Notes under the pieces: model-generated | Told to the model about the DNA's origin: nothing | Seen by the model: the letters and a program-made list of their open reading frames with translations, nothing else | The model's database searches: none | Part shown: one piece after another, positions 1 to 64,000 of the stretch | How the letters are laid out: each line of letters starts with the position of its first letter | How positions within the stretch are numbered: the stretch's first letter is position 1 | Program-made: the position numbers and the translations under genes | DNA from: Moniliella sp. 'wahieum' | Taxonomy: Eukaryota | Reading direction: 5' to 3' | Assembly (NCBI GenBank): GCA_003971905.1 | Contig: RSEE01000014.1 | Coordinates: 620,001 to 684,000, forward strand | DNA length: 64,000 nucleotides

Positions 1-336
1 GGGTTGGGTTGGGCTGGGCTGGGTGGGGGTGTAGGGCCATCGGTGTGTCGGTGCATGCCAGCCAGTGCGCGCCTTACCTAATCCCCCCCGCGGCGACACA
101 GGGCACGTCACGTGTCCTGGCCAGCAGCACAGCAAATCCGTCGGCCTGTCCGCTCCGCTGCCGCGCCCACGCCCTTGCGTTTCTCACCACTGCCGCCGCC
201 TCTGCATCGCCTCGCACCGCCTCTGCACCGCCTCCATCCGCGCCTCCACCCGCGCCCCGCCGCCCCCTCCATCACCGCCACCACCACCACAGCCACCCCC
301 TCCCCCAGCGATCCCTACGCATGCCCGTCGGATAGC

Positions 337-3300
337 ATGGGAATGGCGCACCGACCGCAGGTGGCTCGCATCGTCACCGATGCCCCTCCCCCGACCCCCC
401 CCCCCACACAGCGTTGTTGTTCGGTCGCCTTCGGCAGAGGGGGCACAGGAGCAGCAGCACCGCCCTTGCCCGCCTCGCCCTCGCTTGCGGCTTCCCCCGC
501 CGATCGAAAACCCCACCAGCGCGCCTGTTCGCTCCCACCCCATCCCTTCCTTGCCAGTCCGCGCGGACACCTTCCCCCCGCCCCATCTCCCCCTGCCCAA
601 ACTCCACTTCCAGCCCGCCGGCCAATCCATTGGCCGCTCGCCGACTCGTCGCCCTCCTCGAACAGCCATTCTCGACTCGCTTACTCCCCTCGCGTGTATG
701 CCGGGAGCCCACTAAGTCCCTCGCGTCCCATCCTCCCTCCACCTGCCGGCTCGGCCGCTCCGCGTGCCTCCCAACCAGGGCGCGTGACCAGCTCTTACCG
801 CCAGCCTCTCCTCTGCCGCCACGGCCATCGCGGGAACACTCACAATGCCGCCAGCACCACGGCAGTCAACACTACCCTTCGCAACTCCTACACCACCGCG
901 GCCCAGTCAGTCCTTCACCGCTCCACACCGTCCATTGACGACAAACCGTACGAAGGAAAGGACCCACCAGAATTGCTCCCCGTCCGCCTCGGCACTCTAC
1001 CGTCGTCGCAGTCATATGCGTCACAAAAGCATCCTTTCGACCACTCCAAGACGCTTGAAGAAACCGAGGAGGCAGTTGAGATGGTCACCTATCCTCCTCC
1101 TCCTCGGCCTGACTTTGGCGGCTCGGATTATGGTGATCTGGACGATGGCGCTCCCACCTGGGAAGGGGAGGGGGGGCGCTTCCAACGCACCCTTGGGCTC
1201 ATGTATCAACGCAGATCCATGTGGGTGATATGCCTGGTACGCCAAGCCACTGTTTGCCCCCTGCCCTCCACGCCGTCGGCAGCCGGCCTCACCTCTCTGC
1301 GAAACGTCAACCAGTCGCGCTCAGCTCGGCCATTGACTGGCTGGGCTTGGCTTGTCCCCCCGCAGTGGCGGCGTCACATTCTCGGGCCCCGTTTGGTGGC
1401 GCTGGTGGGGCGAATGAGAGCGACCCAGAAACCCTACAGCGACACCCCCCACTTCGGGATGGACAGCTTTCCTCGTCGTTGGGATACCGCCATTGGGACG
1501 CAACGTACATGGGACAACCTATGTTCGCAGCCTTGAAGAGTTGGCAACCCGCAAAGAAGTGCATAAACACACTGTCAAGCGACGGCGCCTCGGACCACCC
1601 CAGAGCGCTCCCGAGTCTCAGTGGGGTCCGAGTCGCCTTCGTTAGGACTTAGTACGCGGAAGCGTCCCCAGTGGAAACGGACGCGCCACTGGACTTCTTC
1701 AATTCGGAGAGTGTGGACATCTGCCCACTCTTTTCGCTCCCCTTTTGCCCGTTCACGGCTTGCTTGGCGACGCTTCCTGCACCGCGTGGCCTACCCGTCC
1801 CCGCTTTCACCCCCCTCCTCCAGGATACAGGATTCCATCGCATTGGCCCCATGGCTTCGCATGAACCTCCCTTTCTTCATCTCTAGATCCCCCACGCCGC
1901 ACATGGTCCCGAGACTTCTGTCTTCTCTCTGCACCTTTCTTGGTACGTACACTTCTATCATGCTACGCCCCCCCAATTACTAACATTGGTATTAGATGAA
2001 GTCATTTCCGTCCCCAGCCTCTTCTTCCTGTTTATCATTATCATGCAGCAGATTCCCAGCGTCTCTCCCTTTGACCGCTGGGTGATGCTTTTCCATGGGG
2101 CCTCCAATTGGTCGCCATGAGCTTATTCCGTTGGACTGATTTCCCTCAGCCGCGTCAGGCATCCTCCGACCCTGATTCCCGCCTGTTCACGTCTATGACC
2201 ACACCTCGAGCACGTTTCTTCCTCGGTCTAATGATGAAGTTCGCGTGGGCTCGTTGATCTGCGTCAAAAACGGGGAACGTGTCCCCTGTGATATGGTCTG
2301 TCTCGCCACGTCTGAGAAGCAAGGGTGGTGCATGGTGGACCACAGTTCGCTCAACGGTGCGGAACACCTGGATATCAAGATGTCACCAGAATCTTCAAGG
2401 GGGTACAACACGCCCTTGTTGCTTCAGTCGTTGGCGGGCAAAGTCGAGCTTGACTATCCTCTTGGGTCAGAGACACTTCCGCAAGCGCGGGGAGGTAAGT
2501 TGACTTGTCCAGCCAACGACGGTCGACGAGGCGCTCGAAGCGTCTCATCTCTGTCTCGAGGAGCTCAGATTAAATTTACAAGCTATGTATATGGGCTGGT
2601 GACCCATCCCCCTCCCGCTCCTCCGCCGGTGCCCGAGCCCAGCTTAACTGAAGTGGAGCGGCAAGTGGACAAGATCACCAAGGTGATCATATGTGCTTTG
2701 GTTGTCGTTTCTTTTTTCTGTGCTGTGGGCGGACTGGTACAGGACCTTGACAACTGGCAAGCGCGCCAGTACCTGCTGTCTAGCTCACACTCGGACACGG
2801 CCCAAGCAGCCCGCACCTTCTTCAAGACCTGGCTCGCCTTCCTTGTTGCGATGGCCAATGTGTGTCCCCTCTGGCTCCCCTTTCTCCTCCGCCTCGTCAA
2901 GCTCAGTCTTAGTATCATGGTCTCGGCGGATTTGGACTTGTATGACCCCGAAACCGACACGCCGGCCCAGTGCCGCCGGTCCCACCTCCTAGACGAGATG
3001 GGGCAGATCGATTATCTGTTTCTCGACAAGACCGGTACCCTCACACGAGGCGACATGGACCTGGTGCATGTCTCGGTGGCCGGGGCATCGTACGCAAAGG
3101 TGTGGGACGAGACCAAGTCCGCATCCATTGCTGCCGTCCCCCTCGGGGACGACGGAAAGCCCAACATGGCCACGCCCTTTCTCTCATGGTCCAACCTGGC
3201 CGACCGGCTCAACTCGCTCGACCGCGCCCGGTTGGCATTAGGATACGATTCCTCAGCTCCTGTTATGCCCACTGGGATGTGGGGGCCTGGTTCGTCTCTC

Positions 3301-5369
3301 TTTCCCTCGGTCGATGCACCATGGGGTGCCGACCGAGTGATGCACGAGATGTTTGTTGCCCTTTCCGTCTGCCACACCGTCATCCCCTTCTGGACGGGCG
3401 ATAAGATCACCTACCAAGGCACCTCCCCCGATGAAGTTGGTGCAGTCTATGGCGCGCAGCTTGGCTACCGCCTCATTGCGCGCCAGCCCGGTGAAGTGTT
3501 TGTCAACTTTTGCAAGCAAGAGACGGACCGGTTCGAAGTGCTCTACCTCTGTCCCTTTCGTTCGTCCCGACGGTGTATGTCCCTTTTACTTCGTTGTCCC
3601 GGAAAAGTGCGGCTGTACGTCAAGGGGGCCGATCAGGTCATCTTCCCGCGCCTTTTGGATTTGTCTCCTTTGGTCCAGCTCTCGGGCGCGGATCTGCCAA
3701 GCACGCTGCGCCACCTCAATGCCTATGCGGTAGATGGCCTACGAACCATGGTGTACGCCGCGCGGGATGTGCCCGAAGCAGAGTATGTCCAATGGGAACG
3801 CACGCTCCGTGGCAGTCTCTCCGATCGCGCCTCGCCCGCCGAATTCGAAATGGCGCTGGCCAAGATGATGGACATGCTGGCTGGCCAGTCGCTCACCCTC
3901 TTGGGCGCTACAGGGATGGAGGATACTCTGTCCGAGGGCGTGGTCGACACGGTGCAAGCCTTCCACCGCGCCGGGCTCAAGCTCTTTGTCGTGTCGGGCG
4001 ACCAGAGAGATACAGTGCTTTCCACCGCTGTGAATAGCAAGGTGTTGGATCCCCATCTTAACCTTGTTGCCATTGACCAACCCGATGTGGGGTCGGCGTC
4101 GGAGCATGCTCACGAAGTACTGCGTGCTTATTCCGAGTCAAAGCGGAAAGAGACGGGAGACAAGGGCACCTTTGCTCTCCTACTGCAAGGCGCAGTGATC
4201 GATGCGCTGGACTCGGACCAATCCCCCGCCAAGGAGCAACCCGAACTGTTGGATGCCCTGCTGGAACTCATCTTGCTCAGTCAGGTCGTCATCATCCCTC
4301 GCGCTACGGCCCAAAACAAACTCGCGTTTACCCTCTGGGTACGGAAAGAGTTGACGGCCCGCATCTTGGCCGTTGGAGACGGGGACAACGATGAGGGCAT
4401 GCTCCGTGCAGCCCATGTAGGGGTTGGGATGGCGGCTCTGGTCCATGGTTCTACTGCGGATGTGACCCTCTCCGAGTTTCGTATGCTGCGCAAGCTCTTG
4501 CTGGTCCATGGATTCTGGTCCTACACTCGGGTCAGCAAGATGGTGCTGTATGTGCTCTACACCAATGTGGCCTTGTACGGCTGTGTATTTTGGTATGCCA
4601 TCCAATCGGGCTGGTCGGGCGCCACGCCGATTGAGGGGTGGGAGATGACCTTTTTCTTCTCCACCTTCTTTGTCTTGCCCCCTGCTCTGGGATTGGGGTT
4701 GTTTGACAAGCCGCTCAACGCCCGGATGCTGGAGCGCTTTCCTCAGCTCTATGGTTCGCCCCTCTTGAGCCTGCAGCGCGGGTACGACTTTCTCCTCAAT
4801 GGTCTCGTGCATTCAGCAGTCACGTACCTCTTGGTCAGCTGGGGGTTATGGGACACGCAATTGACTGGTGGCTACACAGCGGCCGAAGGTGTCTTTGGCC
4901 AGACACTCTTCTTTTCCGTCCTCGCCACTATCCTGATCAAGGCGGTTGCGATGAGCAACACGATCAATGTCTACACGTTTGCCGCCTGGGTGGGAACCTA
5001 CTTTGCGGCGTTGGTGTATGGTCTACTGTGGACGATCATTGCGCCTGCCATCCCGCGCATTCATCTCGCCTGGTCCCTCCGCCACCTCGTACCGCGCTTG
5101 TATCCGTTCAGTCTGTTTTGGTTCGCCACCCTGCTCACGCCCGTGGTATCGTGCTTCCGCGACGTGCTCTGGCGCTTTGGCAGCGCACCTACCGTCCCGA
5201 AGTGATCCATTTGGTGCAGGAAGTACAACACCTCAACGTGCACGACTACAAGGCACGCTTGACCAAGTACCAAAAGAACCGGAACCAAGTCGCGCCCCGA
5301 CTGCCACGCCGCAAGTGGGGCGGGGGCGGGTTTGCCTTTGCTCAGATGGATCCGCCGCTCTGGGCCTGA
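337..5369 (+). CDS. Divergent Drs2/ATP8A-like phospholipid-translocating P4-ATPase (start uncertain; frameshifts; intron 1943-1995)
   Basis: ORF 2245-5205 has FLDKTGTLT (phosphorylation site, 3025-3039), ALSVCHTVIP, YQGTSPDE, LYVKGAD, DGLRTM, LLGATGMED, AVGDGDND and LLLVHG. TM1-2 SLFFLFIIIMQQIPSVSP follows a GTACGT...CTAAC...TAG intron. After a shift near 5180 the tail reads RTYRPEVIHLVQEVQ...GFAFAQ, like the Drs2 C-terminal GFAFS tail. The N-terminal 337-1900 region is low complexity and its inclusion is inferred. Confidence 0.9.
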
Positions 5370-5438
5370 CCTGCTTCCACCTCGCCTACCTCCTCCTCCT
5401 CCTCCGCCCTGCCCTGCCCTGCCCCGCCTCCCGACCAA

Positions 5439-5470
<32 letters not shown>
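5439..5470. repeat. (ACGAGC)x5 microsatellite
   Basis: acgagcacgagcacgagcacgagcacgagc read directly. Confidence 0.9.
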
Positions 5471-5471
<1 letters not shown>

Positions 5472-5879
5472 CCGCCAGCTTACCGCGGCTGGACCCTCGT
5501 GGACTTTGCCCGGGCGTTTGACTCGAGCTTGGCGCGCTCGCCCGCCGCTGCCGCAGATACCCCCCCGTAAAACGCGTAAACCACCCACTTGAAGTGCATC
5601 CTGTATATCATCCATCGGTCTCCATGGCCCTGGCGCCTAGCGTCGTATGGTTGGGCGTGTGGTATGTGAAGACCCCCGGGTATCCCGGAGTGGGGTCCAG
5701 GAGCGGGGGTGCAAGGATCGGATCGGTTCCGCAGTACACTTGCGCCTGCTCTCGGGTCCCTGGATAAACCTAATATCTTAGCCTAAGACCTAAGGCCAAA
5801 GCGGGGTGGCAGCTACGCGATACCCCGGGCACATGGCGAACTCTGCGGTCAACGTGCTGTTTCCACGGAACCTCTTCCA

Positions 5880-8490
5880 GCTCCGGCACAGATCTCAGAC
5901 CCAGGCTTCAGGAGCTTCAGGGCCTCAGGCCTGACCTCTCGGGCGTCAAGCTCAAGCTTCAAGTTGACGCGGCGTTACGCGTTACAATGGGGCCGGGGGG
6001 TCAAGCTGCGGCCCTGTGCACCTGAGGCCTAATCAGTACGAAGTGAGGGCCAGACTGAGCGCGGGTAACGCGGTAACGCGGGAAACTGGAAGCTTGACAC
6101 ATGAAGATAGGAGATTGAATTTAATTATGCACGATGGAGCAGGGGCTCTGAGACTCTCAGACGCTGTGGGGGTCGGCTATTGCCTGTTGCATGCTCAGTG
6201 TTCCTTGATGTGTCCAGGTAGCTCGAAGGTTCAATTGGGCTGAGCGCGGAGCATGTGAGGCCTTGGCGCCTCGGGCCCTAAGGCCCTGAGGCCCTGAGGG
6301 TTCAAAGCATCCAGTACAGTAACTGTAACTAGAGTAGCTGCCGGTAGCTGGTAAAGCATCCCAGAACAGATCTCAGTCTGAGATCGGAGTCGCTTGCATA
6401 AGGGGGGACACGAGAGGGAGCGTAATGCGGGCGAGTGTGCCCTGCTGGCCGCGAACGCAAAGCCTAAAGCCTAGAGCCTAAGGCCTACCCGACCACCAGC
6501 GGTGAACACCAAATAGTGATAGCTACGACGGATAATCGATAGCCGCAACAACCAAAGTATTATAACGGAAGCTAATACTCTTCTTCGATCCCAAAAAGCA
6601 TAATCCAACCCGACACGATTGGACAGAAAATAGGGGGAGGCGGGACCGAGACTACCGGTGGGCTGCTGGCTCTCGTCTGGCGCTCGTCTCGGCCGTGCGC
6701 AGGCGAACAAGAAACGGCGAAAAGAGCGACGCACGAGAGGGTGCAGGATAGTGCGTGTGGGGGTTGGCACGTTGGCGCGTTGGCGCCCACGAAGAGACAT
6801 GCGGTACGTACCTCCTCGCTACGTACCGCCCATCGGCATTTCCGTTTTGGCGAACGATCCACACCCGAGGGGGACCTGGCCCCCCACCTACCCGACCCAC
6901 CCGACCTACCGACGGTGCCGGTGACTAGTGGCCGACGAACAGCTGCTTGACGAAACCTTAACTTTTAAAAACCGACAACGCTTGTATGTGAATGTCACAT
7001 GTCATGTGAATGTGATATGGCACAGTGGGCCCGCGGGTCCCGCTTCCTGGCACCTGATGCATGATGCAGGATGCGTGACGCGCAAGACGGCGGCGCGCGC
7101 GGCCCCTAGCCCACCAGTGCACCAGCCAGCATACAATCGATCACGTTCTCAAGACCATCCAGACCATCCAGACCATCCAAGCTGCAAGCCAGAGCGCGGC
7201 CTAGTGCCACATACATGATGGCCAGGGAAACGCGAAGCGTGATGAGTGACGCGTGACGCGTGACATGTGACACGAGAATAGTGACTGCTTTCATCACGCG
7301 TGTCACAGGTGTGACATGTGGCAATACGTCGTCTGGGATACGGGTGCGCTCTGGTGCACTTCGCGGGTCCCAGCCACAGTGTCGGTGACATGGTGACACA
7401 CTCGATTGTTCTGGGCTGCTGGCTCGGACCTGGTCGGGCCCCAGTAGGCCCCGGGCTGCCCCCCGCCGCCCCCGCGGATGCACTCAGTACTCAGACTGAG
7501 TACTGACTGTACTGACTGATGCACTGATGGTTCAGACTCTCCCAAGCTCCAAGTTGGATGGAGAAACAGGGAGAAGAAGAGAAGCGCGCGGGGCAACGAG
7601 AATGAGTAATTGATTGATGAGATCGCGATGATCGAGATGATCGATGATCCTGCTTGTGGATGCTTAAATGGTTCAGCGTTCACCCACCGGTCACCGTTCA
7701 ATGTTCACCGTTCATGCAGTTCAAACGTTCATGCATTCTGATTAGCGGTCTACTAATACAATACTGTTGGGACGTGCCAACGTTTGGGTCTCTGGGCTCT
7801 GGGCCGGCGAAGAGTTTGGCGGGGAGAGGGAGATTATCGATCATTATCGATTATCAATTCCTGGTGACCGTCACCGGTGAAGCAGCTGGTAAAGCTTTGA
7901 AGCTTGAAGCTCGTGAGAGTCACATCGATGCGCTGAGTGCATCAAGCTTCAAGTAGGATATAGGAGCACCGATGAATATATGAATCGAAGAAGCTTGCTT
8001 GTGAATATGAGAGGACTTGAAGCGCTGAAGGTTGACTTCAACTTGAAGGTTGTACACAGGAGTTCGAAGCTGAAACTGATGTTGAAGTGGAAGCTTGAAA
8101 CTTGAACGCTGGACAGTAGGAACTTACAGGGCCAAGCACGAGCGCATGAATCAGCGGTTAATAAGCCGTCAGAAAAAGGGGTGCAGGACGTGTAGGGCCT
8201 AGGCGTTGACATGCTGACACGTTGGCCGTTGCCCTTGAAGCCGAATCGTCGCAGCAGCCCCCAGCCCAGTGTGCACGAACAGGACCATGGCCTCCAGCCA
8301 TTTGCGCACCACAGAGCTGGCTGATACCTAAGATCTAAGATCTAGTCGTCTCCTTGAGCTATCGAAGGTCTCAGATCGGCTGATTGATGCAGGATGCATG
8401 ATACACGGTGCATGGTGCGACGACGGTGACCGGTGACTGATTAGTACGTCGATTAGTGGTCAATGAATGATTAACGATGCATGATGCGTC
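5880..8490. repeat. Intergenic field of 7-bp-period T-N-A + 4-bp-palindrome micro-arrays
   Basis: e.g. gtgacgcgtgacgcgtgacatgtgac (7246-7271), taagatctaagatctag (8329-8345), tttgaagcttgaagctc (~7896-7912), gcgttacgcgttac (~5972-5985), gatctcagtctgagatc (6369-6385). Confidence 0.8.
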
Positions 8491-10015
8491 GTGTGAGATG
8501 TGGGATGAGTGATGTATGATGGTAGGACTACGGCCTATTACGGACAGGTTTATAGTCGGTGGTCTATTGCAACCCCAAGCATGCCCGTCCGTACCTTCGT
8601 GAATGCCAGCGCGCGTCCATGTCCCCGTCCAACGTCCATGTCAGCGCAAGCCAGTACCGTACACGTACCGGCGCAAGAGGTCAGGAGGACGGGTGACACG
8701 GTGACGTACGCACGCCTGTTGCTGGTTGAGTTGTGCAACGCTGGGCGCTGGGCTTGATCGACAGAATGCTGCATGGACTCGGAAGATGGAGTGGTCACTA
8801 AAGTTACATGTCAAAGACAGCACCACCGACAGCCGTCTCTCTTTCGGAGCGCCTAGGTGTTCACATGTTCTCAGAGCACGAGCCTGCGCCAGCCGGGCAG
8901 GAAGAACCCCGGTGAGTGAGCATCCCTGTTCCCATTTGAAACGTGGTGCATATCGAAACATGCAATTGCGACCGATTAATCCGATTGCCAGTAAATTGGT
9001 ATCAACGTTTGTTGAACGCGGGTACCGTACCATCGGCCATCTCATATGCGCTATGCGCTGCGCGCTAATAACTAGCTGTTCTTGTGTGTGAAATGCTGCA
9101 CCAGACTGTACCCCCGTCAGTGCCTCGCTGGCTTCACCGATCGGCACGTTGCTTCGCCAGACCTGTGGATAGATGGCTATCCCATACAAGGCAAGCGCTG
9201 TTGTGGAGGACGCAAAGGCGCCGCACAAGAGACACACCCTACTGCAGCTCCGATCTGGCGCGGGGGAAGGGTGCGCTGCGTGGTGGCCTGCGCGTCGCTG
9301 ATGCAAACGGGGGTGGCCGATGGATGGATGGGCTGGGGCGATCGAGGGGAGGATATGAAAAGAGGAGCAGGCCAGGCCAGTAGCTGCGCTGCGCCTGAAT
9401 CCTGAGGCCTGACGTCAGTACCAGTGCGGCCGGAGGGCAGGAGGGGCAGAAGAGGAAGCTCGGATCTCAGATCGCAGAAGAGGGGGTTGGAGGGGGTGCG
9501 GCTGGCCAGGCACGGCAGGGTGGCAGGTGTTGTATTCGATGCTCTGCGCGCCAGGTGAGAGGCAAGGGCAGGCGAGGGCAGCACAGTCAGACTGGCGTGG
9601 ACCCTGGCTGCGGTGAGCGCAGCTGGAAATCAAGCCACCTCCGCTGTGGAACCAACGCTGGGGTACGTACATCAGCACAATATCGCATCGGTGGGCAGGG
9701 GGCCGCAGAGCAGCCGAGTGCGGCGCTGTGCTGCGCTGCCCCACGCTGCGGCTCGAGGCCCACGGCGTAGGCCTAAGGCCGAACAACCAGCAGCGCAGGG
9801 TTGCTAGAGCAGCTGCTATAGCATAGCAGCTCGATAATCGCAACCCTGCGCTGCTGACGCGCTGGCGCTGTCCCTGCATGCTGCCGCTACGCAGCACGCA
9901 GGCCGCCGTCCCACCCTCCCCCCACGCGCCGCCTCGACCTCCGCCGGCCCCGCCGCCTGCCCGCCGCCATCGCCCCCCCACCTCGCCTCCGCCCCACCAC
10001 CCACACGCCACCCCC

Positions 10016-11932
10016 ATGGCTTCTGTCCTCACCGACACGTCCCTTGCCGCTGTGGGCCCACCCCCGCTCGCGTCCGACTCGCCTGCCCCCCTCGTCACCG
10101 TGACGGTGGCCAGGCCCCGCGACCTCCACACCGCCTCTGCCCCCGCCGCCCACCCCCCTGGGCCATACCACCCCCGGCACCGACTTCTTCGCCCTCCCCC
10201 CGGCCCAGGCGCCAACAAAAAGCCCACTGGCATCACCGCCTTCTCCCTCGGCATCGGCTTCTCCTGGGGGGTAAGCGAGGAGCCAGACCCGATCCAATCG
10301 AACCAGCCCGATCCTGCACCTGCTCTGTCCTCCGTCCCCAGCAGTCGTGACGCTTCCACCAACCCGGCCATCATCGCCTCTCCTTTTCTGTCTCCTACTG
10401 GCCCCCAGCCCACTGCCAACGGTAGGGCAGAAGAGGAGCCCGCTCTCGTTTCGCCTCGGCCAGCTCCTGCCCCACAGCTGCACTCCAACACATTGGCTGT
10501 GGCGGCCCAAGCCTGCCCCCAGGAGAACCAGTTGGACAACCCCTGGTCTTCCGGTGAGCTGCCCTCTTCGCCTCAACAGGTTCGCCATGGCCCGCCTACT
10601 CGACTTGGTACGGCTCCCAACCCTCATCCGCCCTGCTGGCTTCATCCACTGTTCATCCCGAATCGCTCAGCATCTCTCCTTCCACCTCGTCTTCCTCCGC
10701 CCCACCCTATGGTACCCCACCATTGTCCAGTCCCCTGTACCAAGATATGCCGTCCGCTTCGGCCTCATCCACTTCCTTCACTTGCTCTTCTGGTGAGCCC
10801 GCACTCCCAAGAAGCGGCTCACCCCATGGAACCGTGGAACCAAAAGCGCTCTGGCGAGGAGCGTGATGCCAGTGTCTCTGTCCCCATTCTCACCACCCCC
10901 GCCCCGGAATCAGCCCTTGGCAAAGAAAATGGCCATGAGAGTGTATCCGCCGAGGGCAAGCCGACGACGAAACCGGACGAGCGCAATGATCTTTCTGTCC
11001 AGCAGCCAAGTCCCAACGAGAACGACAAAGAGTCCGAACCCATTTCCCCCACCACGGACGACCCTGCCAAGGACCCTAGCAAGTCGCCCGGTGATCGAGG
11101 TAGAAAAGCTCCTCGTCGCGACACCAAGGGGCTCCCACGCCAGTTTGCCTGCACCATCTGTGGCACGGCATTTGCCCGCAACCACGACCTGCGCCGCCAT
11201 GCTCGTATCCATATGGCCAACAAGCCCTATGCTTGCACCACCTGCCGCAAGCAGTTTTCGCGCAAGGATGCGCTCAACCGTCATTTGGCTGTCAAATCTG
11301 GCTGCCAATTCCGCCGACGTTCTTCGCAAGGCGCTCCCCTCCTCGCGCCTGGCGCGGGGGCGACCGAGGGAGTAACTGTTGCGCCCCACGCGCCGTACCC
11401 GACATCCGGCATCCCACCTCCCTCTCGAATGACCGAGTACCAGCCCTACACCGTCGGTCTCTCCAACCCTTCCGACTCGACGCCCCTGCCGCGCCCGGGC
11501 GTACCTGCCCCGCTCAACATGGGCTTTGACTACAGCCCGATGGTGCCATCCATGTACAACCCCAGCTCGGCTCCGAGCGAGTACGGGCGGATGGGCATGT
11601 ACGCACAGAGCGCGGCCAAACCGGTCCCGATGGTGTCCTATCCGCCTCCCCACCCGTCCATGCCCTTGCTCTTTTCCGACACGTTGCCCGGTGCCCGCGC
11701 GCGCTCTGCCACCATCCCCGGGCCCAGTCCGGACTTGTGGCTCGGGATGGGCCGCGCTCCCGCCGACAGTCTGGACCCGAGCCTGAGCGGGCCGATGGCC
11801 TCCCACCCCCCTGGCTCGTCCGCCCAGGACCCTGGCGTTTCGGCCAACGTCCCGCTCGGCTTTATGCCGCTCTCGTCCCCCCACCAACGACCGAACGCAC
11901 AGGGGGGCGTGGGCAACCCCATGTGGCGCTAA
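10016..11932 (+). CDS. C2H2 zinc-finger transcription factor (two fingers)
   Basis: ORF 9878-11932 contains FACTICGTAFARNHDLRRHARIH-MANKPY-ACTTCRKQFSRKDALNRH (~11144-11290) within Pro/Ser-rich flanks. Start ATG uncertain (9878, 10016 or later). Confidence 0.85.
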   Translation: MASVLTDTSLAAVGPPPLASDSPAPLVTVTVARPRDLHTASAPAAHPPGPYHPRHRLLRPPPGPGANKKPTGITAFSLGIGFSWGVSEEPDPIQSNQPDPAPALSSVPSSRDASTNPAIIASPFLSPTGPQPTANGRAEEEPALVSPRPAPAPQLHSNTLAVAAQACPQENQLDNPWSSGELPSSPQQVRHGPPTRLGTAPNPHPPCWLHPLFIPNRSASLLPPRLPPPHPMVPHHCPVPCTKICRPLRPHPLPSLALLVSPHSQEAAHPMEPWNQKRSGEERDASVSVPILTTPAPESALGKENGHESVSAEGKPTTKPDERNDLSVQQPSPNENDKESEPISPTTDDPAKDPSKSPGDRGRKAPRRDTKGLPRQFACTICGTAFARNHDLRRHARIHMANKPYACTTCRKQFSRKDALNRHLAVKSGCQFRRRSSQGAPLLAPGAGATEGVTVAPHAPYPTSGIPPPSRMTEYQPYTVGLSNPSDSTPLPRPGVPAPLNMGFDYSPMVPSMYNPSSAPSEYGRMGMYAQSAAKPVPMVSYPPPHPSMPLLFSDTLPGARARSATIPGPSPDLWLGMGRAPADSLDPSLSGPMASHPPGSSAQDPGVSANVPLGFMPLSSPHQRPNAQGGVGNPMWR

Positions 11933-13019
11933 TCTCGCTCCCAACTCGGGTTGTTGGCTTCTCATCTCAGTGTCGATGAAAGACGTGCCGAATAGGCTTC
12001 CATCACCACCACACCGTCTTCTCGTGGCGAGGGCGCAATCTGCGTTCCTTCTCGTATTGCTCTGGTACACGAGCTCCCAACCCCTTTCTTGAACCTCGAT
12101 CTGGGGTGGTCATCAGCCCCTTACTCGCCGTGGCCTGTGGAGATCCCATTTGAGCCGATACGGTAACCCCATAACCCCCTACCATACCCTTCCAACTCGG
12201 CTGTTCAGTGCCGAGTCACATCAACTTGGTGGGTTTTTTCTCCCTTTGGCCGTGATGCATGAGATGGCTTTCCTGCACGTGTGCAAACCTTGTCTGAGAG
12301 AGGCTCTGGCCGTACTTGGCTCACGCTTTGTGCGCTCACGCTTTGTGCGCTGGGGCAACAAAGCGGGAGAAAAGCCCAAGACGAGTCTATTTTTTTGGCC
12401 AGCGCTCACTGGCTCTCGTTCTCTCTCTTTGGCCTATCCCTACTTCTCCTCTTCCCTCTTCCGTTCCCCACTTCCTTCCTCACTGCTGCCTTCTTTTTTT
12501 GCTTCTACTTCTCTACCCCGGGTTGGCCTGTGCTGGCCACATCCAATCTGTCTACATATGTTTTGCTCGTGCTCCCCTCTCCCCGCCCGCTGTATGGACC
12601 TGTATCTACCCTCTACCCCCCTCCCTTTCCGTGCCTGTTTTGCCTCTCGCCTTTGCCCCCTCTAAGCTCTCTCCCCCTCTAAGCCCTCTCCCGCCCCGCT
12701 TTTCTGTGCCCCCTAGCGCCTAGCTCCCGCGACCCCCCCACGACCAGATGGCAGTCGTTTTTTGTCGCGCACGAACGCTCGCTCGCCCTCGCTATCGTAC
12801 CAAGTACCCCTGCTTGGTTCATAGCCGTAGACCGCATCCTATAGTTGACCTATTCGCTCGGTCGGTCTCCTCCTGTGGCTCGTATCATTCAAAATGTGTA
12901 TAGCATGTAAGGTTTGGTTGGTAGTTGAGGTCTTGTGCGGTCCAGTGTGTTGTGGGTACCAGGCTCAGATTCTCTCTCCTGCTATCGTCACTCGCAGCAA
13001 CAGACCGACACACCACATT

Positions 13020-14210
13020 AGATAGCGATGATCATCTCGATGATCGATGAGAAGCGTGACGTCACGAGACCCAGGAGGCGAAAGATTGCGTCTGAGTGTC
13101 TCAACGCTCACCAACGTCCAACGTCTCCCTAGCCGAGCGCACCCTTTCACATGGAACTGTGCTCCCGGCTCGGGGTTTTACAAGCGGGGCAAAGGGGACA
13201 AAGGGGGGGGGAGAGGGGGCAGTAGCGTGTGGTTTTGAACCTATGGTGAACCACACCATTGTGCACCACATAATGCATGTAACATGCATACTCCTGAGCC
13301 TCAGGCCTCATGAGGTTAATGATGCCGATGGTGGATTCAGTTTGGCTCCAGGGGACAAGTCGATTGTTCTCCATCTCAGGTACCAATAATGTGGTTCGGC
13401 GTGGCCAACGTCAACGTGATCAAACCCCTGAGCCTCATGCTTCCGGGCGTCAGGGCAGTGTTTCTTGTGTACTGTGAGTACAGGACTAATACAATGCACG
13501 CGACCAGCTGGTGCTTGGCACATTCCATGTACCATGACAGATCCATGAGGTCATGGGATGAGGAGAATGTCTTCGGCTGTTGGGTTGGCTGTTGCATGGT
13601 TGTATAGCTTATCTGACCGGGACGTGTGGGACGTAGAGTACGTTGAACGTTGAACCCGTTGAACGTTGAACAGATTGACAGGCATCGAACATGCGACAAG
13701 AGATGTGTGCTGTAACATGTGGCAGCGTTGTTGACATGTTGACAGGATGCCTGTTGGAACGTTGAACGTTGGTGCACGGTAGCAGGTAGCCGGTAGCTGG
13801 TAGCCGGTAGATGTCGATGATGGCACGCGGCAAGTGACTAGTGACTAGCGTGTGACATGTGATAGACATGTGACACGTACTTGTCAATGGACATGGCTTG
13901 AAGCTTGAGCGCTAGCTTTGAGCGCTGAGCTAAGCTTGAAGTTGGCACGTCCCCCAACAGTAGAAGTGACATGTGACAACTGTGGCAGCTCGCCCTAGCT
14001 AATAGTAAGGTGTGCGTCGTGCCTAGCGTGTGCAAGTGACATGTGATGCATGTGACATGTGACATGCATGACATGCGACTGTGACTTAATGATTGATGAT
14101 CGATGATCAATGATTAATGGCACGTGCTGCTCTGTTGAACACATTCAACTTTGGCATATATGTTGGGCGCATTACGCGTTACGCGTTACCGCGCGTTACC
14201 CGTTAAAGGG
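13020..14210. repeat. Second field of T-N-A + palindrome heptamer arrays
   Basis: acgttgaacgttgaa (13640), gtgactagtgactag (13834), gtgacatgtgatgcatgtgacatgtgac (14036), tgatgatcgatgatcaatga (~14094), ttacgcgttacgcgtta (14172). Confidence 0.8.
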
Positions 14211-14980
14211 CGACGGACCGAGGCTGAGGCTCCCGACAAGCCAGAGGGAGAATCGACACGCACGCGTTCGTGTTCGCCCTCGCGTTGGCGTCATCACTCG
14301 GGTTACTACATGTAGTTTTGGGCTGCGAAAACGATGCGCGCGAAGCTTTTTCCAGCGCGTTCAAGACGCGTAAACGCGTGTGAACGGTGCACGTTGAGAT
14401 CGACGCGTCTAACGATTAGCGCAACGCCCTAAGCGGGTTATTTACATGCATTGCACGTTACAGGTTGCCCGGCCCCTCGAGAGCACGCTCAGTACCTAAT
14501 ATACACAACGGAGAGAGTTTCGCGTGCCTCTGCAGCAGCCGTTCCCTATAGGCTCTATATGACACACAAACAGCACCGAGTATTCCACGGCGTTTTGAGT
14601 TCATGTGAACGTGCGAACTGCATCATGTGAACGTCCACAGAAGAGGTTCCACAGATAGAACGTCTCGGAGTTTTTTTGCAGCTGCTTGTGAACGTATACG
14701 CTGGAACTTTGTGGTATAGCGAGAAGCGTTTCTTCTGTTGTTCCTGCCGTATTCCGATCATTTACAGAGCTTAATAAGGCTTTTGGACAAAGACACCTAT
14801 TCTGCCCCTGGTTTGTCTTCACGTGTCTCAAATGGTATATGCATTCAGCAGAAGGAAACAAAATGAAGGTGGATGGGAGATCTCTAAGAAAGGAGGGGGG
14901 ACATGCGAGGGGTGTTGCATATACTCGCGGGCAACGAGCTTGGCTATCAGCTTAACTTGGGAATCGCACATTTCCCTTTT

Positions 14981-15096
14981 TTTACCTGTACCTTTACCTT
15001 TACCTTTACCTTTACCTTTACCTTTACCTTTACCTTTACCTTTACCTTTACCTTTACCTTTACCTTTACCTTTACCTTTACCTTTACCTTTACCTT
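14981..15096. repeat. (ACCTTT)n hexanucleotide microsatellite, ~19 units
   Basis: uninterrupted tacctt/tttacc run read directly. Confidence 0.97.
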
Positions 15097-16204
15097 GATG
15101 TTTGAAGGCTCTGCACGGGTCTCAAGTTGATCGGTGACACTCGCCTAGCCGGATGGAAGAAGAGATTCCCTCGGAGGCGCGGCGCACTCCCTGGGCTCTC
15201 CCCATCTCCCTCCTTTTTATCCAGTCTTCTTCCCTTCAGACGTTGCTTGAAAACTTGTGGCTCACCACACTTCTTCGCTTTATGCGTTTTGTCTGAAGGC
15301 TACTATGCAATAGGATCCCCGTCAGAGTGCTCCCAAAAGCCGCCAGCACCCGGTGGCACTTTACTCGTTGAAGCTTGAAGGTTGACTCCAAAGCTTATAA
15401 CGAGAAAACGACGAAAGAATTTTTTGGGGGGTGGCGAAGCTGTCCACGAAGGCTGTCAACAAACAGGATACCGGCATTTGGGTACTTAAAATCTGAGACG
15501 AGATGAGATGCACTTCAGAGTTCTTCGTAGTGTAATGTTGGGGAACACACCTTTGTGTCCCTAGTATAATAGGCTAAAGCACATCCTGATAGCGAGGGCT
15601 TTGTCGGGCCCAGCTCGACCTGCACCATTGGATTCGAGGAGTGTCAGAGCCGGAATAGCATGACGAGACCATGCGCAGTGGTAGCGAGGAAGAGCAATAA
15701 ATACAGCTCTCAGACTCACAACGCGCTTGATGCGTGCTCGAAGAGCGCGCTGAGAGGCGAGTGCTGAGTGCGGGCAGCATGAGAAGCTAGAAGATTGAGC
15801 TTGGAAACTGGAAGGCGCTGGTATCACGTGCCCTTGCGCAGGGCGGCATGCTTACGCAATTAGGCAACCCCACTGGGATCATCGGTCATTTGATCAATTG
15901 GATCGATCATCGATACTTTTTGCTCCCGCCGGCACTGGACTGCTCCACCTTTCTGGCCAGCAGCCCATCTTCTGGCCTCCAGCTTCCCGCCTTTGCCATC
16001 CGCTCGTTCGCCATCCACTGCCCCCCCGACGCGTCGTTTCCTTGTGTTCTGTGCTCCCCGCCATCCCAATGCGCATCCCCGCCGCCTGGCGGCCCTGCGT
16101 GCTGCACTCACGCCGCCCCCACCTTCTTCCTCGCCCCCACCTCCCCCTCCTCCCATCCGTCCGCTACGCCCACTCCCCCGATCAGGCCACCCTTGCTGAA
16201 CTCC

Positions 16205-18674
16205 ATGCCGCCAACAAGGCTGCCGCACGCGCCCGTGTCCCCGTTCTGCCCGAGTCGGCGTGGAGCAAGACCCTGATCGATGGTCCTGCTCGCAGCAAGG
16301 GGACCGCCTCTCTCGCTTCATCAGCGAGCCCAGGCAAGCTTTCGACTGAAAGTAAGTACATCTTTTTTTGTGTCCGCCCATACCTTGCTCTTTGACCTGT
16401 GACCTAACGCTTGGATTCACGTCAGCCCTGGAAGACAGGAAACGCAATGCGGCTACCACGAGAGAGTATCCTCCTGTCACGCCCTTGCCGGACGCAGTGG
16501 TCTATGACCAGCCAGCGATTCCCAACCCTGCCCAGACAGCCGAAGCGCACCGCACATTGCGTCGGCGCAGCTTTTTCATTGGCAAGGTGGTTGTGGGAAG
16601 TGTTCTTGTTGGTGGAATTGTGTACCTTCTGCTCCCCAATGCGTACCTCGATGCGCCGGCGGATGGTACTAAGGACCTTGTTCCGGTCGGAGCAGAGACG
16701 AATGATGAGTTGATCGCGCGGTTGACTCAGGCCAACAGTCTGGTCTCGCCCGAAGAGTTGGACCGAATGATTGCGGTCGAATTGCGCAAGCACAGGGCTC
16801 ATCAAGCCCGAGAGCAAGCGACCAGCTCGGTCGAACCTAGCAAAGTGAGCTACGTGTTGCTCAGCATCCAACGTTCCTCTACGATCGCTAAAGCTGTAGT
16901 GGCGAGCATGTGGGATTACCGCAAGACCCTCAATGCTTCCTATGCGGATGAGGAGGCTGAGCGAGCTGCCCTGGGCCGCTGTCACACCCGCAGTGCCAAG
17001 CGTGTGCTACAGGCCCTCCAAGCTAACGGCGGGATTTACATCAAACTTGGCCAGCACGTCAGCGCAACGCTCTTTATCCCCCATGAATGGAGAGATGTGC
17101 GGCCGTTGCAAGACCAAAACAAGCCTACACCCCTGCTCGAGCTCGAGGCCACGTTCCGAGCGGAGACGGGCAAGTCTTTTGAACAAGCCTTTAGCTTCAT
17201 CGACGCCACTCCGATCGGCGTGGCGAGTTTGGCACAGGTCCACCGTGCTGTTGAGCGCGACACGGGACGCGAGGTGGCTATCAAGATGATGCACCCTGAT
17301 GTAGAGCGGTTTTCGGCGATCGACATTGCGACGGTCAATCGTCTTACCGCGTTGGTCAAGCGTACTTTCCCCACATTCGAATTTACTTGGCTTGCCGAGG
17401 AGATGAACCACAACATGCCTCTCGAGATGGACTTTGCTCACGAAACGGGGAATGCGGAGCATGCCCGTCTAGACTTTGCACGGTACAAGTCGACGCCCGT
17501 GTACATTCCTGAGGTGTACTTTGCTAGTAAGCGGGTGATGGTTATGGAGTTCATCCACGGTCGTCGCCCCGACGACCTCGAGTATCTGCGCAAGCATCAT
17601 ATCAATCGCAACGAGGTGTCCCAAGAATTGAGCAAGGCGTTTGCCCAGATGCTCTATATCCATGGCTTTTTTCATGCCGATCCCCATGCGGGGAACGTCC
17701 TGATCCGCGCTATTCCACCCAAGAGTCCCCTCGCTTCCCACACGCGGTCGCCACACAACTTTGAACTGGTGCTGCTCGACCATGGTCTCTATTTCCATAT
17801 CCCACAAGCGCTTCGGGCGGATTATGCACGCTTTTGGCTGTCCCTCCTGTCCCACGGGACCCCATCGGTCCAAACCCAGCGCCGCCAACTGGCCAAGCGC
17901 GTGGCAAATATTGGCGACGACCTCTACCCTATCCTGGAGAGCGCGATCACTGGTCGCAGCGGTCTGGAAGGGAGCGACCCCAACAACCCGCATGGTGTGG
18001 GAGGAAAGCGCCGCCCCACCTCGCTGCTTGACATGGACGGTGGCGCTACGATGACTCGTGCCGAGAAGGCTCACATTCAGAAGACCATGATGGAGCGGGA
18101 AGGGCTATTTGAGGATGTGTTGCGGATGTTGCGAGCGATGCCACGGCAAATGTTAATGGTGCTGAAGCTCAACGACCTTACCCGCGGATTGGACATGTCT
18201 CTCCACACTACCCATGGCCCAATCCGTCCGTTTGTTATCTCTGCTCGCTTCTGTGCCGCGTGCGTATGGGACGACGATTGGCGTACGCTCCAAGCCGAGC
18301 GCAGGAGGGACGGGTGGAGTGTGGGGTGGCTCAAACGCCTAGTAGGGGCATGGTATAGCTATGCCGTACGTACTTCCCTGATTTGTTGTTTGCACTAAAG
18401 AGGAAGGAGTTCAACTGACCACTTAGAACACTGCCAGTACTTCAACTACGGCTTCCATCTACTCGAGTGCTACTCGGACGCCCAAGCGCGCATTGGGATT
18501 GTATCGCTGTATGTGCGCACGATGCTGTTGCATGGGTTTGCGGCGGCGTCCCGTGCGGCGGCTGGGATCGAAGAAGAGGAGGAAGAGCAAAACGCAGAGG
18601 AAACCCAGGCCGAGGCTGAGATGGACAATGCGCTACTGGAGGCTCATGCGTCCTTGCCTACTGCTACTGCCTAG
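16205..18674 (+). CDS. ABC1/UbiB (ADCK1/Mcp2-like) atypical kinase; introns 16351-16425 and 18366-18437
   Basis: NGGIYIKLGQ, PIGVASLAQVHRA, VAIKMMHP, FFHADPHAGNVL and LVLLDHGLY motifs. The spliced last exon reads YFNYGFHLLE...PTATA-stop(18674). Confidence 0.92.
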
Positions 18675-19860
18675 ACTTGATCGGCCCTTTTGCATCTAAT
18701 CTATACGTGCTGTGTTTTTACTCGTGTCGGCCCAGCTATTACCCGGCCGGCTGGACTATCATGCAAGCAGTCCAGTGATCTCCTCCACTTTCCGATAATA
18801 GGGGTCAAAGGAGTGATCACGGCATGGGAGTAAGAATTGAAGGGGAGGCGAGGGCGAAGAGATATACTTGCATGCTGTACTGCCCCTCTTGACGAGCAAG
18901 GATAAGTATGTAGATGTAGAGCATGGTGGGGACGCGGAGTGTATGATTGGCGTCTATAGGGTACACCTCAGGAAAAAGAGTTGGTGGTCGATGCCTTAGT
19001 AAATATGACGGAGAGGGAACTTTGGCTTTATTCTTACTATTGTGGCTTTCCGTCGATGGAGGTACACCACCACTCTTTATGGCACGTACGAAGACTCATC
19101 GAATGAGTCGTTCGGGCCGCACGAGCATCTGCCAGTGTCGTGATACATGGCGCGGTTTGTTGGACAATGAGAGAAGGGGTTGTCGTAGTATCCACCGAAC
19201 TCATATGCACTACCCGGCTGCGGTCCATGAATAGCCAGCGCAACAGTCATGGAATGGGCGGACGCATCCCCCCCACACTTTGTTGACGGCAGCTGGGATG
19301 TAGGCTGGGGGACAGAGGTTTCCACCATCCCCCTTCGCGGCCCACAATCTCAATTCTTCTACCGATACGGATGGCAATCCAACCACCGAAAAGTACAACC
19401 ACTGGCACAGGGGATCAGCTGCACTTTTTTCGGGAAGACATTTGCATGTTACACTCTTCGAATTCATCTGTCCCCTGCCAGGCTCTTGTGACTCTACCGT
19501 TCACCCTGGTTGGAGAGGGTTGGAGTCTGGCAATGCAATCTGGCTCATACACTGGCGGGGGCAGATATGGGGAACTTGCGCTTTGTAACATCGAAGCTTG
19601 ACATGCTTGAAGCTTGACAGCTTTACAAGGGTTAGGTTTGCTTTGAGCAGCAAGCGCAACCGGTAATCAAGTGTAGAGGGCTTTGGTGCTATGGCCACCA
19701 CAACCACAATAACATCAGTGTGCTGCATGAGCACCACATTACAGATGTCGACGCCTATGTGATAGCAGGGGTCACGTCAAAGATCGAGATTGGTACGAGT
19801 TCAGTACTGAGCAAGCAAGAGCTCATCTCAGGACTAGCAGCTTAGTTTAACTACCGTCAA

Positions 19861-21189
19861 TCACAGATCCTCATGAGCCGCTTCCCTTTGCTCGTCAGCC
19901 TTGGCTTCGTCTACTTCGATCTTTTCTTGGTCCGCCGCCGCCTTGAACGACTGAGCCAATTTCTCGTCCACCGTAGCGCGCAGAATATTCAGCTTAGTCG
20001 TGATTTGGTCCAGCTTGGCCCCACCCAACGCGACGTGGGACGAATTGTCGGCAGACTTGGCCAGGATCTTTTCCAAACGAGCGATCTCCTTGGTCACCCA
20101 GCTTTCCGACTGTTTCACCTTGTCCAGCACACGGCCATAGTACTTAGCCGCCGTCGCCTTGGCCTCCCCGCTGCCCACCTCGCCCGACCGAATCTGGGCC
20201 AGGAGCGTGTCAATGTAGTCACGTGCCGAGTCAGCAATCGACACTAGCTCAACTGCGAACCCATCGGCCTTGTTGGTGGCAGCGGTAGGTTATGTTGTTC
20301 AGCATCCGATCCAGTGCAGGCAGGCGACCAGCAAGGTTGGATAGGCCGCCGCCCGGCTGGCGGAACGTGCCAGCATTGGCATTGATGTATGACAGTAGCC
20401 CTTCCTCGGTGCGTTCGCCGTTGAACGCCTGGTAGGTCTTCTCCTTGCCCTCAGCCTGCTCAGCCGAGGTCAAGGCAGGGAAATAAATCAGGGTGGGGTA
20501 GCTCTGAATGTTGAAACGCTCACCCAGGTCGCGGTAGCTACTTGTCCGCATCCACCTGGCTAGCACCACCTCTGCATCGCGCTCAAAGTCCTTCGCTGCT
20601 GCGTCGTAGGCGGGCGCGAGACGCTTGCAGTAGCCACACCAGGGCGCAAAGAACTCGACCAAAACATTCTTGCTCGGGTCCAACGCGACTTGGTCAAACG
20701 TGGCAGGAGTAAGCTCCTGGGCATTGGTGGCGTGCGCCTCGCTCTTCTTAGGAGCTTCAGGCTTGACAGGCGACTTGATCCCAAGCTTCCCTGACACGTA
20801 CGTCGAAAGCGACGACAAATCACGTCCGACCTCGACAGTTTCGGCCTGCTCCTTGGTTGCCGCATCGGCAGGGAACCAGAGCAAGGTGGGGAAGCCTTGG
20901 ATGTCAAACTTGGACATAAGCTTACGGTTGCTGTCGCCGTCGACTTGGGCAATCAGGACTTTGTCTTGGTGCTTGGAAAAGGAATCGGCAAGCTCCGCAT
21001 AGGTGGGGGCCAGGTTTTGCAGTGGCCACACCAGGGAGCAAAGAACTCGACCAGGGCAGGCTTGCCCTGGCCAACAAGCTTGTTGAACTCCTTTTCGCTG
21101 CCGATCAGTACGGCCTCGGCTGTAACAAGCAGTGCGCCGACGACCGCCGACGCGAGCAACAGGAGGATCGATCCCGATAGTCCACGCAT
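19861..21189 (-). CDS. Protein disulfide isomerase of ERp38/TigA type (a-a'-ERp29c architecture)
   Basis: Signal peptide MRGLSGSILLLLASAVVG, two thioredoxin sites VEFFAPWCGHCK and VEFFAPWCGYCK, helical C-terminal domain (KYYGRVLDK...KEIARLEKIL...KLNILR), C-terminal HEDL; several 1-bp shifts. Confidence 0.92.
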
Positions 21190-21558
21190 GGCTGGCTGCC
21201 CCGAGGAGAGTAGGTGGAGGGGAGAGTTGAGAAGGACCCTCGAGCCGATGATGGAAGGCCGCGCAGTCTGGTCTGCTCCCAGCTGTTTGTTGTTGGAGGC
21301 TGGGGGGCTGTCTGGAGCGGGCGGCGCCGCGGCTCCACGTCATGCGATGTTGTATTCCTGCAACATTGCCTCGGGGCAGCAGCAGTGATGCATGACGCGT
21401 GGTGCGTGATAGGTGATGTGTCCATGCATATGTCTGGCTCGTGCGCGCAGCCGCTTACCTCATACGAGCTGGGTCCCAGCGCCATGGCCGCCGGGTGCTC
21501 AGCCACACCCACCGCCTCCACCGCCTCGCCTGACCAACCTCCCTCTTGCCCCACCACC

Positions 21559-22726
21559 ATGTCCGAGCGTGACCCACTGCGTGCTGCCCAGGACCTTATG
21601 CGGCGCCTCCCGCCCCAGCGCACGGCGGCCAACCGCGCTCTGCTGCTGGACAGCCTCCCCGATCTGGCTGAGGACCTGAGCACCCAGCTGGACATGCCTC
21701 TCCAGGTCGCATTGATTCGTCACCCGAGGGAGCCGGCCGTGAATACCTTTGCTGTGACTACAACCGCGAGGGCGACTCTTCCGCTCTCATTGGTCGAACG
21801 CGTACTACCCTCCATTTACCACGGCTGACGGGTACGAGGGCGAGCTGCCTTCGCGCGAGATGCGCGCCCTTGAGATCAAGGCCAACCAAGCATTTGACAC
21901 GTACCGCCAACTGTACGTTTCCAACCCTTTGACTAATGCGCACTTGCATCCCTTTCTTTATACTCACCTGCACCTCCCTGTGTATTCAGCTACTTCGAAG
22001 GTGGCCTGTCTTCGGTATACATGTGGGAGAACCCACCGCTCGGGTTTGCTGGGGTGGTACTACTGCGGAAGGATGTGTCGACTGGCAGTGCGGACCCGAT
22101 CGCCAAGCAGGAAGGCGCGGATGTTGGCGTGCTCCCCTTTCGGGCACGTGGGATTCAATCCACATCTTTACAGTAACTCCCGGGCAGCCGGGGGAAGGCG
22201 TTCCGGTACCACATTGACTCCAACATTATGCTCCGCATGGCCAAGGGCAAAACCGCAGACCCAGATGCTGCTGCTAACCCGGATCTTATTGGGGACGAGA
22301 TTCCTATCCCCCCTGGCTTGGGCCGGGTTTGGCTCGGAGGCAATCTGAGCAAATCGGTGAGTTACCTCTTCCGTTGCGAACAGACCCCGTTCCGGATCCT
22401 AATTTTGTATTTTCGCAGGTGGACGAGGAGCACCAGGCATCCGACCCGGGGGCCCACATTGTTAACTTGGGTCAGATGGTAGAGCGCAAGAGAACTTGAT
22501 TCGTTCACAAGTCCAAGTATGTGAAGTTGACCCATGGCAGAGCTAGAGAGTGGCTGAGTACTGATCCCCCTTGGTTTTGGCGTGAAAGGACATTTACTTT
22601 GGCAAGACTCGCGACGTCGTGGGCAAACTGCGTAGCCAAACTAATCTTCAAGAGGCTCGGGCTCAGGATGAAGTACGGAGGGAGCTAATGGCGCGTGTGC
22701 TGCTCCGCAAGCCAGCACAGGCTTGA
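21559..22726 (+). CDS. CAP2: F-actin capping protein beta subunit; introns 21913-21989, 22357-22418, 22517-22588
   Basis: [66 protein letters not shown] and DIYFGKTRDVVGKLRS across frames. Confidence 0.93.
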
Positions 22727-23339
22727 ACCATGAAGGACCAGAATTGTGTGTCTTATCAAGCTTGCTTCAATGGCAAACCAGCTGGCAGACCAACTATGAC
22801 GTAAGGTCCAACAACCTTCAGGTTCTCGAATGTGAAGCTCGTGCCCGCTCATATGGTTTCTGTGGAGGCAGATTGCAGCTTCTTGATGTCGGTGAAGGAG
22901 AGGGAGGGCAGCGCGCACGGAACTGTTGGCTTGGCGGACTGTCAGGATGGTCAACGATGCCGGATGGAATTGACTGTCTCGTGGCATGAGGGGGTTGGTT
23001 GTGTGTGAGCTCGGCGAAGAGAGGTCCTCTTCTCGGTTGGCGAGTGCGCAATGGGGCCAGAGTGAGGGCTAGAGGGTCAGTCTGGTTGGACCACGGGCGC
23101 TGGCGTAGCCAGAGGCGTGGGGTCCGCGTATCTATCAGAACAGTTGCTTACGTTACAGGATCCGCACAGCTTCAGCACTGCAGGTGAAACCGGTGACATT
23201 GCAACAAACCCACCCTGGCACAGGGCCATGTGGATGGCCACGTCGATCGTAGCCGGCATCCCTATTGCTCTTCCTCCATCGCACCCTCTTTTTCGCTTGC
23301 CTTCCCTCCCCCCCCTCACGCCCGCCCTCTGTACCGCCC

Positions 23340-26300
23340 ATGGGCGGACTGATCACCCCTCGACCGGCCGGTCGACTAAGTCGGGTTCAACCAACACCAC
23401 GGGCCGCAACAACACAAAGTCCAAGTGGGCTGGCTGGGCCAACACAGGCTTCGCCAAGTCCATCAAAGTCTCCGATTGGCTGCCGGCTACGTCAATGCCG
23501 CCAGCAACAAGCTGGGCAGCGAACGCTTCTGGCCCAGCTCTGGTGACTATGTCGAGGAGATCGAGAAGTGTACTCGCATTCTCAATGGCTTTACCAAGCA
23601 GGGCTTCGTTCGTGAGGAAGAACAAGTCGTTGCTGATGACGACCCCGACGGCAAGGAGGTCGTTGAGGAGCAGACCATCGGTCCGGACGGTCAGCCCCTA
23701 ACAAAGGAGGAAGCTTCCCAGCTTCCCCCGAGCGAAACACGCACCCAAAAGATTACCAAGAAGATCAAGAAAGTCAAGATCATTCGCAAGGTTCGTCCTC
23801 TCCCACTCGCTCTCCTATTTCTGCCCATTAACTCCCCTCCCTCCCCTCCCCTCCCCTCCCAAAGATCCCTCCCCAAGTGATCCAGAAGGCATGTGGAATC
23901 GCCATCTACACGTCTATGCGGTCAGGTATGGCGCCATTTGGCGGTTCCGGCGGCTCCGGTATTGTGATGGCTCGTCTCCCCGACGGCTCCTGGTCCGGAC
24001 CTTCGTTCATCACGCCGCAGAATGTTACGGCGGGGTTCATGTTTGGGGTGGATATTTACGATGTGGTGCTGCTCATTATGTCCCCGACCGCTCTCGAGGG
24101 GTTTAAGACGCACAAGGTCACTCTTGGTGCCGAGACGGGAATTGCAGCTGGACCAGTAGGCACTGGTGCTTCCATGGACCTGAGTGTAAACGGAGTGGAC
24201 TGGGCCAACTCCAAAGGGCAAACTCCCGAGGAGAGAAGAAGAAAATTTCGAAGCCGCCTGCGCCTCTGTTTTCTTACCCGCAACCGCGGTTTTTACGCTG
24301 GTCTGGAGGGCATGGCCATGGTCTACCTCACACGTTTTGACGAGAACGAACGGGTGTACCACTGGCCGGGTATCAGTGGCCGCGACGTGTTGGATGGCCG
24401 GTGCGCAAGCCCGTTGAGGCTGGTTCGCTATACGAAGCACTGGCGGCAGCTGAGACGGGCCAAGCCCAGGCGACAGTGTCCGACTTGCGCTTGCCGAAGG
24501 AGCTCGACAATGTGTCTTTGGCCCAGTTGTCGCACCAGAGCAGCTTCTCCAAGACCAGTATGGCCGATATTGAGACGGGTTCAACCACCGATTCGGCCCA
24601 CGATGGCTCGTCTTCTATCAAGACCGGCTCTGAAGAGAGTCAAACTGAAATGGCGGTTCATTAGTCCTGGACGATGGTGAGCGTCTCCGTTTACCGCCTA
24701 CACCTGAGCAACTTGACTTTATGGCAGGCGGGCATTCAAGACGAGGAAGATGAGCGGTTGGAGGCGGCGCACAAGGAATACATCTGGTCCTTGCCCCCTC
24801 CCCCGCGTCATCCAGGGGCTTTGAAGCGGGCCGAGGCCATTTCTCGCACCAAGGCTGGACACCGCTTTGTTGCCCCTGCGCAGTTGCCTTCTGCGGGCTC
24901 GAATCGCTTTGTTGCTCCGCTTCCGCTGCTAGATGCAAAGGAGGCCCCGCTCCCTGCCTTGCAACGCTCCATTTCGCATGAGAGCACCGGGACCTTAAGC
25001 CTTCAGGCCTTGACTCTCCACCACATATGAGTCTAGCCCGCAGGGCATGCCCTCGTTCCAGGATACGAAGGCGCCTCTGCAGGAGGCAGAAGAACCAAAG
25101 GAGGTTGCCTCAAGCGATTCAATCACTGAAGCCATCGGAACCTGGCTTTGCTGCCGAACCGACTTCCGGCGATCACAATGGAAATGGGGTCGTTGCCAAG
25201 GTGGTTGAGCAAGCCAAGGCGGACCTTGGAACCGTCACTGGTGTTGCACCCACGCAGAAGGAAAACGCCATCAACGAGAGGAGGTCCTCACCTGAGTTCA
25301 TGGACCTTCCTCAAGAGGACTTCCCCCAGGCTGCGGTCCACCAGCGCGAAACCCAATCTGTGCCCCCACACTCTGAGGAGGTTGATCTCGCCAAGGTGGT
25401 GCCCCCAAGCGGGGACGCTGCATCTGCCCAAGATGTTAAGTGGAGAAAGCGGTATCTGTCACCGACAAAGTGCCAGGATGTCGACAACTGGGTTCGTGGC
25501 GGAGGAACAGGAGTCCACGCCTACTGCCGATTTGACGGAAAAGTCCCTACTCGTCCAGGAGAGGAGGAGCCGGTCCAAATCGCTCGTTCTGTTGGCGGCG
25601 CTGAGGGGCCGGGTATGGAGCACAGCACGGAGCAGACGGGAAGCGACGACCAGAAATCCTTGAGTATTGAAACGGATTCGCAAACGATTAAGAAATCGAG
25701 GCGCAAGACAGCAACCGAGTTGTTGCTAGACTCAATGTGGAACGGGCGCTCGGGGACTCCTGCGTCCGGCCTGGGACTGTTACTGGAGAAGGATCTGCCT
25801 CGACCCCCGTCGGACGATCATTTACCCGGGTCGCTTGTTTGCCAGAGAGGTGCCCGAAGAAGAGGAGCCAGAGGAACAGGAGCCGGAGGGAAAGGAACAG
25901 AGTGCGTCCAAAACAGCATCTATGGCCACCTCTGAGCAGAAGATTGCTGTGCCTGTGGCTCGGAGGGAAAGTTTACATCTCGGGACGGGTGATGACGACC
26001 TGGACGAAGAGGAGGTTGAGCCCCAAGGGCTAAGGGATGCATCCGAGTCGGGCCCCAGCACGAGACATAGTATGGACTCGTGGCGCCCTGATTACGATAC
26101 GGACGAGGCCGATGAAAATACGACGGATGCGTTTGCTATTCTTTCCCGCCGTTTCTCAAGCTTACCCCCCTCACGCAACCCACCGTCGGAGAACGTGGTG
26201 GAGGCAATGCAACAAGACCAGGAGCAAGCTCAGAGCCGGCAGGAAATTCCTTTTCTGCTGCGCCTACGCCTGCGCCTGTGACGGGGGCGGAAACAGACCA

Positions 26301-26736
26301 GTCCGACGTCGAAAGCAATGACGACTTTGCTGAGGCCGAATCGCACGAACCCTCTTCAAACCCAATCGCGGCCGTGGACACGATTCAAGAGGAGCCTAGA
26401 CTGGAGACCGGTGCTGAGCAACCGTCTCAGACACAGTCCCAGGCGCAACAGGAGGAACTGTCGGCTAAACCACACAGCCAAACGCCTGAGCTCCCTAGTT
26501 TGCCTTCAATCCAGACCCTTCCCACGTTCAATCGTCCTGTGCGCACCCGTCCATTGAGCATGATTGGCGCCCCCTTGAGCGATCCACCACACCTGGCACC
26601 CCCACCACCCCTTCCACTCCTGTCGCGGGAGCGCCTGTCCGCCCTCAACGCTCCGCTTCCCGCGCTTTCCGCCCTCCGCGGTCCTCTGGCGGCCCACCAG
26701 CATGGTGGAGCCCCTGGGTGCCCCGATGGACACTGA
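23340..26736 (+). CDS. SYLF/Ysc84 (Lsb3/Lsb4-like actin/lipid-binding) domain protein with long acidic low-complexity tail; introns ~23791-23864 and ~24677-24727
   Basis: ERFWP...EIEKCTRIL, ACGIAIYTSMRSGMAPFGGSGGSGIVMARLPDGSWSGPS, GVDIYDVVL, VTLGAETGIAAGPVG, RGFYAG...RFDENERVY. The 3' end is fragmented and approximate. Confidence 0.8.
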
Positions 26737-27805
26737 GGAGCAGTCGTCACGCTAAAGGCGCGGTGTATCGAGGCGGCTTGCGAGAAGTTGGTCACGTCGG
26801 AGTCTGCGCCCATCAACGTTATTGATGTTCTTAGGCCGGCTGCGCCAGCCACTTACTTGGGTTGTTGGCACCTTGTTACTCGGTATTCGAAATGCGCATC
26901 TGTTGGGCCCACCCAATCCTTAATCCACCCTCGTTTGTTATCGTGGCTTGATGCATCACTAGTCACTACATTACATTACCTTGACATGTTACAGCTATAG
27001 AATGCGGGTGTGTGAAATCGCGAGGCCGAGAGGTGTAACATGTAACATGCAACATGCAAAGGGCCAGGTGCAGGTGATCCGGGCCGTGGCCGGACCTGGC
27101 CTCGTGGACGCCGGCCTTGGGGGCAGTCGACCCTAGGCTGAGGCTCAGACCTGAAGATGGGGGGTAGTCGCAGGACGCACGCCAGAGAATATAGACATGC
27201 GGACTGGACGAGGGCGAAGGCGCCGGCATGGGGGCAGTGAGAAGCGGTCCAGTTCTGGGCTGATGTTCCTCACTGGCAGGATGCGTGCACGTGACCTGCG
27301 CGATGACCGGGGCTCCGCATCCCGCAAAATCAGACCACGACCGCCTGTCGCTCAGGCCCACGGGGCGCGTTCTCAGCCCACCACCCCTCTTCGGCACGGG
27401 TATCCTGATTTTCCCCAGTACCACCCTATCCAGTGTGACCCATGTGACCGCGGGTCAGCATGCCGCCGCCCCTGCCCAGGAAAAGCGCGGCCGGCGAAGA
27501 CTGCCATAGGGTGAGAACGCGGGGAAAGGCGCAGGGCTTTGCAGTGGTATAGCTCTAGCAACGCGATGCAGCTTACATATATTCTTTGTGACTTGTTCGG
27601 GGAATCCGCTGTATGTTCGATACAATGCGTCTTGCCGTATTGCCTCTCTCCTCTCTCTCTACTTTATCTGGCCTTAGGCCTTAGGCCCTTAGGCCTTAAG
27701 GCTTACGGAAATCCCCGCGATCATCCGCATCATCCGTCAAAAGATCACAGACATGTCGGAAGAGAGAAAAGGGCCTGACAGAACGCTTTTGAGCTCAGAG
27801 GCTGG

Positions 27806-27812
27806 TATAAAA
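27806..27812 (+). promoter_or_regulatory. TATA box upstream of NDUFA4/B12D gene
   Basis: tataaaa ~95 bp upstream of ATG 27902, followed by a pyrimidine-rich leader. Confidence 0.6.
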
Positions 27813-27901
27813 GCCCCCCCTCACTTGGGTGTACTCCTCCTTCCTCATCCATCACCACCTCCGCATCTTCTGCTCTTCCCTCTCGCTTTTTTTCGCACCC
27901 C

Positions 27902-28230
27902 ATGTCCCTCGTCGGCAACTTCTTCAAGCACTGGTACAGCCACGATGCCGTGCCCTTGCTGTGCTCATGGTGACCGTTGTAAGCGGAGCCAGCTTCGTGG
28001 CCTTCCGCGCTGCCCATGCGCCCGACGTTGTGTGGGACAAGAGGAACCCAGCGCCTTGGAACTCAATCAAGGATGATGAGGGTGTCAAGCTGGTTCAGAT
28101 CAACGTGCGTATTATAACTTCTCCACAACTTACATATTCCTCTTGTGCACTTCGAGGGCTAACTTTCTCTACTTTTTATCCCCCACAGCAAAAGTTCGAC
28201 CGCCAGTGGCATCGCGACCTGAGGGCTTAA
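27902..28230 (+). CDS. NDUFA4/MLRQ (B12D family) small respiratory-chain protein; intron 28105-28188
   Basis: MSLVGNFFKHWYSHDAVPL..., one TM segment, then PDVVWDKRNPAPWNSIK...KLVQIN|QKFDRQW; the PDV-W-K-NP-PW motif is typical of B12D/NDUFA4; one indel near 27960. Confidence 0.85.
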
Positions 28231-29179
28231 GCGTCTCGGCTACGTTAACTTATAGCGTCTCTCGCCCAAGCGCGTTTTCCCTTCTATATATGACACTTGC
28301 TTTTGGCTTCGCATCGCCTCTGGCTCATGCTACGCTCTGCACGACCCGAACATGTCGACCTTCTAGTTTGATTTGTGACTTTCAATAATGTACATCACGT
28401 TTGCAACCTCATCGACCTCATCAGAGATGTTTGCTCGGCCTGAGCAGCATTTCGGTAGCGCATTATATACAAAAAGTTCTTTGCTTGCCGATTCCGTAAT
28501 CCGTTATGAAGGCTCTGTAACCGTCAGCCTTCCATGTGGTTCGTTCCATTGTAAAGGGGTAGTAGGCCTTGTTCCCGGTATTCTAAGGACGAACGGAAAC
28601 AAGGGGGAGGTGTCGGCAGCGACTTAATCTGATTCGTTATTGCTGACATTGCAAAGAGTGCGCGGTGAAAGGAATAGAGAGAGAATATATATAGCTGTGT
28701 GTGGACAAAGCACACAGGAGGCAGGTGGCCGGCGCAACACCGCCCGCATCTCCATTGCTTCTCCCACGTATTGCAAATAGGAACAGAGGATTCCTGATCG
28801 CATGGCTGGCGTGTACCCGCGTGGGCAGACGAAGGAAGATGGGAGGAGGATTGCTGGCGCCTCAACCCTCAACAGCAGGGGCACCCCCCGCGCCAAAATG
28901 CATCAGGTCAAATAAAACCCTACTGCAAGCGCTGGTGTGCCGGCTGCGCGCGGGCTGCTGCCCAGAGCCTGGGTCGCCGGGTGGGGCAGCAGGCGGCAGC
29001 GTGGCTGGCGTCCTGCCCCGCTTTGCGCTCACGTGGCTGGCCACGGGGCAGCGTTCGGATCTGTGGGGGGCACCAGCACCGCAATCGCGCGCTGTGTTTG
29101 CGTCTCTGCGTCCTCCCCTCCTCCACCCCCTCTTTACCACCACCACTCCTCCTCCATTTCCCTTGTTCCCACCGCCAAC

Positions 29180-30064
29180 ATGTCCGTCGAGCTCTCCCCT
29201 TCCTCGACGCTGGCCTTTGAGCGTACGTATGACCCCTGCGGCGTGCCGGGCAGCCGCTCTGTGCCTTGGCTGTGCGCTCATATCTCTGACGGTGCTACTC
29301 TGCCGCCCTGGTCTCCAGGCCCGCTCACCCGCCTCATCCCCCTCGTCCTCACCCTCCGCAACACTAACACCCAGCCCATCGCCTTCAAGATCAAGACCAC
29401 TGCGCCCCCAGTACTCTGTTCGTCCCAGTCGCCCGCGTCGAGCCGGGCGAGTCGGTCGGGATCCACAGTACGCTCGCTTTCTGCCCACGGCGCCACAGGT
29501 AACTTACCCCTGCACCTCTTTCCTTTTCCCCAGTCGCTCTGCAGCCCTTCAAAGAGGACCCCCCCGCTGGAAGCCGGTGCAGGGATAAGTTCCTGGTGCA
29601 GAGCACCCTCCTTACGCCGGATCGGGAAACGATTGATATCCACGACATCTGGACCGCCCTGCCCAAGGAGGACATGTACGAGCAGAAACTTCGGGTAGCG
29701 TGGGTTGGCGATGCGCCTGCTCCCGCTTCGACGGCGCCTGCGGCTGCCCCCCTTGTGACGGGGGCGGGCGCGGCGACGCTGACCAGCCCAGTTATGGCTG
29801 CCTCCCCCGTGGTGCCATCGCCAATCAGCGCGGATGGCGTGCAAGCCGGGGAGCGTGCCTTGTCCGGTCTCTACCTCGGCTCCTGTGTCTGGCACACCGC
29901 CCAGTTCCACCCGCGATGCGTGGAAAAGCCATTGAGCGCAGAGTACGAAGCAAAGATCAAATCGCTACAAGCAAGTGGCGGTGGCTCAGGCGGAGCGGGC
30001 GTGGCAGGGAACGGTAGCGATGGTGGCGGGATTTGTGTTTGTGATGACCTATCTCTTTTTCTAG
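29180..30064 (+). CDS. VAP/Scs2-like MSP-domain ER membrane protein; intron 29223-29318
   Basis: MSVELSPSSTLAF(E)RPLT...LTLRNTNTQPIAFKIKTTAP..Y.VRP, DKFLVQS, EQKLRVAW; C-terminal TM anchor ...VAMVAGFVFVMTYLFF-stop. Confidence 0.88.
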
Positions 30065-30808
30065 AGGGTTTGCATGGTTCCTGTGATCTTGGTTTGGCGG
30101 GCGGGATGAGCGACACGAGCCCCCGGTCCGGCCTGCTGTGCTTCTTCGGCCATAAATGTTTGGTTACCCCAATGACCGGTACCCCACTGGTCGTACGCTT
30201 CGCCCAATCCAAGTGTGACATGGGGCAGCGGGTCTCCGGGCAGCAGAGGATATGTAGTGGCGTGGGTGCTCTCGTTGTCTATAGGGGATAAGATGCCATG
30301 AATTAAGTGAAGGCGACTAGGGGCTATACTGGTACGCGAGACTATAAGGGAGAGGAAGAAGATTGGTGCTTGCGGGTGAGGTGGACATGCTTTGAGGAAC
30401 GGGGGCCACGAAAAGTCAACACTGTAGTACAAAGGTGGGAAACGAAATGTCTTTGGAAAACAAGTAGGTGTGCGTGGGAATCGAAAATGCGCGTCGCCAT
30501 AAGTGGAAGCCCTTGGGAAAGAACGAAAAGAGACAAGTTGAGATTGTGGTGACGCAGAAGCAGGCGGGTATAAGAGGGAAGGTGGGCGCATATCGTGAAA
30601 AAAGAAAGCATAGGGAAGTCTTTTATAGTGCTTCATTCGGAATGATTGTGGACAAGGCAGTCTCGGCTCGTCATGCCTGCGCGAAGGGGTGTAAGTGCTG
30701 GTGATTGTGCCCTCGACGGCCATCAAGCGGGCAATAATAAGCTCATATCGCCCTCGACTGAATCCTGCTCCGACGTAATATTAAGGTCGGTGGAACGGGA
30801 GTCGGTAT

Positions 30809-33800
30809 TCAGGCATGAATGAGCCCGACTCGGATTCGACGGACCATAGACTGTATCGCCATCGCCATCGTTTTGGGTCTGGAGGTGGATGAGGGGAGTA
30901 CTAGACACCCGCTCATCCGCCTCCCATATCGAAGACCGTTCACTTCCCGGGAGCGATGCACTTCGTCAAGTGGTTGCATACTGTGGTTGTCATGAGAATC
31001 GGTCCCACCAACAGCATTCCTGTTGTAAGCTGCTAGGCGAGCAGCAATCTGGTGATTGACTAGGGCAAAACATGCGTTGTGAGGCGTCCAATCTGCCGTA
31101 TCCAGATCGGGAACCAATGTCTCGAGCTCGCCCCAATGTTTGCATACCCACCACCACGCTGGCCGGGGCTCTGGCTGACGCAAATCGAGTGCCTCTCGCT
31201 GGTTCGCCTCCCAGCTGGTCTTGTCCGCTTGCGTGAGGGGAATGATCGAGATTATGGGCTCCTCAATGGCGACGCCACTGATGTAGGGTACGAATTCCAG
31301 CACCAGTTGTGATCCCTCTATCCACTCCGCACCATGGGAGGGATTATCTCATGTTTCTCCTCCGCCTGGGACGAAGAAGGGACATGGTTCGGTGTTTGCT
31401 GCAAAGGTGAGTCCATCTTGTCGCTCAGCATCGGGTTCCTCCTCGTTCTTTCCCCCTCCCTTTTCTCTGCCTTCAGGCGCTGGAACGGACGAACGGACGA
31501 AGCGGAGAGGGGCAATGCGAACCCCCGAGTCAAAGAGCCAAGATGGGGGAGTACAGATGCTACTGTACCAGCAATCCTGGTCATCAGACCGGTTCTCGCA
31601 GCTGCCGGAGGGTCTGACCGGAAGTGCGTGTAGGCCGAGGGGACGCGCGAGGTGACGTTGGCGAAAATTGTGGGAAGGGGATTGAACCCGTCTCGTCTCC
31701 ACATCAGTATCGCCTATCTCCCAGTCCCCCTCTCCTGGATCCAAAGCACGCTCCGTGGCCACATGCTCAATCTCCTCCTGACATGTATCGTGGCGTGCAA
31801 ACGAGATGGTACGGGCTTGCATGGGGACGCCGAGCCATCGTACAGGCGAGGGCACAGTGTCAGTCTCTGGTTGTGCCCCCCTTGTGGTAAAATGTGTTGG
31901 CACGTTGCCCGTGGCGACAATGGAGGGGTTGTAGTCATCGCAGATGCCGGCACAGAGTGGCCGTCGTCTGCTTCGGGCAAAGAGACCAGATCATCGTTCC
32001 GGTTCGGACCACGGTCCAACTGAGGCGGAGAAGGAAGCGACCAACTTCCTCTCTGCTGCTGCCTTTCCCCCCTTGTATTGCACTCTGTCCGGCGTCCGCC
32101 ACAGGGCCGTTCACGTACTCCCTTCCATCCAGTTGGGAAGCCAACACACGTCGAATCTCAGCCAGGTTTCCGCCTTGCTTGTCTCCCGCCTCGTCCGGCG
32201 ATCGTCGACCATTACCTTGTCTGACCCCAACGTTCGGAATCGGTCAAACGCTCGGTTGGCCCAGATTCCCAGGTGGCAGTTCGAGAGAGGGAGAGGGAAG
32301 TGACGCCCAGGTCGGCTTGGGAGATGGTGCGGTGCAAACGCCGGGTGGAATGGCGAGCAGCCGAGAAAAAGGGAACGGTGAGACCGTGGACGCCAATGGA
32401 GCAAAGGAAAAAAGTAGGTGATGGGGATCATGGCGTTGGCCAGGTAGTCGTTGGGGTGGGTAGGGGGATGGGAATCTGGTTGGGCAAGAGGGTACGTCCC
32501 AGGGTGGAAATGAAAATTGCGCCGCAGCCCATGGGGCCAAAGTGTCCGACAAACAGAGCTTCGCGGAACGTCTTAATGTCGGGTACGTATTTCCACAGCG
32601 CAACAATGATCGGGATGCGCTTGAGGAGGATGGTGAGGATGGCAATCGCAAAGAGGCGTCTAATGTCGAGGGAGGTGTCGGGGTTAACCCAGGCACTGAA
32701 CGGCATCATGGCCCCTAGATAGACAAACTTTTGCCGTATTAAAACAAGAGGTCGACAATGGCAGAGAAATTGGACGATTCAGTTTGGGAAGAGAACCAGC
32801 CATCCCATGCAAACGCCGTGCCGGCCGCAAACGCCGCCAGCAAATCGTCGAGCCAGCAGCACATTGATTCCGACGGACAAGAGTGCCAAGGCAACATAGT
32901 GTACTACAAAGGACACGATCGACCAAGTGCACTGCTCGGACAGGCGAATCACCTTGCGTGCCACCCAGCCGACCACAGCTCCAATGACAGTGCCCATAAA
33001 ATCTCGTAAAGGATGATTTGGCAGACCTGTCTCCACAGCGCCTCCCGTCAGTACTGCTCATACACGCTCGTGTACAGATGGTATATATAGAGGGTTGTGA
33101 GAGGTGAACACGGAAGGCGCGGCTTACCCAACGACCTATTGCCCATCCGACGTTCTGCCGATTCATGGTCAGGTACAAAGCCAGGTAGAGAAAGGGGAAT
33201 GCGGCACCATCGTTGCAACCTGATTCACAGGTGAGCAAATGGCGAATATGAGCAGGGACGTGTTTTTCGGCCCAAGGGCCCCGACACCCGAGGCCGACAA
33301 GATGGGATCGGTCGGGGTGACGGCAGCGGCGACGACGAGAGAGGTGAGGGTTAATCCAGGCCAGTACCAATGCCCCACAACAGGCCGGTGATGAGCCAGC
33401 CCCAGAGCATGACGGGTCCGAGGAGGACAAGGAGTGACTTCCAGTGCCGAGCCATGTACTTTCGGAAGCTCGACCCCAGCGGCAAAGACAGAGAGGGCAA
33501 TGGTGACGCGCAAGACTTCGATGGTGATCTGGTCGGTCACGTAGGTGCCGGGCGGGGCCTGATGGGGATGCGCGGGCCCAATGGGCAGGGTCAAAGAGGT
33601 GAAGGCCATATGGACCGACAATGATGCCAAACACGGCCGCGAGGGGGGCCTCTCCAAAGTAGAGCTTCTCCTTGATAAAGAGGAGAAGCATGCAAAGAGG
33701 ACAACAAATGCGCCAAAGCCGGCGTAGATGCTGTGGGCGGGCGAGACCTGAAAGGGCTTGAAGTGGTGCGCCGTGACGGGTGTCGTGGGGTGGGGGTAGC

Positions 33801-33928
33801 GGAGGCGGAGGCAGAGGTGGAGGCGGGCGAGGCCGAGACGGCTGGCGAGGGAGACGCGGAAATGGTGGCGAGCTGGGCGGCGACAATGACGGTGGCGAGC
33901 AGCCGCATGCGGTGGCGAGCAGCCGCAT
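30809..33928 (-). CDS. NHA1: Nha1/Sod2-family Na+(K+)/H+ antiporter (CPA1); intron 33027-33127; 3' end approximate
   Basis: [85 protein letters not shown] across frames. Confidence 0.88.
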
Positions 33929-34689
33929 GGCGGTGGCGGAGGAGCAGGGCGATGAGGGCGCGGGCGAATGCGAGTGGGGCTGGACGCAGGCGGAGGGAGA
34001 GCCCAGACGCAGGGGGTGGGTGGGGGCCGTCGCCTGCTCGCACTGGCTGATGTGTGCCAATCAACTCAATTAACGTCTGCACCCTGTGCGGCTCCTCGGC
34101 TTCGGCCCTCGCCTCGCATCTTATCGGTCGGGATACACACCCACCCTCTGCTCCACACCTCGCAATCAATCGGTCGGGAGGAACCTGGCCACAGCCCATG
34201 CCATCTGCAGCTGTATTACCTAAAGCCACCGCCTCTCCTGCAGCTCAATACGCTTGGGCCGTGAACAGGAGACCGCTCCGACGAGCACCTATATCAGTCC
34301 TACGGTACTCCCCCCTCCGAGCAGAGAGCAGATGCAGACACCCATTTTATTGCTGCTTCCCTCGCCGCGCCCGGCGGCAGATAGCAGACTGATGGCATGC
34401 ACATTGTGGGGAGACCAAGCAGACCAAGGTCAACAAAGCAAGGGACGGAACCGATCGGCAAGGCAAGGCAAGACAAGGCAAGACGAGGGGATACAACGAC
34501 GCAGTAGGGGGAGGTGGGAGTCGGACAGCGACCGAAGGGGAGAGAAGAGAAAAAAAAAACAGAAGAAGACAGACACAGAAGGAAAGAAGGGACCCAACCC
34601 AACACAATCCACAGCCGAGTCAAGCTGGGGCGACAAGAAGGAGGCACAGAGAGCGCAGGGTTGCCCGCCACGCCCGCTTTGCCATTTGG

Positions 34690-37600
34690 TTACTCGGCAC
34701 GCGCCCATACTCCACTCAAGGCGCGCTTAATCGAATCCAGCGCCTGGCCCGTCTGCGCCGCACGGGGGGAATGGGTGCCCGTCGACGGTTTGGTTGGCAC
34801 CCTCAGCTTGTCCCGGCGGGCGACCTTGGTGTCCGTTGCCACGGTCGCTACCGGACGCGTTCCGTACACCAATGCCGGTCGCGGCACGGGCCCCGCCTGA
34901 CCGGGTGGCATGGGCGCGGCAACCTGCGCTGCGCGTCGGGCCAAGTCGCGAAGCGCATCCTGGTTGCCTGCTTGGGCTTGCTTGGCGAGGTAGGATGGGT
35001 AGTAAGGCGGCGCTGCTGGGTCAGTCGGCTCGGCAGCCGAGCCAGCGGCCGAGGTGCGCGGATCGGCCTTCTGGGCATTGGCCAACACACCACCAGCCGA
35101 GGCCGAGGCCGAAGCCGAGCTGGCCAAGGTCCCAATGGTAGAGGTGGCTGCGGACGAAGTCCGTGCCGTGGCGAGGCTGCTGCCGGTCGTACGGGGCGGG
35201 AAGGGACCAAAGGCCCAGTCGGCCCGTGCCATTGGTGCCACCCGGCCGAGGCACGGTACACGCGAGCAAACGAGTCGCGCGCGGGGAGCGAAAGGTACGT
35301 GTGACGGCGGCGTGGACGAGCCTGGTGCGAGGCTTGGTAGGTGAGCGCCAGGGCTCGTGCGGTCCGGCGTGGGAGCGTGAGCGAGGGTTGGAACGAAGTT
35401 GGCATCCTCCATCCATCGCCCTCGCCGGTAGCGGGATCGATGAGCAAGGTTGGCTGCGCATACTGCTGCAGTTGGGGAGGAAGGTCGTCCACGTCCAAAG
35501 CGCATGTCTCGCGTGTGGTAACCAGAGCTTGGGTCGCATACATTGGCATCCCCAATGGATTGGGCGGTGCGTGTTCCCATTCGGCCAGGCCCGGGTGCCC
35601 ATACTCCTCCGCCCTGCCCAGCAGTGCCGGAGGCATCGTCACTCCGCCCGTCAGCGGCGGATTGAGCACCGGTTCCAACAATGCCCCGGTTACCTCGTTA
35701 TTTGGCAACGCAGGACCCATCAGGTGGCCGCCGCCTTCGGCGCGCACGTACTCACCATGCTCCGGCCGCGGCTGTATGCCAGCAACAGCCGCGTTCAGCA
35801 TCGCACCATACCCAGGACGCCAAGGCGAGTAGGGTCCCACAACGCGGAGATGCAGAGGGAGGTCGGACGGACGTAAACGGGTTCCCGCCCACCAGCGCCG
35901 ACGACAGCATCGACTCCTCCGCGGTCGCGTGCGACGCGTGGGCCGAATGCACGGTGGCAGTACGGAGGAGCGAGGGGGTGGGGGCGACGTGACTGGACGA
36001 GACGAGTGCGGGGAGGTAGGACACGTTTCCCATCTCCCCCGACCCTTCCCCCGACCCTTCGGACGGGGGAGAAAAAGTAGAGATTGGAGAGAGCTTGGAT
36101 CGTGCCTGGCGCGAATTCACCGGGGATCCAGGCGCGGTCTGCGCTCCCGTCTTGAAATCAGGCGCAGGAGAGATACGAGAGGTGGGGCGAAGGCGGGACC
36201 CAGACTGGAGAGGGGGAGTCAACGAGATCCGTCTCGCTCTTTCCTTTGCCTCGGCCAGCCGAGCTCACCGTGCGCTCCCGCGGAATATACGTTTGAGAGG
36301 GAGAGACGATACGGGGAGACAACGATTGGCTCGGATCGGCAGGGTGATGCGATGGCGCACAACCAACCAAGACGGGCGAGATATGAGCCTCGGTCGGGGA
36401 GCCGGCAAGGTAAGAGGGAGGGAGTGACCGCCCCGTGTCCGTTCTTCTGCGGTGAAGCAGTTTGGCGAGACACGGTCGAGTGGGACGAATGTCGCATCGC
36501 GCTCGTGTTACTCACTAGGGCCGGGGCAGCGGTGGTGGCCATCTTGCGCTGAAGGAGCACGTCGGCGGGAGAAGAAGAGTAGGAGGTTGACACGCGATTG
36601 GTCAGGTTCAAGAGCGAATGCGAACGTTTGGCCACGGGCGACTTGGAGCCGGCGGGTGTGCGCGGGGCATGCGAAACATCCGCCGTGGTACTCGCAGTCT
36701 CCTCAGAAAGATGTGAATCTCGGGACGAGCTGGGAACTTCCGAGGTCGAGCCCCGCTTCTCAGCTCTTGCCCTTGGGGTGGGACAGTTTGAAGCGGGAGG
36801 CGTCGGGGGCAGATCGTCTCTGGTCGCCTTGGGCACCTGGTCATTGCCAGAGGGAGATGATTCCGGGGTTGGAATCGCTGTTGACGCCGTCGTAGTGTCA
36901 CTCTGATTGTCCGTCGAGGCACGGAGCGGTCTAGACACCTATCCTGGGCCACCGCGGGACCTGGCGTGGCAGGAGGGGGCGGTGAGGAGCAGGAAGCGGA
37001 AGTTGGAACGACAGTAAGCTCAGGATGGTCCGAATGCTGAGCATATCCATCGCGTTGTATCCTTTCTCCTTGGGGATTGGGCCCTGAGGATGTGGCAGTG
37101 GACTGATCGCGGTCCAGCAGAGTTCGATCCGATGCAGGCGCGCTCATCATCGAGGGAGTACATGGCGACGAAGGCACGACTGTGGCCGCCGTGTCAGTGT
37201 CGGACAAAGGTGTGTCGTGTGCTGCACCTCCCAGGTGGTGTCGCGCGACAAGGTAGTCTGTCTGATTTGGGGTTGGGCCAGCAGTGGGTGCCGGGGCAGG
37301 GAGTGAAGAGGGGGTAGGTGAAGAGGTCTCCACGATCTCAGGCGGAGGACGTGGTTGGGGTTGGGGATTGGGGGCGGGAAAGGGAGTAGAGGTAGTGGTG
37401 GAGGGTGGGACAGACGAATCAGCCTGCCGCCGACGACGGGGGGCCATGACCAATACATCGCGCTCGTCATCGTCATCTTGGTCCTCATCGTCGTGGGCCT
37501 CAGGTCCGGCACCTTGGGCGGGGTCAGAAGGGACCCTGCGTGGGCCTGGTAGGAGGCAGAGGCGGGTGCGGCTGGGGCAGGCGGATGGGCAGGGTGAAAA

Positions 37601-37816
37601 AGCCGATGTTGGCACGGGCCGAAAGAGAGCCACGGGATCGATTGCGCGGGAGGGAGCTGTGGCCGACGGTGTGAAGACGGTCACTGCTCTTGCGCGAGCG
37701 CAGGTCGGAGGTGCTGCCGCGAGCCGAGGGACGGGGGCGGCGGCGGGCGGCGGGGAGGCGGAGGGGCGACCCGGAGCAGAGGGAGGCAGCGGCGGGGCGG
37801 GGGAGGGGGTGGGCAT
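34690..37816 (-). CDS. Hypothetical Pro/Ser/Ala-rich protein
   Basis: Chain of long overlapping minus-strand ORFs (36608-37816, 36219-36938, 35752-36222, 34848-35840, 34690-35580) with coding-like composition; no family recognised. Confidence 0.55.
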
Positions 37817-37939
37817 GGCAAGGCGATGGTGGAGGCGGCTGAGGACGGCCAGTCTGCACAGGGCGCGGGAGGGCAGATGAGATTGGCAATCAAGTGACTA
37901 TGACTTGTGCGTGAATTGGGCAGCGGCAGCTGGCCGTTG

Positions 37940-39445
37940 CGGTGAACTTGAACGTTGAACGTTGCGTTTTGAACGCGGGAGGCGGGAGGAGTGACTAGTG
38001 AAATGTGAAACGATGCGTGATGCATGCAGCATGCACCTGCGCTTGAAAGTTGAAGCTGAGCCGGCGCGGCGAGCTCTGAATCTGAGATCATCGATCAGAG
38101 CGTAATTAATAATTGTCTTCCCACGGCCTGCGGCCGGAGGCGGCCCGGGTGCGGCGTACTGCCTGTCCCGTGTGTGGCGGCGTGGCTTGCTCCGCAAACA
38201 GTAGCAGCGCACTGGCGCCGTGCGGTACGCGATATGACTCGGTTGCCCGTGTTGCGGCCGACTACACAATCGGCGCGACTGAGTGGCCGGTGGCTACGAC
38301 GTGGGCGGGATGCCTGACATGTGACACTGATGCATGATGCCTGCCGCCAGAGACAGCAGGGCATGTGACATGTCACACGTGACCTGTGACTGGTTGTGAC
38401 ATGTGACATGTGATGCATGTGAACGCCGGGATAGACGATAGCGCCCCCTTTCGGCTCCTTAGTAAATCCTCTCACTCCAAGCCCCATCCTGCCTTCTGCT
38501 TTTCCATTCTCCATCTTCCCTAGATGGCTTGCTGCCCTGCGCTTCGAGCATGGCAGCAAAAAGGAGATCCACATCGGACAAAAGCAGGCGCCAACCTCCT
38601 GTCGGGAGGGCAGGGCAAAGCCACAGAGTGGCTGTGGCTCTGCTGCCAAAAGACCAAGTGTGGAGCATTGAACGTGAAAGAGACAGGCGGGGAGGCGGCC
38701 AGTAGCCAGCAAAAGCAGAAAAGCGGTCTCCTATTAACGTTTAACGTTTAACTGCGATGAGACTTTGCCGTAGTTGGGTCTGTTGGTGCCTCACACAGGC
38801 CCTCAGGCCCGAGGGAGACTTGCCTCTGTCCTCAAGCTCACGCTGTGGCCTCGCTCAGGAGACCCCGGGACAAAAATGGGGGGAAGCAGTAGAAGACCCA
38901 CCTGCTCCACTTAGTCTAAAAAAGGCACACTGACAGCGGGAGCGCGTGTCGTTTCCTTACCGGCCTTACCGCGCCTTACCCCTAAAGCGGACGGATCCGT
39001 ATATGGGAGACATTATAGACGCTGACAACGTCGGCAGAGCATATGCTGCTCGTAACAGGGCACGCGTCTCAGTTTCTGGGGAGCACCGTGTCTCCATATC
39101 CCCTAACCACGCCAGGAACGGTTCTTGTTCCTGGCGAAGCAGCCGCCGCTTTGTAAGTAGTTGCTATATAGTGCTAGGTGCGCGTCTTTGGCTGGCAGGC
39201 TATGTAGTAGCAAGGACTACATTAATAGTAGTGCTGGTGAGGTAGGGTCAAACTTCTCCTTTACTGCCACCGCGGGCCTATGCGGCACCCTATGGCACCC
39301 TACGGCGCCCTATCGCCGGGTTGGGTGGGTTCCTCGTTGTTTATGAATTAGTATAGGCATCGGGACGTTCTTGAAGCTTGAGGGCCGAGTAACTAGTGAG
39401 GCTTGAGAGGCTTGAGGCTTGAGGCCTGAGGCTCAGACCCTCAGG
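37940..39445. repeat. Third field of T-N-A + palindrome heptamer arrays
   Basis: tgaacttgaacgttgaacgtt (37943), gtgacatgtgacatgtgatgcatgtga (~38396), ttaacgtttaacgttta (38734), ttgaggcttgaggcctgaggctca (~39412). Confidence 0.75.
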
Positions 39446-40561
39446 GTTCTATAAAGATCAAGCGGTCAATTTGGGGTGTAGCAAGCCATTATATTGCATG
39501 GTTGTGGTGCACTGACTAGTAGTATATAGCAACAGAATGCATAAGCTGTCCTTCCCTCTTCTTCCACTTCGCATCATGCATCATGTTGCTTCCTTCCTCT
39601 ACATTCCTTGGCCTATAATCCCGACTCTGATCTCCCTCTTGCCTTATAATAGCCCCGACTGCGTGACAAAGTTGAAGAGCTCATCAGTTTGAACAAACCG
39701 CGAGGGCAGCTGGGACAAGCACTGTGAAGGAGGCTTGGATGCAACTCATTACGAGAGATTTTTGGAGGGTATATGCTGGTGATGTTGGCCCCACAGTCTT
39801 GCGGAAGGAAATCCTACCACAACGCGGATGTGCTTTTCGCCCCAAACGGCATTTCCCCTCCATACTTTATTGTCGAGGAAGAGGATTAGCTTCATGTATG
39901 TGGATTGACGTAGTATTAGTACTAAGTACACTCCCTCCGGTGCGCGGAAAAAAACATTCCAGAGCGGGACGCTGGGAAAGAAGAAATTGGGAATAGGAGC
40001 GAGATCGGCCAAACTATGGCAATATAGCTATCAAAACATATTATTGATGGGTAATGGTCTAACATGATGTGCATGATGTTGGTACTATTGTGCCGTGGAA
40101 CAGGTCACTCTCCGATGAGACGAAGAGTATTAGTGTACAGAAGAGGTGGCCAGTCGATTGGTCACAGAGAGTGGGAACGAAGTGACAAGCGAAGCGAAGG
40201 GTTTTGTGGGGTGGTAGAGACACACGACACCAACTGCAGTAGTAGAGAAGGACGGCAGGGAAGGCCGGCGCGAGCAAATATGATATGAACAGTGGCCTAT
40301 ACTAGCCCCTCCTAAGCCATGGCCTACCTTCGTTATAGATACCCCTTCTACTACACCTGTTATACTAATGACACCCTTCTTTCTATTGGCCACCAGCACG
40401 CTATATATCCTGTGGTGTCTTCAATCGTGGAAGTAGACCGAGCTCACCTCTGCTTGATTTCTTTGTCTTTCACACATCATGGACACCATTGTGTCAATAT
40501 GGTTGTAGCTATACTTCTACTAATATATGCGGTCTCGGTCGGTGTATGCATCCAGTTTCTT

Positions 40562-41672
40562 CTACAACCGTCCCTTTGTCTGGACCATCTCGTCCGATAG
40601 CCGACGAACCAGATCGCTAGCAGGCAGTATGTCCTCCATGCGCACCACCCCTGTGCCAGCCCAGGTGACGACTCTGTCCAACCGTGAAGGACTGTAGGCA
40701 GTGCGGTAGGTTTCCTTGCCCGCATCGAACTCAGCAACGGTTTGACTATACAAGCCGCGTCCGTCGACACCAGGGGGCCAGCCCAACGTGCTCCTCGCAT
40801 GGTCAAACGCAGTAGACCGCACAGTAGGTTCATCCCGATTGCCCTGCATCCCCGGTGTGTCGGATCCGGCATGCAAGAGCAGTTGTTTCTGTCCGTCACT
40901 GTAGAGTGCCTCGGGGGTCAAGAGGAAGCGGGTGCCAAAGACAGCTGCGTCAGCGCCAGCGGCAATGAGTTGGCCTGCCTCTTGCCCGTTGGCTAGTCCG
41001 CCAGCAACAAAGAGACACGGCCGCATGTTGTGCGTCGCAAACGCAGTCTGAACTTGATCCAGCAACACTCGTACGGGTGGAGCGGCAGCCATACCATGCC
41101 CTCCTGCCTCGTGGCCCGTTAGAGAAAGAGCAGTGGGATTGTACGCAAGCGCTTCTTGGGCTTCCTTTAAGGTTCCGACCCCAATCACGATCCGCACTGC
41201 TTCGCTCATTCCACGAAACTGGTCATCCCAATACCGGAGATAGGCGATCCATGCCCCCAACTCCTTGGCCTGTCCAAATGAGAACCACACTGCCGCGACC
41301 CGCTTGAGGCAAGTAGATGAACCAGTTCATGAGCCGGGCTTGTGTTGGGCGCGTCTGAGCGGTGAGGAAGCTGACCGTGGCCAGTTGGGTCAACTTCCAA
41401 ACCAGCACACCGACTCCAATAGGTTTCCGTTCGTTGGAGGGCGTCGAGGAGGGCAAACCAAGCTCGGTGGAAGCAATAAGCAGCTCAGATCGTAACTGGT
41501 CGGGAGTCCAGTACCCGGCACCGCAAAAGCCTAGACCGCCAGCGCGCGTGACCGCGGCCGCCAGTGCGCCGCCCGATGCTGTGGCAAGAGGGCCACAGAT
41601 AATGGGCACCTGCAGTGGGACCCAACGACCCTGGAACACGGTGCGGCCAAAGAAGTGCTTGGTCAGGGACAT
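40562..41672 (-). CDS. Nitronate monooxygenase (2-nitropropane dioxygenase) family flavoenzyme
   Basis: PIICGPLATASGGALAAAVTRAGGLGFCGAG, GHEAGGHG (catalytic His motif), FVAGGLANG, AGADAAVFGTRFLLTPEA, WAGTGV; one shift near 41290. Confidence 0.92.
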
Positions 41673-42131
41673 GGTAGCGCCGCGTTGGATGCACATTAGC
41701 TAGCGGGAGGCTCCGCTTAAGTATATGTTGCGCTCGGACGAGGCGGGGCTAGTAAGAGCGCCGTAACCCATGGCGGCGATCGTGGAGGACGAGAGCGGGC
41801 AAAAGATACATGCTGCCCCCAAATTGATCTCGATGCCCATGGCGGCCCTCCAGCCGCCTCAGCCGGCAGATCTGACAAATACAGACCGAAAATGTTTGGC
41901 TAGGCTATATGCATCACCACTGGAGCAGTGTTGGGTATATAAAGGCACTGTCCGCCTTTGCATCCTATAGAGACGTCTCGCACACACATACAGCCAGCCA
42001 CTAGTTACCAGTTACCATTCACGGTCGGTCCCTGCGGCACGGTAATAACACCCCCAGAGGTGGGCGCCTTGGAGCTACTCTGAGCCACTGACGGTATTCC
42101 CATCGGATTATGAATAAGTGCAGGTTGCTCC

Positions 42132-43940
42132 TCAAATGCTTGTCCGCTTGTGTAGCGTCGCCTTGTATGGCAGGCGGAGCGGCAATGTAAGGGTCTGGGC
42201 ATAAACGGGATACGCGAGATGGGACACGTCTAAGTGCACATCGAACTGGCCCAACAGCGCAGCCAGCACAGCGCAACCCTCATACATGGCCAACGTCTGC
42301 CCGAGGCAGAGCCGCGGCCCTGCATTGAAGACGTGAAAGACAAACGGGCTGAACGTCTTGAGCGACCCGTCTTCAGGGTTTAAGAAGCGCTCGGGCCGGA
42401 ACTCTTCACAGTCTTCGCCCCAAATCTCCGGCATGCGTGCCATAGTGTAATCGGACCAGAGGATAGTGGTTCCCTTTTGAATGAATATGTCGGGCAAGCG
42501 CTTGCCCGCTTTGGCCCCGGTGCCATAAGGGTCGTCGGGACCCTTTCCCCCACCTAGTTCTTGCGCGTAGGGCTGAATCACGTCATCCTCTGTCGCGTAC
42601 TTGAGATTGCGACAGACAGGTGGCCAGAGACGAAGCGCTTCGCAAAAGACGGCTTGGGTATAGGGCATGACCTTCAAGTCGTCGTATTCCATCAAACGTT
42701 GCTCCTCACCTTCCCTAAGACACGGGTCACCTCTCGTCGGAGCTTAGCCACCACATTGTCTGCGTTGCGCAGCTCGTACAAGGTCCATGTCAAACCCTGT
42801 GCGGTCGTGTCTCGTCCGGCGAGAAGAAAGTTGAGAACAACCGCCAGGAGCTCCTCCCGCCCGAGTCCTTGGTCGATAAAATGCTGAAGTAGATCCTTCC
42901 CATCCTTGCTCTGAGCGCCTTGAGACCCGCCATTAGCTTGATTCTCCATCCGCTTGTCAATTATGCGATAGCAGGCCTCCCGGATCACAACGAGGGCTTT
43001 GCGCATGTCCCGCCCTTGACGGGAAAAGCACTCGGTGAGTTTCCAAAACGGGTTGCTAAAGCGCAGGCCAGATACCTTTTGGGCAAAGTCGAAGGCAGCA
43101 GCAAAGGGTACTTCAGTTGCCAGCCATCCTCGCCTTGGAGCTTCAGAGTAACAATCAGATATGTCAGTCAGTGTTCACCCCACATGGGGGGGGCGTACGG
43201 CAAGCATCCCAAGTCGGCTCCGAATGCCATGGTCCCAAACGTATCAAGTGTATACCGAAAGAAGATGTGGCAGATTTACGGTTGAATGCTTTGCTGCCAA
43301 ATCGTCGGCCAACTGAAGCAAGACGGCAAGATCGCGCTGAACAGTGCGCTGGACATGTGTGCGAAAGTTGGAGACGGAGAACTATATACCAAAATGAGGA
43401 TGAATCAGTGTGCTTTTGAGCGGCAAACATCGTCATCTTGGAGGGGGGGAAACGTACAATATGCGAAGCCAACTTGCGCTGGCGCTTCCACGCAACTCCA
43501 TCCGCTACAAAGATGCCCGTCTCGGACAAGAGGTCGGAGAGGCATTGGCGAAAGGGGGCCCCCTTCACGTACTTGTGGAAACTAGTCTTGGAACCTTGGA
43601 CCCATGCCAACAGCTCGGGTCGGTTGATGACCGTGGTGCGGGAACCTAGGGCGAAGGGGATATGAAGTGCAAACGGCATGCCCCCGGCGCCCGTGTTGTG
43701 CTGCGCTTGGGTCATCAAGTCCAGCCCACCTTCGTTGCGACCTTGTAGTCCCCGTACAAGCTCACGCCAGTTTCCCACGAGGGCCAAGCTGCCGGGGACG
43801 ATGGCCACCCCGGGCACTCGTTTCACCCCCAGCGGCCGGTCGGGGTATAGGACCACGCCCACCAGGAGCAGCAGCACGGATGTGCTCAGAATGATCCAGG
43901 GGGACGGCGCGGAGATCGATGGGGCCAGCAGGAACGGCAT
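42132..43940 (-). CDS. Cytochrome P450 (fatty-acid/alkane hydroxylase-like); introns 43382-43457 and 43141-43198
   Basis: N-terminal anchor, GIFVADGVAWKRQRK, I-helix AGRDTT, K-helix EALR, FRPERF and heme motif FNAGPRLCLG. Confidence 0.95.
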
Positions 43941-44181
43941 TCAGGCGAATGACAGAGCCGAGAGGCAGCTTTTGGGAGAGGAGGTGGTGGAGTTCATGGC
44001 AGCAGTAGAAGCGACTTGCGTCACAAACGCATTGGCCAAAGCAAAAACCCCGCTTTGGCAACGGCCTGTGAAAGTCTGCCTCGTTTGCACATGTTTGCAC
44101 ATGAGCAATTCCACATTTCAAAGTGCAGTCCATATATGCTCTGGCCGAACCGCAGGGTGACCACCGGGAACTTAACCCGTC

Positions 44182-44452
44182 ACGCGTCAAGCTTCAAGAG
44201 CTTCAAGCTTCATCGATGATCGATGAATGACGTTAATGACGCGGAGCGGACGCGTCGGTCATTAGGCGGAGTACGTTGTATGCACAGCCAAGCGACTGCA
44301 CCTGAGTACTGAGTGCCTGAGCGCTGAGCCTGCGCCCGAGTAACTGAGCTGAGGCTCAGCGCTGAGGCGCTGAGGCCCAGCCTGAGCGGCAACCAATGGT
44401 CTCTAGTGCTAGTGGCACTGCGCGCTAGCGCTTGAAGCTTGAAGCTTGAAGC
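44182..44452. repeat. Dense mixed-core heptamer palindrome lattice in divergent promoter
   Basis: acgcgt-c-aagctt ... aagctt-c-atcgat-g-atcgat (44182-44224); tga-gtac-tga and tga-gcgc-tga (44303-44328); tga-agct-tga-agct-tga (44433-44449). Confidence 0.85.
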
Positions 44453-44686
44453 GCTGCCGTGGGGTGGATCGAGTCTTTAGTGGCACTGGTGGTACTGGTG
44501 GTACGCCAGCTGTGCGAGAGGGGCTTGGATTCGAAAAAAAGGGAATATTGAACTTGTACTGGACCGCTGACGTGTAACGTGTGACGTCCGTTGCCCATTG
44601 CCTAGGTGGCTTTTCGATCGACATGCACGGGCCACATTGGACGGGCCGCTGCCGATGGGACATCGATTGTCGGTTATCGATCGGGG

Positions 44687-44692
44687 TATAAA
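44687..44692 (+). promoter_or_regulatory. TATA box of small gene at 44759
   Basis: tataaa ~70 bp before ATG 44759. Confidence 0.55.
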
Positions 44693-44758
44693 GCTGGGGC
44701 CCACTCCAATCTCGCCCGCCTCCAGCTGCCTTCGTCACACCCAGCAAACGTTGCCGTC

Positions 44759-45161
44759 ATGCTGTCGCCCATCCGCACCGCCTTTACCAGCAGCATCGCC
44801 CTCAGCAGCTTCCGGGCTGTGGTACGCCCTGCTCTGCTCCGTCCCGCAGCAGCACCAGCGCGAGCTTTCCAGGTGAGTTTCTATAAGTGCTCTCCACCTT
44901 CTCGTCCCTCTCTCCCTCATCTCAAGATGACCCAAGCTGACGACCATTAGACTTCGCCCGTGCAATCCGGTTCCCAAGCTAATGCTGGCGACCCTGCTGG
45001 CGACCCCGAGCCGACCGAGGCAGAGGAAGATGTCCGTGGGACCAAGAGGAGTCCAACATGTCGCCTCAGGAACTTGCTCAAGAGGAGGCATTTATCCGCA
45101 TGCGGAAGTGGAGGACAGTATGACCGAGTCTGAGCAGGACTTGGATGGCGACAAGTCTTAA
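44759..45161 (+). CDS. Small hypothetical protein with mitochondrial-type presequence; intron 44873-44950
   Basis: MLSPIRTAFTSSIALSSFRAVVRPALLRPAAAPARAFQ|TSP (Arg/Ser/Ala-rich, no acidic residues), GTGAGT...CTGAC...TAG intron, then an acidic region; stop position depends on indels (45123-45161). Confidence 0.65.
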
Positions 45162-45249
45162 TATATCTCACCTGCACTGTCATCCTGCTCCTGTGTGCGC
45201 AGCTGCTCTTCCCCGTCACAGTATTTCTGTCGTATTGCAAACTCTTTTT

Positions 45250-46230
45250 CATGGGGTATAGGTGTTGGTGGGGTGCGTGGGAAACCCGTGGCGTATACTG
45301 TTCCTAGACGAATGATGACGAGGAGACCACCGTGCCTACGGCACGGTCGGCTGGGGCTTCGCCCCAGCTTGGTGCTTGCTCGCCACCTTAGCCACCGTTC
45401 CCCCGGTCCCCCCGTTCCATCCCGTCGCCACCGTAGCCACCGTTCCACGCTGGAGCCCTTCCACGCTGGAGAGAGCAAATAATATGACCGATACTCTGGC
45501 TGCGGGTGGCTGGAGGAAGTGGCGGTCGGCACGTGCCTATGACGTAAAAGATGGCACGGCGTTTCGTCCTTAATATAATCTCCCAGGCCAAGTTTGGTGC
45601 GTTGCATGACGCAGTGCGGGAGCCCATCTCCAGCTCCTACGCTCCATCCCCGACACCCATGTCCGCAACGAACCTATGGTGGAGGACGAGGATGGGAGGA
45701 GACAGAGGACGCAGCGCACCGACTACCGCGTGATGGGGCCTGGAGCACTCGGAGGATCAGGAATGGAGGTAGACCACACGCTGCGCGACACGGGATCACT
45801 GGCGGCGCACTGGAGCGCGTTCCGGAGGGTGGTGCATGAGAGCACCGCAACCCCCTTGGAACGCCGGGAGAAGGAGCTGCTTCGGATGCTTGAACAAGCA
45901 GAATGCGACAAGAACGCCAAGTACCTGGGACGCACTCAAGAGCCGTTTTTCCCCCTGGTTTTGACGACGCGAGGATACTACGGCACCAAGACGGCGGGCA
46001 AGTTGTTTGCGCATTGGAAGGAGTTGGCTACTAAGTCTCAGTGGAAATGGTTCCTCGCTCGGATGTCAACCACGTTCCTCCGTGTCCCACTCGCTTCCTA
46101 GGGTACGGGACCGGATGGCGAGAGCCGGAGGGTCCTGATATCCTGGCGATCCCCCTGTGGTTCCTTGACCTTAGTGGCGCCCCCAAGTAACTAGTAACCC
46201 CCGCAAGATGAACGGTTAGGTTTAGACGTA
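45250..46230 (+). mobile_element. Putative ~1 kb endonuclease-only element related to RLE-bearing non-LTR retrotransposons, with hairpin-rich flanks
   Basis: RLE-like ORF 45484-46101 between stem-loops at 45276-45368 and 46107-46136; boundaries inferred, no TSD identified. Confidence 0.5.
45484..46101 (+). CDS. Stand-alone restriction-like (PD-(D/E)XK) endonuclease of CRE/R2-type retroelements (two apparent indels)
   Basis: Stitched translation: MTDTLAAGG...KFGALHDAVRE...HVRNEPMV...QRTDYRV...MEVDHT...AECDKNAKY...FFPLVLTTRGYYG...; matches the RLE motif order (R)HD/N, EP, RxD, D/E, KxxKY, FxPxV..G..G. Confidence 0.7.
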
Positions 46231-46461
46231 GCGTTCCCCTGTCCCAGCCTTAAGCTTTGTCAATGAAATGGACGTGATCTAGGGATAATGATGTCTTCAC
46301 CCAAAAAATCATTTCTGTTCGCATGCTGGCGCCGCGTGACTTACGGGCCCGACACAGCCAGCCTACGTTCCACGATGGGGATATCTGAATGACTACAGCT
46401 CTCGAACTTCTCTGACAAACCCTTTTTGGACGATCGGAGCACACAAACAAAAGCATTGCGA

Positions 46462-49400
46462 TTACAAGTCCACAAGCAACTCCATATCGGCATCCCCATC
46501 GGCATCTTCGGTCTGGGCATTCAGCGCAGGGTCAATTGGGGGGACAGGCTGAACAGTGTCACTGGCGTCAGTGCCCGATCCAACCACACCGTTGGGCTCT
46601 TCAATGGTAGCAGCCCCGCCCTCAACCCCGACAGTTTGGGCAGCGTCTGAGTCTGAGACCGCCACCTCCACAACCTGCTGGTTGTCATCGAGAGTTGAGC
46701 GTGTCGTCCCTGTATCTCCCATTCTGTTGTTCCACCGCATCAGGCTCAGCGTCCTTCTCAATCGGAATATGCACGTTGTCCGGCTCAGTCGCAACCAGCT
46801 CTGCGTCAGAATCGGTCACGGCCGGCTCGGCGCTGGTATGGTTCGCGACAGACTCGGCATCTGTATCAGTCGCAACCGGCTGGTCGCCTTGTTTGACAGC
46901 AATCGGCTCGTCGCCTTGTTTGACAGCAATCGGCTCGTCGCCTTGTTTGACAGCAATCGGTTCGTCGCCTTGTTCGATAGTAACCAGCTCATGGCCTTGT
47001 TCGATAGGAACCGGCTTGTCGCCTTTTTGGGCAGCAACCGGCTCCTCACCTTCGACGGTAGCAACGGGCTCATCACCTTTTCCCATGGCAATGGGCTCGT
47101 CACCTTTTTCGGTAGCAACCGGCTCGTCACCTTTTACGGTAGCAACCAGCTCGTCACCTTTCACGACAGCAACCGGCTCGTTACCTTTCTCGATAACAAC
47201 GGGCTCGTCGCCGTTTTCGATAGCAACCGAATCGTCACCTTTCACGACAGCAACCGGCTCGTCACTTTTCTCGATAGTAACCGGCTCGTCATCTTTTTGG
47301 GTAGCAACCTCATCGTCACCTTTCTCGACAGCAATCGGTTCGTTGCCTTTCTCAATAGCAACCAGCTCTTCGCCCTCTTGGGTAGCAACCGGCTCGGCAT
47401 CTGCAGCCTTCTCGGCCTCCGCTGCGATAGGCTCAACGTCCTTGTCGACCGCACCGTGCTCTGCCATCTTCTCGTCGGGCACCGGTGGCTCTTCGTCTTG
47501 CTCGGCCGCCAGAGACACCTGCTTGGTCTCGGCCACAACAGATTCCTCAGTGGGCTCTGCCAGGTCCCGATCAACTGTCGTGGACGGGACAAGCGGATCG
47601 ACAGCCAAGGTGGTTGCCTCGTGGGTTTCAATTTCTTCCGCCACGGAGAGGGAAGTGCTTGGACCCTGAGCCACAGCCGATTCTCCTTCCAGCGCCTTGT
47701 CTGACCCAAGGGGGACCAGACCTGGGTGCAGAGGACTGGAGGTGTGGTCCATCTCCGTCGCCGGCGGATCGGGAGCAGCGGAGACTGAGCGGTCACCCGC
47801 CATCTCGGAGAGTTCGGGAGCATCAAAGACGTTCGTGGTGAATTCGATCGGGTCGGCATCAGAATGGGAGAATGCAGAGGGTTGACCGCTGGGAAAGGCA
47901 GATGTCTCGGAAGATTCGGGAACGGGGGAAAGAGGATAGCCACGCGCGGGCCAGGAAGTGGCGTCGGTCTGTGGCGGACAGAGGCCTGTGGCCAGGCCCA
48001 CCTTGTAAAAGAAGGCCCTGAGACTCAGTAATAGTTCGGGCGACAGGTCGGGCTTGATCAGTAGGTCAACCGCTGTGGGGTAGAACAAAGATGCGTAGTA
48101 AGTGAACGCGTGTCCTTCCTCTTTGATGCCTTTCCGCTCGCTTGGGACCGGAACCTTGTCGTTCATTGCCGCCAGTCCCAGGAAAATGTCGGTCACGACG
48201 GGCATCCAAGAGGCCATGTTACGCGACTGGGTTGCCGGATCAAGCAAAACGAAGTGCGAGGCAATCGATTGACCCAACGGGATGAAGCGCTCGAGTACTC
48301 GCGCTTGCGATGATACGTGCTCATCCCTTTCGTCCAGCAACATTCGCAACAAGAGGGACACCAACGTCGAGGCCGCCGTACTCTCTTGGCGAAGCAAATT
48401 AGGGAGTTGTCTCATGAATCCGAGTCTCCAAAGCGTCACACGAAGATCCTTGTCGCTGTTAAATCGCTTGGCGAAAGAATAACTCTCTTGCAGTGCCTCG
48501 AGCACTCGCAAGAGCTGGTCTGCTGGTATGCTGGTGTAAAAGTCGGCGTGCTGCAGTAGCTCTTGCAGTGTTTCAATCAAGAGTAGCTGCAAAACAGCGC
48601 ATGATGATTGCTTGAATACTTTGCGGCGCTCGGATGTCGTCAGAGGCTGGCTAATCTCCCCCGTCTGCTCTAGCCTGCGGGGAAGAGATGTAAGTTCCTC
48701 TTCCGCTGGTGAGGGAGAGCTTGTTGGTGGCGGGGCGATTAGCATCGGATCAAAGAGCTCTGATGGGGTGGTAGTGGCAAACAAGCGGATCACAGCATCG
48801 ACGATAAGGTTCCACTCGCTTTTGGTGAAGTGGACCACATTCTTCTCCAATAACAGCTGCAGGCTGCTTGTCCCGATTCGAGCTAGAGTATCATTCTCTT
48901 GACTGATGCACGACTCCAGAAGATCGAGGAGGGCGGGTAAATGGCGCTGGAGAGTAATAAAGTGACTGGTCCATAGTTCAATCAAGTTGCGAAGGGCTTG
49001 AACCATTGTTGTATTGAGCCAGACCGTGGGATCCTCTTGCAACGGCACCTGTTCACCACGGATCAGGCCAAACATGGCAAACAAGATGTCGTGCACTGTT
49101 GCATCCCAAAATGTAGACGTAAACTCGGGTGAGTACAGGGAGATAAGTTCAAAGAGTGAATCGAGAGCGACGCGACGGACCTCGAGGTCCACCGCGCTCA
49201 GTATCACTTCCAACAAAGAGTTGAACACAGGGAACCAGTAAGTGGCCTGGGCGTCCGGGCCGGTCAGGGCCGCCAACGCTTCGTCCCCCTCGTCCGCTGC
49301 TTCCGCGAGAGACGAGAGCGACGGTATCATGGATCGCAACAGTCCCACCGCTTGAAGTGAGACACGTTGAGATGGCGACTGGGCAAAGGTGGCGAGACAG

Positions 49401-52400
49401 GTGGTTAGGTCGGTGTAGCTGACTTGGACGACAGCAGCCAATTGATCGTCAAACAAGAGTTGGACCACATCGAACGCTTGCTGGGCGACCTTGTCTGTTG
49501 GTTTAAACTCAAGTGTCAGTCTTTCTATCCATTAGAGGCAGAACGGTCAAGATACGTACCCGAAGAGTCAGCAGCGGCGGCGGAAAGGATAGTAAAGATC
49601 GATGTCCAACCAGAGCGGATGTGATCCGAGCGAGCCTGAACCATTTGGACCAAGCAGTCGATAATCATCTCCCGTGTCTCGATCTCAGGAGAATGACGCA
49701 TAGCGTAGGCAAAGGGGCGAAGGAAGTCTTTTTGGAAAGCAAAGCCAGGAAGCTCTTCCTTCTCGAGGAACTTGGTAGCCAGTTGACGGAGAGAATCGAC
49801 GGCAAAATTGCTAATGGCAAGCTGGTTGGTGACGAGCACATTGTTGAAGTGTTCACCCAGGATGGCCCAAATCTGGGACCACTCCATGCGGATACGACCC
49901 ATGTTGTAGTATGATATCTCCACCAGCTTTTGCAGAGAGAAGAGCCGTGGGGATTCTGTCATCCCGCTCGATTGGATCTCTTCCCACGATACAGCACACA
50001 GGGCCTCGACAAAGTCCACGATCGCTGTGCCGGAAAGCCGGGGCGTTTGACTAAATACCTTGTCGGCTGCCACGGTCACCTCAGTGCTAGCACCGGCCTG
50101 GACCACATCCACCGCAGGAAGACGGGAAGGTTTGCTGCGCAGGTCCATATTGCTGCTGCTGAAGAGCGCCGCCAGTGCATGAGTATTGCTAAGCGGGTAG
50201 TTCTTGGAGGGCGATCGATTGGGCAAGCGCCGACCCAGGTCAGGAAGGTGGCTTTCATTCACTCCACCACTTATGAGCTGAAAACGTTCCAGTTGTGATA
50301 CGCCGGTCAGCACTTCTCTCCACGATGACTTGAGATAGTTTCCTTCCGTTAGAGCGATGCCAAGCAGGCATTTGATTGCCTCAATGTGCTTCGGCTGCAT
50401 CTCCGCCAAGTGTTGAGGAAGGTGAACTTGGCCAGGGTGGTAACAAAGGCGTTGCGTTCGAGCTCCAGATCAAAAAGGCACGATGTGTGAATAGCGTCCT
50501 TGAAGGCAGTAAGGCAGAGATGAACAATGACCAAATCACTTGTTTCCTGCATCGGGCCAGAGAGTCCAGCCAGGATCGGCATCCAAGCCACCTCGAACAT
50601 GGGCTTAACGTGATCCATGTGCGTTGCGGAGAAGAAGCGCTCCACTGCCGCGCGTTGCTCGGGGCCAACCCTGCGCCGGGCCCGTACCATGGAACGAAAG
50701 AGTGCCTCGGTCTTGGTGGCCATACCCTCCGATTGAGCTTCGTACGCCGCGCGCTGGGGTCCCGTCCCACCCCCGCGATGAACCCTGCAATGGCTGGTGC
50801 AGGGGATGGAGGCGCCACTTCGTCCCGCATCTTGATCTCGTTGGCGACAATGCTCTCGTAGACCTCGCGCTGGTAGTCTTCCGGGAGAGATTGGCCATCA
50901 TCAATGCCTTTATTGTTACGGATGAAATCTTGCAGCGACATGCGCTGCTTCACTTGGGGATTGTGGGCATCCGTGTTGAGGAGGATGATGGAATAAGCAA
51001 AGACATAGGCGGTGTCGGCGGTAGCAAAGACGCCCGGGTTGCCGAGCACGTAGCGCTCGGCAAATTTGAGCATGAACCGGTCGATCATTTGCGCCTCGCC
51101 GGGCAGACGGAATGTTTGGAGGTAACGGCGCAATGCCGTCAAAAAGTGGAAGTCTTTGAAGTTCATCAGGTCTACAAAAGCATGCATGGTGGCAATGTGA
51201 CTGGGATCACCCGAGCCAAGGTATTCGCCAATCCGGGCCTTGTTGAGTCCATCAGCATACAATAGGAACCGGGCGATGTCCTTGGGCTCGGCCGAGGGAA
51301 TAAACCGATTCTGGACCAGGAAAGCGATACCCCGTTTGGGTTTCTCGTTAAACATGCGGATTCCCTCCAGTAGCATTGTCTTCCGCGCTTTGGCTGACTC
51401 GAACCGGGACGGATCATCCTCCTGCTGAAGGGGATCGGGCGCGGGATAAGTGGAGAGGAAACCGCACTTGCCTCTACTGGGCTTTCCGGCTTTACTGCTG
51501 AATCGAGGCTGGCCCTCGGGGAAGAGGCAGACTCCTCCTCAATTGTGCTTCGGCTGGCCCATTGGACCAGGGAGTGGAGCACAGCAACCAAGCATTCGAG
51601 ACTTTGACGTTTGAGGTGGGCTTCGATCGGCATACTGACTTCCTCCGCCGTGTCCGTGTGGTGAGGCTGCAGACCAAGCGCTGCCAAGCCTGGTTCATCA
51701 CCCTTTTGGAGCGCCAACAAGGGAAGGGGCTCGGGAGGACCCAGCGACGTTCCTAGCTGGGTCTGACTGATCTTGGACACGATGTTGACCAAGCGCTCGT
51801 ACACATTCTCCAATGCGGCCCGGTCACAGTCGTAGTTGATGTACACCTCCACCAATGCCTGGGGATTTTGACACAGGCGGAGTAACACCGAAAGCAAGAT
51901 GGACTTTTGCGTTGCCGTGGATGTACGCATCTCGAGGATTGGCAGGAAAATTTCGTTGAAAAGGACCTCGAGCTCTTTCTGGAAGCGATGGAAGTAGGTC
52001 AGTCGATGCATAGAGAATCTCTAAACGACGCTCGGTGTAGGGAACGTACTTTGACAAAGGGGCGCAGACCTTCAAGTGTCAACCAAAAGATCTCAACCGC
52101 CAGTTGGAAGACTTGATTGACCGAACTAACCGCGTTGCGGCTGAGCGACAAGAAGATGTATTGTTTGACGGCATGGATGAAAGACGAATACTCTTCGTTC
52201 GTGTGCGAGCGGATCTTCACACTCGGACTGGCAAAGATCGCCATATGGTGTTTGAGGATGACATAAATCAAATGAAGTGATAAGATCTTGCTTCGCACCC
52301 CCTGGCTTTTGCTGTCGCGCTCGTCATCAGCACTTAAAGACTTCATGGAAAGTTTGCACAGCGTGCGCAACACAAGGAAAGCGTCCTTAATGTAAAGCTC

Positions 52401-54069
52401 TTGTAGGTCGATTCCAGCGCCAACCATAGAGGCTGGATCTCGCTACCAGCTTGAAAAGACTTGCGCGCCTCGAGAGCTTGAATCGTCGATGGTTCGTCAC
52501 CACTATCGGGCGCGAGGGTGGCACGAGATGCAGCTGGAGACAAGGAAGTTAAGGTGGGCCGCGGAGACGGAGGGGCTGTGGAGGTCGACGGCCCCGGAGA
52601 AATGCGGGAGAAGACATGGTGCACCATCTGAGTCAGGCTGGCTTGGGCCACCGCCTGGTTAGCCGTGATACGCGATGAGAGAAAAATGTTGTAGACGGTG
52701 CGAATGGCCTTGAGAAGGCCGCTTTGATGGATATGGCTCGTGCCACTGACCACCATCATGAGAAGGGCCTTGATAATCTGAAGCTCGGTCTGTGCATCCG
52801 ACGATTCGGTAAATGCGTCACACACCGTGTTCGTCACAATGTCCGCCAGGGATATCGGCGCCGACTGGCCGGCTGAAGCGTGGCGAACGGATCAGGTTCA
52901 GCAAAAAAGTCAAAAGAGATGAGCTTGCCAATACAGTCGATGGAAGCCGGGACAAGAACATGGCTGCCAGTCAAACAAGCAAGCCGAAGAGCTCTAAAAT
53001 AACTCGCGGATCAAGCTTCGTATTGGGAAATGCTGAAGCTGGGGAGTCATTGGTAGAAGTTGGGCAGAAGAGCCGGTGGGGGCAGCCGAATTGGCCTTCT
53101 GAGCCATAACCAATGCGTCATCAGAAGCTTTCTTGAGCTCTTCGTTCTTGCGTGCCTCCTTGCTCTTGTTGATTGTCTCCAGAGCTGTTACGACAAAGAC
53201 CAATGATCCACGGCTAAGGTTGGCATGTGACGGAGGGGCAGCGATGCTGACGGTAGATGTTGTCGAAACTGACTGAGAAAGGCCAGGGACACCATTAGAG
53301 GGAGGATGGCTTTCACCTGTAGTTTGACCGTTCGCTCCGCTGGCAGTAGGGGGCGGGAGATTTGCTTGTCAGCAGCCACATCCTTGCTTGCCTCCACTGG
53401 AACAACAGGGCCTTGGCCTCATGCACGACAACCTGTGGGGAGCACCTGGCACTTTGTTGGGCATATCGTCTGCCGCCTTTTCTTCACCAGGTTTGGTTGT
53501 CATTGAGATTGAATCGGGCGCTGGTGGTGCCTCAACAGGAGGTGCCTCGCTTTTCCCCACTTGCGTGTTGGCCGCTGGGGCGGAAGAGGAGGTACTTCAA
53601 CCGAAGGAGATGCGGGGCTTGAAATCAGCACCGTGGGGGTATCCCCTACCGGAGGGATTCCATCTTCCTTGCTTGGTTCGGGCCCTGGAGGAAGGTCATG
53701 TTCAGGCTCGCTCGAAGGAGGAGGCTCGATGGCAGGGTGTCCAAGGGGGCGGCGGGGGCCACGGTGGGGGCGGGTTCATCGGTCAAGTCCAACAGCGAGC
53801 CGGTGGTGGAGAGAGTCTGGCGCAGGTGTAGGAGCCGAGACGGGGACCAGATCAGGAGTGGTTTCCAGGCCAGATGCAGGCGCCGACGCAGAGGCAGGGG
53901 CGGGGACAGTGGGTGAGTCCAGCGCGGGGACGGGGCCGGAGGCGGCTGGGACGGAGTGGGATCGGCAGCCGGCTTGGCGGGAAGAGGGTGGCGTGGAGAC
54001 ACCGTCGGGACCAGGCGCAGGCGGCGGGTGGCCGTGCTCGGCGGCAGGCCCGGCGGTGGCGGAGTGCAT
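46462..54069 (-). CDS. SEC7: Sec7/BIG-family ARF guanine nucleotide exchange factor; introns 51979-52049 and 49495-49559
   Basis: DCB/HUS motifs (ELQIIKAL, LLKAIRTVYNIFL, KDAFLVLRTLCKLSMK, YINYDCD), Sec7 domain FRLPGEAQMIDRF and AYSIILLNTDAHNPQVK, HDS motifs (FSLQKLVEISYYNMGRIR, FQKDFLRPF, QENDTLARIG, QLPNLLRQE). Ends at 46685 in one frame or 46462 after a likely shift. Confidence 0.95.
46727..47401 (-). repeat. Coding minisatellite: 25 x 27 bp (nonapeptide GDEPVAxEK) in Sec7 C-terminus
   Basis: 675 bp = 25 in-register units from DAEPVATQE to DAEPDAVEQ, including GDEPIAVKQ x3. Confidence 0.93.
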
Positions 54070-54727
54070 GCGGGCAGGCGGGGGGCGCGGGGGGAGGTGG
54101 TGGTGGCAGCGCGCCGGCAGCTGGCTGGCCCAACCACCGGCCTGTCGCCAGCACAGCCGAGCGAGACGTGGAGCATGTCTCATGTCACCTCTTGGACACT
54201 TGCCGCCGCTTGGCTCCACGTCACGTGCCCGCTGCCGCTGCTGCCCCTCAAAAGCACCGCCTAACCCTAACGCCCACAGCCAGCCTGGCCGCTCACCCGC
54301 CCAACCGGAGCGCCACTGCCTCGCCTGCTGCCCCGCTCGCCTGCTGGCCTCGTCACCGGCACCCCAACTAAGCAGCCTACAGCAAAATGCTTTTCTACTC
54401 GACGCCACCTCCCTTCCTTCCTTGGCTCGGCTCAGCCCCGCCAGCTCATCCCCACCAGGGTTCAGTTCAACGTTCAACTCGTTCACGCCCAACAGGCGGA
54501 TGGATGTTGCCCAGCAACACCAACCCGACTACTGCACGAATGCAATCAATACTAGGATGCAAGTGGGGCAAGAGCAGGCCGGTCGCCAGAAACGAAATCA
54601 TGATACATCTGGGGCAAGAGAAACGGGCAGAAGGTGTGGGACGCAGCGCTAGTGAAACAAGCGAAACAGGGGCAACAGGGGCAAAGCAAGAACCGAGTCA
54701 TAGCACGTGTTGGGCAGCAGAGCATTA

Positions 54728-57700
54728 TTACTTCTTGTCGGGGGAAGAGGAGGTGGATGTTTGTTTCTGTCGGCCCTTGTCGACGGTCGAAGTGCGGTTG
54801 CGCTTGCGAATCACGTCCGACTTGAGCGACAGGGGTCGTACGACCCCATGCAATTTGTAGAACAGCCCACAGGCATTGCACAGCGGGTGCCCTTCGGGAG
54901 CGCGCCGCCATAGGGCGTCTTGGTCGTTGGCAGTTGGTACACGTCATTTGGTCCGCCCCTTCCTCCACGGCGGCTTTGCCTTTGCGCTCGGTGCGCGGCT
55001 TGGAACCCGGGGAGCACGGCGGTGCTTGGACACCACCGGCGCTGGCACCGGCGACGGCGTGGTCACCCCCGTGTTGGGCGTGCCAGGCTGAGACAACCCC
55101 CGCGCGGCCGAGTAGGCTGCTGACTCTTTCTCCCCTTCCGGCCAGATTCGCAACACTCAGCCTCGGGCTCCCATGAATAGAATCCGTCTCGTCGGGTTCA
55201 GCAAGCAATGTCCTCCCCACGCTTCCCCGGCCCAGAGTAGGAGTGATGTCCTTGGCACTGGGGTGATTGAGAAGGGAAGGATCGACCGTCCCCATCTCCG
55301 ACGGATCTGGGAGCGAATTCGACGAGGTCGTCTCAGCCGAGCCATGCTCTGGCGAAAGGAGAGAAAGCAGTGTCGAAGAGGAGTTGGCTTGCATTAACAC
55401 GCTCGTCAAGCTGGCCAGGTCCGGGACTGTGGCACCCTGTCCCGCGGATCGGCACACCAGAACGGGATCAGGGGTCCAGACGGCGTTGTCGCAGCCGTGT
55501 GGGCATCACTCGCTCCACTGCCACTAGGACTAGCGCGAGTGCTGGCACTGGTGGATTCCGTGCTAAACCCGCCGGTAGACGAGGCAGAAACGGGCATCGG
55601 TGGAAGCGGACCCGACTGGGTTGAGGTGGGCATAGCAACCGGCTGACTCACAGCGGTTGCGGAATAAGGGCGGCCAAAGCGATTGAGACCGGCGGCGATA
55701 CGCTGGTCAACAGTGGTGGGAAGATGCCGAAGGGGTCGAGCCGCCTTGTCGATGTGCGTTGTGGAGGCACTCAGGTCCTCGTCCAAATCCATATCGGCTC
55801 CGCGGGAACGCTTCCTTGTGCCGGACGCACGCGATTCCGAGGAGGGTTCGGTAAGACCGGGAGGGAAACATATTTCCCATAGCGTAACTCTGGGCACGCG
55901 CATGGTGTCCAGTCCCTACAACAGGAGATGTGACGGACTGTCTTGGCCAGACAGTGGCGTGTGTACCACAGAGGTTTGAGTAGGAGACGTGGCGGAGTAA
56001 AGACTGTGATCAAAACTAGTCTTTCGTACCAGACGCGGGAGAAAGTCCCAGTCAGGATCACGGTTGACCGGCGCCTCGGCAAAGTCATCTGGGTTGGCAC
56101 CAGGCACACTGGCCAACAGACGGGGGGGAGCACCGTATGCGACGGCTTCTCTTGATGCCGTCGATGAATCGCGGGGGTGGAACGAGGCAAAAGGCGCCAA
56201 GTTCTCAAACATACTTAGGTCCATCATCCCCATCTCTGTTGATGGGGTTTGTGCATTGTCATCCAAATGGAGGAGATTACCGGCAGTGCCTTGCCACGCA
56301 CCATCTCCATAAAAGGGGCTCCACCAGTGGGTGTAGTGGGGACGATAGGAGATGCAGTCGAGGTCCGGTGGGTTCGATCCCGGTCAGCGGAGATCGTATG
56401 TCGGCACGATTGACCTCCATCGCATCCTGACTACAGCTCGACGGAACTCGGCTCGAATGCGCTCTTGGCGTTTTCGGCGTTCCCATTCACCGTCAGATGA
56501 ATCGTCATCGTCATGTTCGTTGTCAAAACTGGACTCGGGCGCCTTAAAGCCTTCGTCAAACCCAGGGAATTGGCCAAAGGCAAGGGCAGTCGCCGCAGGA
56601 AGCGAAGCACTCATCATGTGGAGGTGCTGTGCGGGGTCGTGTCGTCGTTTCGCCGTAGTCTTTGTCGTGTCCAAGAGTGGCGGTGGAGTCCTTGACACCA
56701 CTGTACCAACGGCGACGAGAACGAGATCGTGCAAACCCGTCGACTGTACTGGTACAACGAGTGGACAGGGGTCCGATTGAGCGCGAACGGGAGCGGGTGG
56801 AGGACGCGTTGGCCCTGGGGAACAGACCAGTCTGATGATTGGGGCCCAGTGGGTCAGGGATGGGGGAAAGTGGGACGGGGGCGCTGGGCTTGCGGGCTTG
56901 TCTGACTCCGCATGCGACGAAGGCGGGGCCGGGGGGAAAGACAGTTCGGGCACGACGGGCTGGACCGGCGTCATGTGTGATGATGGCGCGAGCACGGGGG
57001 GAGTAACGCCCCGTGAGGAGCGGCGGCTGCGTCCGCGCGAGGGAGAACGGGACGTGTTGGAAGCACGCGCGGTTGAAGGAAAGGAAGTCATGTGCGACGT
57101 GGCTGGTGCTGACATAGGGGTGGCACCAGGCAGGTTGAAAGTGAATCCCTGCAGCCCAAGAGAGACGGTTGTGGCGTATCACGTTTGCGCAAGTTGAGGT
57201 TCATCAGCCGCCAGGTTAAATTCTAAAGGCAGCACGCCACCAAATTACAACAGTGAATTCGTCAGCGCTCCTGTCTAGCAGCGAAAGAGTAACACAGGGG
57301 GTATTCACTACACACCTCGATTCGCATGTTGTTGTCCGCCTCCAATGCCTTGGCCTGGATCATCCGGTAGATCGCCTGGGGAAGGGCTACGTTTCCTGGA
57401 CCGTCATCGGAGTTGCCAAACCGGCTGCAGCGACCAGGTCTGCCATTTCGCCTTGCTCGATGATGGTACGGAACGCAACCCAGTCAGGCTCACCTGTTGT
57501 TTTCGCCCCGGCCAACTTGGCAAGGGAGGCGAACCAGCCGTACAGGTCGGGGTCCTCCACCTCAGGCCTGGTTCCATTGGGCCCAAGTGGGGGTTGGCCA
57601 GAAGCCCGCCCAAGCCACCCGGGTAACGACAGGCTGCTGAGCGGGTTGGTCAACGGTGGGGGTGCGGTGGAGGCACTGGCTGAGCTGTGCACAGCCAGAG

Positions 57701-58620
57701 AAGGTGGTAACTGGGTCTGTTGCTGCTGAGCCTGCTGCACCACCTGGGCTTGCTGTGCGCGGCTAGCTAACAAGGCCACCATGGCGGCCATGTATTGTTT
57801 GTGCTGTTGCATAGCCGGGGTGAGGGGTACCTGGTTGGGGGCATGCCCGGCTGCAAGCCCAAAAATGGGTGAAACCCTGCAACCGCGTGAGGCGCAGTGG
57901 AAGTCGAGGGAGAGTGTGGACTGGGATTGACGCTGTTGAACAAGGCAGCAACTGAACCCCACACATTGTTGCTAGCCGCCAGGTTGGGCAACGACTGGGG
58001 GAAAGGAAACCCCTGGCCTGGGTGCTGCATTGGCGCTGAGGGTTGGCTCAAACTTGGGCCGATTGGGACAGGCATCGGTGCATGCAGGGGTGTCACGGGC
58101 GCAGTATGGGACGACCCCATATGGAAGGTGGGAGGCTGGCCCGCCATCAAGGCATGGAATGGAACAGACGTGGTGTGCCTGCTTCGGAAGCCTCAGCAGG
58201 GTCTGTTCCGACGATGGGGGAAGTTGCAGCTCTGCCTGTTCGGGCGTAGAATCGAGGCCAACGTCAGTGTCGAGCAGGTCGGAAAAGGACATGGTGCCAA
58301 ACACATCTTCATCCGCCTGCGCATGGGCGGATGGAGGTGAGGCAGACGAGGGCGTCGCGTCAGAACCGGAAGGGATGGAAGGCGCCGCCATGCGCAGCGC
58401 GAAGGGCGGCAGCTTGGTGCATGGCACGCTCAGAGAGCTGACGCTTGGACGCAGTCGACAGTCGAGAGCGGGAGCGAGGGGGGGGTACCGCTGGAGCGGG
58501 GTCCGCGGGCGTGGAAGAGGAGGATGCAGAACCGGAAGCGGGTGCTGCCGCCAAGGCAGATGGGGACAGAGAGACGGACGCGGAGGCAGAGATAGATGAG
58601 TTCTCCAGGCCAGCGCCCAT
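54728..58620 (-). CDS. areA: AreA/Nit-2/Gat1-type nitrogen-regulatory GATA factor; intron 57223-57315
   Basis: Spliced DUF1752 motif [45 protein letters not shown]-terminal finger CTNCQTTKTP(L)WRR...[31 protein letters not shown]; start uncertain (58620 or 58391). Confidence 0.9.
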
Positions 58621-59559
58621 GGCAAAGCGGTGGTCGTAGTGGTGGGGGAGAGGAGGAGGAGGAGTCTGATGGTGGGACGGGTGGCTGCCCTCCCAAGCGT
58701 ACTCTCTGCGCCCCGCCGGCATGGCGACGACGCAGGGTAGCAGGCGGGCATAATACTGACTCGGAGCATCGCAGCCAAGGCTTGGGGCGTGGCTGCCCCT
58801 GTGCGGGGGCGAGCGGCGAGAGACGGACACACTGGCCGGATGGCGCATGATGTGTCCGGTGGTACCCGGGCGGCCGACACTGGTGGGCTGCGGTGTGGAG
58901 AGCCCTGGCAGTTGGGCCTCCAAGTAGCGGCGGGGGTGCAGTCTTCGGCCCTGCCCCTCGGCCCGGACGGCAGCAGACTGCAGCGGGGTGCCCTGGGGTG
59001 CCCTGGGGTGCTGGTGCGCAGCGCACGGCCCCTGCCAGACCCTGGGTGCAGCACACGGCCAGTGCTGGAAGCCGCCCCAGGTGGCGAAATGCAGCACCCA
59101 GACCCTAGCTGTCGCCATCACATGTGACACATACGTAGCCGTACACAGGGCATGTGCCTGGTGTCTTTCATCAATTTCAGATGGCACACGCAGTAGGGCA
59201 GAGGAAATAATTATCTTATCACGTTCTAGGGCCACCGTCCAGCGCATCGTCCTCGCAAGTGAAATGGAAACGCAGCCGCCAGAGAAGCGGTGCGATCGCC
59301 ACCACCCAGGCGGGGACCGCATTGCATATTTATTGGACAGGAGGATGCAGCGAGTAGATCGGACTCTAATACCAGCAGCGCTATATCAGCACATCCCCTA
59401 TCCATGCGAATACAGTAGCATTCGCATCAAGACAAGAAAGCGAGAGACGAGAAGGGTGCAGCTGTGTGTGGTCTGTTGTACCCGAGACGCTCTAATAAAA
59501 GGCCCAGCTCGTGTGCAAACCCTCTTCCCTTTTTGATGTATCACTTGCTCTTAAGAAAT

Positions 59560-59910
59560 GCTAAGCGCTAAGCTCGCAATCAAGCCCACAGTTGCCGCAT
59601 GCATTGCACCAAGAGCTGCATCAACATGTAACAAGGGTGCCATAATTATGCTTCGAATCGGCATGATTGGAATCATCGGTGACTATCATCTGTCATCGAT
59701 CAGCAACTGTGACATGTGACATGTGACGCGTGACGTGTGATCAATGATTGATGATCACCTAGATCACCGCGTTGTATTCGTGTCTTGCAACAAAGACATG
59801 GACTCCTGTCTTTATATATGCTTTCCAGCCACACTCTCGACCCCCTCGCGAAAATCGATTACCACCTCTCCGGCATCAAGCTCTTCAAGCTTCAGGTGAA
59901 GCTTCAGGGA
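59560..59910. repeat. Heptamer palindrome lattice upstream of areA
   Basis: taagcgctaagc (59562), tgtgacatgtgacatgtgacgcgtgacgtgtga (59708-59740), tcaagcttcaggtgaagcttca (~59885). Confidence 0.8.
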
Positions 59911-60258
59911 CCACCGATGGCAGCAGGCTTGCCCTATTCCGGGCATGCAAGGTGTAATCCATATTACTCGGCAGCGCTGTGAAGCTTGAAAAAGGAGTAA
60001 TGTGTAGAGAATTGAGAGACGAGTAATAATAAAAGTCGCCGGGAGACACTTGAGAAGCTAGGGCCTCTGAGGTCTTCGGATGATGAAGCTGGTTAATAAG
60101 ATCATTCTGATTCCAGTTGATTGACCTGTTTGGTGCATGCATTGTCCCAGACCGAGTCAAGAATATAGCTGGCAGGGATGTCCACACGAGCATTCTGGTG
60201 TTGCGGAGAGGCGGAGGCAAGCTGAGAGGCGGAAGCTGACCGACACATCTACTAAACG

Positions 60259-62043
60259 TTAAACCTTGGGTTTTTTCGTCTCGGACTCCGCCACTTCTTC
60301 TCCTCCACCCGCCCGCTTCTTGGCCTCTGCGCTCGTCTTAGCCTGCCCAACCAGTGGCGGCGGCGGTGCCCCGGCTCTCCAGGTCAACTTGCTAGCCCAG
60401 TGGTCCTCGCGCAGGCGAGCCTGGCCTACACCATACAAGTGCTCACGGGCAGTAAGACCAACCGTGGTCCCCTCGCCAAATCCAGGCTGGCCCGTGTGCT
60501 TGCGTGGAAGCGGCACCCCCGTTGAAGTCGGGTAATCGTCCCAGACGTGGCCCCGACGCTGCAGTTCGGGAACAAGCTTATCGACGAGCGCGACTTGGGT
60601 ACCAGGTGTCACGGCATAGGCAAAGTTAAACCCATCCACCCCAGCCTCGGTTACCCAGCGCTCCAGCGCATCCGCCACCTTTGTCACCGACCCACGCACG
60701 ACCGGACCCAGGCCTCCCACCGTCAGCTGCTCCGCCACCGCCCGCTTGGTCCACCGGCCCACCTCAGGCGCATTCTTGGCAAAACCCTCGACGGCAGATT
60801 GAATTGCGTTGCCCTTGCTGCCTGGTGGCGCCAGCTCCTCATCATCGTCATAGCCCGACAAATCGATCCCCGTCCATCCACCAAACAGGGCCAGGGCGCC
60901 CTCCCCGCTGCCTTGCTCAACCCAAGCCTTGTATTGCTCTTCTGCCTCCTCATCCGTTTCGGCAACAATGACTGTCAGCAACGCCAGCACCTTGATCGAA
61001 TCCTCTTCCCGTCCTGCATCTTTGGCTGCCTGCCGTGCTGCATCGACCCGTTTCTTGGCCAGCTCGGGCTTGTGGGCGGCAATAAAGATGGCCTCGGCGT
61101 GTTTTCCAGCAAAGGCCAGACCCGGACCAGAGGAACCCGCTGGAAAATGAGCGGAGTACGCTGGGCACTGGGATGAACCAAGTGGGGACCGGGAACGTGA
61201 GGGTAGTGCTCACCCTAAGTTAAGATACAGAGGCCAACAGGGTCAGCAAAATTGATCTATATAGGATCAACAGTATAGCAAGCTGAAACGGAAGATCTCC
61301 TGAAAGACGTACCCTGTGATTGATCTGGCGTACCCGCTCGGGCCGCGTATAAATCTTCTTAGCCACGTCCAACGCCACAGCATCGTCTGCCAGCTCCCCT
61401 CCCACCTTAAAGACCACATCGAGGTACTCTGTTTCCGAGAGAAGGTTTTGATGTGTCATTTGTTAGATGCACGGTACAAAAGTAACAAAGGAGGGGGTGC
61501 AAGACCTCATCACGTACCGTGAGCAATTTCGTAGCGCTTCGCATGTAGCTCATTGCTTTCGCTCCCAAAGTTGCGAGCAGCCGAGTCCAGGTAACCCGTG
61601 ACCACGTTCCATCCCACCCGACCATTGGTCAGATGATCCAGTGTGGAAAAACGGCGAGCCAGCGCATACGGGTGCTCAAACGAGGTAGTTGCCGTCACGC
61701 CAAAAGTAAGGTTGGACGTGACGTGGGCCATCGCACTGACTACCAACTGAGGATCGGTAACAGGGAACTGGGCCCCGGAACGAAGCGCAGCATCGAGAGA
61801 GCCGCCGTACACGTCGTACCCTCCCCAGACGTCGGCAAGAAAGAGGCCATCAAATTTGCCTCGCTCCAAGAGCTGGGCCAAGTCGGTCCAGTAGCCCAAC
61901 GTGTCAAAGTTGCTGGACTTATCCCCGTTGGCAGTCCACAGCCCAGGCGACTGATGGCCAGCGCAGGACATGTCGAACGCATAGAGAAGCCAACGCTTCT
62001 CCGACTTGGGGGAGGGGGCAGCAATCGTAGCGGAGGGCGCCAT
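60259..62043 (-). CDS. NtaA/SnaA/DszA-family FMNH2-dependent luciferase-like monooxygenase; introns 61429-61517 and 61215-61312
   Basis: GHQSPGLW, YWTDLAQLLERGKFDGLFLAD, EHPYALARRFSTLDHLTNGRVGWNVVTG, PSAQRTPLIFQ, FGGWTGIDLS, VDGFNF, LVPELQRRG. Confidence 0.93.
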
Positions 62044-62677
62044 TTCGTTGGTCAGAAGCAGCCGTAAAGCGGAGCAGAGTGGTGATTTTATACACGAACT
62101 TTCCTGTACTTCATGGAGATAATCTGGCGGGATCGGTATGGTCCGTGCTACAAGCTCGTGCTAAGCGAGATGGACGAATAATATAGGAAAGCAAGGGAAT
62201 AAGGAAGTGACTAACCCTAGAGTATATCAGTGTTGGTCAGATGGGTGCATGACACTGCGCTTGTGCCAGCCCGCATCAAACGGCCTTCACGATTGCGCCA
62301 TCCCCAAAGATGTTGTGATCCGACAGCTATTATATGATTCTGGTCGACACGGTTTTGATGCAGTGAATTACCGGTATGCCCGCATGTTCGGCACTTCAAC
62401 GTCGGCAACCGTTCCTTACGTGTCTATTGATTCCGATCGATGACGCGGATGACGAGATAGGCCTCACCTCGCTGGTCTTCAAGTGTCACTCGCACTTCGC
62501 CTCACTTGTCACTTCTAGTCGCTCGCATTCCTATCTATACTACCGAGGAAGACAGCTTGGAGTCCATCAATGTGAAAAAGGTGCATTTTCACATGTACAT
62601 AGCAGCAACATAACCGGATAATTCTTGTTAGCGGCTCGCAAGAAAGGATATGGGGCCCCACACTTGGAAGATCCCCC

Positions 62678-63974
62678 TCACAAGTAGGTTTGGGCGAGAC
62701 GCTGTTCAAGGTATTTGTCGGTCACAACTGGACCGTACTTCGGCTTCTCGCCCGGCGCGACACAGGTAGACAAAACTTCGACGCAAGTGTCTGGGTTGGG
62801 GTTGGTGAAAAAGGGAATCGAGTAGCGGCGAGGGGTGTGGGTCGCTGCGGGGTCGTCCAGCGGAGGTGCTGTGACGCGGTGCACGGTCGAGACCAGCACA
62901 TTGTTGGACCAACGCGAGAGCAGGTCTCCCACGTTGATCACAATCGTCCATCAATCGGCGGGGCATTCACCCACTCGCCCGTTTTGGGATCCCGCACTTG
63001 CAGTCCCGGCCCACCCTGGATGAGGAGCGTGAGCGACCCATAGTCGGTATGTGCCCCGCCCGATTCGTTTCACGAGTGTCCGCATCCACCACCTCCACCT
63101 CACTCACAGGAGTGGGAGGGTAATGGAGTAGGCGAAGAGTGTGCCACTCCTTGTCGCACTTTTTGTCAAAGAAGGTGGGGTCAAGCCCCAACCCGACAGC
63201 AATGGCACGAAGGACTTCAAGATGGAGCACGTCGAGCTCATGGCGGAGCTCCAGCATGGTGTTTCGGAACTCGGGGAGTTCTGCGTCGGTAGGCCAAAAG
63301 TTGGTAAACTCCGGATCAATCTCCCGTCCAATCTCGAGGCTCTCCTTGACGTCGGGCGCAGCCTGGCGCAACTTGGCAATCTCTGCCTCGTCCGTTACGT
63401 TCGTGACACGTTCCCGTCCGGTCGCCACGTACCCACGATTGGCCCGGGGAGCTTAAGTGGACAAAATGGTCAGCACACGGTCGTAGGCACCCGAATGAAG
63501 GGAGATGAGGGGAAGTGGAGAACATACAGCGCCATGCCAGCCGGTCTTTGATTTGTTGGTCCAACTCAAAGAACTTGGCAGATAGATCAAAGGCCCGATC
63601 AATCAGTTTTTGGTCGACACCATGATCAGACAAGTAGGCAAAGCCGGAATGTTTGAAGGCGTCTGTCAAATCTTTGGCCACTTGGCCTGTTCCGCCGCAT
63701 CGGTCGCTTTCAAAAAGCGGGCAAAGGGGATAACGGGGATGAGCGGTTCACTCTTGGTGGACTGTGCCAGGAAGCTCGTTTTTGAGGCAGAGAACGGCGA
63801 GAGGCGAGAAGTGTGGAGCGGCCGTTGCGGCACGAATGCGAGTGGGGCAAGGCGCGGTGCTGACAGTGAGTAGCTCGGGCGGGGCAAGGCGAACGAAAAG
63901 GGGGATCGGGTGGCCAGTGCATGGGCTGGGCGAGTAGCGGCCGGAGTGGAGCGTGCGATCAAGGGAGCCAGCAT
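62678..63974 (-). CDS. 2OG-Fe(II) dioxygenase (isopenicillin N synthase/DIOX-like family); intron 63452-63527
   Basis: [35 protein letters not shown](T)[26 protein letters not shown] and RYSIPFF (HxD...H...RxS); start near the window edge. Confidence 0.92.
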
Positions 63975-64000
63975 GGTCACGGCCGTGGAGTTGGAGGTGG

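Follow-up and report, generated by a model that had tools for sequence, protein, structure and literature searches.

Canonical hAT elements duplicate an 8-bp target of the form nTnnnnAn and leave odd palindromes that have the complement of the adjoining base at their centre. PIF/Harbinger and IS5-type elements use TNA (TWA) targets and the hotspot of Tn10/IS10 is GCTNAGC; duplications in these groups are 3 bp or 9 bp long, excision of Harbinger elements is usually precise, and the hairpins of Tn10 are formed on the transposon ends. We know of no described transposon family with a 7-bp target of the form nnTNAnn. MULE, hAT and Transib elements and the RAG enzyme leave hairpins on the flanking DNA, which Artemis-like enzymes of the host then open (PMC5499845, available part), and Pso2 and Artemis open hairpin-capped breaks 2 nt from the tip (PMC3299998, available part). 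In yeast, the scars of Ac/Ds carry palindromic P nucleotides and are Pso2-dependent (PMC5873905, available part). Basidiomycete DNA transposons with 7-bp target duplications have been described as hAT7 (Pucciniales) and Kyakuja (Laccaria); the available part of that paper does not report either of them from Ustilaginomycotina (PMC12730594; 0 occurrences of 'Ustilag').

The window analysed here is a 64-kb stretch of DNA from Moniliella sp. 'wahieum', and its palindromic TNA lattice is confirmed as a real and very strong observation. Protein similarity places the DNA in the Ustilaginomycotina, the subphylum to which Ustilago maydis belongs. Strict units, in which two TNA triplets enclose a 4-bp palindrome, number 85 vs 6.3 expected under a third-order Markov null for the 64-kb window, an enrichment of 13.4x. 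Among the 16 XnY flank combinations tested, the remaining 15 hold palindromic cores at 0.7-1.5x, and non-palindromic cores between TnA flanks number 118 vs 88 expected; a sequence-only reading of this DNA had proposed the comparison of the two kinds of core, and it came out in favour of the palindromes. The excess stays under Markov nulls of order 1, 3 and 5 (7.4, 6.3 and 13.2 expected), and an order-6 null gives 31.2 expected vs the 85 observed. A scan of core lengths between TNAs revealed enrichment at 4 only. The strict units use 13 distinct cores, which include all 12 hexamers named by the sequence-only reading (it had spoken of at least a dozen) as well as ATTAAT (once); no AATT, ATAT or TATA cores occur among the 85. 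The three examples quoted in that reading, at 8329, 7484 and 8427, are all where it placed them. The pattern [N y c d][d'c'y'][N y c d] is found 80 times vs 0.25 when y is A and is preceded by T, and shows no enrichment when y is C, G or T. The central N of the two TNAs is identical in 70 of the 85 units and complementary in 10.

Exact period-7 tandem arrays of at least two copies were counted 45 times vs 3.65 (third-order Markov null, 20 simulations). Their unit is a palindromic 6-mer plus one base in 29 of the 45, and 27 of those 29 have the form A-xxxx-T; by our own count, about 11% of random 7-mers have this composition. Arrays of period 6, 8 and 9 are in excess too. Since 64 of the 73 runs consist of a single unit, most are not arrays. 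Some arrays with 2-3 strict units occur, and the chains that contain them reach as many as 7 TNAs spaced 7 bp apart. In 15,256 bp of non-coding DNA the lag-7 identity is 0.308 vs a baseline of about 0.262, and the coding ORFs show period 3 only by the same measure.

Coding regions were delimited by the period-3 signal together with Pfam matches, gene calling by codon usage being too weak. Inside Pfam-supported ORFs (20,668 bp) lies 1 of the 85 strict units vs 27.4 expected. In the non-coding regions, 146 of the 808 TNA triplets belong to the strict lattice, and the spacers carry about one scar per 190 bp, distributed evenly among six intergenic regions. The intergenic regions holding most of the strict units lie between same-strand genes, and 2 units are located in a 3'-3' convergent spacer. 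The sequence-only reading had placed the arrays in non-coding upstream DNA; the non-coding part of that claim stands, and the upstream part is not separable from downstream. Runs with G only (TGA) and with C only (TCA) number 35 vs 11, a bias seen in every cluster and independent of gene orientation; with neighbouring runs merged the counts are 22 vs 10 (p=0.05). With a CpG observed/expected ratio of 0.88 for spacers and 0.91 for ORFs, CpG depletion gives no methylation signal. CpG transitions are visible among decayed units and neighbouring cores. No Rfam families or tRNAs were found in the 64-kb window.

The two bases outside one of the TNAs are a copy of half of the palindrome in 62 of the 73 runs. 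The chance of a full 2-nt flank match is 0.12, which gives a binomial p of about 1e-45. None of the 73 runs has zero flank matches on both sides, and the joint flank matches are (2,0)+(0,2)=21 vs (1,1)=2. Palindromic units with the same N and a matching flank number 64 vs 0.32 expected, and those without a matching flank 6 vs 1.45 expected. Outward from the TNA, period-7 identity is.71,.62,.40 and.32 on the left and.64,.67,.26 and.37 on the right, with a baseline of.27; it reaches 2 nt past the TNA and then falls, and the unit boundaries keep one fixed phase. The minimal structure is 12 bp long and consists of 5 nt direct, 2 nt inverted and 5 nt direct. From the flank match it follows that the basic event duplicates 7 bp centred on a TNA and leaves the inverted complement of the adjoining flank at the junction. 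The earlier view that ordinary slippage is insufficient is upheld by the single runs, the fixed boundaries and this 12-bp structure.

Exact TNA-centred 7-mers repeated with a spacer k of 0, 1 or 2 nt served as an independent test and were found 19, 7 and 12 times vs 0.1, 0.15 and 0.24 expected. All 7 spacers at k=1 are complementary to the adjoining base, and 10 of the 12 at k=2 are the inverted complement of the adjoining 2 nt (p 3.5e-8). With k=1-2 pooled, 17 of 19 spacers obey the inverted-complement rule, 12 of the 17 with asymmetric 7-mers; off-phase repeats of comparable kind obey it in 7 of 74. In chains with two core types (n=5), the outer flank matches the adjacent core in full in 7 of 10 cases, at one base of two in 2 and at none in 1. 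Extra chained units number 12, which is near the 7.6 +/- 2.5 predicted if later events strike TNA sites randomly. The junction variants present are +1 nt, +2 nt, plain duplication and complementary N, with one class making up the great majority. The arrangement TNA-pal4-pal4-TNA, in which both overhangs would be kept, was found 0 times vs 0.4 expected, and the product predicted if both ends were opened 1 nt from the hairpin tip was found once. The excess amounts to 63, 56 and 53 for units in which 0, 1 and 2 constraints are broken; this similar excess of intact and decayed units corresponds to roughly steady birth and neutral decay. A core composed of a flank and its inverted complement is a precise constraint on any explanation, whatever the agent.

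All features are given in window positions and were entered without strand. The first cluster, the stretch singled out by the sequence-only reading (5880..8490), contains 19 strict units and 7 of 17 period-8/9 scars. At 5906..5921, CTTCAGG-AG-CTTCAGG is an asymmetric TNA-centred 7-mer repeated across a 2-nt spacer, AG, which is the inverted complement of the CT that opens the right copy, and at 6064..6078, GGTAACG-C-GGTAACG has a 1-nt spacer complementary to the adjoining base. The chain TGA-tgag-TGA-CGCG-TGA-CGCG-TGA-CATG-TGA (7240..7270) has a right flank CA that matches its last core CATG; adjacent cores in it differ by CpG transitions. At 7484..7518, TCA-GTAC-TCA is followed by its mirror TGA-GTAC-TGA and then by ACTGACT-GT-ACTGACT, which is of period 9 with a spacer that is the inverted complement of AC. 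The period-9 repeat GATGATC-GA-GATGATC merges into TGA-TCGA-TGA at 7627..7649. Two of the examples quoted earlier are TAA-GATC-TAA-GATC-TAG (8329..8345), in which the final triplet is degenerate, and TGA-CCGG-TGA (8427..8436), in which the left flank GG matches the core.

The second cluster (12253..15378) has 16 strict units, of which 13 show TGA on the + strand, with the cores ACGT, CTAG, CATG, AGCT, GCGC, TCGA, CGCG, TGCA and GGCC. The third (26949..27698) has 6 units, lies upstream of a B12D-family ORF and includes TTA-GGCC-TTA and CCTTAGG-C-CCTTAGG. In the fourth (37949..39925), with 16 units, TGA-CATG-TGA-CATG-TGA is found at 38397-38413 and TTA-ACGT-TTA-ACGT-TTA at 38734-38750. The cleanest case is CG|TCA-CGCG-TCA-AGCT-TCA|AG at 44178..44198 in the fifth cluster, where two unrelated cores each derive from their own outer flank (CG gives CGCG, AG gives AGCT). 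The remainder of that cluster (44203..44449) comprises TCA-AGCT-TCA-TCGA-TGA-TCGA-TGA, AATGACG-TT-AATGACG, GCTGAGG-C-GCTGAGG and TGA-AGCT-TGA-AGCT-TGA. The sixth cluster (59118..60262) has 10 units; at 59710-59733 it contains TG|TGA-CATG-TGA-CATG-TGA-CGCG-TGA|CG, with outer cores that match both flanks.

We read the lattice, with about as much belief as doubt, as a fossil record of breaks mended via hairpins, most likely the excision scars of cut-and-paste transposons. By analogy with Pso2 and Artemis, the inverted-complement junctions would mark breaks that had been capped by hairpins and opened 2 nt from the tip. An element would insert at nnTNAnn and duplicate 7 bp, leaving ab-TNA-cd on either side. 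At excision each flank would be sealed as a blunt hairpin, as is established for MULE, Transib and RAG enzymes, and a host nuclease of the Pso2/Artemis type would nick the 3' side of each hairpin at 2 nt from its tip, a cut that is an established property of these enzymes and whose use in this genome is presumed. The last two flank bases would thereby become a 4-nt overhang that is self-complementary, cd-d'c' on the left and b'a'-ab on the right. End joining that retains one overhang and drops the other would give ab-TNA-cdd'c'-TNA-cd or ab-TNA-b'a'ab-TNA-cd. In either product two TNAs with an identical N would be spaced by exactly 7 bp and enclose a 4-bp palindrome, half of which would recur in one outer flank. 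The sequence of the window contains this geometry in each respect (7-bp spacing, same N, palindrome and flank half).

A symmetric target would yield cohesive overhangs and a perfect 14-mer. Less complete trimming would leave two 7-mers separated by 1 or 2 inverted nt, which would explain the period-8 and period-9 arrays, and opening 4-5 nt from the tip would produce a minority with complementary N. Later events at one of the duplicated TNAs may build short chains, possibly with two cores, one for each original flank, and the scars would thereafter decay neutrally with visible CpG transitions.

Several observations count against the excision model. Ac/Ds gave 28 different footprints in 128 excisions (PMC5873905, available part) vs nearly one event type here; the scar density is very high and the product with both overhangs is absent; TGA and TCA would be indistinguishable to a symmetric transposase, yet the bias is 35 to 11; and the window is without any matching element. 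No element with a 7-bp duplication and terminal inverted repeats was found in the 64 kb. The element scan gave 1 weak match with a TNA-centred duplication, which lies inside lattice arrays, and a scan with any 7-mer gave 2 weak matches. MITE-like inverted repeats and dispersed repeat families with shared flanks were likewise not found in the window, and no transposase domain was detected by Pfam in roughly 159 ORFs, those from 56.4 kb on being scanned in part. A search with the Sec7 ORF gave no matches among bacterial and archaeal contigs, and a scan for three copies of TGACATG returned 68 bacterial loci with a heptad array of a different kind (GTGAC-NN), which resembles protein-binding iterons. 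A literature search found no published description of a TNA-palindrome lattice. More tentatively, and with a probability below even, the agent may be an undescribed TNA-targeting, hairpin-forming cut-and-paste system, either a 7-bp-duplicating element or a domesticated enzyme derived from one, long active in spacers of the Ustilaginomycotina lineage at a rate per TNA close to that of point mutation per base.

The same chemistry could run without a mobile element if a host enzyme, such as a domesticated transposase, left hairpin-capped breaks at intergenic TNA sites. The window without an element, the very uniform outcome and the dense scars, even across six intergenic regions, would agree with this, and the strand bias could reflect replication coupling. 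A 7-bp direct duplication, however, needs staggered strand transfer and a second cleavage, which are natural for an element and not for a plain nuclease, and the known domesticated hairpin-forming transposases (Kat1, RAG) act at a few defined sites, not thousands; we consider such an enzyme improbable. An origin as self-complementary heptamer microsatellites, whose foldable units would grow by slippage or template switching without double-strand breaks, is also unlikely. It would account for chains of as many as 7 TNAs that include arrays of 2-3 strict units, for the excess of periods 6, 8 and 9 and, through orientation-dependent hairpin stability at the fork (G.G vs C.C mismatches), for the TGA bias, but most runs are single (64 of 73), the boundaries keep a fixed phase 2 nt outside the TNA, and 5 direct, 2 inverted and 5 direct nt are not a 7-bp tandem copy. 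Moreover, asymmetric 7-mers obey the inverted-complement rule yet cannot fold, the CNG, GNC and ANT frames, which are just as self-complementary, show no enrichment, and N is copied direct, not inverted.

Four narrower schemes were rejected. A 3-bp TNA duplication with two bases from each transposon end fails because the cores copy local flanks; a duplicated stretch that extends 2 nt beyond the TNA implies a 7-bp duplication instead. Decay of tandemly duplicated symmetric 7-mers does not agree with the joint flank matches (21 vs 2). Inverted duplication or fold-back template switching, the repair variant suggested earlier, is disfavoured by the 70 of 85 units in which both TNAs carry the same N, only 10 having a complementary N. 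Fill-in of a 3-nt TNA overhang is rejected because adjacent TNA-TNA pairs, at 113 vs 117, show no enrichment.

A selected cis-regulatory or chromatin lattice, read by a protein at a TNA every 7 bp or by dimeric factors on palindromic hexamers, is very unlikely. The restriction to intergenic DNA adjoining genes speaks for it, as do the iteron-like bacterial GTGAC-NN arrays and some hexamers (ACGCGT, CATGTG), which coincide with known fungal sites. Against it are the thirteen unrelated cores, the dictation of each core by its neighbouring flank, which no binding code predicts, and the units in the 3'-3' spacer; the excess of decayed units is about equal to that of intact ones, so that nothing is visibly maintained. 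A sequencing or assembly artefact is barely credible: we found no points in its favour, and the units are short, non-homopolymeric and set in unique sequence, decay by graded mutation including CpG transitions, avoid coding DNA and obey a precise flank rule. The sequence-only reading, which had left the choice between a mutational process and a regulatory code, is partly supported as a whole; its mutational branch (hairpin repair or footprints of a TNA-targeting transposase) is favoured by the flank-built cores and by neutral birth and decay, with the exception of template switching, and its regulatory branch finds no support.

If the reading as excision scars is true, transposon activity could be read from spacer DNA without seeing the element, and a single 64-kb window would suffice to infer the target nnTNAnn, the 7-bp duplication and the 2-nt position of hairpin opening. 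Growth of compact fungal spacers would proceed in steps of 7-9 bp, and the scars would create palindromic hexamers and short arrays that could be mistaken for regulatory sites in promoter-motif searches. The reading predicts a genome-wide 12-mer grammar, filled sites somewhere and ancestral states with a single TNA in relatives. Should the undescribed hopping system exist, its scars would rank among the main sources of intergenic growth, of A-xxxx-T hexamers and of heptamer arrays, would record the in vivo cut position of the host hairpin-opening nuclease, and would give the bias of TGA over TCA the meaning of a coupling to replication direction.

In comparison with known systems, the excision footprints of elements with flank hairpins (Ac/Ds, other hAT, MULE, Transib) and the P nucleotides of V(D)J coding joints keep a fixed-length direct duplication, as here, and their junctions are likewise the inverted complement of the adjoining flank (PMC5873905, PMC5499845, available parts). 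The 2-nt arm equals the cut preferred by Pso2 and Artemis (PMC3299998, available part), and the palindromes are even, whereas Ac/Ds palindromes have the complement of the bordering base at their centre (PMC5873905, available part). The lattice differs further from hairpin-type footprints in a duplication that is 7 bp long and TNA-centred, in one dominant outcome where experiments yield dozens, in a density of about one scar per 190 bp of spacer without an element nearby, and in its strand bias. With micro- and minisatellites it shares short head-to-tail repeats in non-coding DNA, a few units here reaching at least 3 copies, and it departs from them in the fixed phase, the flank-derived palindromic cores, the requirement for TNA and the mostly single units. 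PIF/Harbinger, IS5-type and Tn10/IS10 elements have a central TNA and a two-fold symmetry of the target like that of the lattice; the 3-bp TNA/TWA duplication of PIF/Harbinger is not matched, the duplicated stretch here extending 2 nt further on each side. Canonical hAT elements are not matched either, since T and A occupy positions 3 and 5 of a 7-bp duplication and the palindromes are even, with d and d' both present. Compared by duplication length alone, hAT7 and Kyakuja share that length and the phylum with the lattice (PMC12730594, available part), and hAT7 belongs to a superfamily that forms flank hairpins, as is proposed here.

The lattice of the window consists of units in which two TNA triplets enclose a core, a 4-bp palindrome, so that TNA recurs every 7 bp between genes. 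The examples quoted in the sequence-only reading were all found where it placed them, and the comparison it proposed, palindromic against non-palindromic cores under a Markov null, gave 85 TnA-(4-bp palindrome)-TnA units versus 6.3 expected. The excess persists across nulls of order 1 (7.4), 3 (6.3) and 5 (13.2), and even an order-6 null, over-fitted for a sequence of 64 kb, expects only 31 versus the 85 observed. Non-palindromic cores between TnA reach only 1.34x, and palindromic cores in the 15 remaining XnY frames 0.7x to 1.5x. Enrichment is seen only at a core length of 4 (length 3, 1.8x; length 5, 2.2x), the eight palindromic cases of length 11 being merely two units each. Thirteen cores are used: CATG (16), AGCT (14), TCGA (9), GGCC, CGCG and ACGT (7 each), TGCA and GTAC (6 each), CTAG (5), GCGC (4), CCGG (2), GATC and TTAA (1 each). 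With N the central base of TNA and primes denoting complementary bases, the pattern [N y c d][d'c'y'][N y c d] with y = A occurs 80 times versus 0.25 expected when T precedes it and 13 versus 1.25 when it does not; no enrichment was found for y = C, G or T, and both A and T are necessary for the pattern. Exact period-7 tandem arrays of at least two copies number 45 versus 3.65 expected, the strongest excess among several short periods (period 6, 44 vs. 12.8; period 8, 8 vs. 0.6; period 9, 9 vs. 0.4). The unit is a 6-bp palindrome plus one base in 29 of the 45, with the form A-xxxx-T in 27 of these 29. Window-wide, 6-bp palindromes starting with A number 286 versus 185 expected, and those starting with C, G or T are at or below expectation (T, 189 vs. 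169); the most frequent single palindrome, TGGCCA (53), lies outside the lattice. A period-7 array of CGGTAGC at 13777-13810 (TAG-CCGG-TAG-CAGG-...), with TAG replacing T-N-A, breaks the lattice rule.

The 85 units form 73 runs (unbroken series of strict units), of which 64 are single, 6 double and 3 triple. Period-7 identity outward from a run is.71,.62,.40 and.32 on the left and.64,.67,.26 and.37 on the right (baseline.27); it is high at the two outer positions and lower beyond, and the left and right flanks are interdependent. Flank matches (left, right; each of 2) are distributed as (2,2) 15, (2,1) 13, (1,2) 13, (2,0) 11, (0,2) 10, (0,1) 5, (1,0) 4, (1,1) 2 and (0,0) 0, with at least one fully matching flank in 62 of the 73 runs (0.12 by chance). 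Decay of symmetric 14-mers was rejected, as it predicts that (1,1) should be common and (2,0) rare, the opposite of what was found. The distribution points to TNA-xy-y'x'-TNA-xy, or its mirror, as the elementary structure, which is a 5-nt direct repeat with the inverted complement of its own end between the copies. Palindromic units with the same N number 64 versus 0.32 expected with a matching flank and 6 versus 1.45, near background, without one. If the unit is ab-TNA-cd (ab and cd being the 2 nt to the left and right of TNA) and of hairpin origin, loss-free products are predicted to be two 7-mers separated by one or two inverted nt. In exact TNA-centred 7-mers with a 1-nt gap the spacer is the complement of the neighbouring base (7/7), and with a 2-nt gap it is the inverted complement of the neighbouring 2 nt (10/12, p 3.5e-8). 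Across the other phases of such repeats the rule is followed only at chance level (7 of 74). The majority of these 7-mers are asymmetric and unable to self-fold (ACTGACT-GT-ACTGACT, TGTGACC-CA-TGTGACC, AATGACG-TT-AATGACG), and inverted-spacer products explain 5 of the 8 period-8 arrays and 3 of the 4 TNA-bearing period-9 arrays. Duplication, the inverted-complement rule and the requirement for TNA are all directly visible in these data.

The window is eukaryotic, with approximately 58% G+C. Its Pfam-scanned ORFs encode a P4-ATPase, a C2H2 zinc-finger protein, an ABC1 kinase, a protein disulfide isomerase, an actin-capping subunit, Ysc84, a B12D-family protein, a nitronate monooxygenase, a P450 and a large Sec7/BIG exchange factor; no Rfam families or tRNAs were found in it. 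The best named protein matches of the ABC1 ORF (~57% identity) are from Tilletiaria, Sympodiomycopsis, Exobasidium, Parajaminaea and other Ustilaginomycotina, which places the source in this subphylum, distant from any named species among the proteins compared. The acidic C-terminal tail of the Sec7/BIG protein contains a 9-residue repeat (roughly GDEPVA-x-EK), encoded by ~19 copies of a 27-bp repeat at 46872-47396 in the minus-strand ORF 46688-49531. Positions 1-28 carry GGGTT/GGGCT pentamer repeats of telomere-like composition, the unit not being TTAGGG. The lattice lies in six clusters (5.9-9.4, 12.3-15.4, 26.9-27.7, 37.9-39.9, 44.2-44.4 and 59.1-60.3 kb). Its confinement to non-coding DNA, as the sequence-only reading had it, is borne out by the Pfam-supported ORFs (20,668 bp), which hold one of the 85 units versus 27.4 expected. 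In non-coding regions, lag-7 identity is 0.308 versus ~0.262, and 146 of 808 TNA triplets belong to the strict lattice. The C2H2 zinc-finger gene is flanked by two spacers of ~4.5 kb (5205-9826 and 11930-16355), which together contain 37 of the 85 units; for the gene density of this fungal group they are unusually long. The second also contains an almost perfect hexanucleotide microsatellite, (TTTACC)19, at 14981-15096.

To turn an arbitrary flank into a palindrome, both strands at a broken end must be covalently joined and then nicked off-centre. Flank-hairpin transposases and RAG are described as joining strands in this way, the host being left to open the hairpin (PMC5499845), and Ac/Ds scars in Candida and Saccharomyces as containing such P nucleotides and as Pso2-dependent (PMC5873905). 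From the scars we infer a hairpin, a nuclease and a mobile element. A 7-bp duplication of ab-TNA-cd, with blunt hairpins opened at +2 at both ends, would give the 4-nt overhangs cdd'c' and b'a'ab; retention of one and loss of the other would yield the two mirror structures observed, with spacing 7 and N preserved. At a symmetric target the overhangs would be cohesive and the product a perfect 14-mer, of which 17 were found versus 0.02 expected. Opening at 4-5 nt would produce the complementary-N class (10 of the 85 units, with a matching flank in 6 versus 0.25 expected). Repeated targeting would produce chains (several TNAs at 7-bp spacing) of the form ab-(TNA-b'a'ab)m-TNA-(cdd'c'-TNA)n-cd, a clean example being CG/TCA-CGCG-TCA-AGCT-TCA/AG at 44178. 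Five mixed chains match fully at 7 of 10 outer flanks, and random re-targeting predicts 7.6 ± 2.5 extra units in chains, near the 12 counted.

The sequence-only reading had offered either a mutational process, such as hairpin repair or transposon excision, or a regulatory code. Flank-derived cores and inverted-complement spacers argue for the former, and the hairpin footprint is the best supported reading, held with about even confidence. The regulatory alternative is without support: the excess of units with 0, 1 and 2 broken constraints (63, 56 and 53) is roughly as predicted by constant production and neutral decay, which speaks against maintenance by selection. The most frequent single defect is a broken inner pair, and CpG transitions distinguish many neighbouring cores (CGCG/CATG/CACG, TCGA/TTGA/TCAA). 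As a rough estimate, a fixed scar is gained per TNA site about as frequently as a substitution per base, and a few active elements could suffice for this rate. Slippage, by which the arrays would be ordinary microsatellites, finds its strongest argument in a strand bias. On the plus strand TGA exceeds TCA in all six clusters, whatever the orientation of neighbouring genes, with 35 G-only versus 11 C-only runs (22 vs. 10 with neighbours merged, p=0.05) as for instance at 12253-15378 (13 TGA vs. 1 TCA units); no such skew separates TAA from TTA. The bias is beyond what a symmetric enzyme can generate, and replication coupling may be involved. Within the 64-kb window no element or MITE was found, nor any transposase among the roughly 159 ORFs scanned against Pfam; the scar outcome is far more uniform than experimental footprints, and the both-overhang product is absent.

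No published description of this lattice was found in the literature. Three copies of TGACATG occur at 68 loci in bacterial genome and MAG contigs of very diverse bacteria (e.g., L047, 1380-1560; L016, 4995-5195; L050, 4040-4085). These arrays consist of GTGAC plus two variable bases (AT, GC, AA, AG, TT, TC) free of the palindrome constraint, frequently in inverted pairs spaced 150-200 bp or at the ends of contigs; in appearance they resemble iterons bound by a protein, or the termini of elements, a phenomenon apart from the lattice. PIF/Harbinger elements have only TNA in common with it, and the scars depart from canonical hAT geometry. Among described elements, hAT7 and Kyakuja of basidiomycetes are the only ones known to make a duplication of the same length, 7 bp (PMC12730594). 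The nearest kinds are hairpin-type excision footprints and the P nucleotides of V(D)J joining.

What the first reader, a model, noticed from the sequence alone, without database searches (positions are those of the whole stretch)
45484..46101. Stand-alone retroelement-type restriction-like endonuclease with its own ATG and no reverse transcriptase or zinc knuckle
Seen: stitching two 1-bp shifts gives a ~205 aa ORF from ATG 45484 with the ordered motifs HDAVR, VRNEP, RTD-x14-EVD, KNAKY and FFPLVLTTRGYYG. Established: this order matches the C-terminal RLE (PD-(D/E)XK) domain of CRE/R2-clade non-LTR retrotransposons (fungal examples Cnl1, MoTeR), where it follows an RT and a CCHC knuckle. Here the ~35 aa upstream have no Cys/His knuckle, and only ~320 bp separate the ORF from the previous gene, so there is no room for an RT. 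Inference: either a 5'-truncated insertion that kept its catalytic residues, or a compact nuclease-plus-structured-RNA unit (non-autonomous element or domesticated site-specific nuclease). This is the best candidate for an undescribed system in the window.
Basis: partly seen in the sequence, partly recalled or inferred. Interest (0 to 1): 0.8.

Follow-up and report, generated by a model that had tools for sequence, protein, structure and literature searches.

The report
Broken-off retrotransposon nuclease tail
This is the tail end of a fungal jumping gene (a non-LTR retrotransposon) that kept only its DNA-cutting domain when it was copied in incompletely, so it is ordinary transposon debris and not a new stand-alone nuclease system.

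Summary
The nuclease homology is real. Window 45581-46190 (+) matches the C-terminal restriction-like endonuclease (RLE) of RT-bearing non-LTR retrotransposon proteins (24 HMMER hits; 7 carry RVT_1 upstream of the match; nearest hit 76% identical). All family-invariant catalytic residues are kept. The AlphaFold model's seven best solved-structure matches are all R2 RLE domains (Z 7.2-7.9).

The "stand-alone gene with its own ATG" is not supported:
- Homology begins abruptly at 45581, directly after where relatives carry the CCHC knuckle.
- ATG 45484 lies in unrelated upstream sequence and reads ATC in 2 of 2 other copies.
- The frame is broken by two 1-nt deletions (about 45626 and 46087) that other copies lack. 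These may be assembly errors.
- Related copies are multi-copy, differ mostly at synonymous sites, and at least one extends further 5'.

Best reading (about 0.75): a 5'-truncated, dead-on-arrival copy of a CRE-like (Cnl1/MoTeR/FoTeR-type) element, lying between two convergent host genes.

Still open: no RT-bearing parent of this exact lineage was seen, and two other records also break at 45582-45585.

The scan noted similar RLE debris elsewhere in this genome (e1-7727318, e1-7648633), but no sequence look-alike of this copy.

The parts
45581..45627 (+). First homologous stretch (frame 2): SQAKFGALHDAVREPI. It holds the LHD version of the RHD/N motif and begins right after the position of the CCHC knuckle in relatives.
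   Evidence: tblastn places P0001 residues 83-131 on 45581-45727 in frame 2. Alignment A1. Nothing upstream is homologous.
45626..45627 (+). Frame break 1: the window lacks one T that the other copies have, which shifts frame 2 to frame 1.
   Evidence: read-laying table 4: T put in behind 45626 in 2 of 2 X1 contigs and 1 of 1 X2 contig. With that T the reading is EPILQLL, as in P0001.
45628..46087 (+). RLE core (frame 1): E-P, RTD, E-V-D, K..KY and FFPLV..RG motifs.
   Evidence: HMMER hits. Family-invariant columns D55, K101, Y105, F113, P115, G122 and near-invariant E21, P22, R36, T37, D38, E53, W136 are all kept. AF2 model pLDDT 84.9. R2 RLE domains are the top structural matches.
46087..46088 (+). 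Frame break 2: the window lacks one base that other copies have, which shifts frame 1 to frame 3.
   Evidence: read-laying table 4: A put in behind 46087 in one X1 contig (depth 18.9 of 38.4), and T behind 46088 in the X2 contig. P0001 reads on through this point.
46089..46190 (+). C-terminal tail of the element's ORF (frame 3): TRFLGYGTGWREPEGPDILAIPL..., with the stop at 46188-46190.
   Evidence: tblastn places P0001 residues 255-277 on 46089-46157 in frame 3 at 78% identity. Alignment A1.
46191..46250 (+). 3' untranslated end of the element. It reaches at least 46229; the true end is about 46230-46293 and is not fixed.
   Evidence: The X2 contig ends at 46229. An X1 contig spans 46235. X1 depth is 23 in bin 46217-46293 and 0 in the next bin. 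Indels that are not multiples of 3 appear only from 46156 on.
46187..46193 (+). A 7-nt insertion private to this copy, giving TAA-CTAG-TAA just after the stop codon.
   Evidence: read-laying table 4: 7 nt (or 5+2 nt) left out in all X1 contigs there (depth 19.8 of 19.8) and in the X2 contig.
45484..45486 (+). The ATG claimed as the gene's own start. It lies outside the homologous region and is not conserved.
   Evidence: 45486 G>C in 2 of 2 X1 contigs (depth 11.6 of 11.6). It is separated from the homologous frame by stops at 45571 and 45607.
45293..45553 (.). A separate repeated sequence upstream, holding two perfect 8-bp hairpins (45329-45347 and 45350-45368) and GCCACCGTTCC-type short repeats. 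Whether it is related to the RLE fragment is unknown.
   Evidence: X1 contigs cover it. One contig diverges downstream of 45553. One joint, 45489 back to 45318, shows a tandem arrangement elsewhere. Repeats and hairpins.

Best explanation
Window 45581 to about 46250 is a 5'-truncated copy of a site-specific-type non-LTR retrotransposon. Its full-length relatives encode N-terminal zinc fingers, a reverse transcriptase, a CCHC knuckle and a C-terminal restriction-like (PD-(D/E)XK) endonuclease.

Such copies arise when target-primed reverse transcription starts at the 3' end of the element RNA and stops early. Only the 3' part is then inserted (inferred mechanism, established for this class). Here copying stopped just after the knuckle-coding part, leaving the RLE core, the ORF tail and the 3' UTR.

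The fragment lies in the spacer between two convergently transcribed host genes. It has no conserved start codon and carries private changes, so it is most likely non-functional debris.

Shown: homology, fold, the truncation point, the absence of RT and knuckle, multi-copy relatives, and purifying selection in the family.
Inferred: the truncation mechanism and the lack of function.
For: - Sequence homology: 24 HMMER hits. Seven of the 24 carry RVT_1 N-terminal of the matched RLE, 5 of them above Pfam's cut-off (P0003, P0005, P0009, P0010, P0021) and 2 below it (P0014, P0016).
- Architecture: alignment A1 shows zinc fingers, RT, WLSxIP..LRLSD..RTLC, CCHC, RHE, EP, RTD, ExD, KxxKY in the full-length relatives. 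The window joins only at the RHE-equivalent position.
- Motif spacing fits the published REL formula for the SLACS/CRE, MoTeR and FoTeR groups (PMC12857005, section 16, read in full).
- Fold: AF2 pLDDT 84.9, pTM 0.77. Foldseek's six best rows are all R2 proteins, best E 1.8e-3. VIA's seven best rows are all R2 RLE domains (Z 7.2-7.9, rmsd 3.1-3.6 over 118-125 residues), followed by the Prp8 endonuclease-like domain at Z 6.3.
- Truncation: homology starts at 45581 and nothing upstream matches. P0001, 76% identical, carries 82 more residues including the knuckle.
- Family behaviour: 59 contigs of metagenome run X1 lie on 45293-46293 at 80-100% likeness. Summed depth rises from 16 to 95 towards the 3' end, which is only a weak hint because depth is per contig. 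One contig (depth 9.7, about four times the 2.5 of a flanking single-copy contig) runs on for 94 letters unlike the window upstream of 45582.
- Selection: 16 of 23 listed substitutions fall on codon position 3 (15 synonymous, 8 not; p=4e-4), as expected for copies of an active coding lineage.
- Private damage in this copy: two 1-nt deletions, and L for the family's Q in KYQGRT (45926 T>A in all other contigs).
- Precedent: truncated copies outnumber full-length ones in the related FoTeR family, for example 4 full and 51 truncated in one strain (PMC12857005, passage in section 20).
Against: - No RT-bearing parent of this exact lineage was seen. Only P0001 is close (76%); RT-bearing relatives are 30-38% identical. 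'Longer' searches with the window ORF and with P0001 found nothing (weak evidence by the tool's own note). Both metagenome scans were empty.
- The 635-nt X2 contig covers exactly 45585-46229, and an X1 contig also changes at 45582. A shared 5' boundary is not what random truncation predicts, unless those records are branch points between a longer copy and an orthologous truncated one.
- No 3' tail or convincing target-site duplication was found; the only candidate is a 6-nt CCTTAA at 45569 and 46249, read.
- The two frame breaks may be assembly errors. The neighbouring Sec7-family gene is split into at least 5 overlapping ORF pieces, and an X1 contig with 0 substitutions over 46655-46868 still differs by 2 gap letters. 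'Pseudogene' therefore rests on the missing knuckle, RT and start codon, not on the frameshifts.
- The RLE tree leaves the window+P0001 pair on a long, unresolved branch.
Confidence: 0.75

Rival explanations
1. It is an internally deleted or chimeric non-autonomous derivative. The upstream repeat (45293-45553) would be the 5' part (promoter or UTR monomer) of the same element, joined to the 3' 650 bp by a deletion. The unit could then be transcribed and mobilised in trans by full-length elements, as the SIDE derivatives of R2 are.
For: - The upstream stretch is itself repeated in run X1, and one joint (45489 back to 45318) shows it in tandem elsewhere, as 5' monomers of some LINEs are (the LINE comparison is recalled).
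- It holds two perfect 8-bp hairpins and folds marginally better than shuffles (z -1.93, 5 of 200 shuffles as good).
- Breaks recur at 45582-45585 in two other records.
- Precedent: R2 SIDEs (PMC3414825; search listing and abstract start only).
Against: - Listed contigs do not share the junction: one diverges downstream of 45553 and another upstream of 45582 (only 12 of 64 pieces were shown).
- No link between the upstream repeat and any retrotransposon could be shown. tblastn with 24 relatives found nothing there, and no ribozyme or other Rfam family matched at E<=1 in 44000-47500 apart from a chance-level miRNA hit.
Confidence: 0.11
2. That would explain a shared 5' boundary.
For:
- Recurring boundary at 45582-45585.
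- An adjacent unrelated repeat with hairpins.
Against: - No Helitron-type ends stood out when I read 45290-45330 and 46180-46300 by eye. CTAG sites at 45304 and 46279 are not followed by T, and the one at 46191 is the private 7-nt insertion.
- No second copy in the window.
- No look-alike in the scan's index.
Confidence: 0.08
3. It is a working stand-alone nuclease gene. The frame breaks would be assembly errors, translation would start at ATG 45551 (frame 2, ten codons before the homology), and the host or an element would keep the RLE-only protein for site-specific cutting.
For: - All catalytic residues are kept and the fold is confidently predicted.
- Substitutions among copies are mostly synonymous.
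- The assembly shows indel problems nearby.
- No RT-bearing close relative was found.
Against: - It is multi-copy with many variants (59 contigs), unlike a host gene.
- Synonymous bias is equally expected for copies of an active element.
- It lacks the CCHC knuckle that every longer relative has next to the RLE.
- It carries a private L for a conserved Q.
- The second frame break is not a simple homopolymer slip and sits beside a private substitution (46091).
Confidence: 0.05

Closest known systems
Fungal CRE-group non-LTR retrotransposons (Cnl1 of Cryptococcus, MoTeR1 of Magnaporthe, FoTeR of Fusarium) and their 5'-truncated copies
   Same: - Same protein plan in the full-length relatives: N-terminal zinc fingers, RT, CCHC knuckle, C-terminal REL/RLE.
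- Same motif order and near-identical spacing to the published formula: RHD-x20-E ... R/KPD-x12-14-D/E, here LHD-x20-E-x14-RTD-x14-E (PMC12857005, section 16).
- Truncated copies are the majority form in FoTeRs (PMC12857005, section 20 passage).
   Different: - L replaces R in RHD, and T replaces P/A in R/KPD.
- This copy sits between two ordinary genes, not in a telomere repeat array. Only a 12-nt telomere-like GGTTAGGTTTAG lies inside its 3' UTR.
- Clade membership was not tested by phylogeny against named references; none was on hand.
- Identity to the RT-bearing relatives is only 30-38%.
R2 retrotransposon protein, C-terminal RLE domain (solved: 8gh6, 8ibw/8iby/8ibz, 9dou, 9nl2, 9nl3)
   Same: Best structural matches of the model: Z 7.2-7.9, 118-125 residues aligned, mapping onto R2Bm residues 964-1099. 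Same PD-(D/E)XK core.
   Different: Sequence identity is 15-22%. No sequence-level PDB hit even with a family profile. R2 targets 28S rDNA. The Z values are middling by the tool's own calibration.
SIDE elements (short internally deleted non-autonomous derivatives of R2)
   Same: A short RT-less unit that keeps the 3' end of an RLE-type non-LTR element (PMC3414825; listing and abstract start only).
   Different: Here most of what is kept is coding sequence, no ribozyme was detected, and no shared deletion junction was shown.

Membership tests
RLE (PD-(D/E)XK) domain of site-specific non-LTR retrotransposons | Restriction-endonuclease-like fold closest to solved R2 RLE domains | tested here: met
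   AF2 pLDDT 84.9. The seven best VIA rows are all R2 RLE domains, Z 7.2-7.9. The six best Foldseek rows are all R2. The Z values are middling, but the top rows are coherent and span the whole domain.
RLE (PD-(D/E)XK) domain of site-specific non-LTR retrotransposons | Ordered motifs RHD/N, E, R/KPD, D/E and K..Y with the published spacing | tested here: met
   LHD-x20-E-x14-RTD-x14-E(V)D, then K..KY, read. This lies within the ranges given in PMC12857005 section 16. Family-invariant residues are kept.
RLE (PD-(D/E)XK) domain of site-specific non-LTR retrotransposons | CCHC zinc knuckle directly N-terminal of the nuclease core | tested here: not met
   The knuckle is present in P0001 and the longer relatives. 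It is absent from the window: homology starts after it and upstream DNA has no counterpart.
Autonomous non-LTR retrotransposon (RT + RLE in one ORF) | Reverse transcriptase domain upstream in the same element | tested here: not met
   No RT remnant in the 64-kb window by tblastn with 24 relatives or by Pfam on 55 ORFs. RT is present in 7 of the 24 relatives.
CRE clade (Cnl1, MoTeR, FoTeR, SLACS, CRE1/2) | Phylogenetic placement of the RT or REL domain inside the clade | not tested
   No named reference sequences were available. My tree of 25 RLE rows holds only unnamed relatives and leaves the window+P0001 pair on a long, unresolved branch.
CRE clade (Cnl1, MoTeR, FoTeR, SLACS, CRE1/2) | Insertion into a specific repeated target (telomere repeats, spliced-leader genes) | tested here: inconclusive
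   This copy lies between two convergent genes with no telomere array beside it. One copy cannot define the family's target.
5'-truncated (dead-on-arrival) non-LTR copy | Colinear with the parent's 3' end, stopping abruptly at a point inside the ORF | tested here: met
   The match runs from P0001 residue 83 to its end, plus the 3' UTR shared with the X2 contig to 46229. Homology ends abruptly at 45581.
5'-truncated (dead-on-arrival) non-LTR copy | Other copies of the family with different, longer 5' extents | tested here: inconclusive
   For: P0001 has 82 more residues, and one X1 contig continues 94 letters beyond 45582. Against: the X2 contig stops at 45585. The whole genome could not be searched.
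5'-truncated (dead-on-arrival) non-LTR copy | Target-site duplication and a defined 3' end | tested here: inconclusive
   Only a 6-nt CCTTAA candidate (45569 and 46249), which is within chance. The 3' end is bracketed to 46230-46293.
SIDE-type internally deleted non-autonomous element | A deletion junction shared by several copies, with the parent's 5' end retained | tested here: inconclusive
   The listed contigs diverge at 45553 and at 45582 and do not bridge the junction, but only 12 of 64 pieces were shown. The parent's 5' end is unknown.

The most novel reading that the evidence does not exclude
The window/P0001/X1/X2 lineage could be an RT-less RLE module that persists and multiplies as a discrete unit of about 650-700 bp with a fixed 5' end at 45582. 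It would be either a coding, non-autonomous passenger of a CRE-like retrotransposon or a nuclease gene kept by smut-related fungi.

Three observations leave this open:
- No RT-bearing close relative exists in about 15 billion public proteins.
- Two independent records break at 45582-45585.
- Copies differ mainly at synonymous sites.
Probability: 0.08. Interest if true: 0.6.

Novelty: new member of a known kind. Interest (0 to 1): 0.12.

Why it matters
It matters little in itself. It adds one truncated copy and an apparently undescribed, divergent lineage (LHD/RTD motif variants) to the known fungal RLE-type non-LTR retrotransposons. It also shows that such a family was active in smut-related fungi.

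Its practical value is as a caution. RLE-only open frames in fungal assemblies are usually 5'-truncated retrotransposon tails, and in this error-prone assembly single-base frame breaks cannot be read as biology.

Only if the shared 45582 boundary proves to be a true element end in an RT-less family would it become an interesting case of a coding, non-autonomous retroelement or a domesticated nuclease.

Tried and rejected
- Whole-genome copy count: no genome is held for this window.
- Pfam on the three frame pieces: nothing relevant.
- PDB by sequence, single sequence and 25-row profile: no hit.
- Second copies in the window by blastn and tblastn: none.
- Rfam at E<=1 over 44000-47500: only a chance-level mir-143 hit at 44338-44392, and no ribozyme.
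- JGI metagenome scans with P0001 and with the two-row alignment A4: pattern hits but no relative. The 25-row alignment was too divergent to make patterns.
- Sequencing runs: no RNA holder listed. The two holders each had a small share, 0.11 of the words.
- 'Longer' protein searches: empty.
- ESM Atlas: only unnamed eukaryotic 'hypothetical protein' clusters of 140-180 aa.
- Scan index by sequence, protein and DNA: no look-alike. Nothing noted near this place.
- Structured-RNA flanks: the 3' flank folds no better than shuffles and the 5' flank only marginally better.
- A 9-nt direct repeat, CTTAATATA, at 45157 and 45570 was considered as a target duplication. I rejected it: about 3 such pairs are expected by chance in 1.3 kb (my estimate), and a relative's contig (run X5) runs 42 nt past the first copy.
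- Helitron ends and solo-LTR ends (TG..CA with a 5-bp duplication) were looked for by eye and not found.
- The paper on Microstromatales telomeres (PMC13234504; passages only) has nothing on such elements.

Full report
**What is there**

The window is fungal-type DNA of about 58% G+C. Earlier notes of this scan call the organism a smut-related fungus, and no whole genome is held for it.

The finding lies in a 1.3-kb spacer between two convergent genes. A small unknown ORF ends at 45161 on the + strand. A Sec7/BIG-type ArfGEF gene on the - strand has its last ORF piece ending at 46462. Other neighbours are ordinary housekeeping genes, including a P450, a nitronate monooxygenase and an ABC1 kinase. 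None of the 55 ORFs scanned carries an RT or transposon Pfam domain.

**Check of the observation**

- The 163-aa open frame 45610-46098 has no Pfam hit and no PDB sequence hit.
- HMMER against 1.84 billion representative proteins gave 24 hits at E<=1e-3. One is close: P0001, 279 aa, 76% identical, E 6.2e-71. The other 23 are at 26-38% identity, E 6.1e-09 to 7.2e-04.
- Seven of the 24 carry an RVT_1 match N-terminal of the aligned stretch, 5 above Pfam's cut-off and 2 below it.
- In the full-length relatives (1015-1301 aa) the order is N-terminal zinc fingers, RT, a conserved WLSxIP..LRLSD..RTLC linker, a CCHC knuckle, then RHE, EP, RTD, ExD, KxxKY, FxPLV..GG and HWR up to the C-terminus.
- The window keeps every family-invariant or near-invariant residue of the nuclease part.
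- Its spacing, LHD-x20-E-x14-RTD-x14-E, fits the REL formula published for the SLACS/CRE, MoTeR and FoTeR groups (PMC12857005, section 16, read in full).

**Fold**

- With the 25-row alignment, AlphaFold2 gave a confident model (pLDDT 84.9, pTM 0.77).
- Foldseek's six best PDB rows are all R2 retrotransposon proteins. The best E is only 1.8e-3, with probabilities of 0.66-1.00.
- The VIA second look puts seven R2 entries on top (Z 7.2-7.9, rmsd 3.1-3.6 over 118-125 residues), mapped to the RLE domain (R2Bm 964-1099).
- Next come the Prp8 endonuclease-like domain (Z 6.3) and the influenza PA endonuclease (Z 6.0).
- The Z values are middling by the tool's calibration. The ranking is coherent, though, and agrees with the sequence evidence.

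**Where the homology starts and stops**

- tblastn places P0001 residues 83-131 on 45581-45727 (frame 2), 99-276 on 45628-46182 (frame 1) and 255-277 on 46089-46157 (frame 3).
- P0001 residues 1-82, the linker and CCHC knuckle, have no counterpart in 45162-45580. The best local score is 26, against 28.3 +/- 3.6 for shuffled queries.
- The copy thus begins exactly after the knuckle and continues through the ORF's tail to the stop at 46188-46190.
Linking it to the nuclease needs a frame shift that no relative supports.
A third one near 46087, and the last 34 codons, were missed.

**Other copies**

No RNA-holding run was listed. Two DNA or unknown-type runs each held a small share, 0.11 of the words.

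Laid at 80% likeness or more, the results were:
- A food-metagenome run (X1) gave 59 contigs over 45293-46293, spread over the likeness classes 99+, 95-99, 90-95 and under 90 as 16/17/16/10. This is a multi-copy, variable family.
- A run of a related organism (X2) gave one 635-nt contig covering exactly 45585-46229 (24 substitutions, 14 gap letters), plus a more distant paralogue sharing only 45956-45997.
- All contigs that span the sites have an extra T behind 45626 (2 of 2 X1 contigs, 1 of 1 X2).
- An extra base at 46087/46088 is seen in 1 X1 contig (depth 18.9 of 38.4) and in the X2 contig. Both frame breaks are therefore private to the window.
- A 3-nt in-frame indel sits at 45810. Indels that are not multiples of three appear only from 46156 on.
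- Of the 23 listed substitutions in the frame-1 part, 16 are at codon position 3 and 15 are synonymous (p=4e-4). Only 40 of 62 differences were listed by the tool.
- Base 45486 is C in 2 of 2 other contigs, so the claimed ATG reads ATC there.
- The window's L in KYLGRT is Q in every other contig, as in P0001 and two RT-bearing relatives.

**Interpretation**

The simplest account is a 5'-truncated non-LTR retrotransposon copy. Target-primed reverse transcription starts at the RNA's 3' end and often stops early, leaving 3' fragments. This is established for the class, as stated in the abstract of PMC4370867 (listing only). In the related FoTeR family, truncated copies outnumber full-length ones (PMC12857005, section 20 passage).

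Three observations support it:
- The synonymous bias among copies is what an active, coding element lineage produces.
- Summed X1 depth rises about five-fold from the 5' to the 3' part. This is a weak hint, since depth is per contig.
- One X1 contig at about four times the single-copy depth continues 94 letters beyond 45582 with sequence unlike the window, as a longer element copy would.

The fragment lacks RT, knuckle and a conserved start codon, and it is probably inert.

**Caveats told in full**

1. The frame breaks may be assembly errors. The adjacent Sec7-family gene is split into at least five overlapping ORF pieces, with a Pfam domain running to the very edge of one piece. An X1 contig with 0 substitutions over 46655-46868 still has 2 gap letters. 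Earlier notes of this scan also call the assembly error-rich. If both breaks are errors, an ORF of about 213 codons would run from ATG 45551, ten codons before the homology, to 46190.
2. I found no RT-bearing parent of this exact lineage. Only distant RT-bearing relatives exist in the public collections, and both metagenome scans were empty.
3. Two other records break at 45582-45585, which random truncation does not predict. These could be branch points between a longer copy and an orthologue of this truncated one, or they could mark a true element end.
4. I found no tail or convincing target-site duplication.
5. The RLE tree leaves the window+P0001 pair on a long, unresolved branch.

**The upstream stretch**

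Region 45293-45553 is a separate repeat.
- X1 contigs cover it. One diverges downstream of 45553. One joint (45489 back to 45318) shows a tandem arrangement of a 172-nt unit elsewhere.
- It holds two perfect 8-bp hairpins and short GCCACCGTTCC-type repeats.
- It folds only marginally better than shuffles (z -1.93). The 3' flank does not (z +0.76).
- No Rfam family, ribozymes included, matched it.

Whether it is unrelated debris or the 5' part of the same element (a SIDE-like internal deletion, PMC3414825; listing and abstract start only) cannot be decided without the genome.

**Comparison and verdict**

The fragment works like, and descends from, the RLE of site-specific non-LTR retrotransposons. 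By motif pattern it is nearest the fungal Cnl1/MoTeR/FoTeR group, but clade membership was not tested phylogenetically. As it stands it is not a complete member of that domain family, because the knuckle and RT are absent.

It is a new member of a known kind and an ordinary finding. The scan has already met similar RLE debris elsewhere in this genome (e1-7727318 and e1-7648633; not checked by me), although no sequence look-alike of this copy was returned.

Noticed in passing
window 46187-46197: This copy has a private 7-nt insertion giving TAA-CTAG-TAA right after the element's stop codon. All other contigs covering it (X1 depth 19.8 of 19.8, plus the X2 contig) lack the 7 nt. The inserted CTAGTAA reads as 2 bases of reverse complement plus 5 copied bases. 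This matches the '7-bp T-N-A plus 4-bp palindrome' scars that earlier notes describe genome-wide.
   Followed up: partly
window 45293-45553: A repeat of unknown kind with two perfect 8-bp GC-rich hairpins (45329-45347, 45350-45368) and short GCCACCGTTCC-type repeats. It is multi-copy in run X1, and a 172-nt unit (45318-45489) stands in tandem in another copy.
   Followed up: partly
window 46465-52891 (- strand): The Sec7/BIG-type ArfGEF gene is split into at least five ORF pieces that abut or overlap in different frames. For example, 46688-49531 and 49528-50469 overlap by 4 nt, with the HDS domain running to the very edge of the upstream piece. An X1 contig with 0 substitutions over 46655-46868 has 2 gap letters. 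This points to single-base indel errors in the assembly.
   Followed up: partly
window 46900-47700 (- strand): The C-terminal part of the Sec7-family ORF holds a long run of imperfect 8-residue repeats of the type KGDEPVAx, seen in the translation. It is also visible as long alternative open frames on the + strand.
   Followed up: no
window 42135-43940 (- strand): A cytochrome P450 gene appears as three consecutive ORF pieces in different frames that overlap by 49 and 8 nt. Two of the pieces match the Pfam p450 model. The splits could be short introns or further frame errors.
   Followed up: no
run X2, contig matching window 45956-45997 only: The related organism A holds a second, much more divergent RLE paralogue that shares only the 42-nt stretch coding the FPLV..RG motif (tables 7 and 8). 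More than one RLE lineage therefore exists in these fungi.
   Followed up: no
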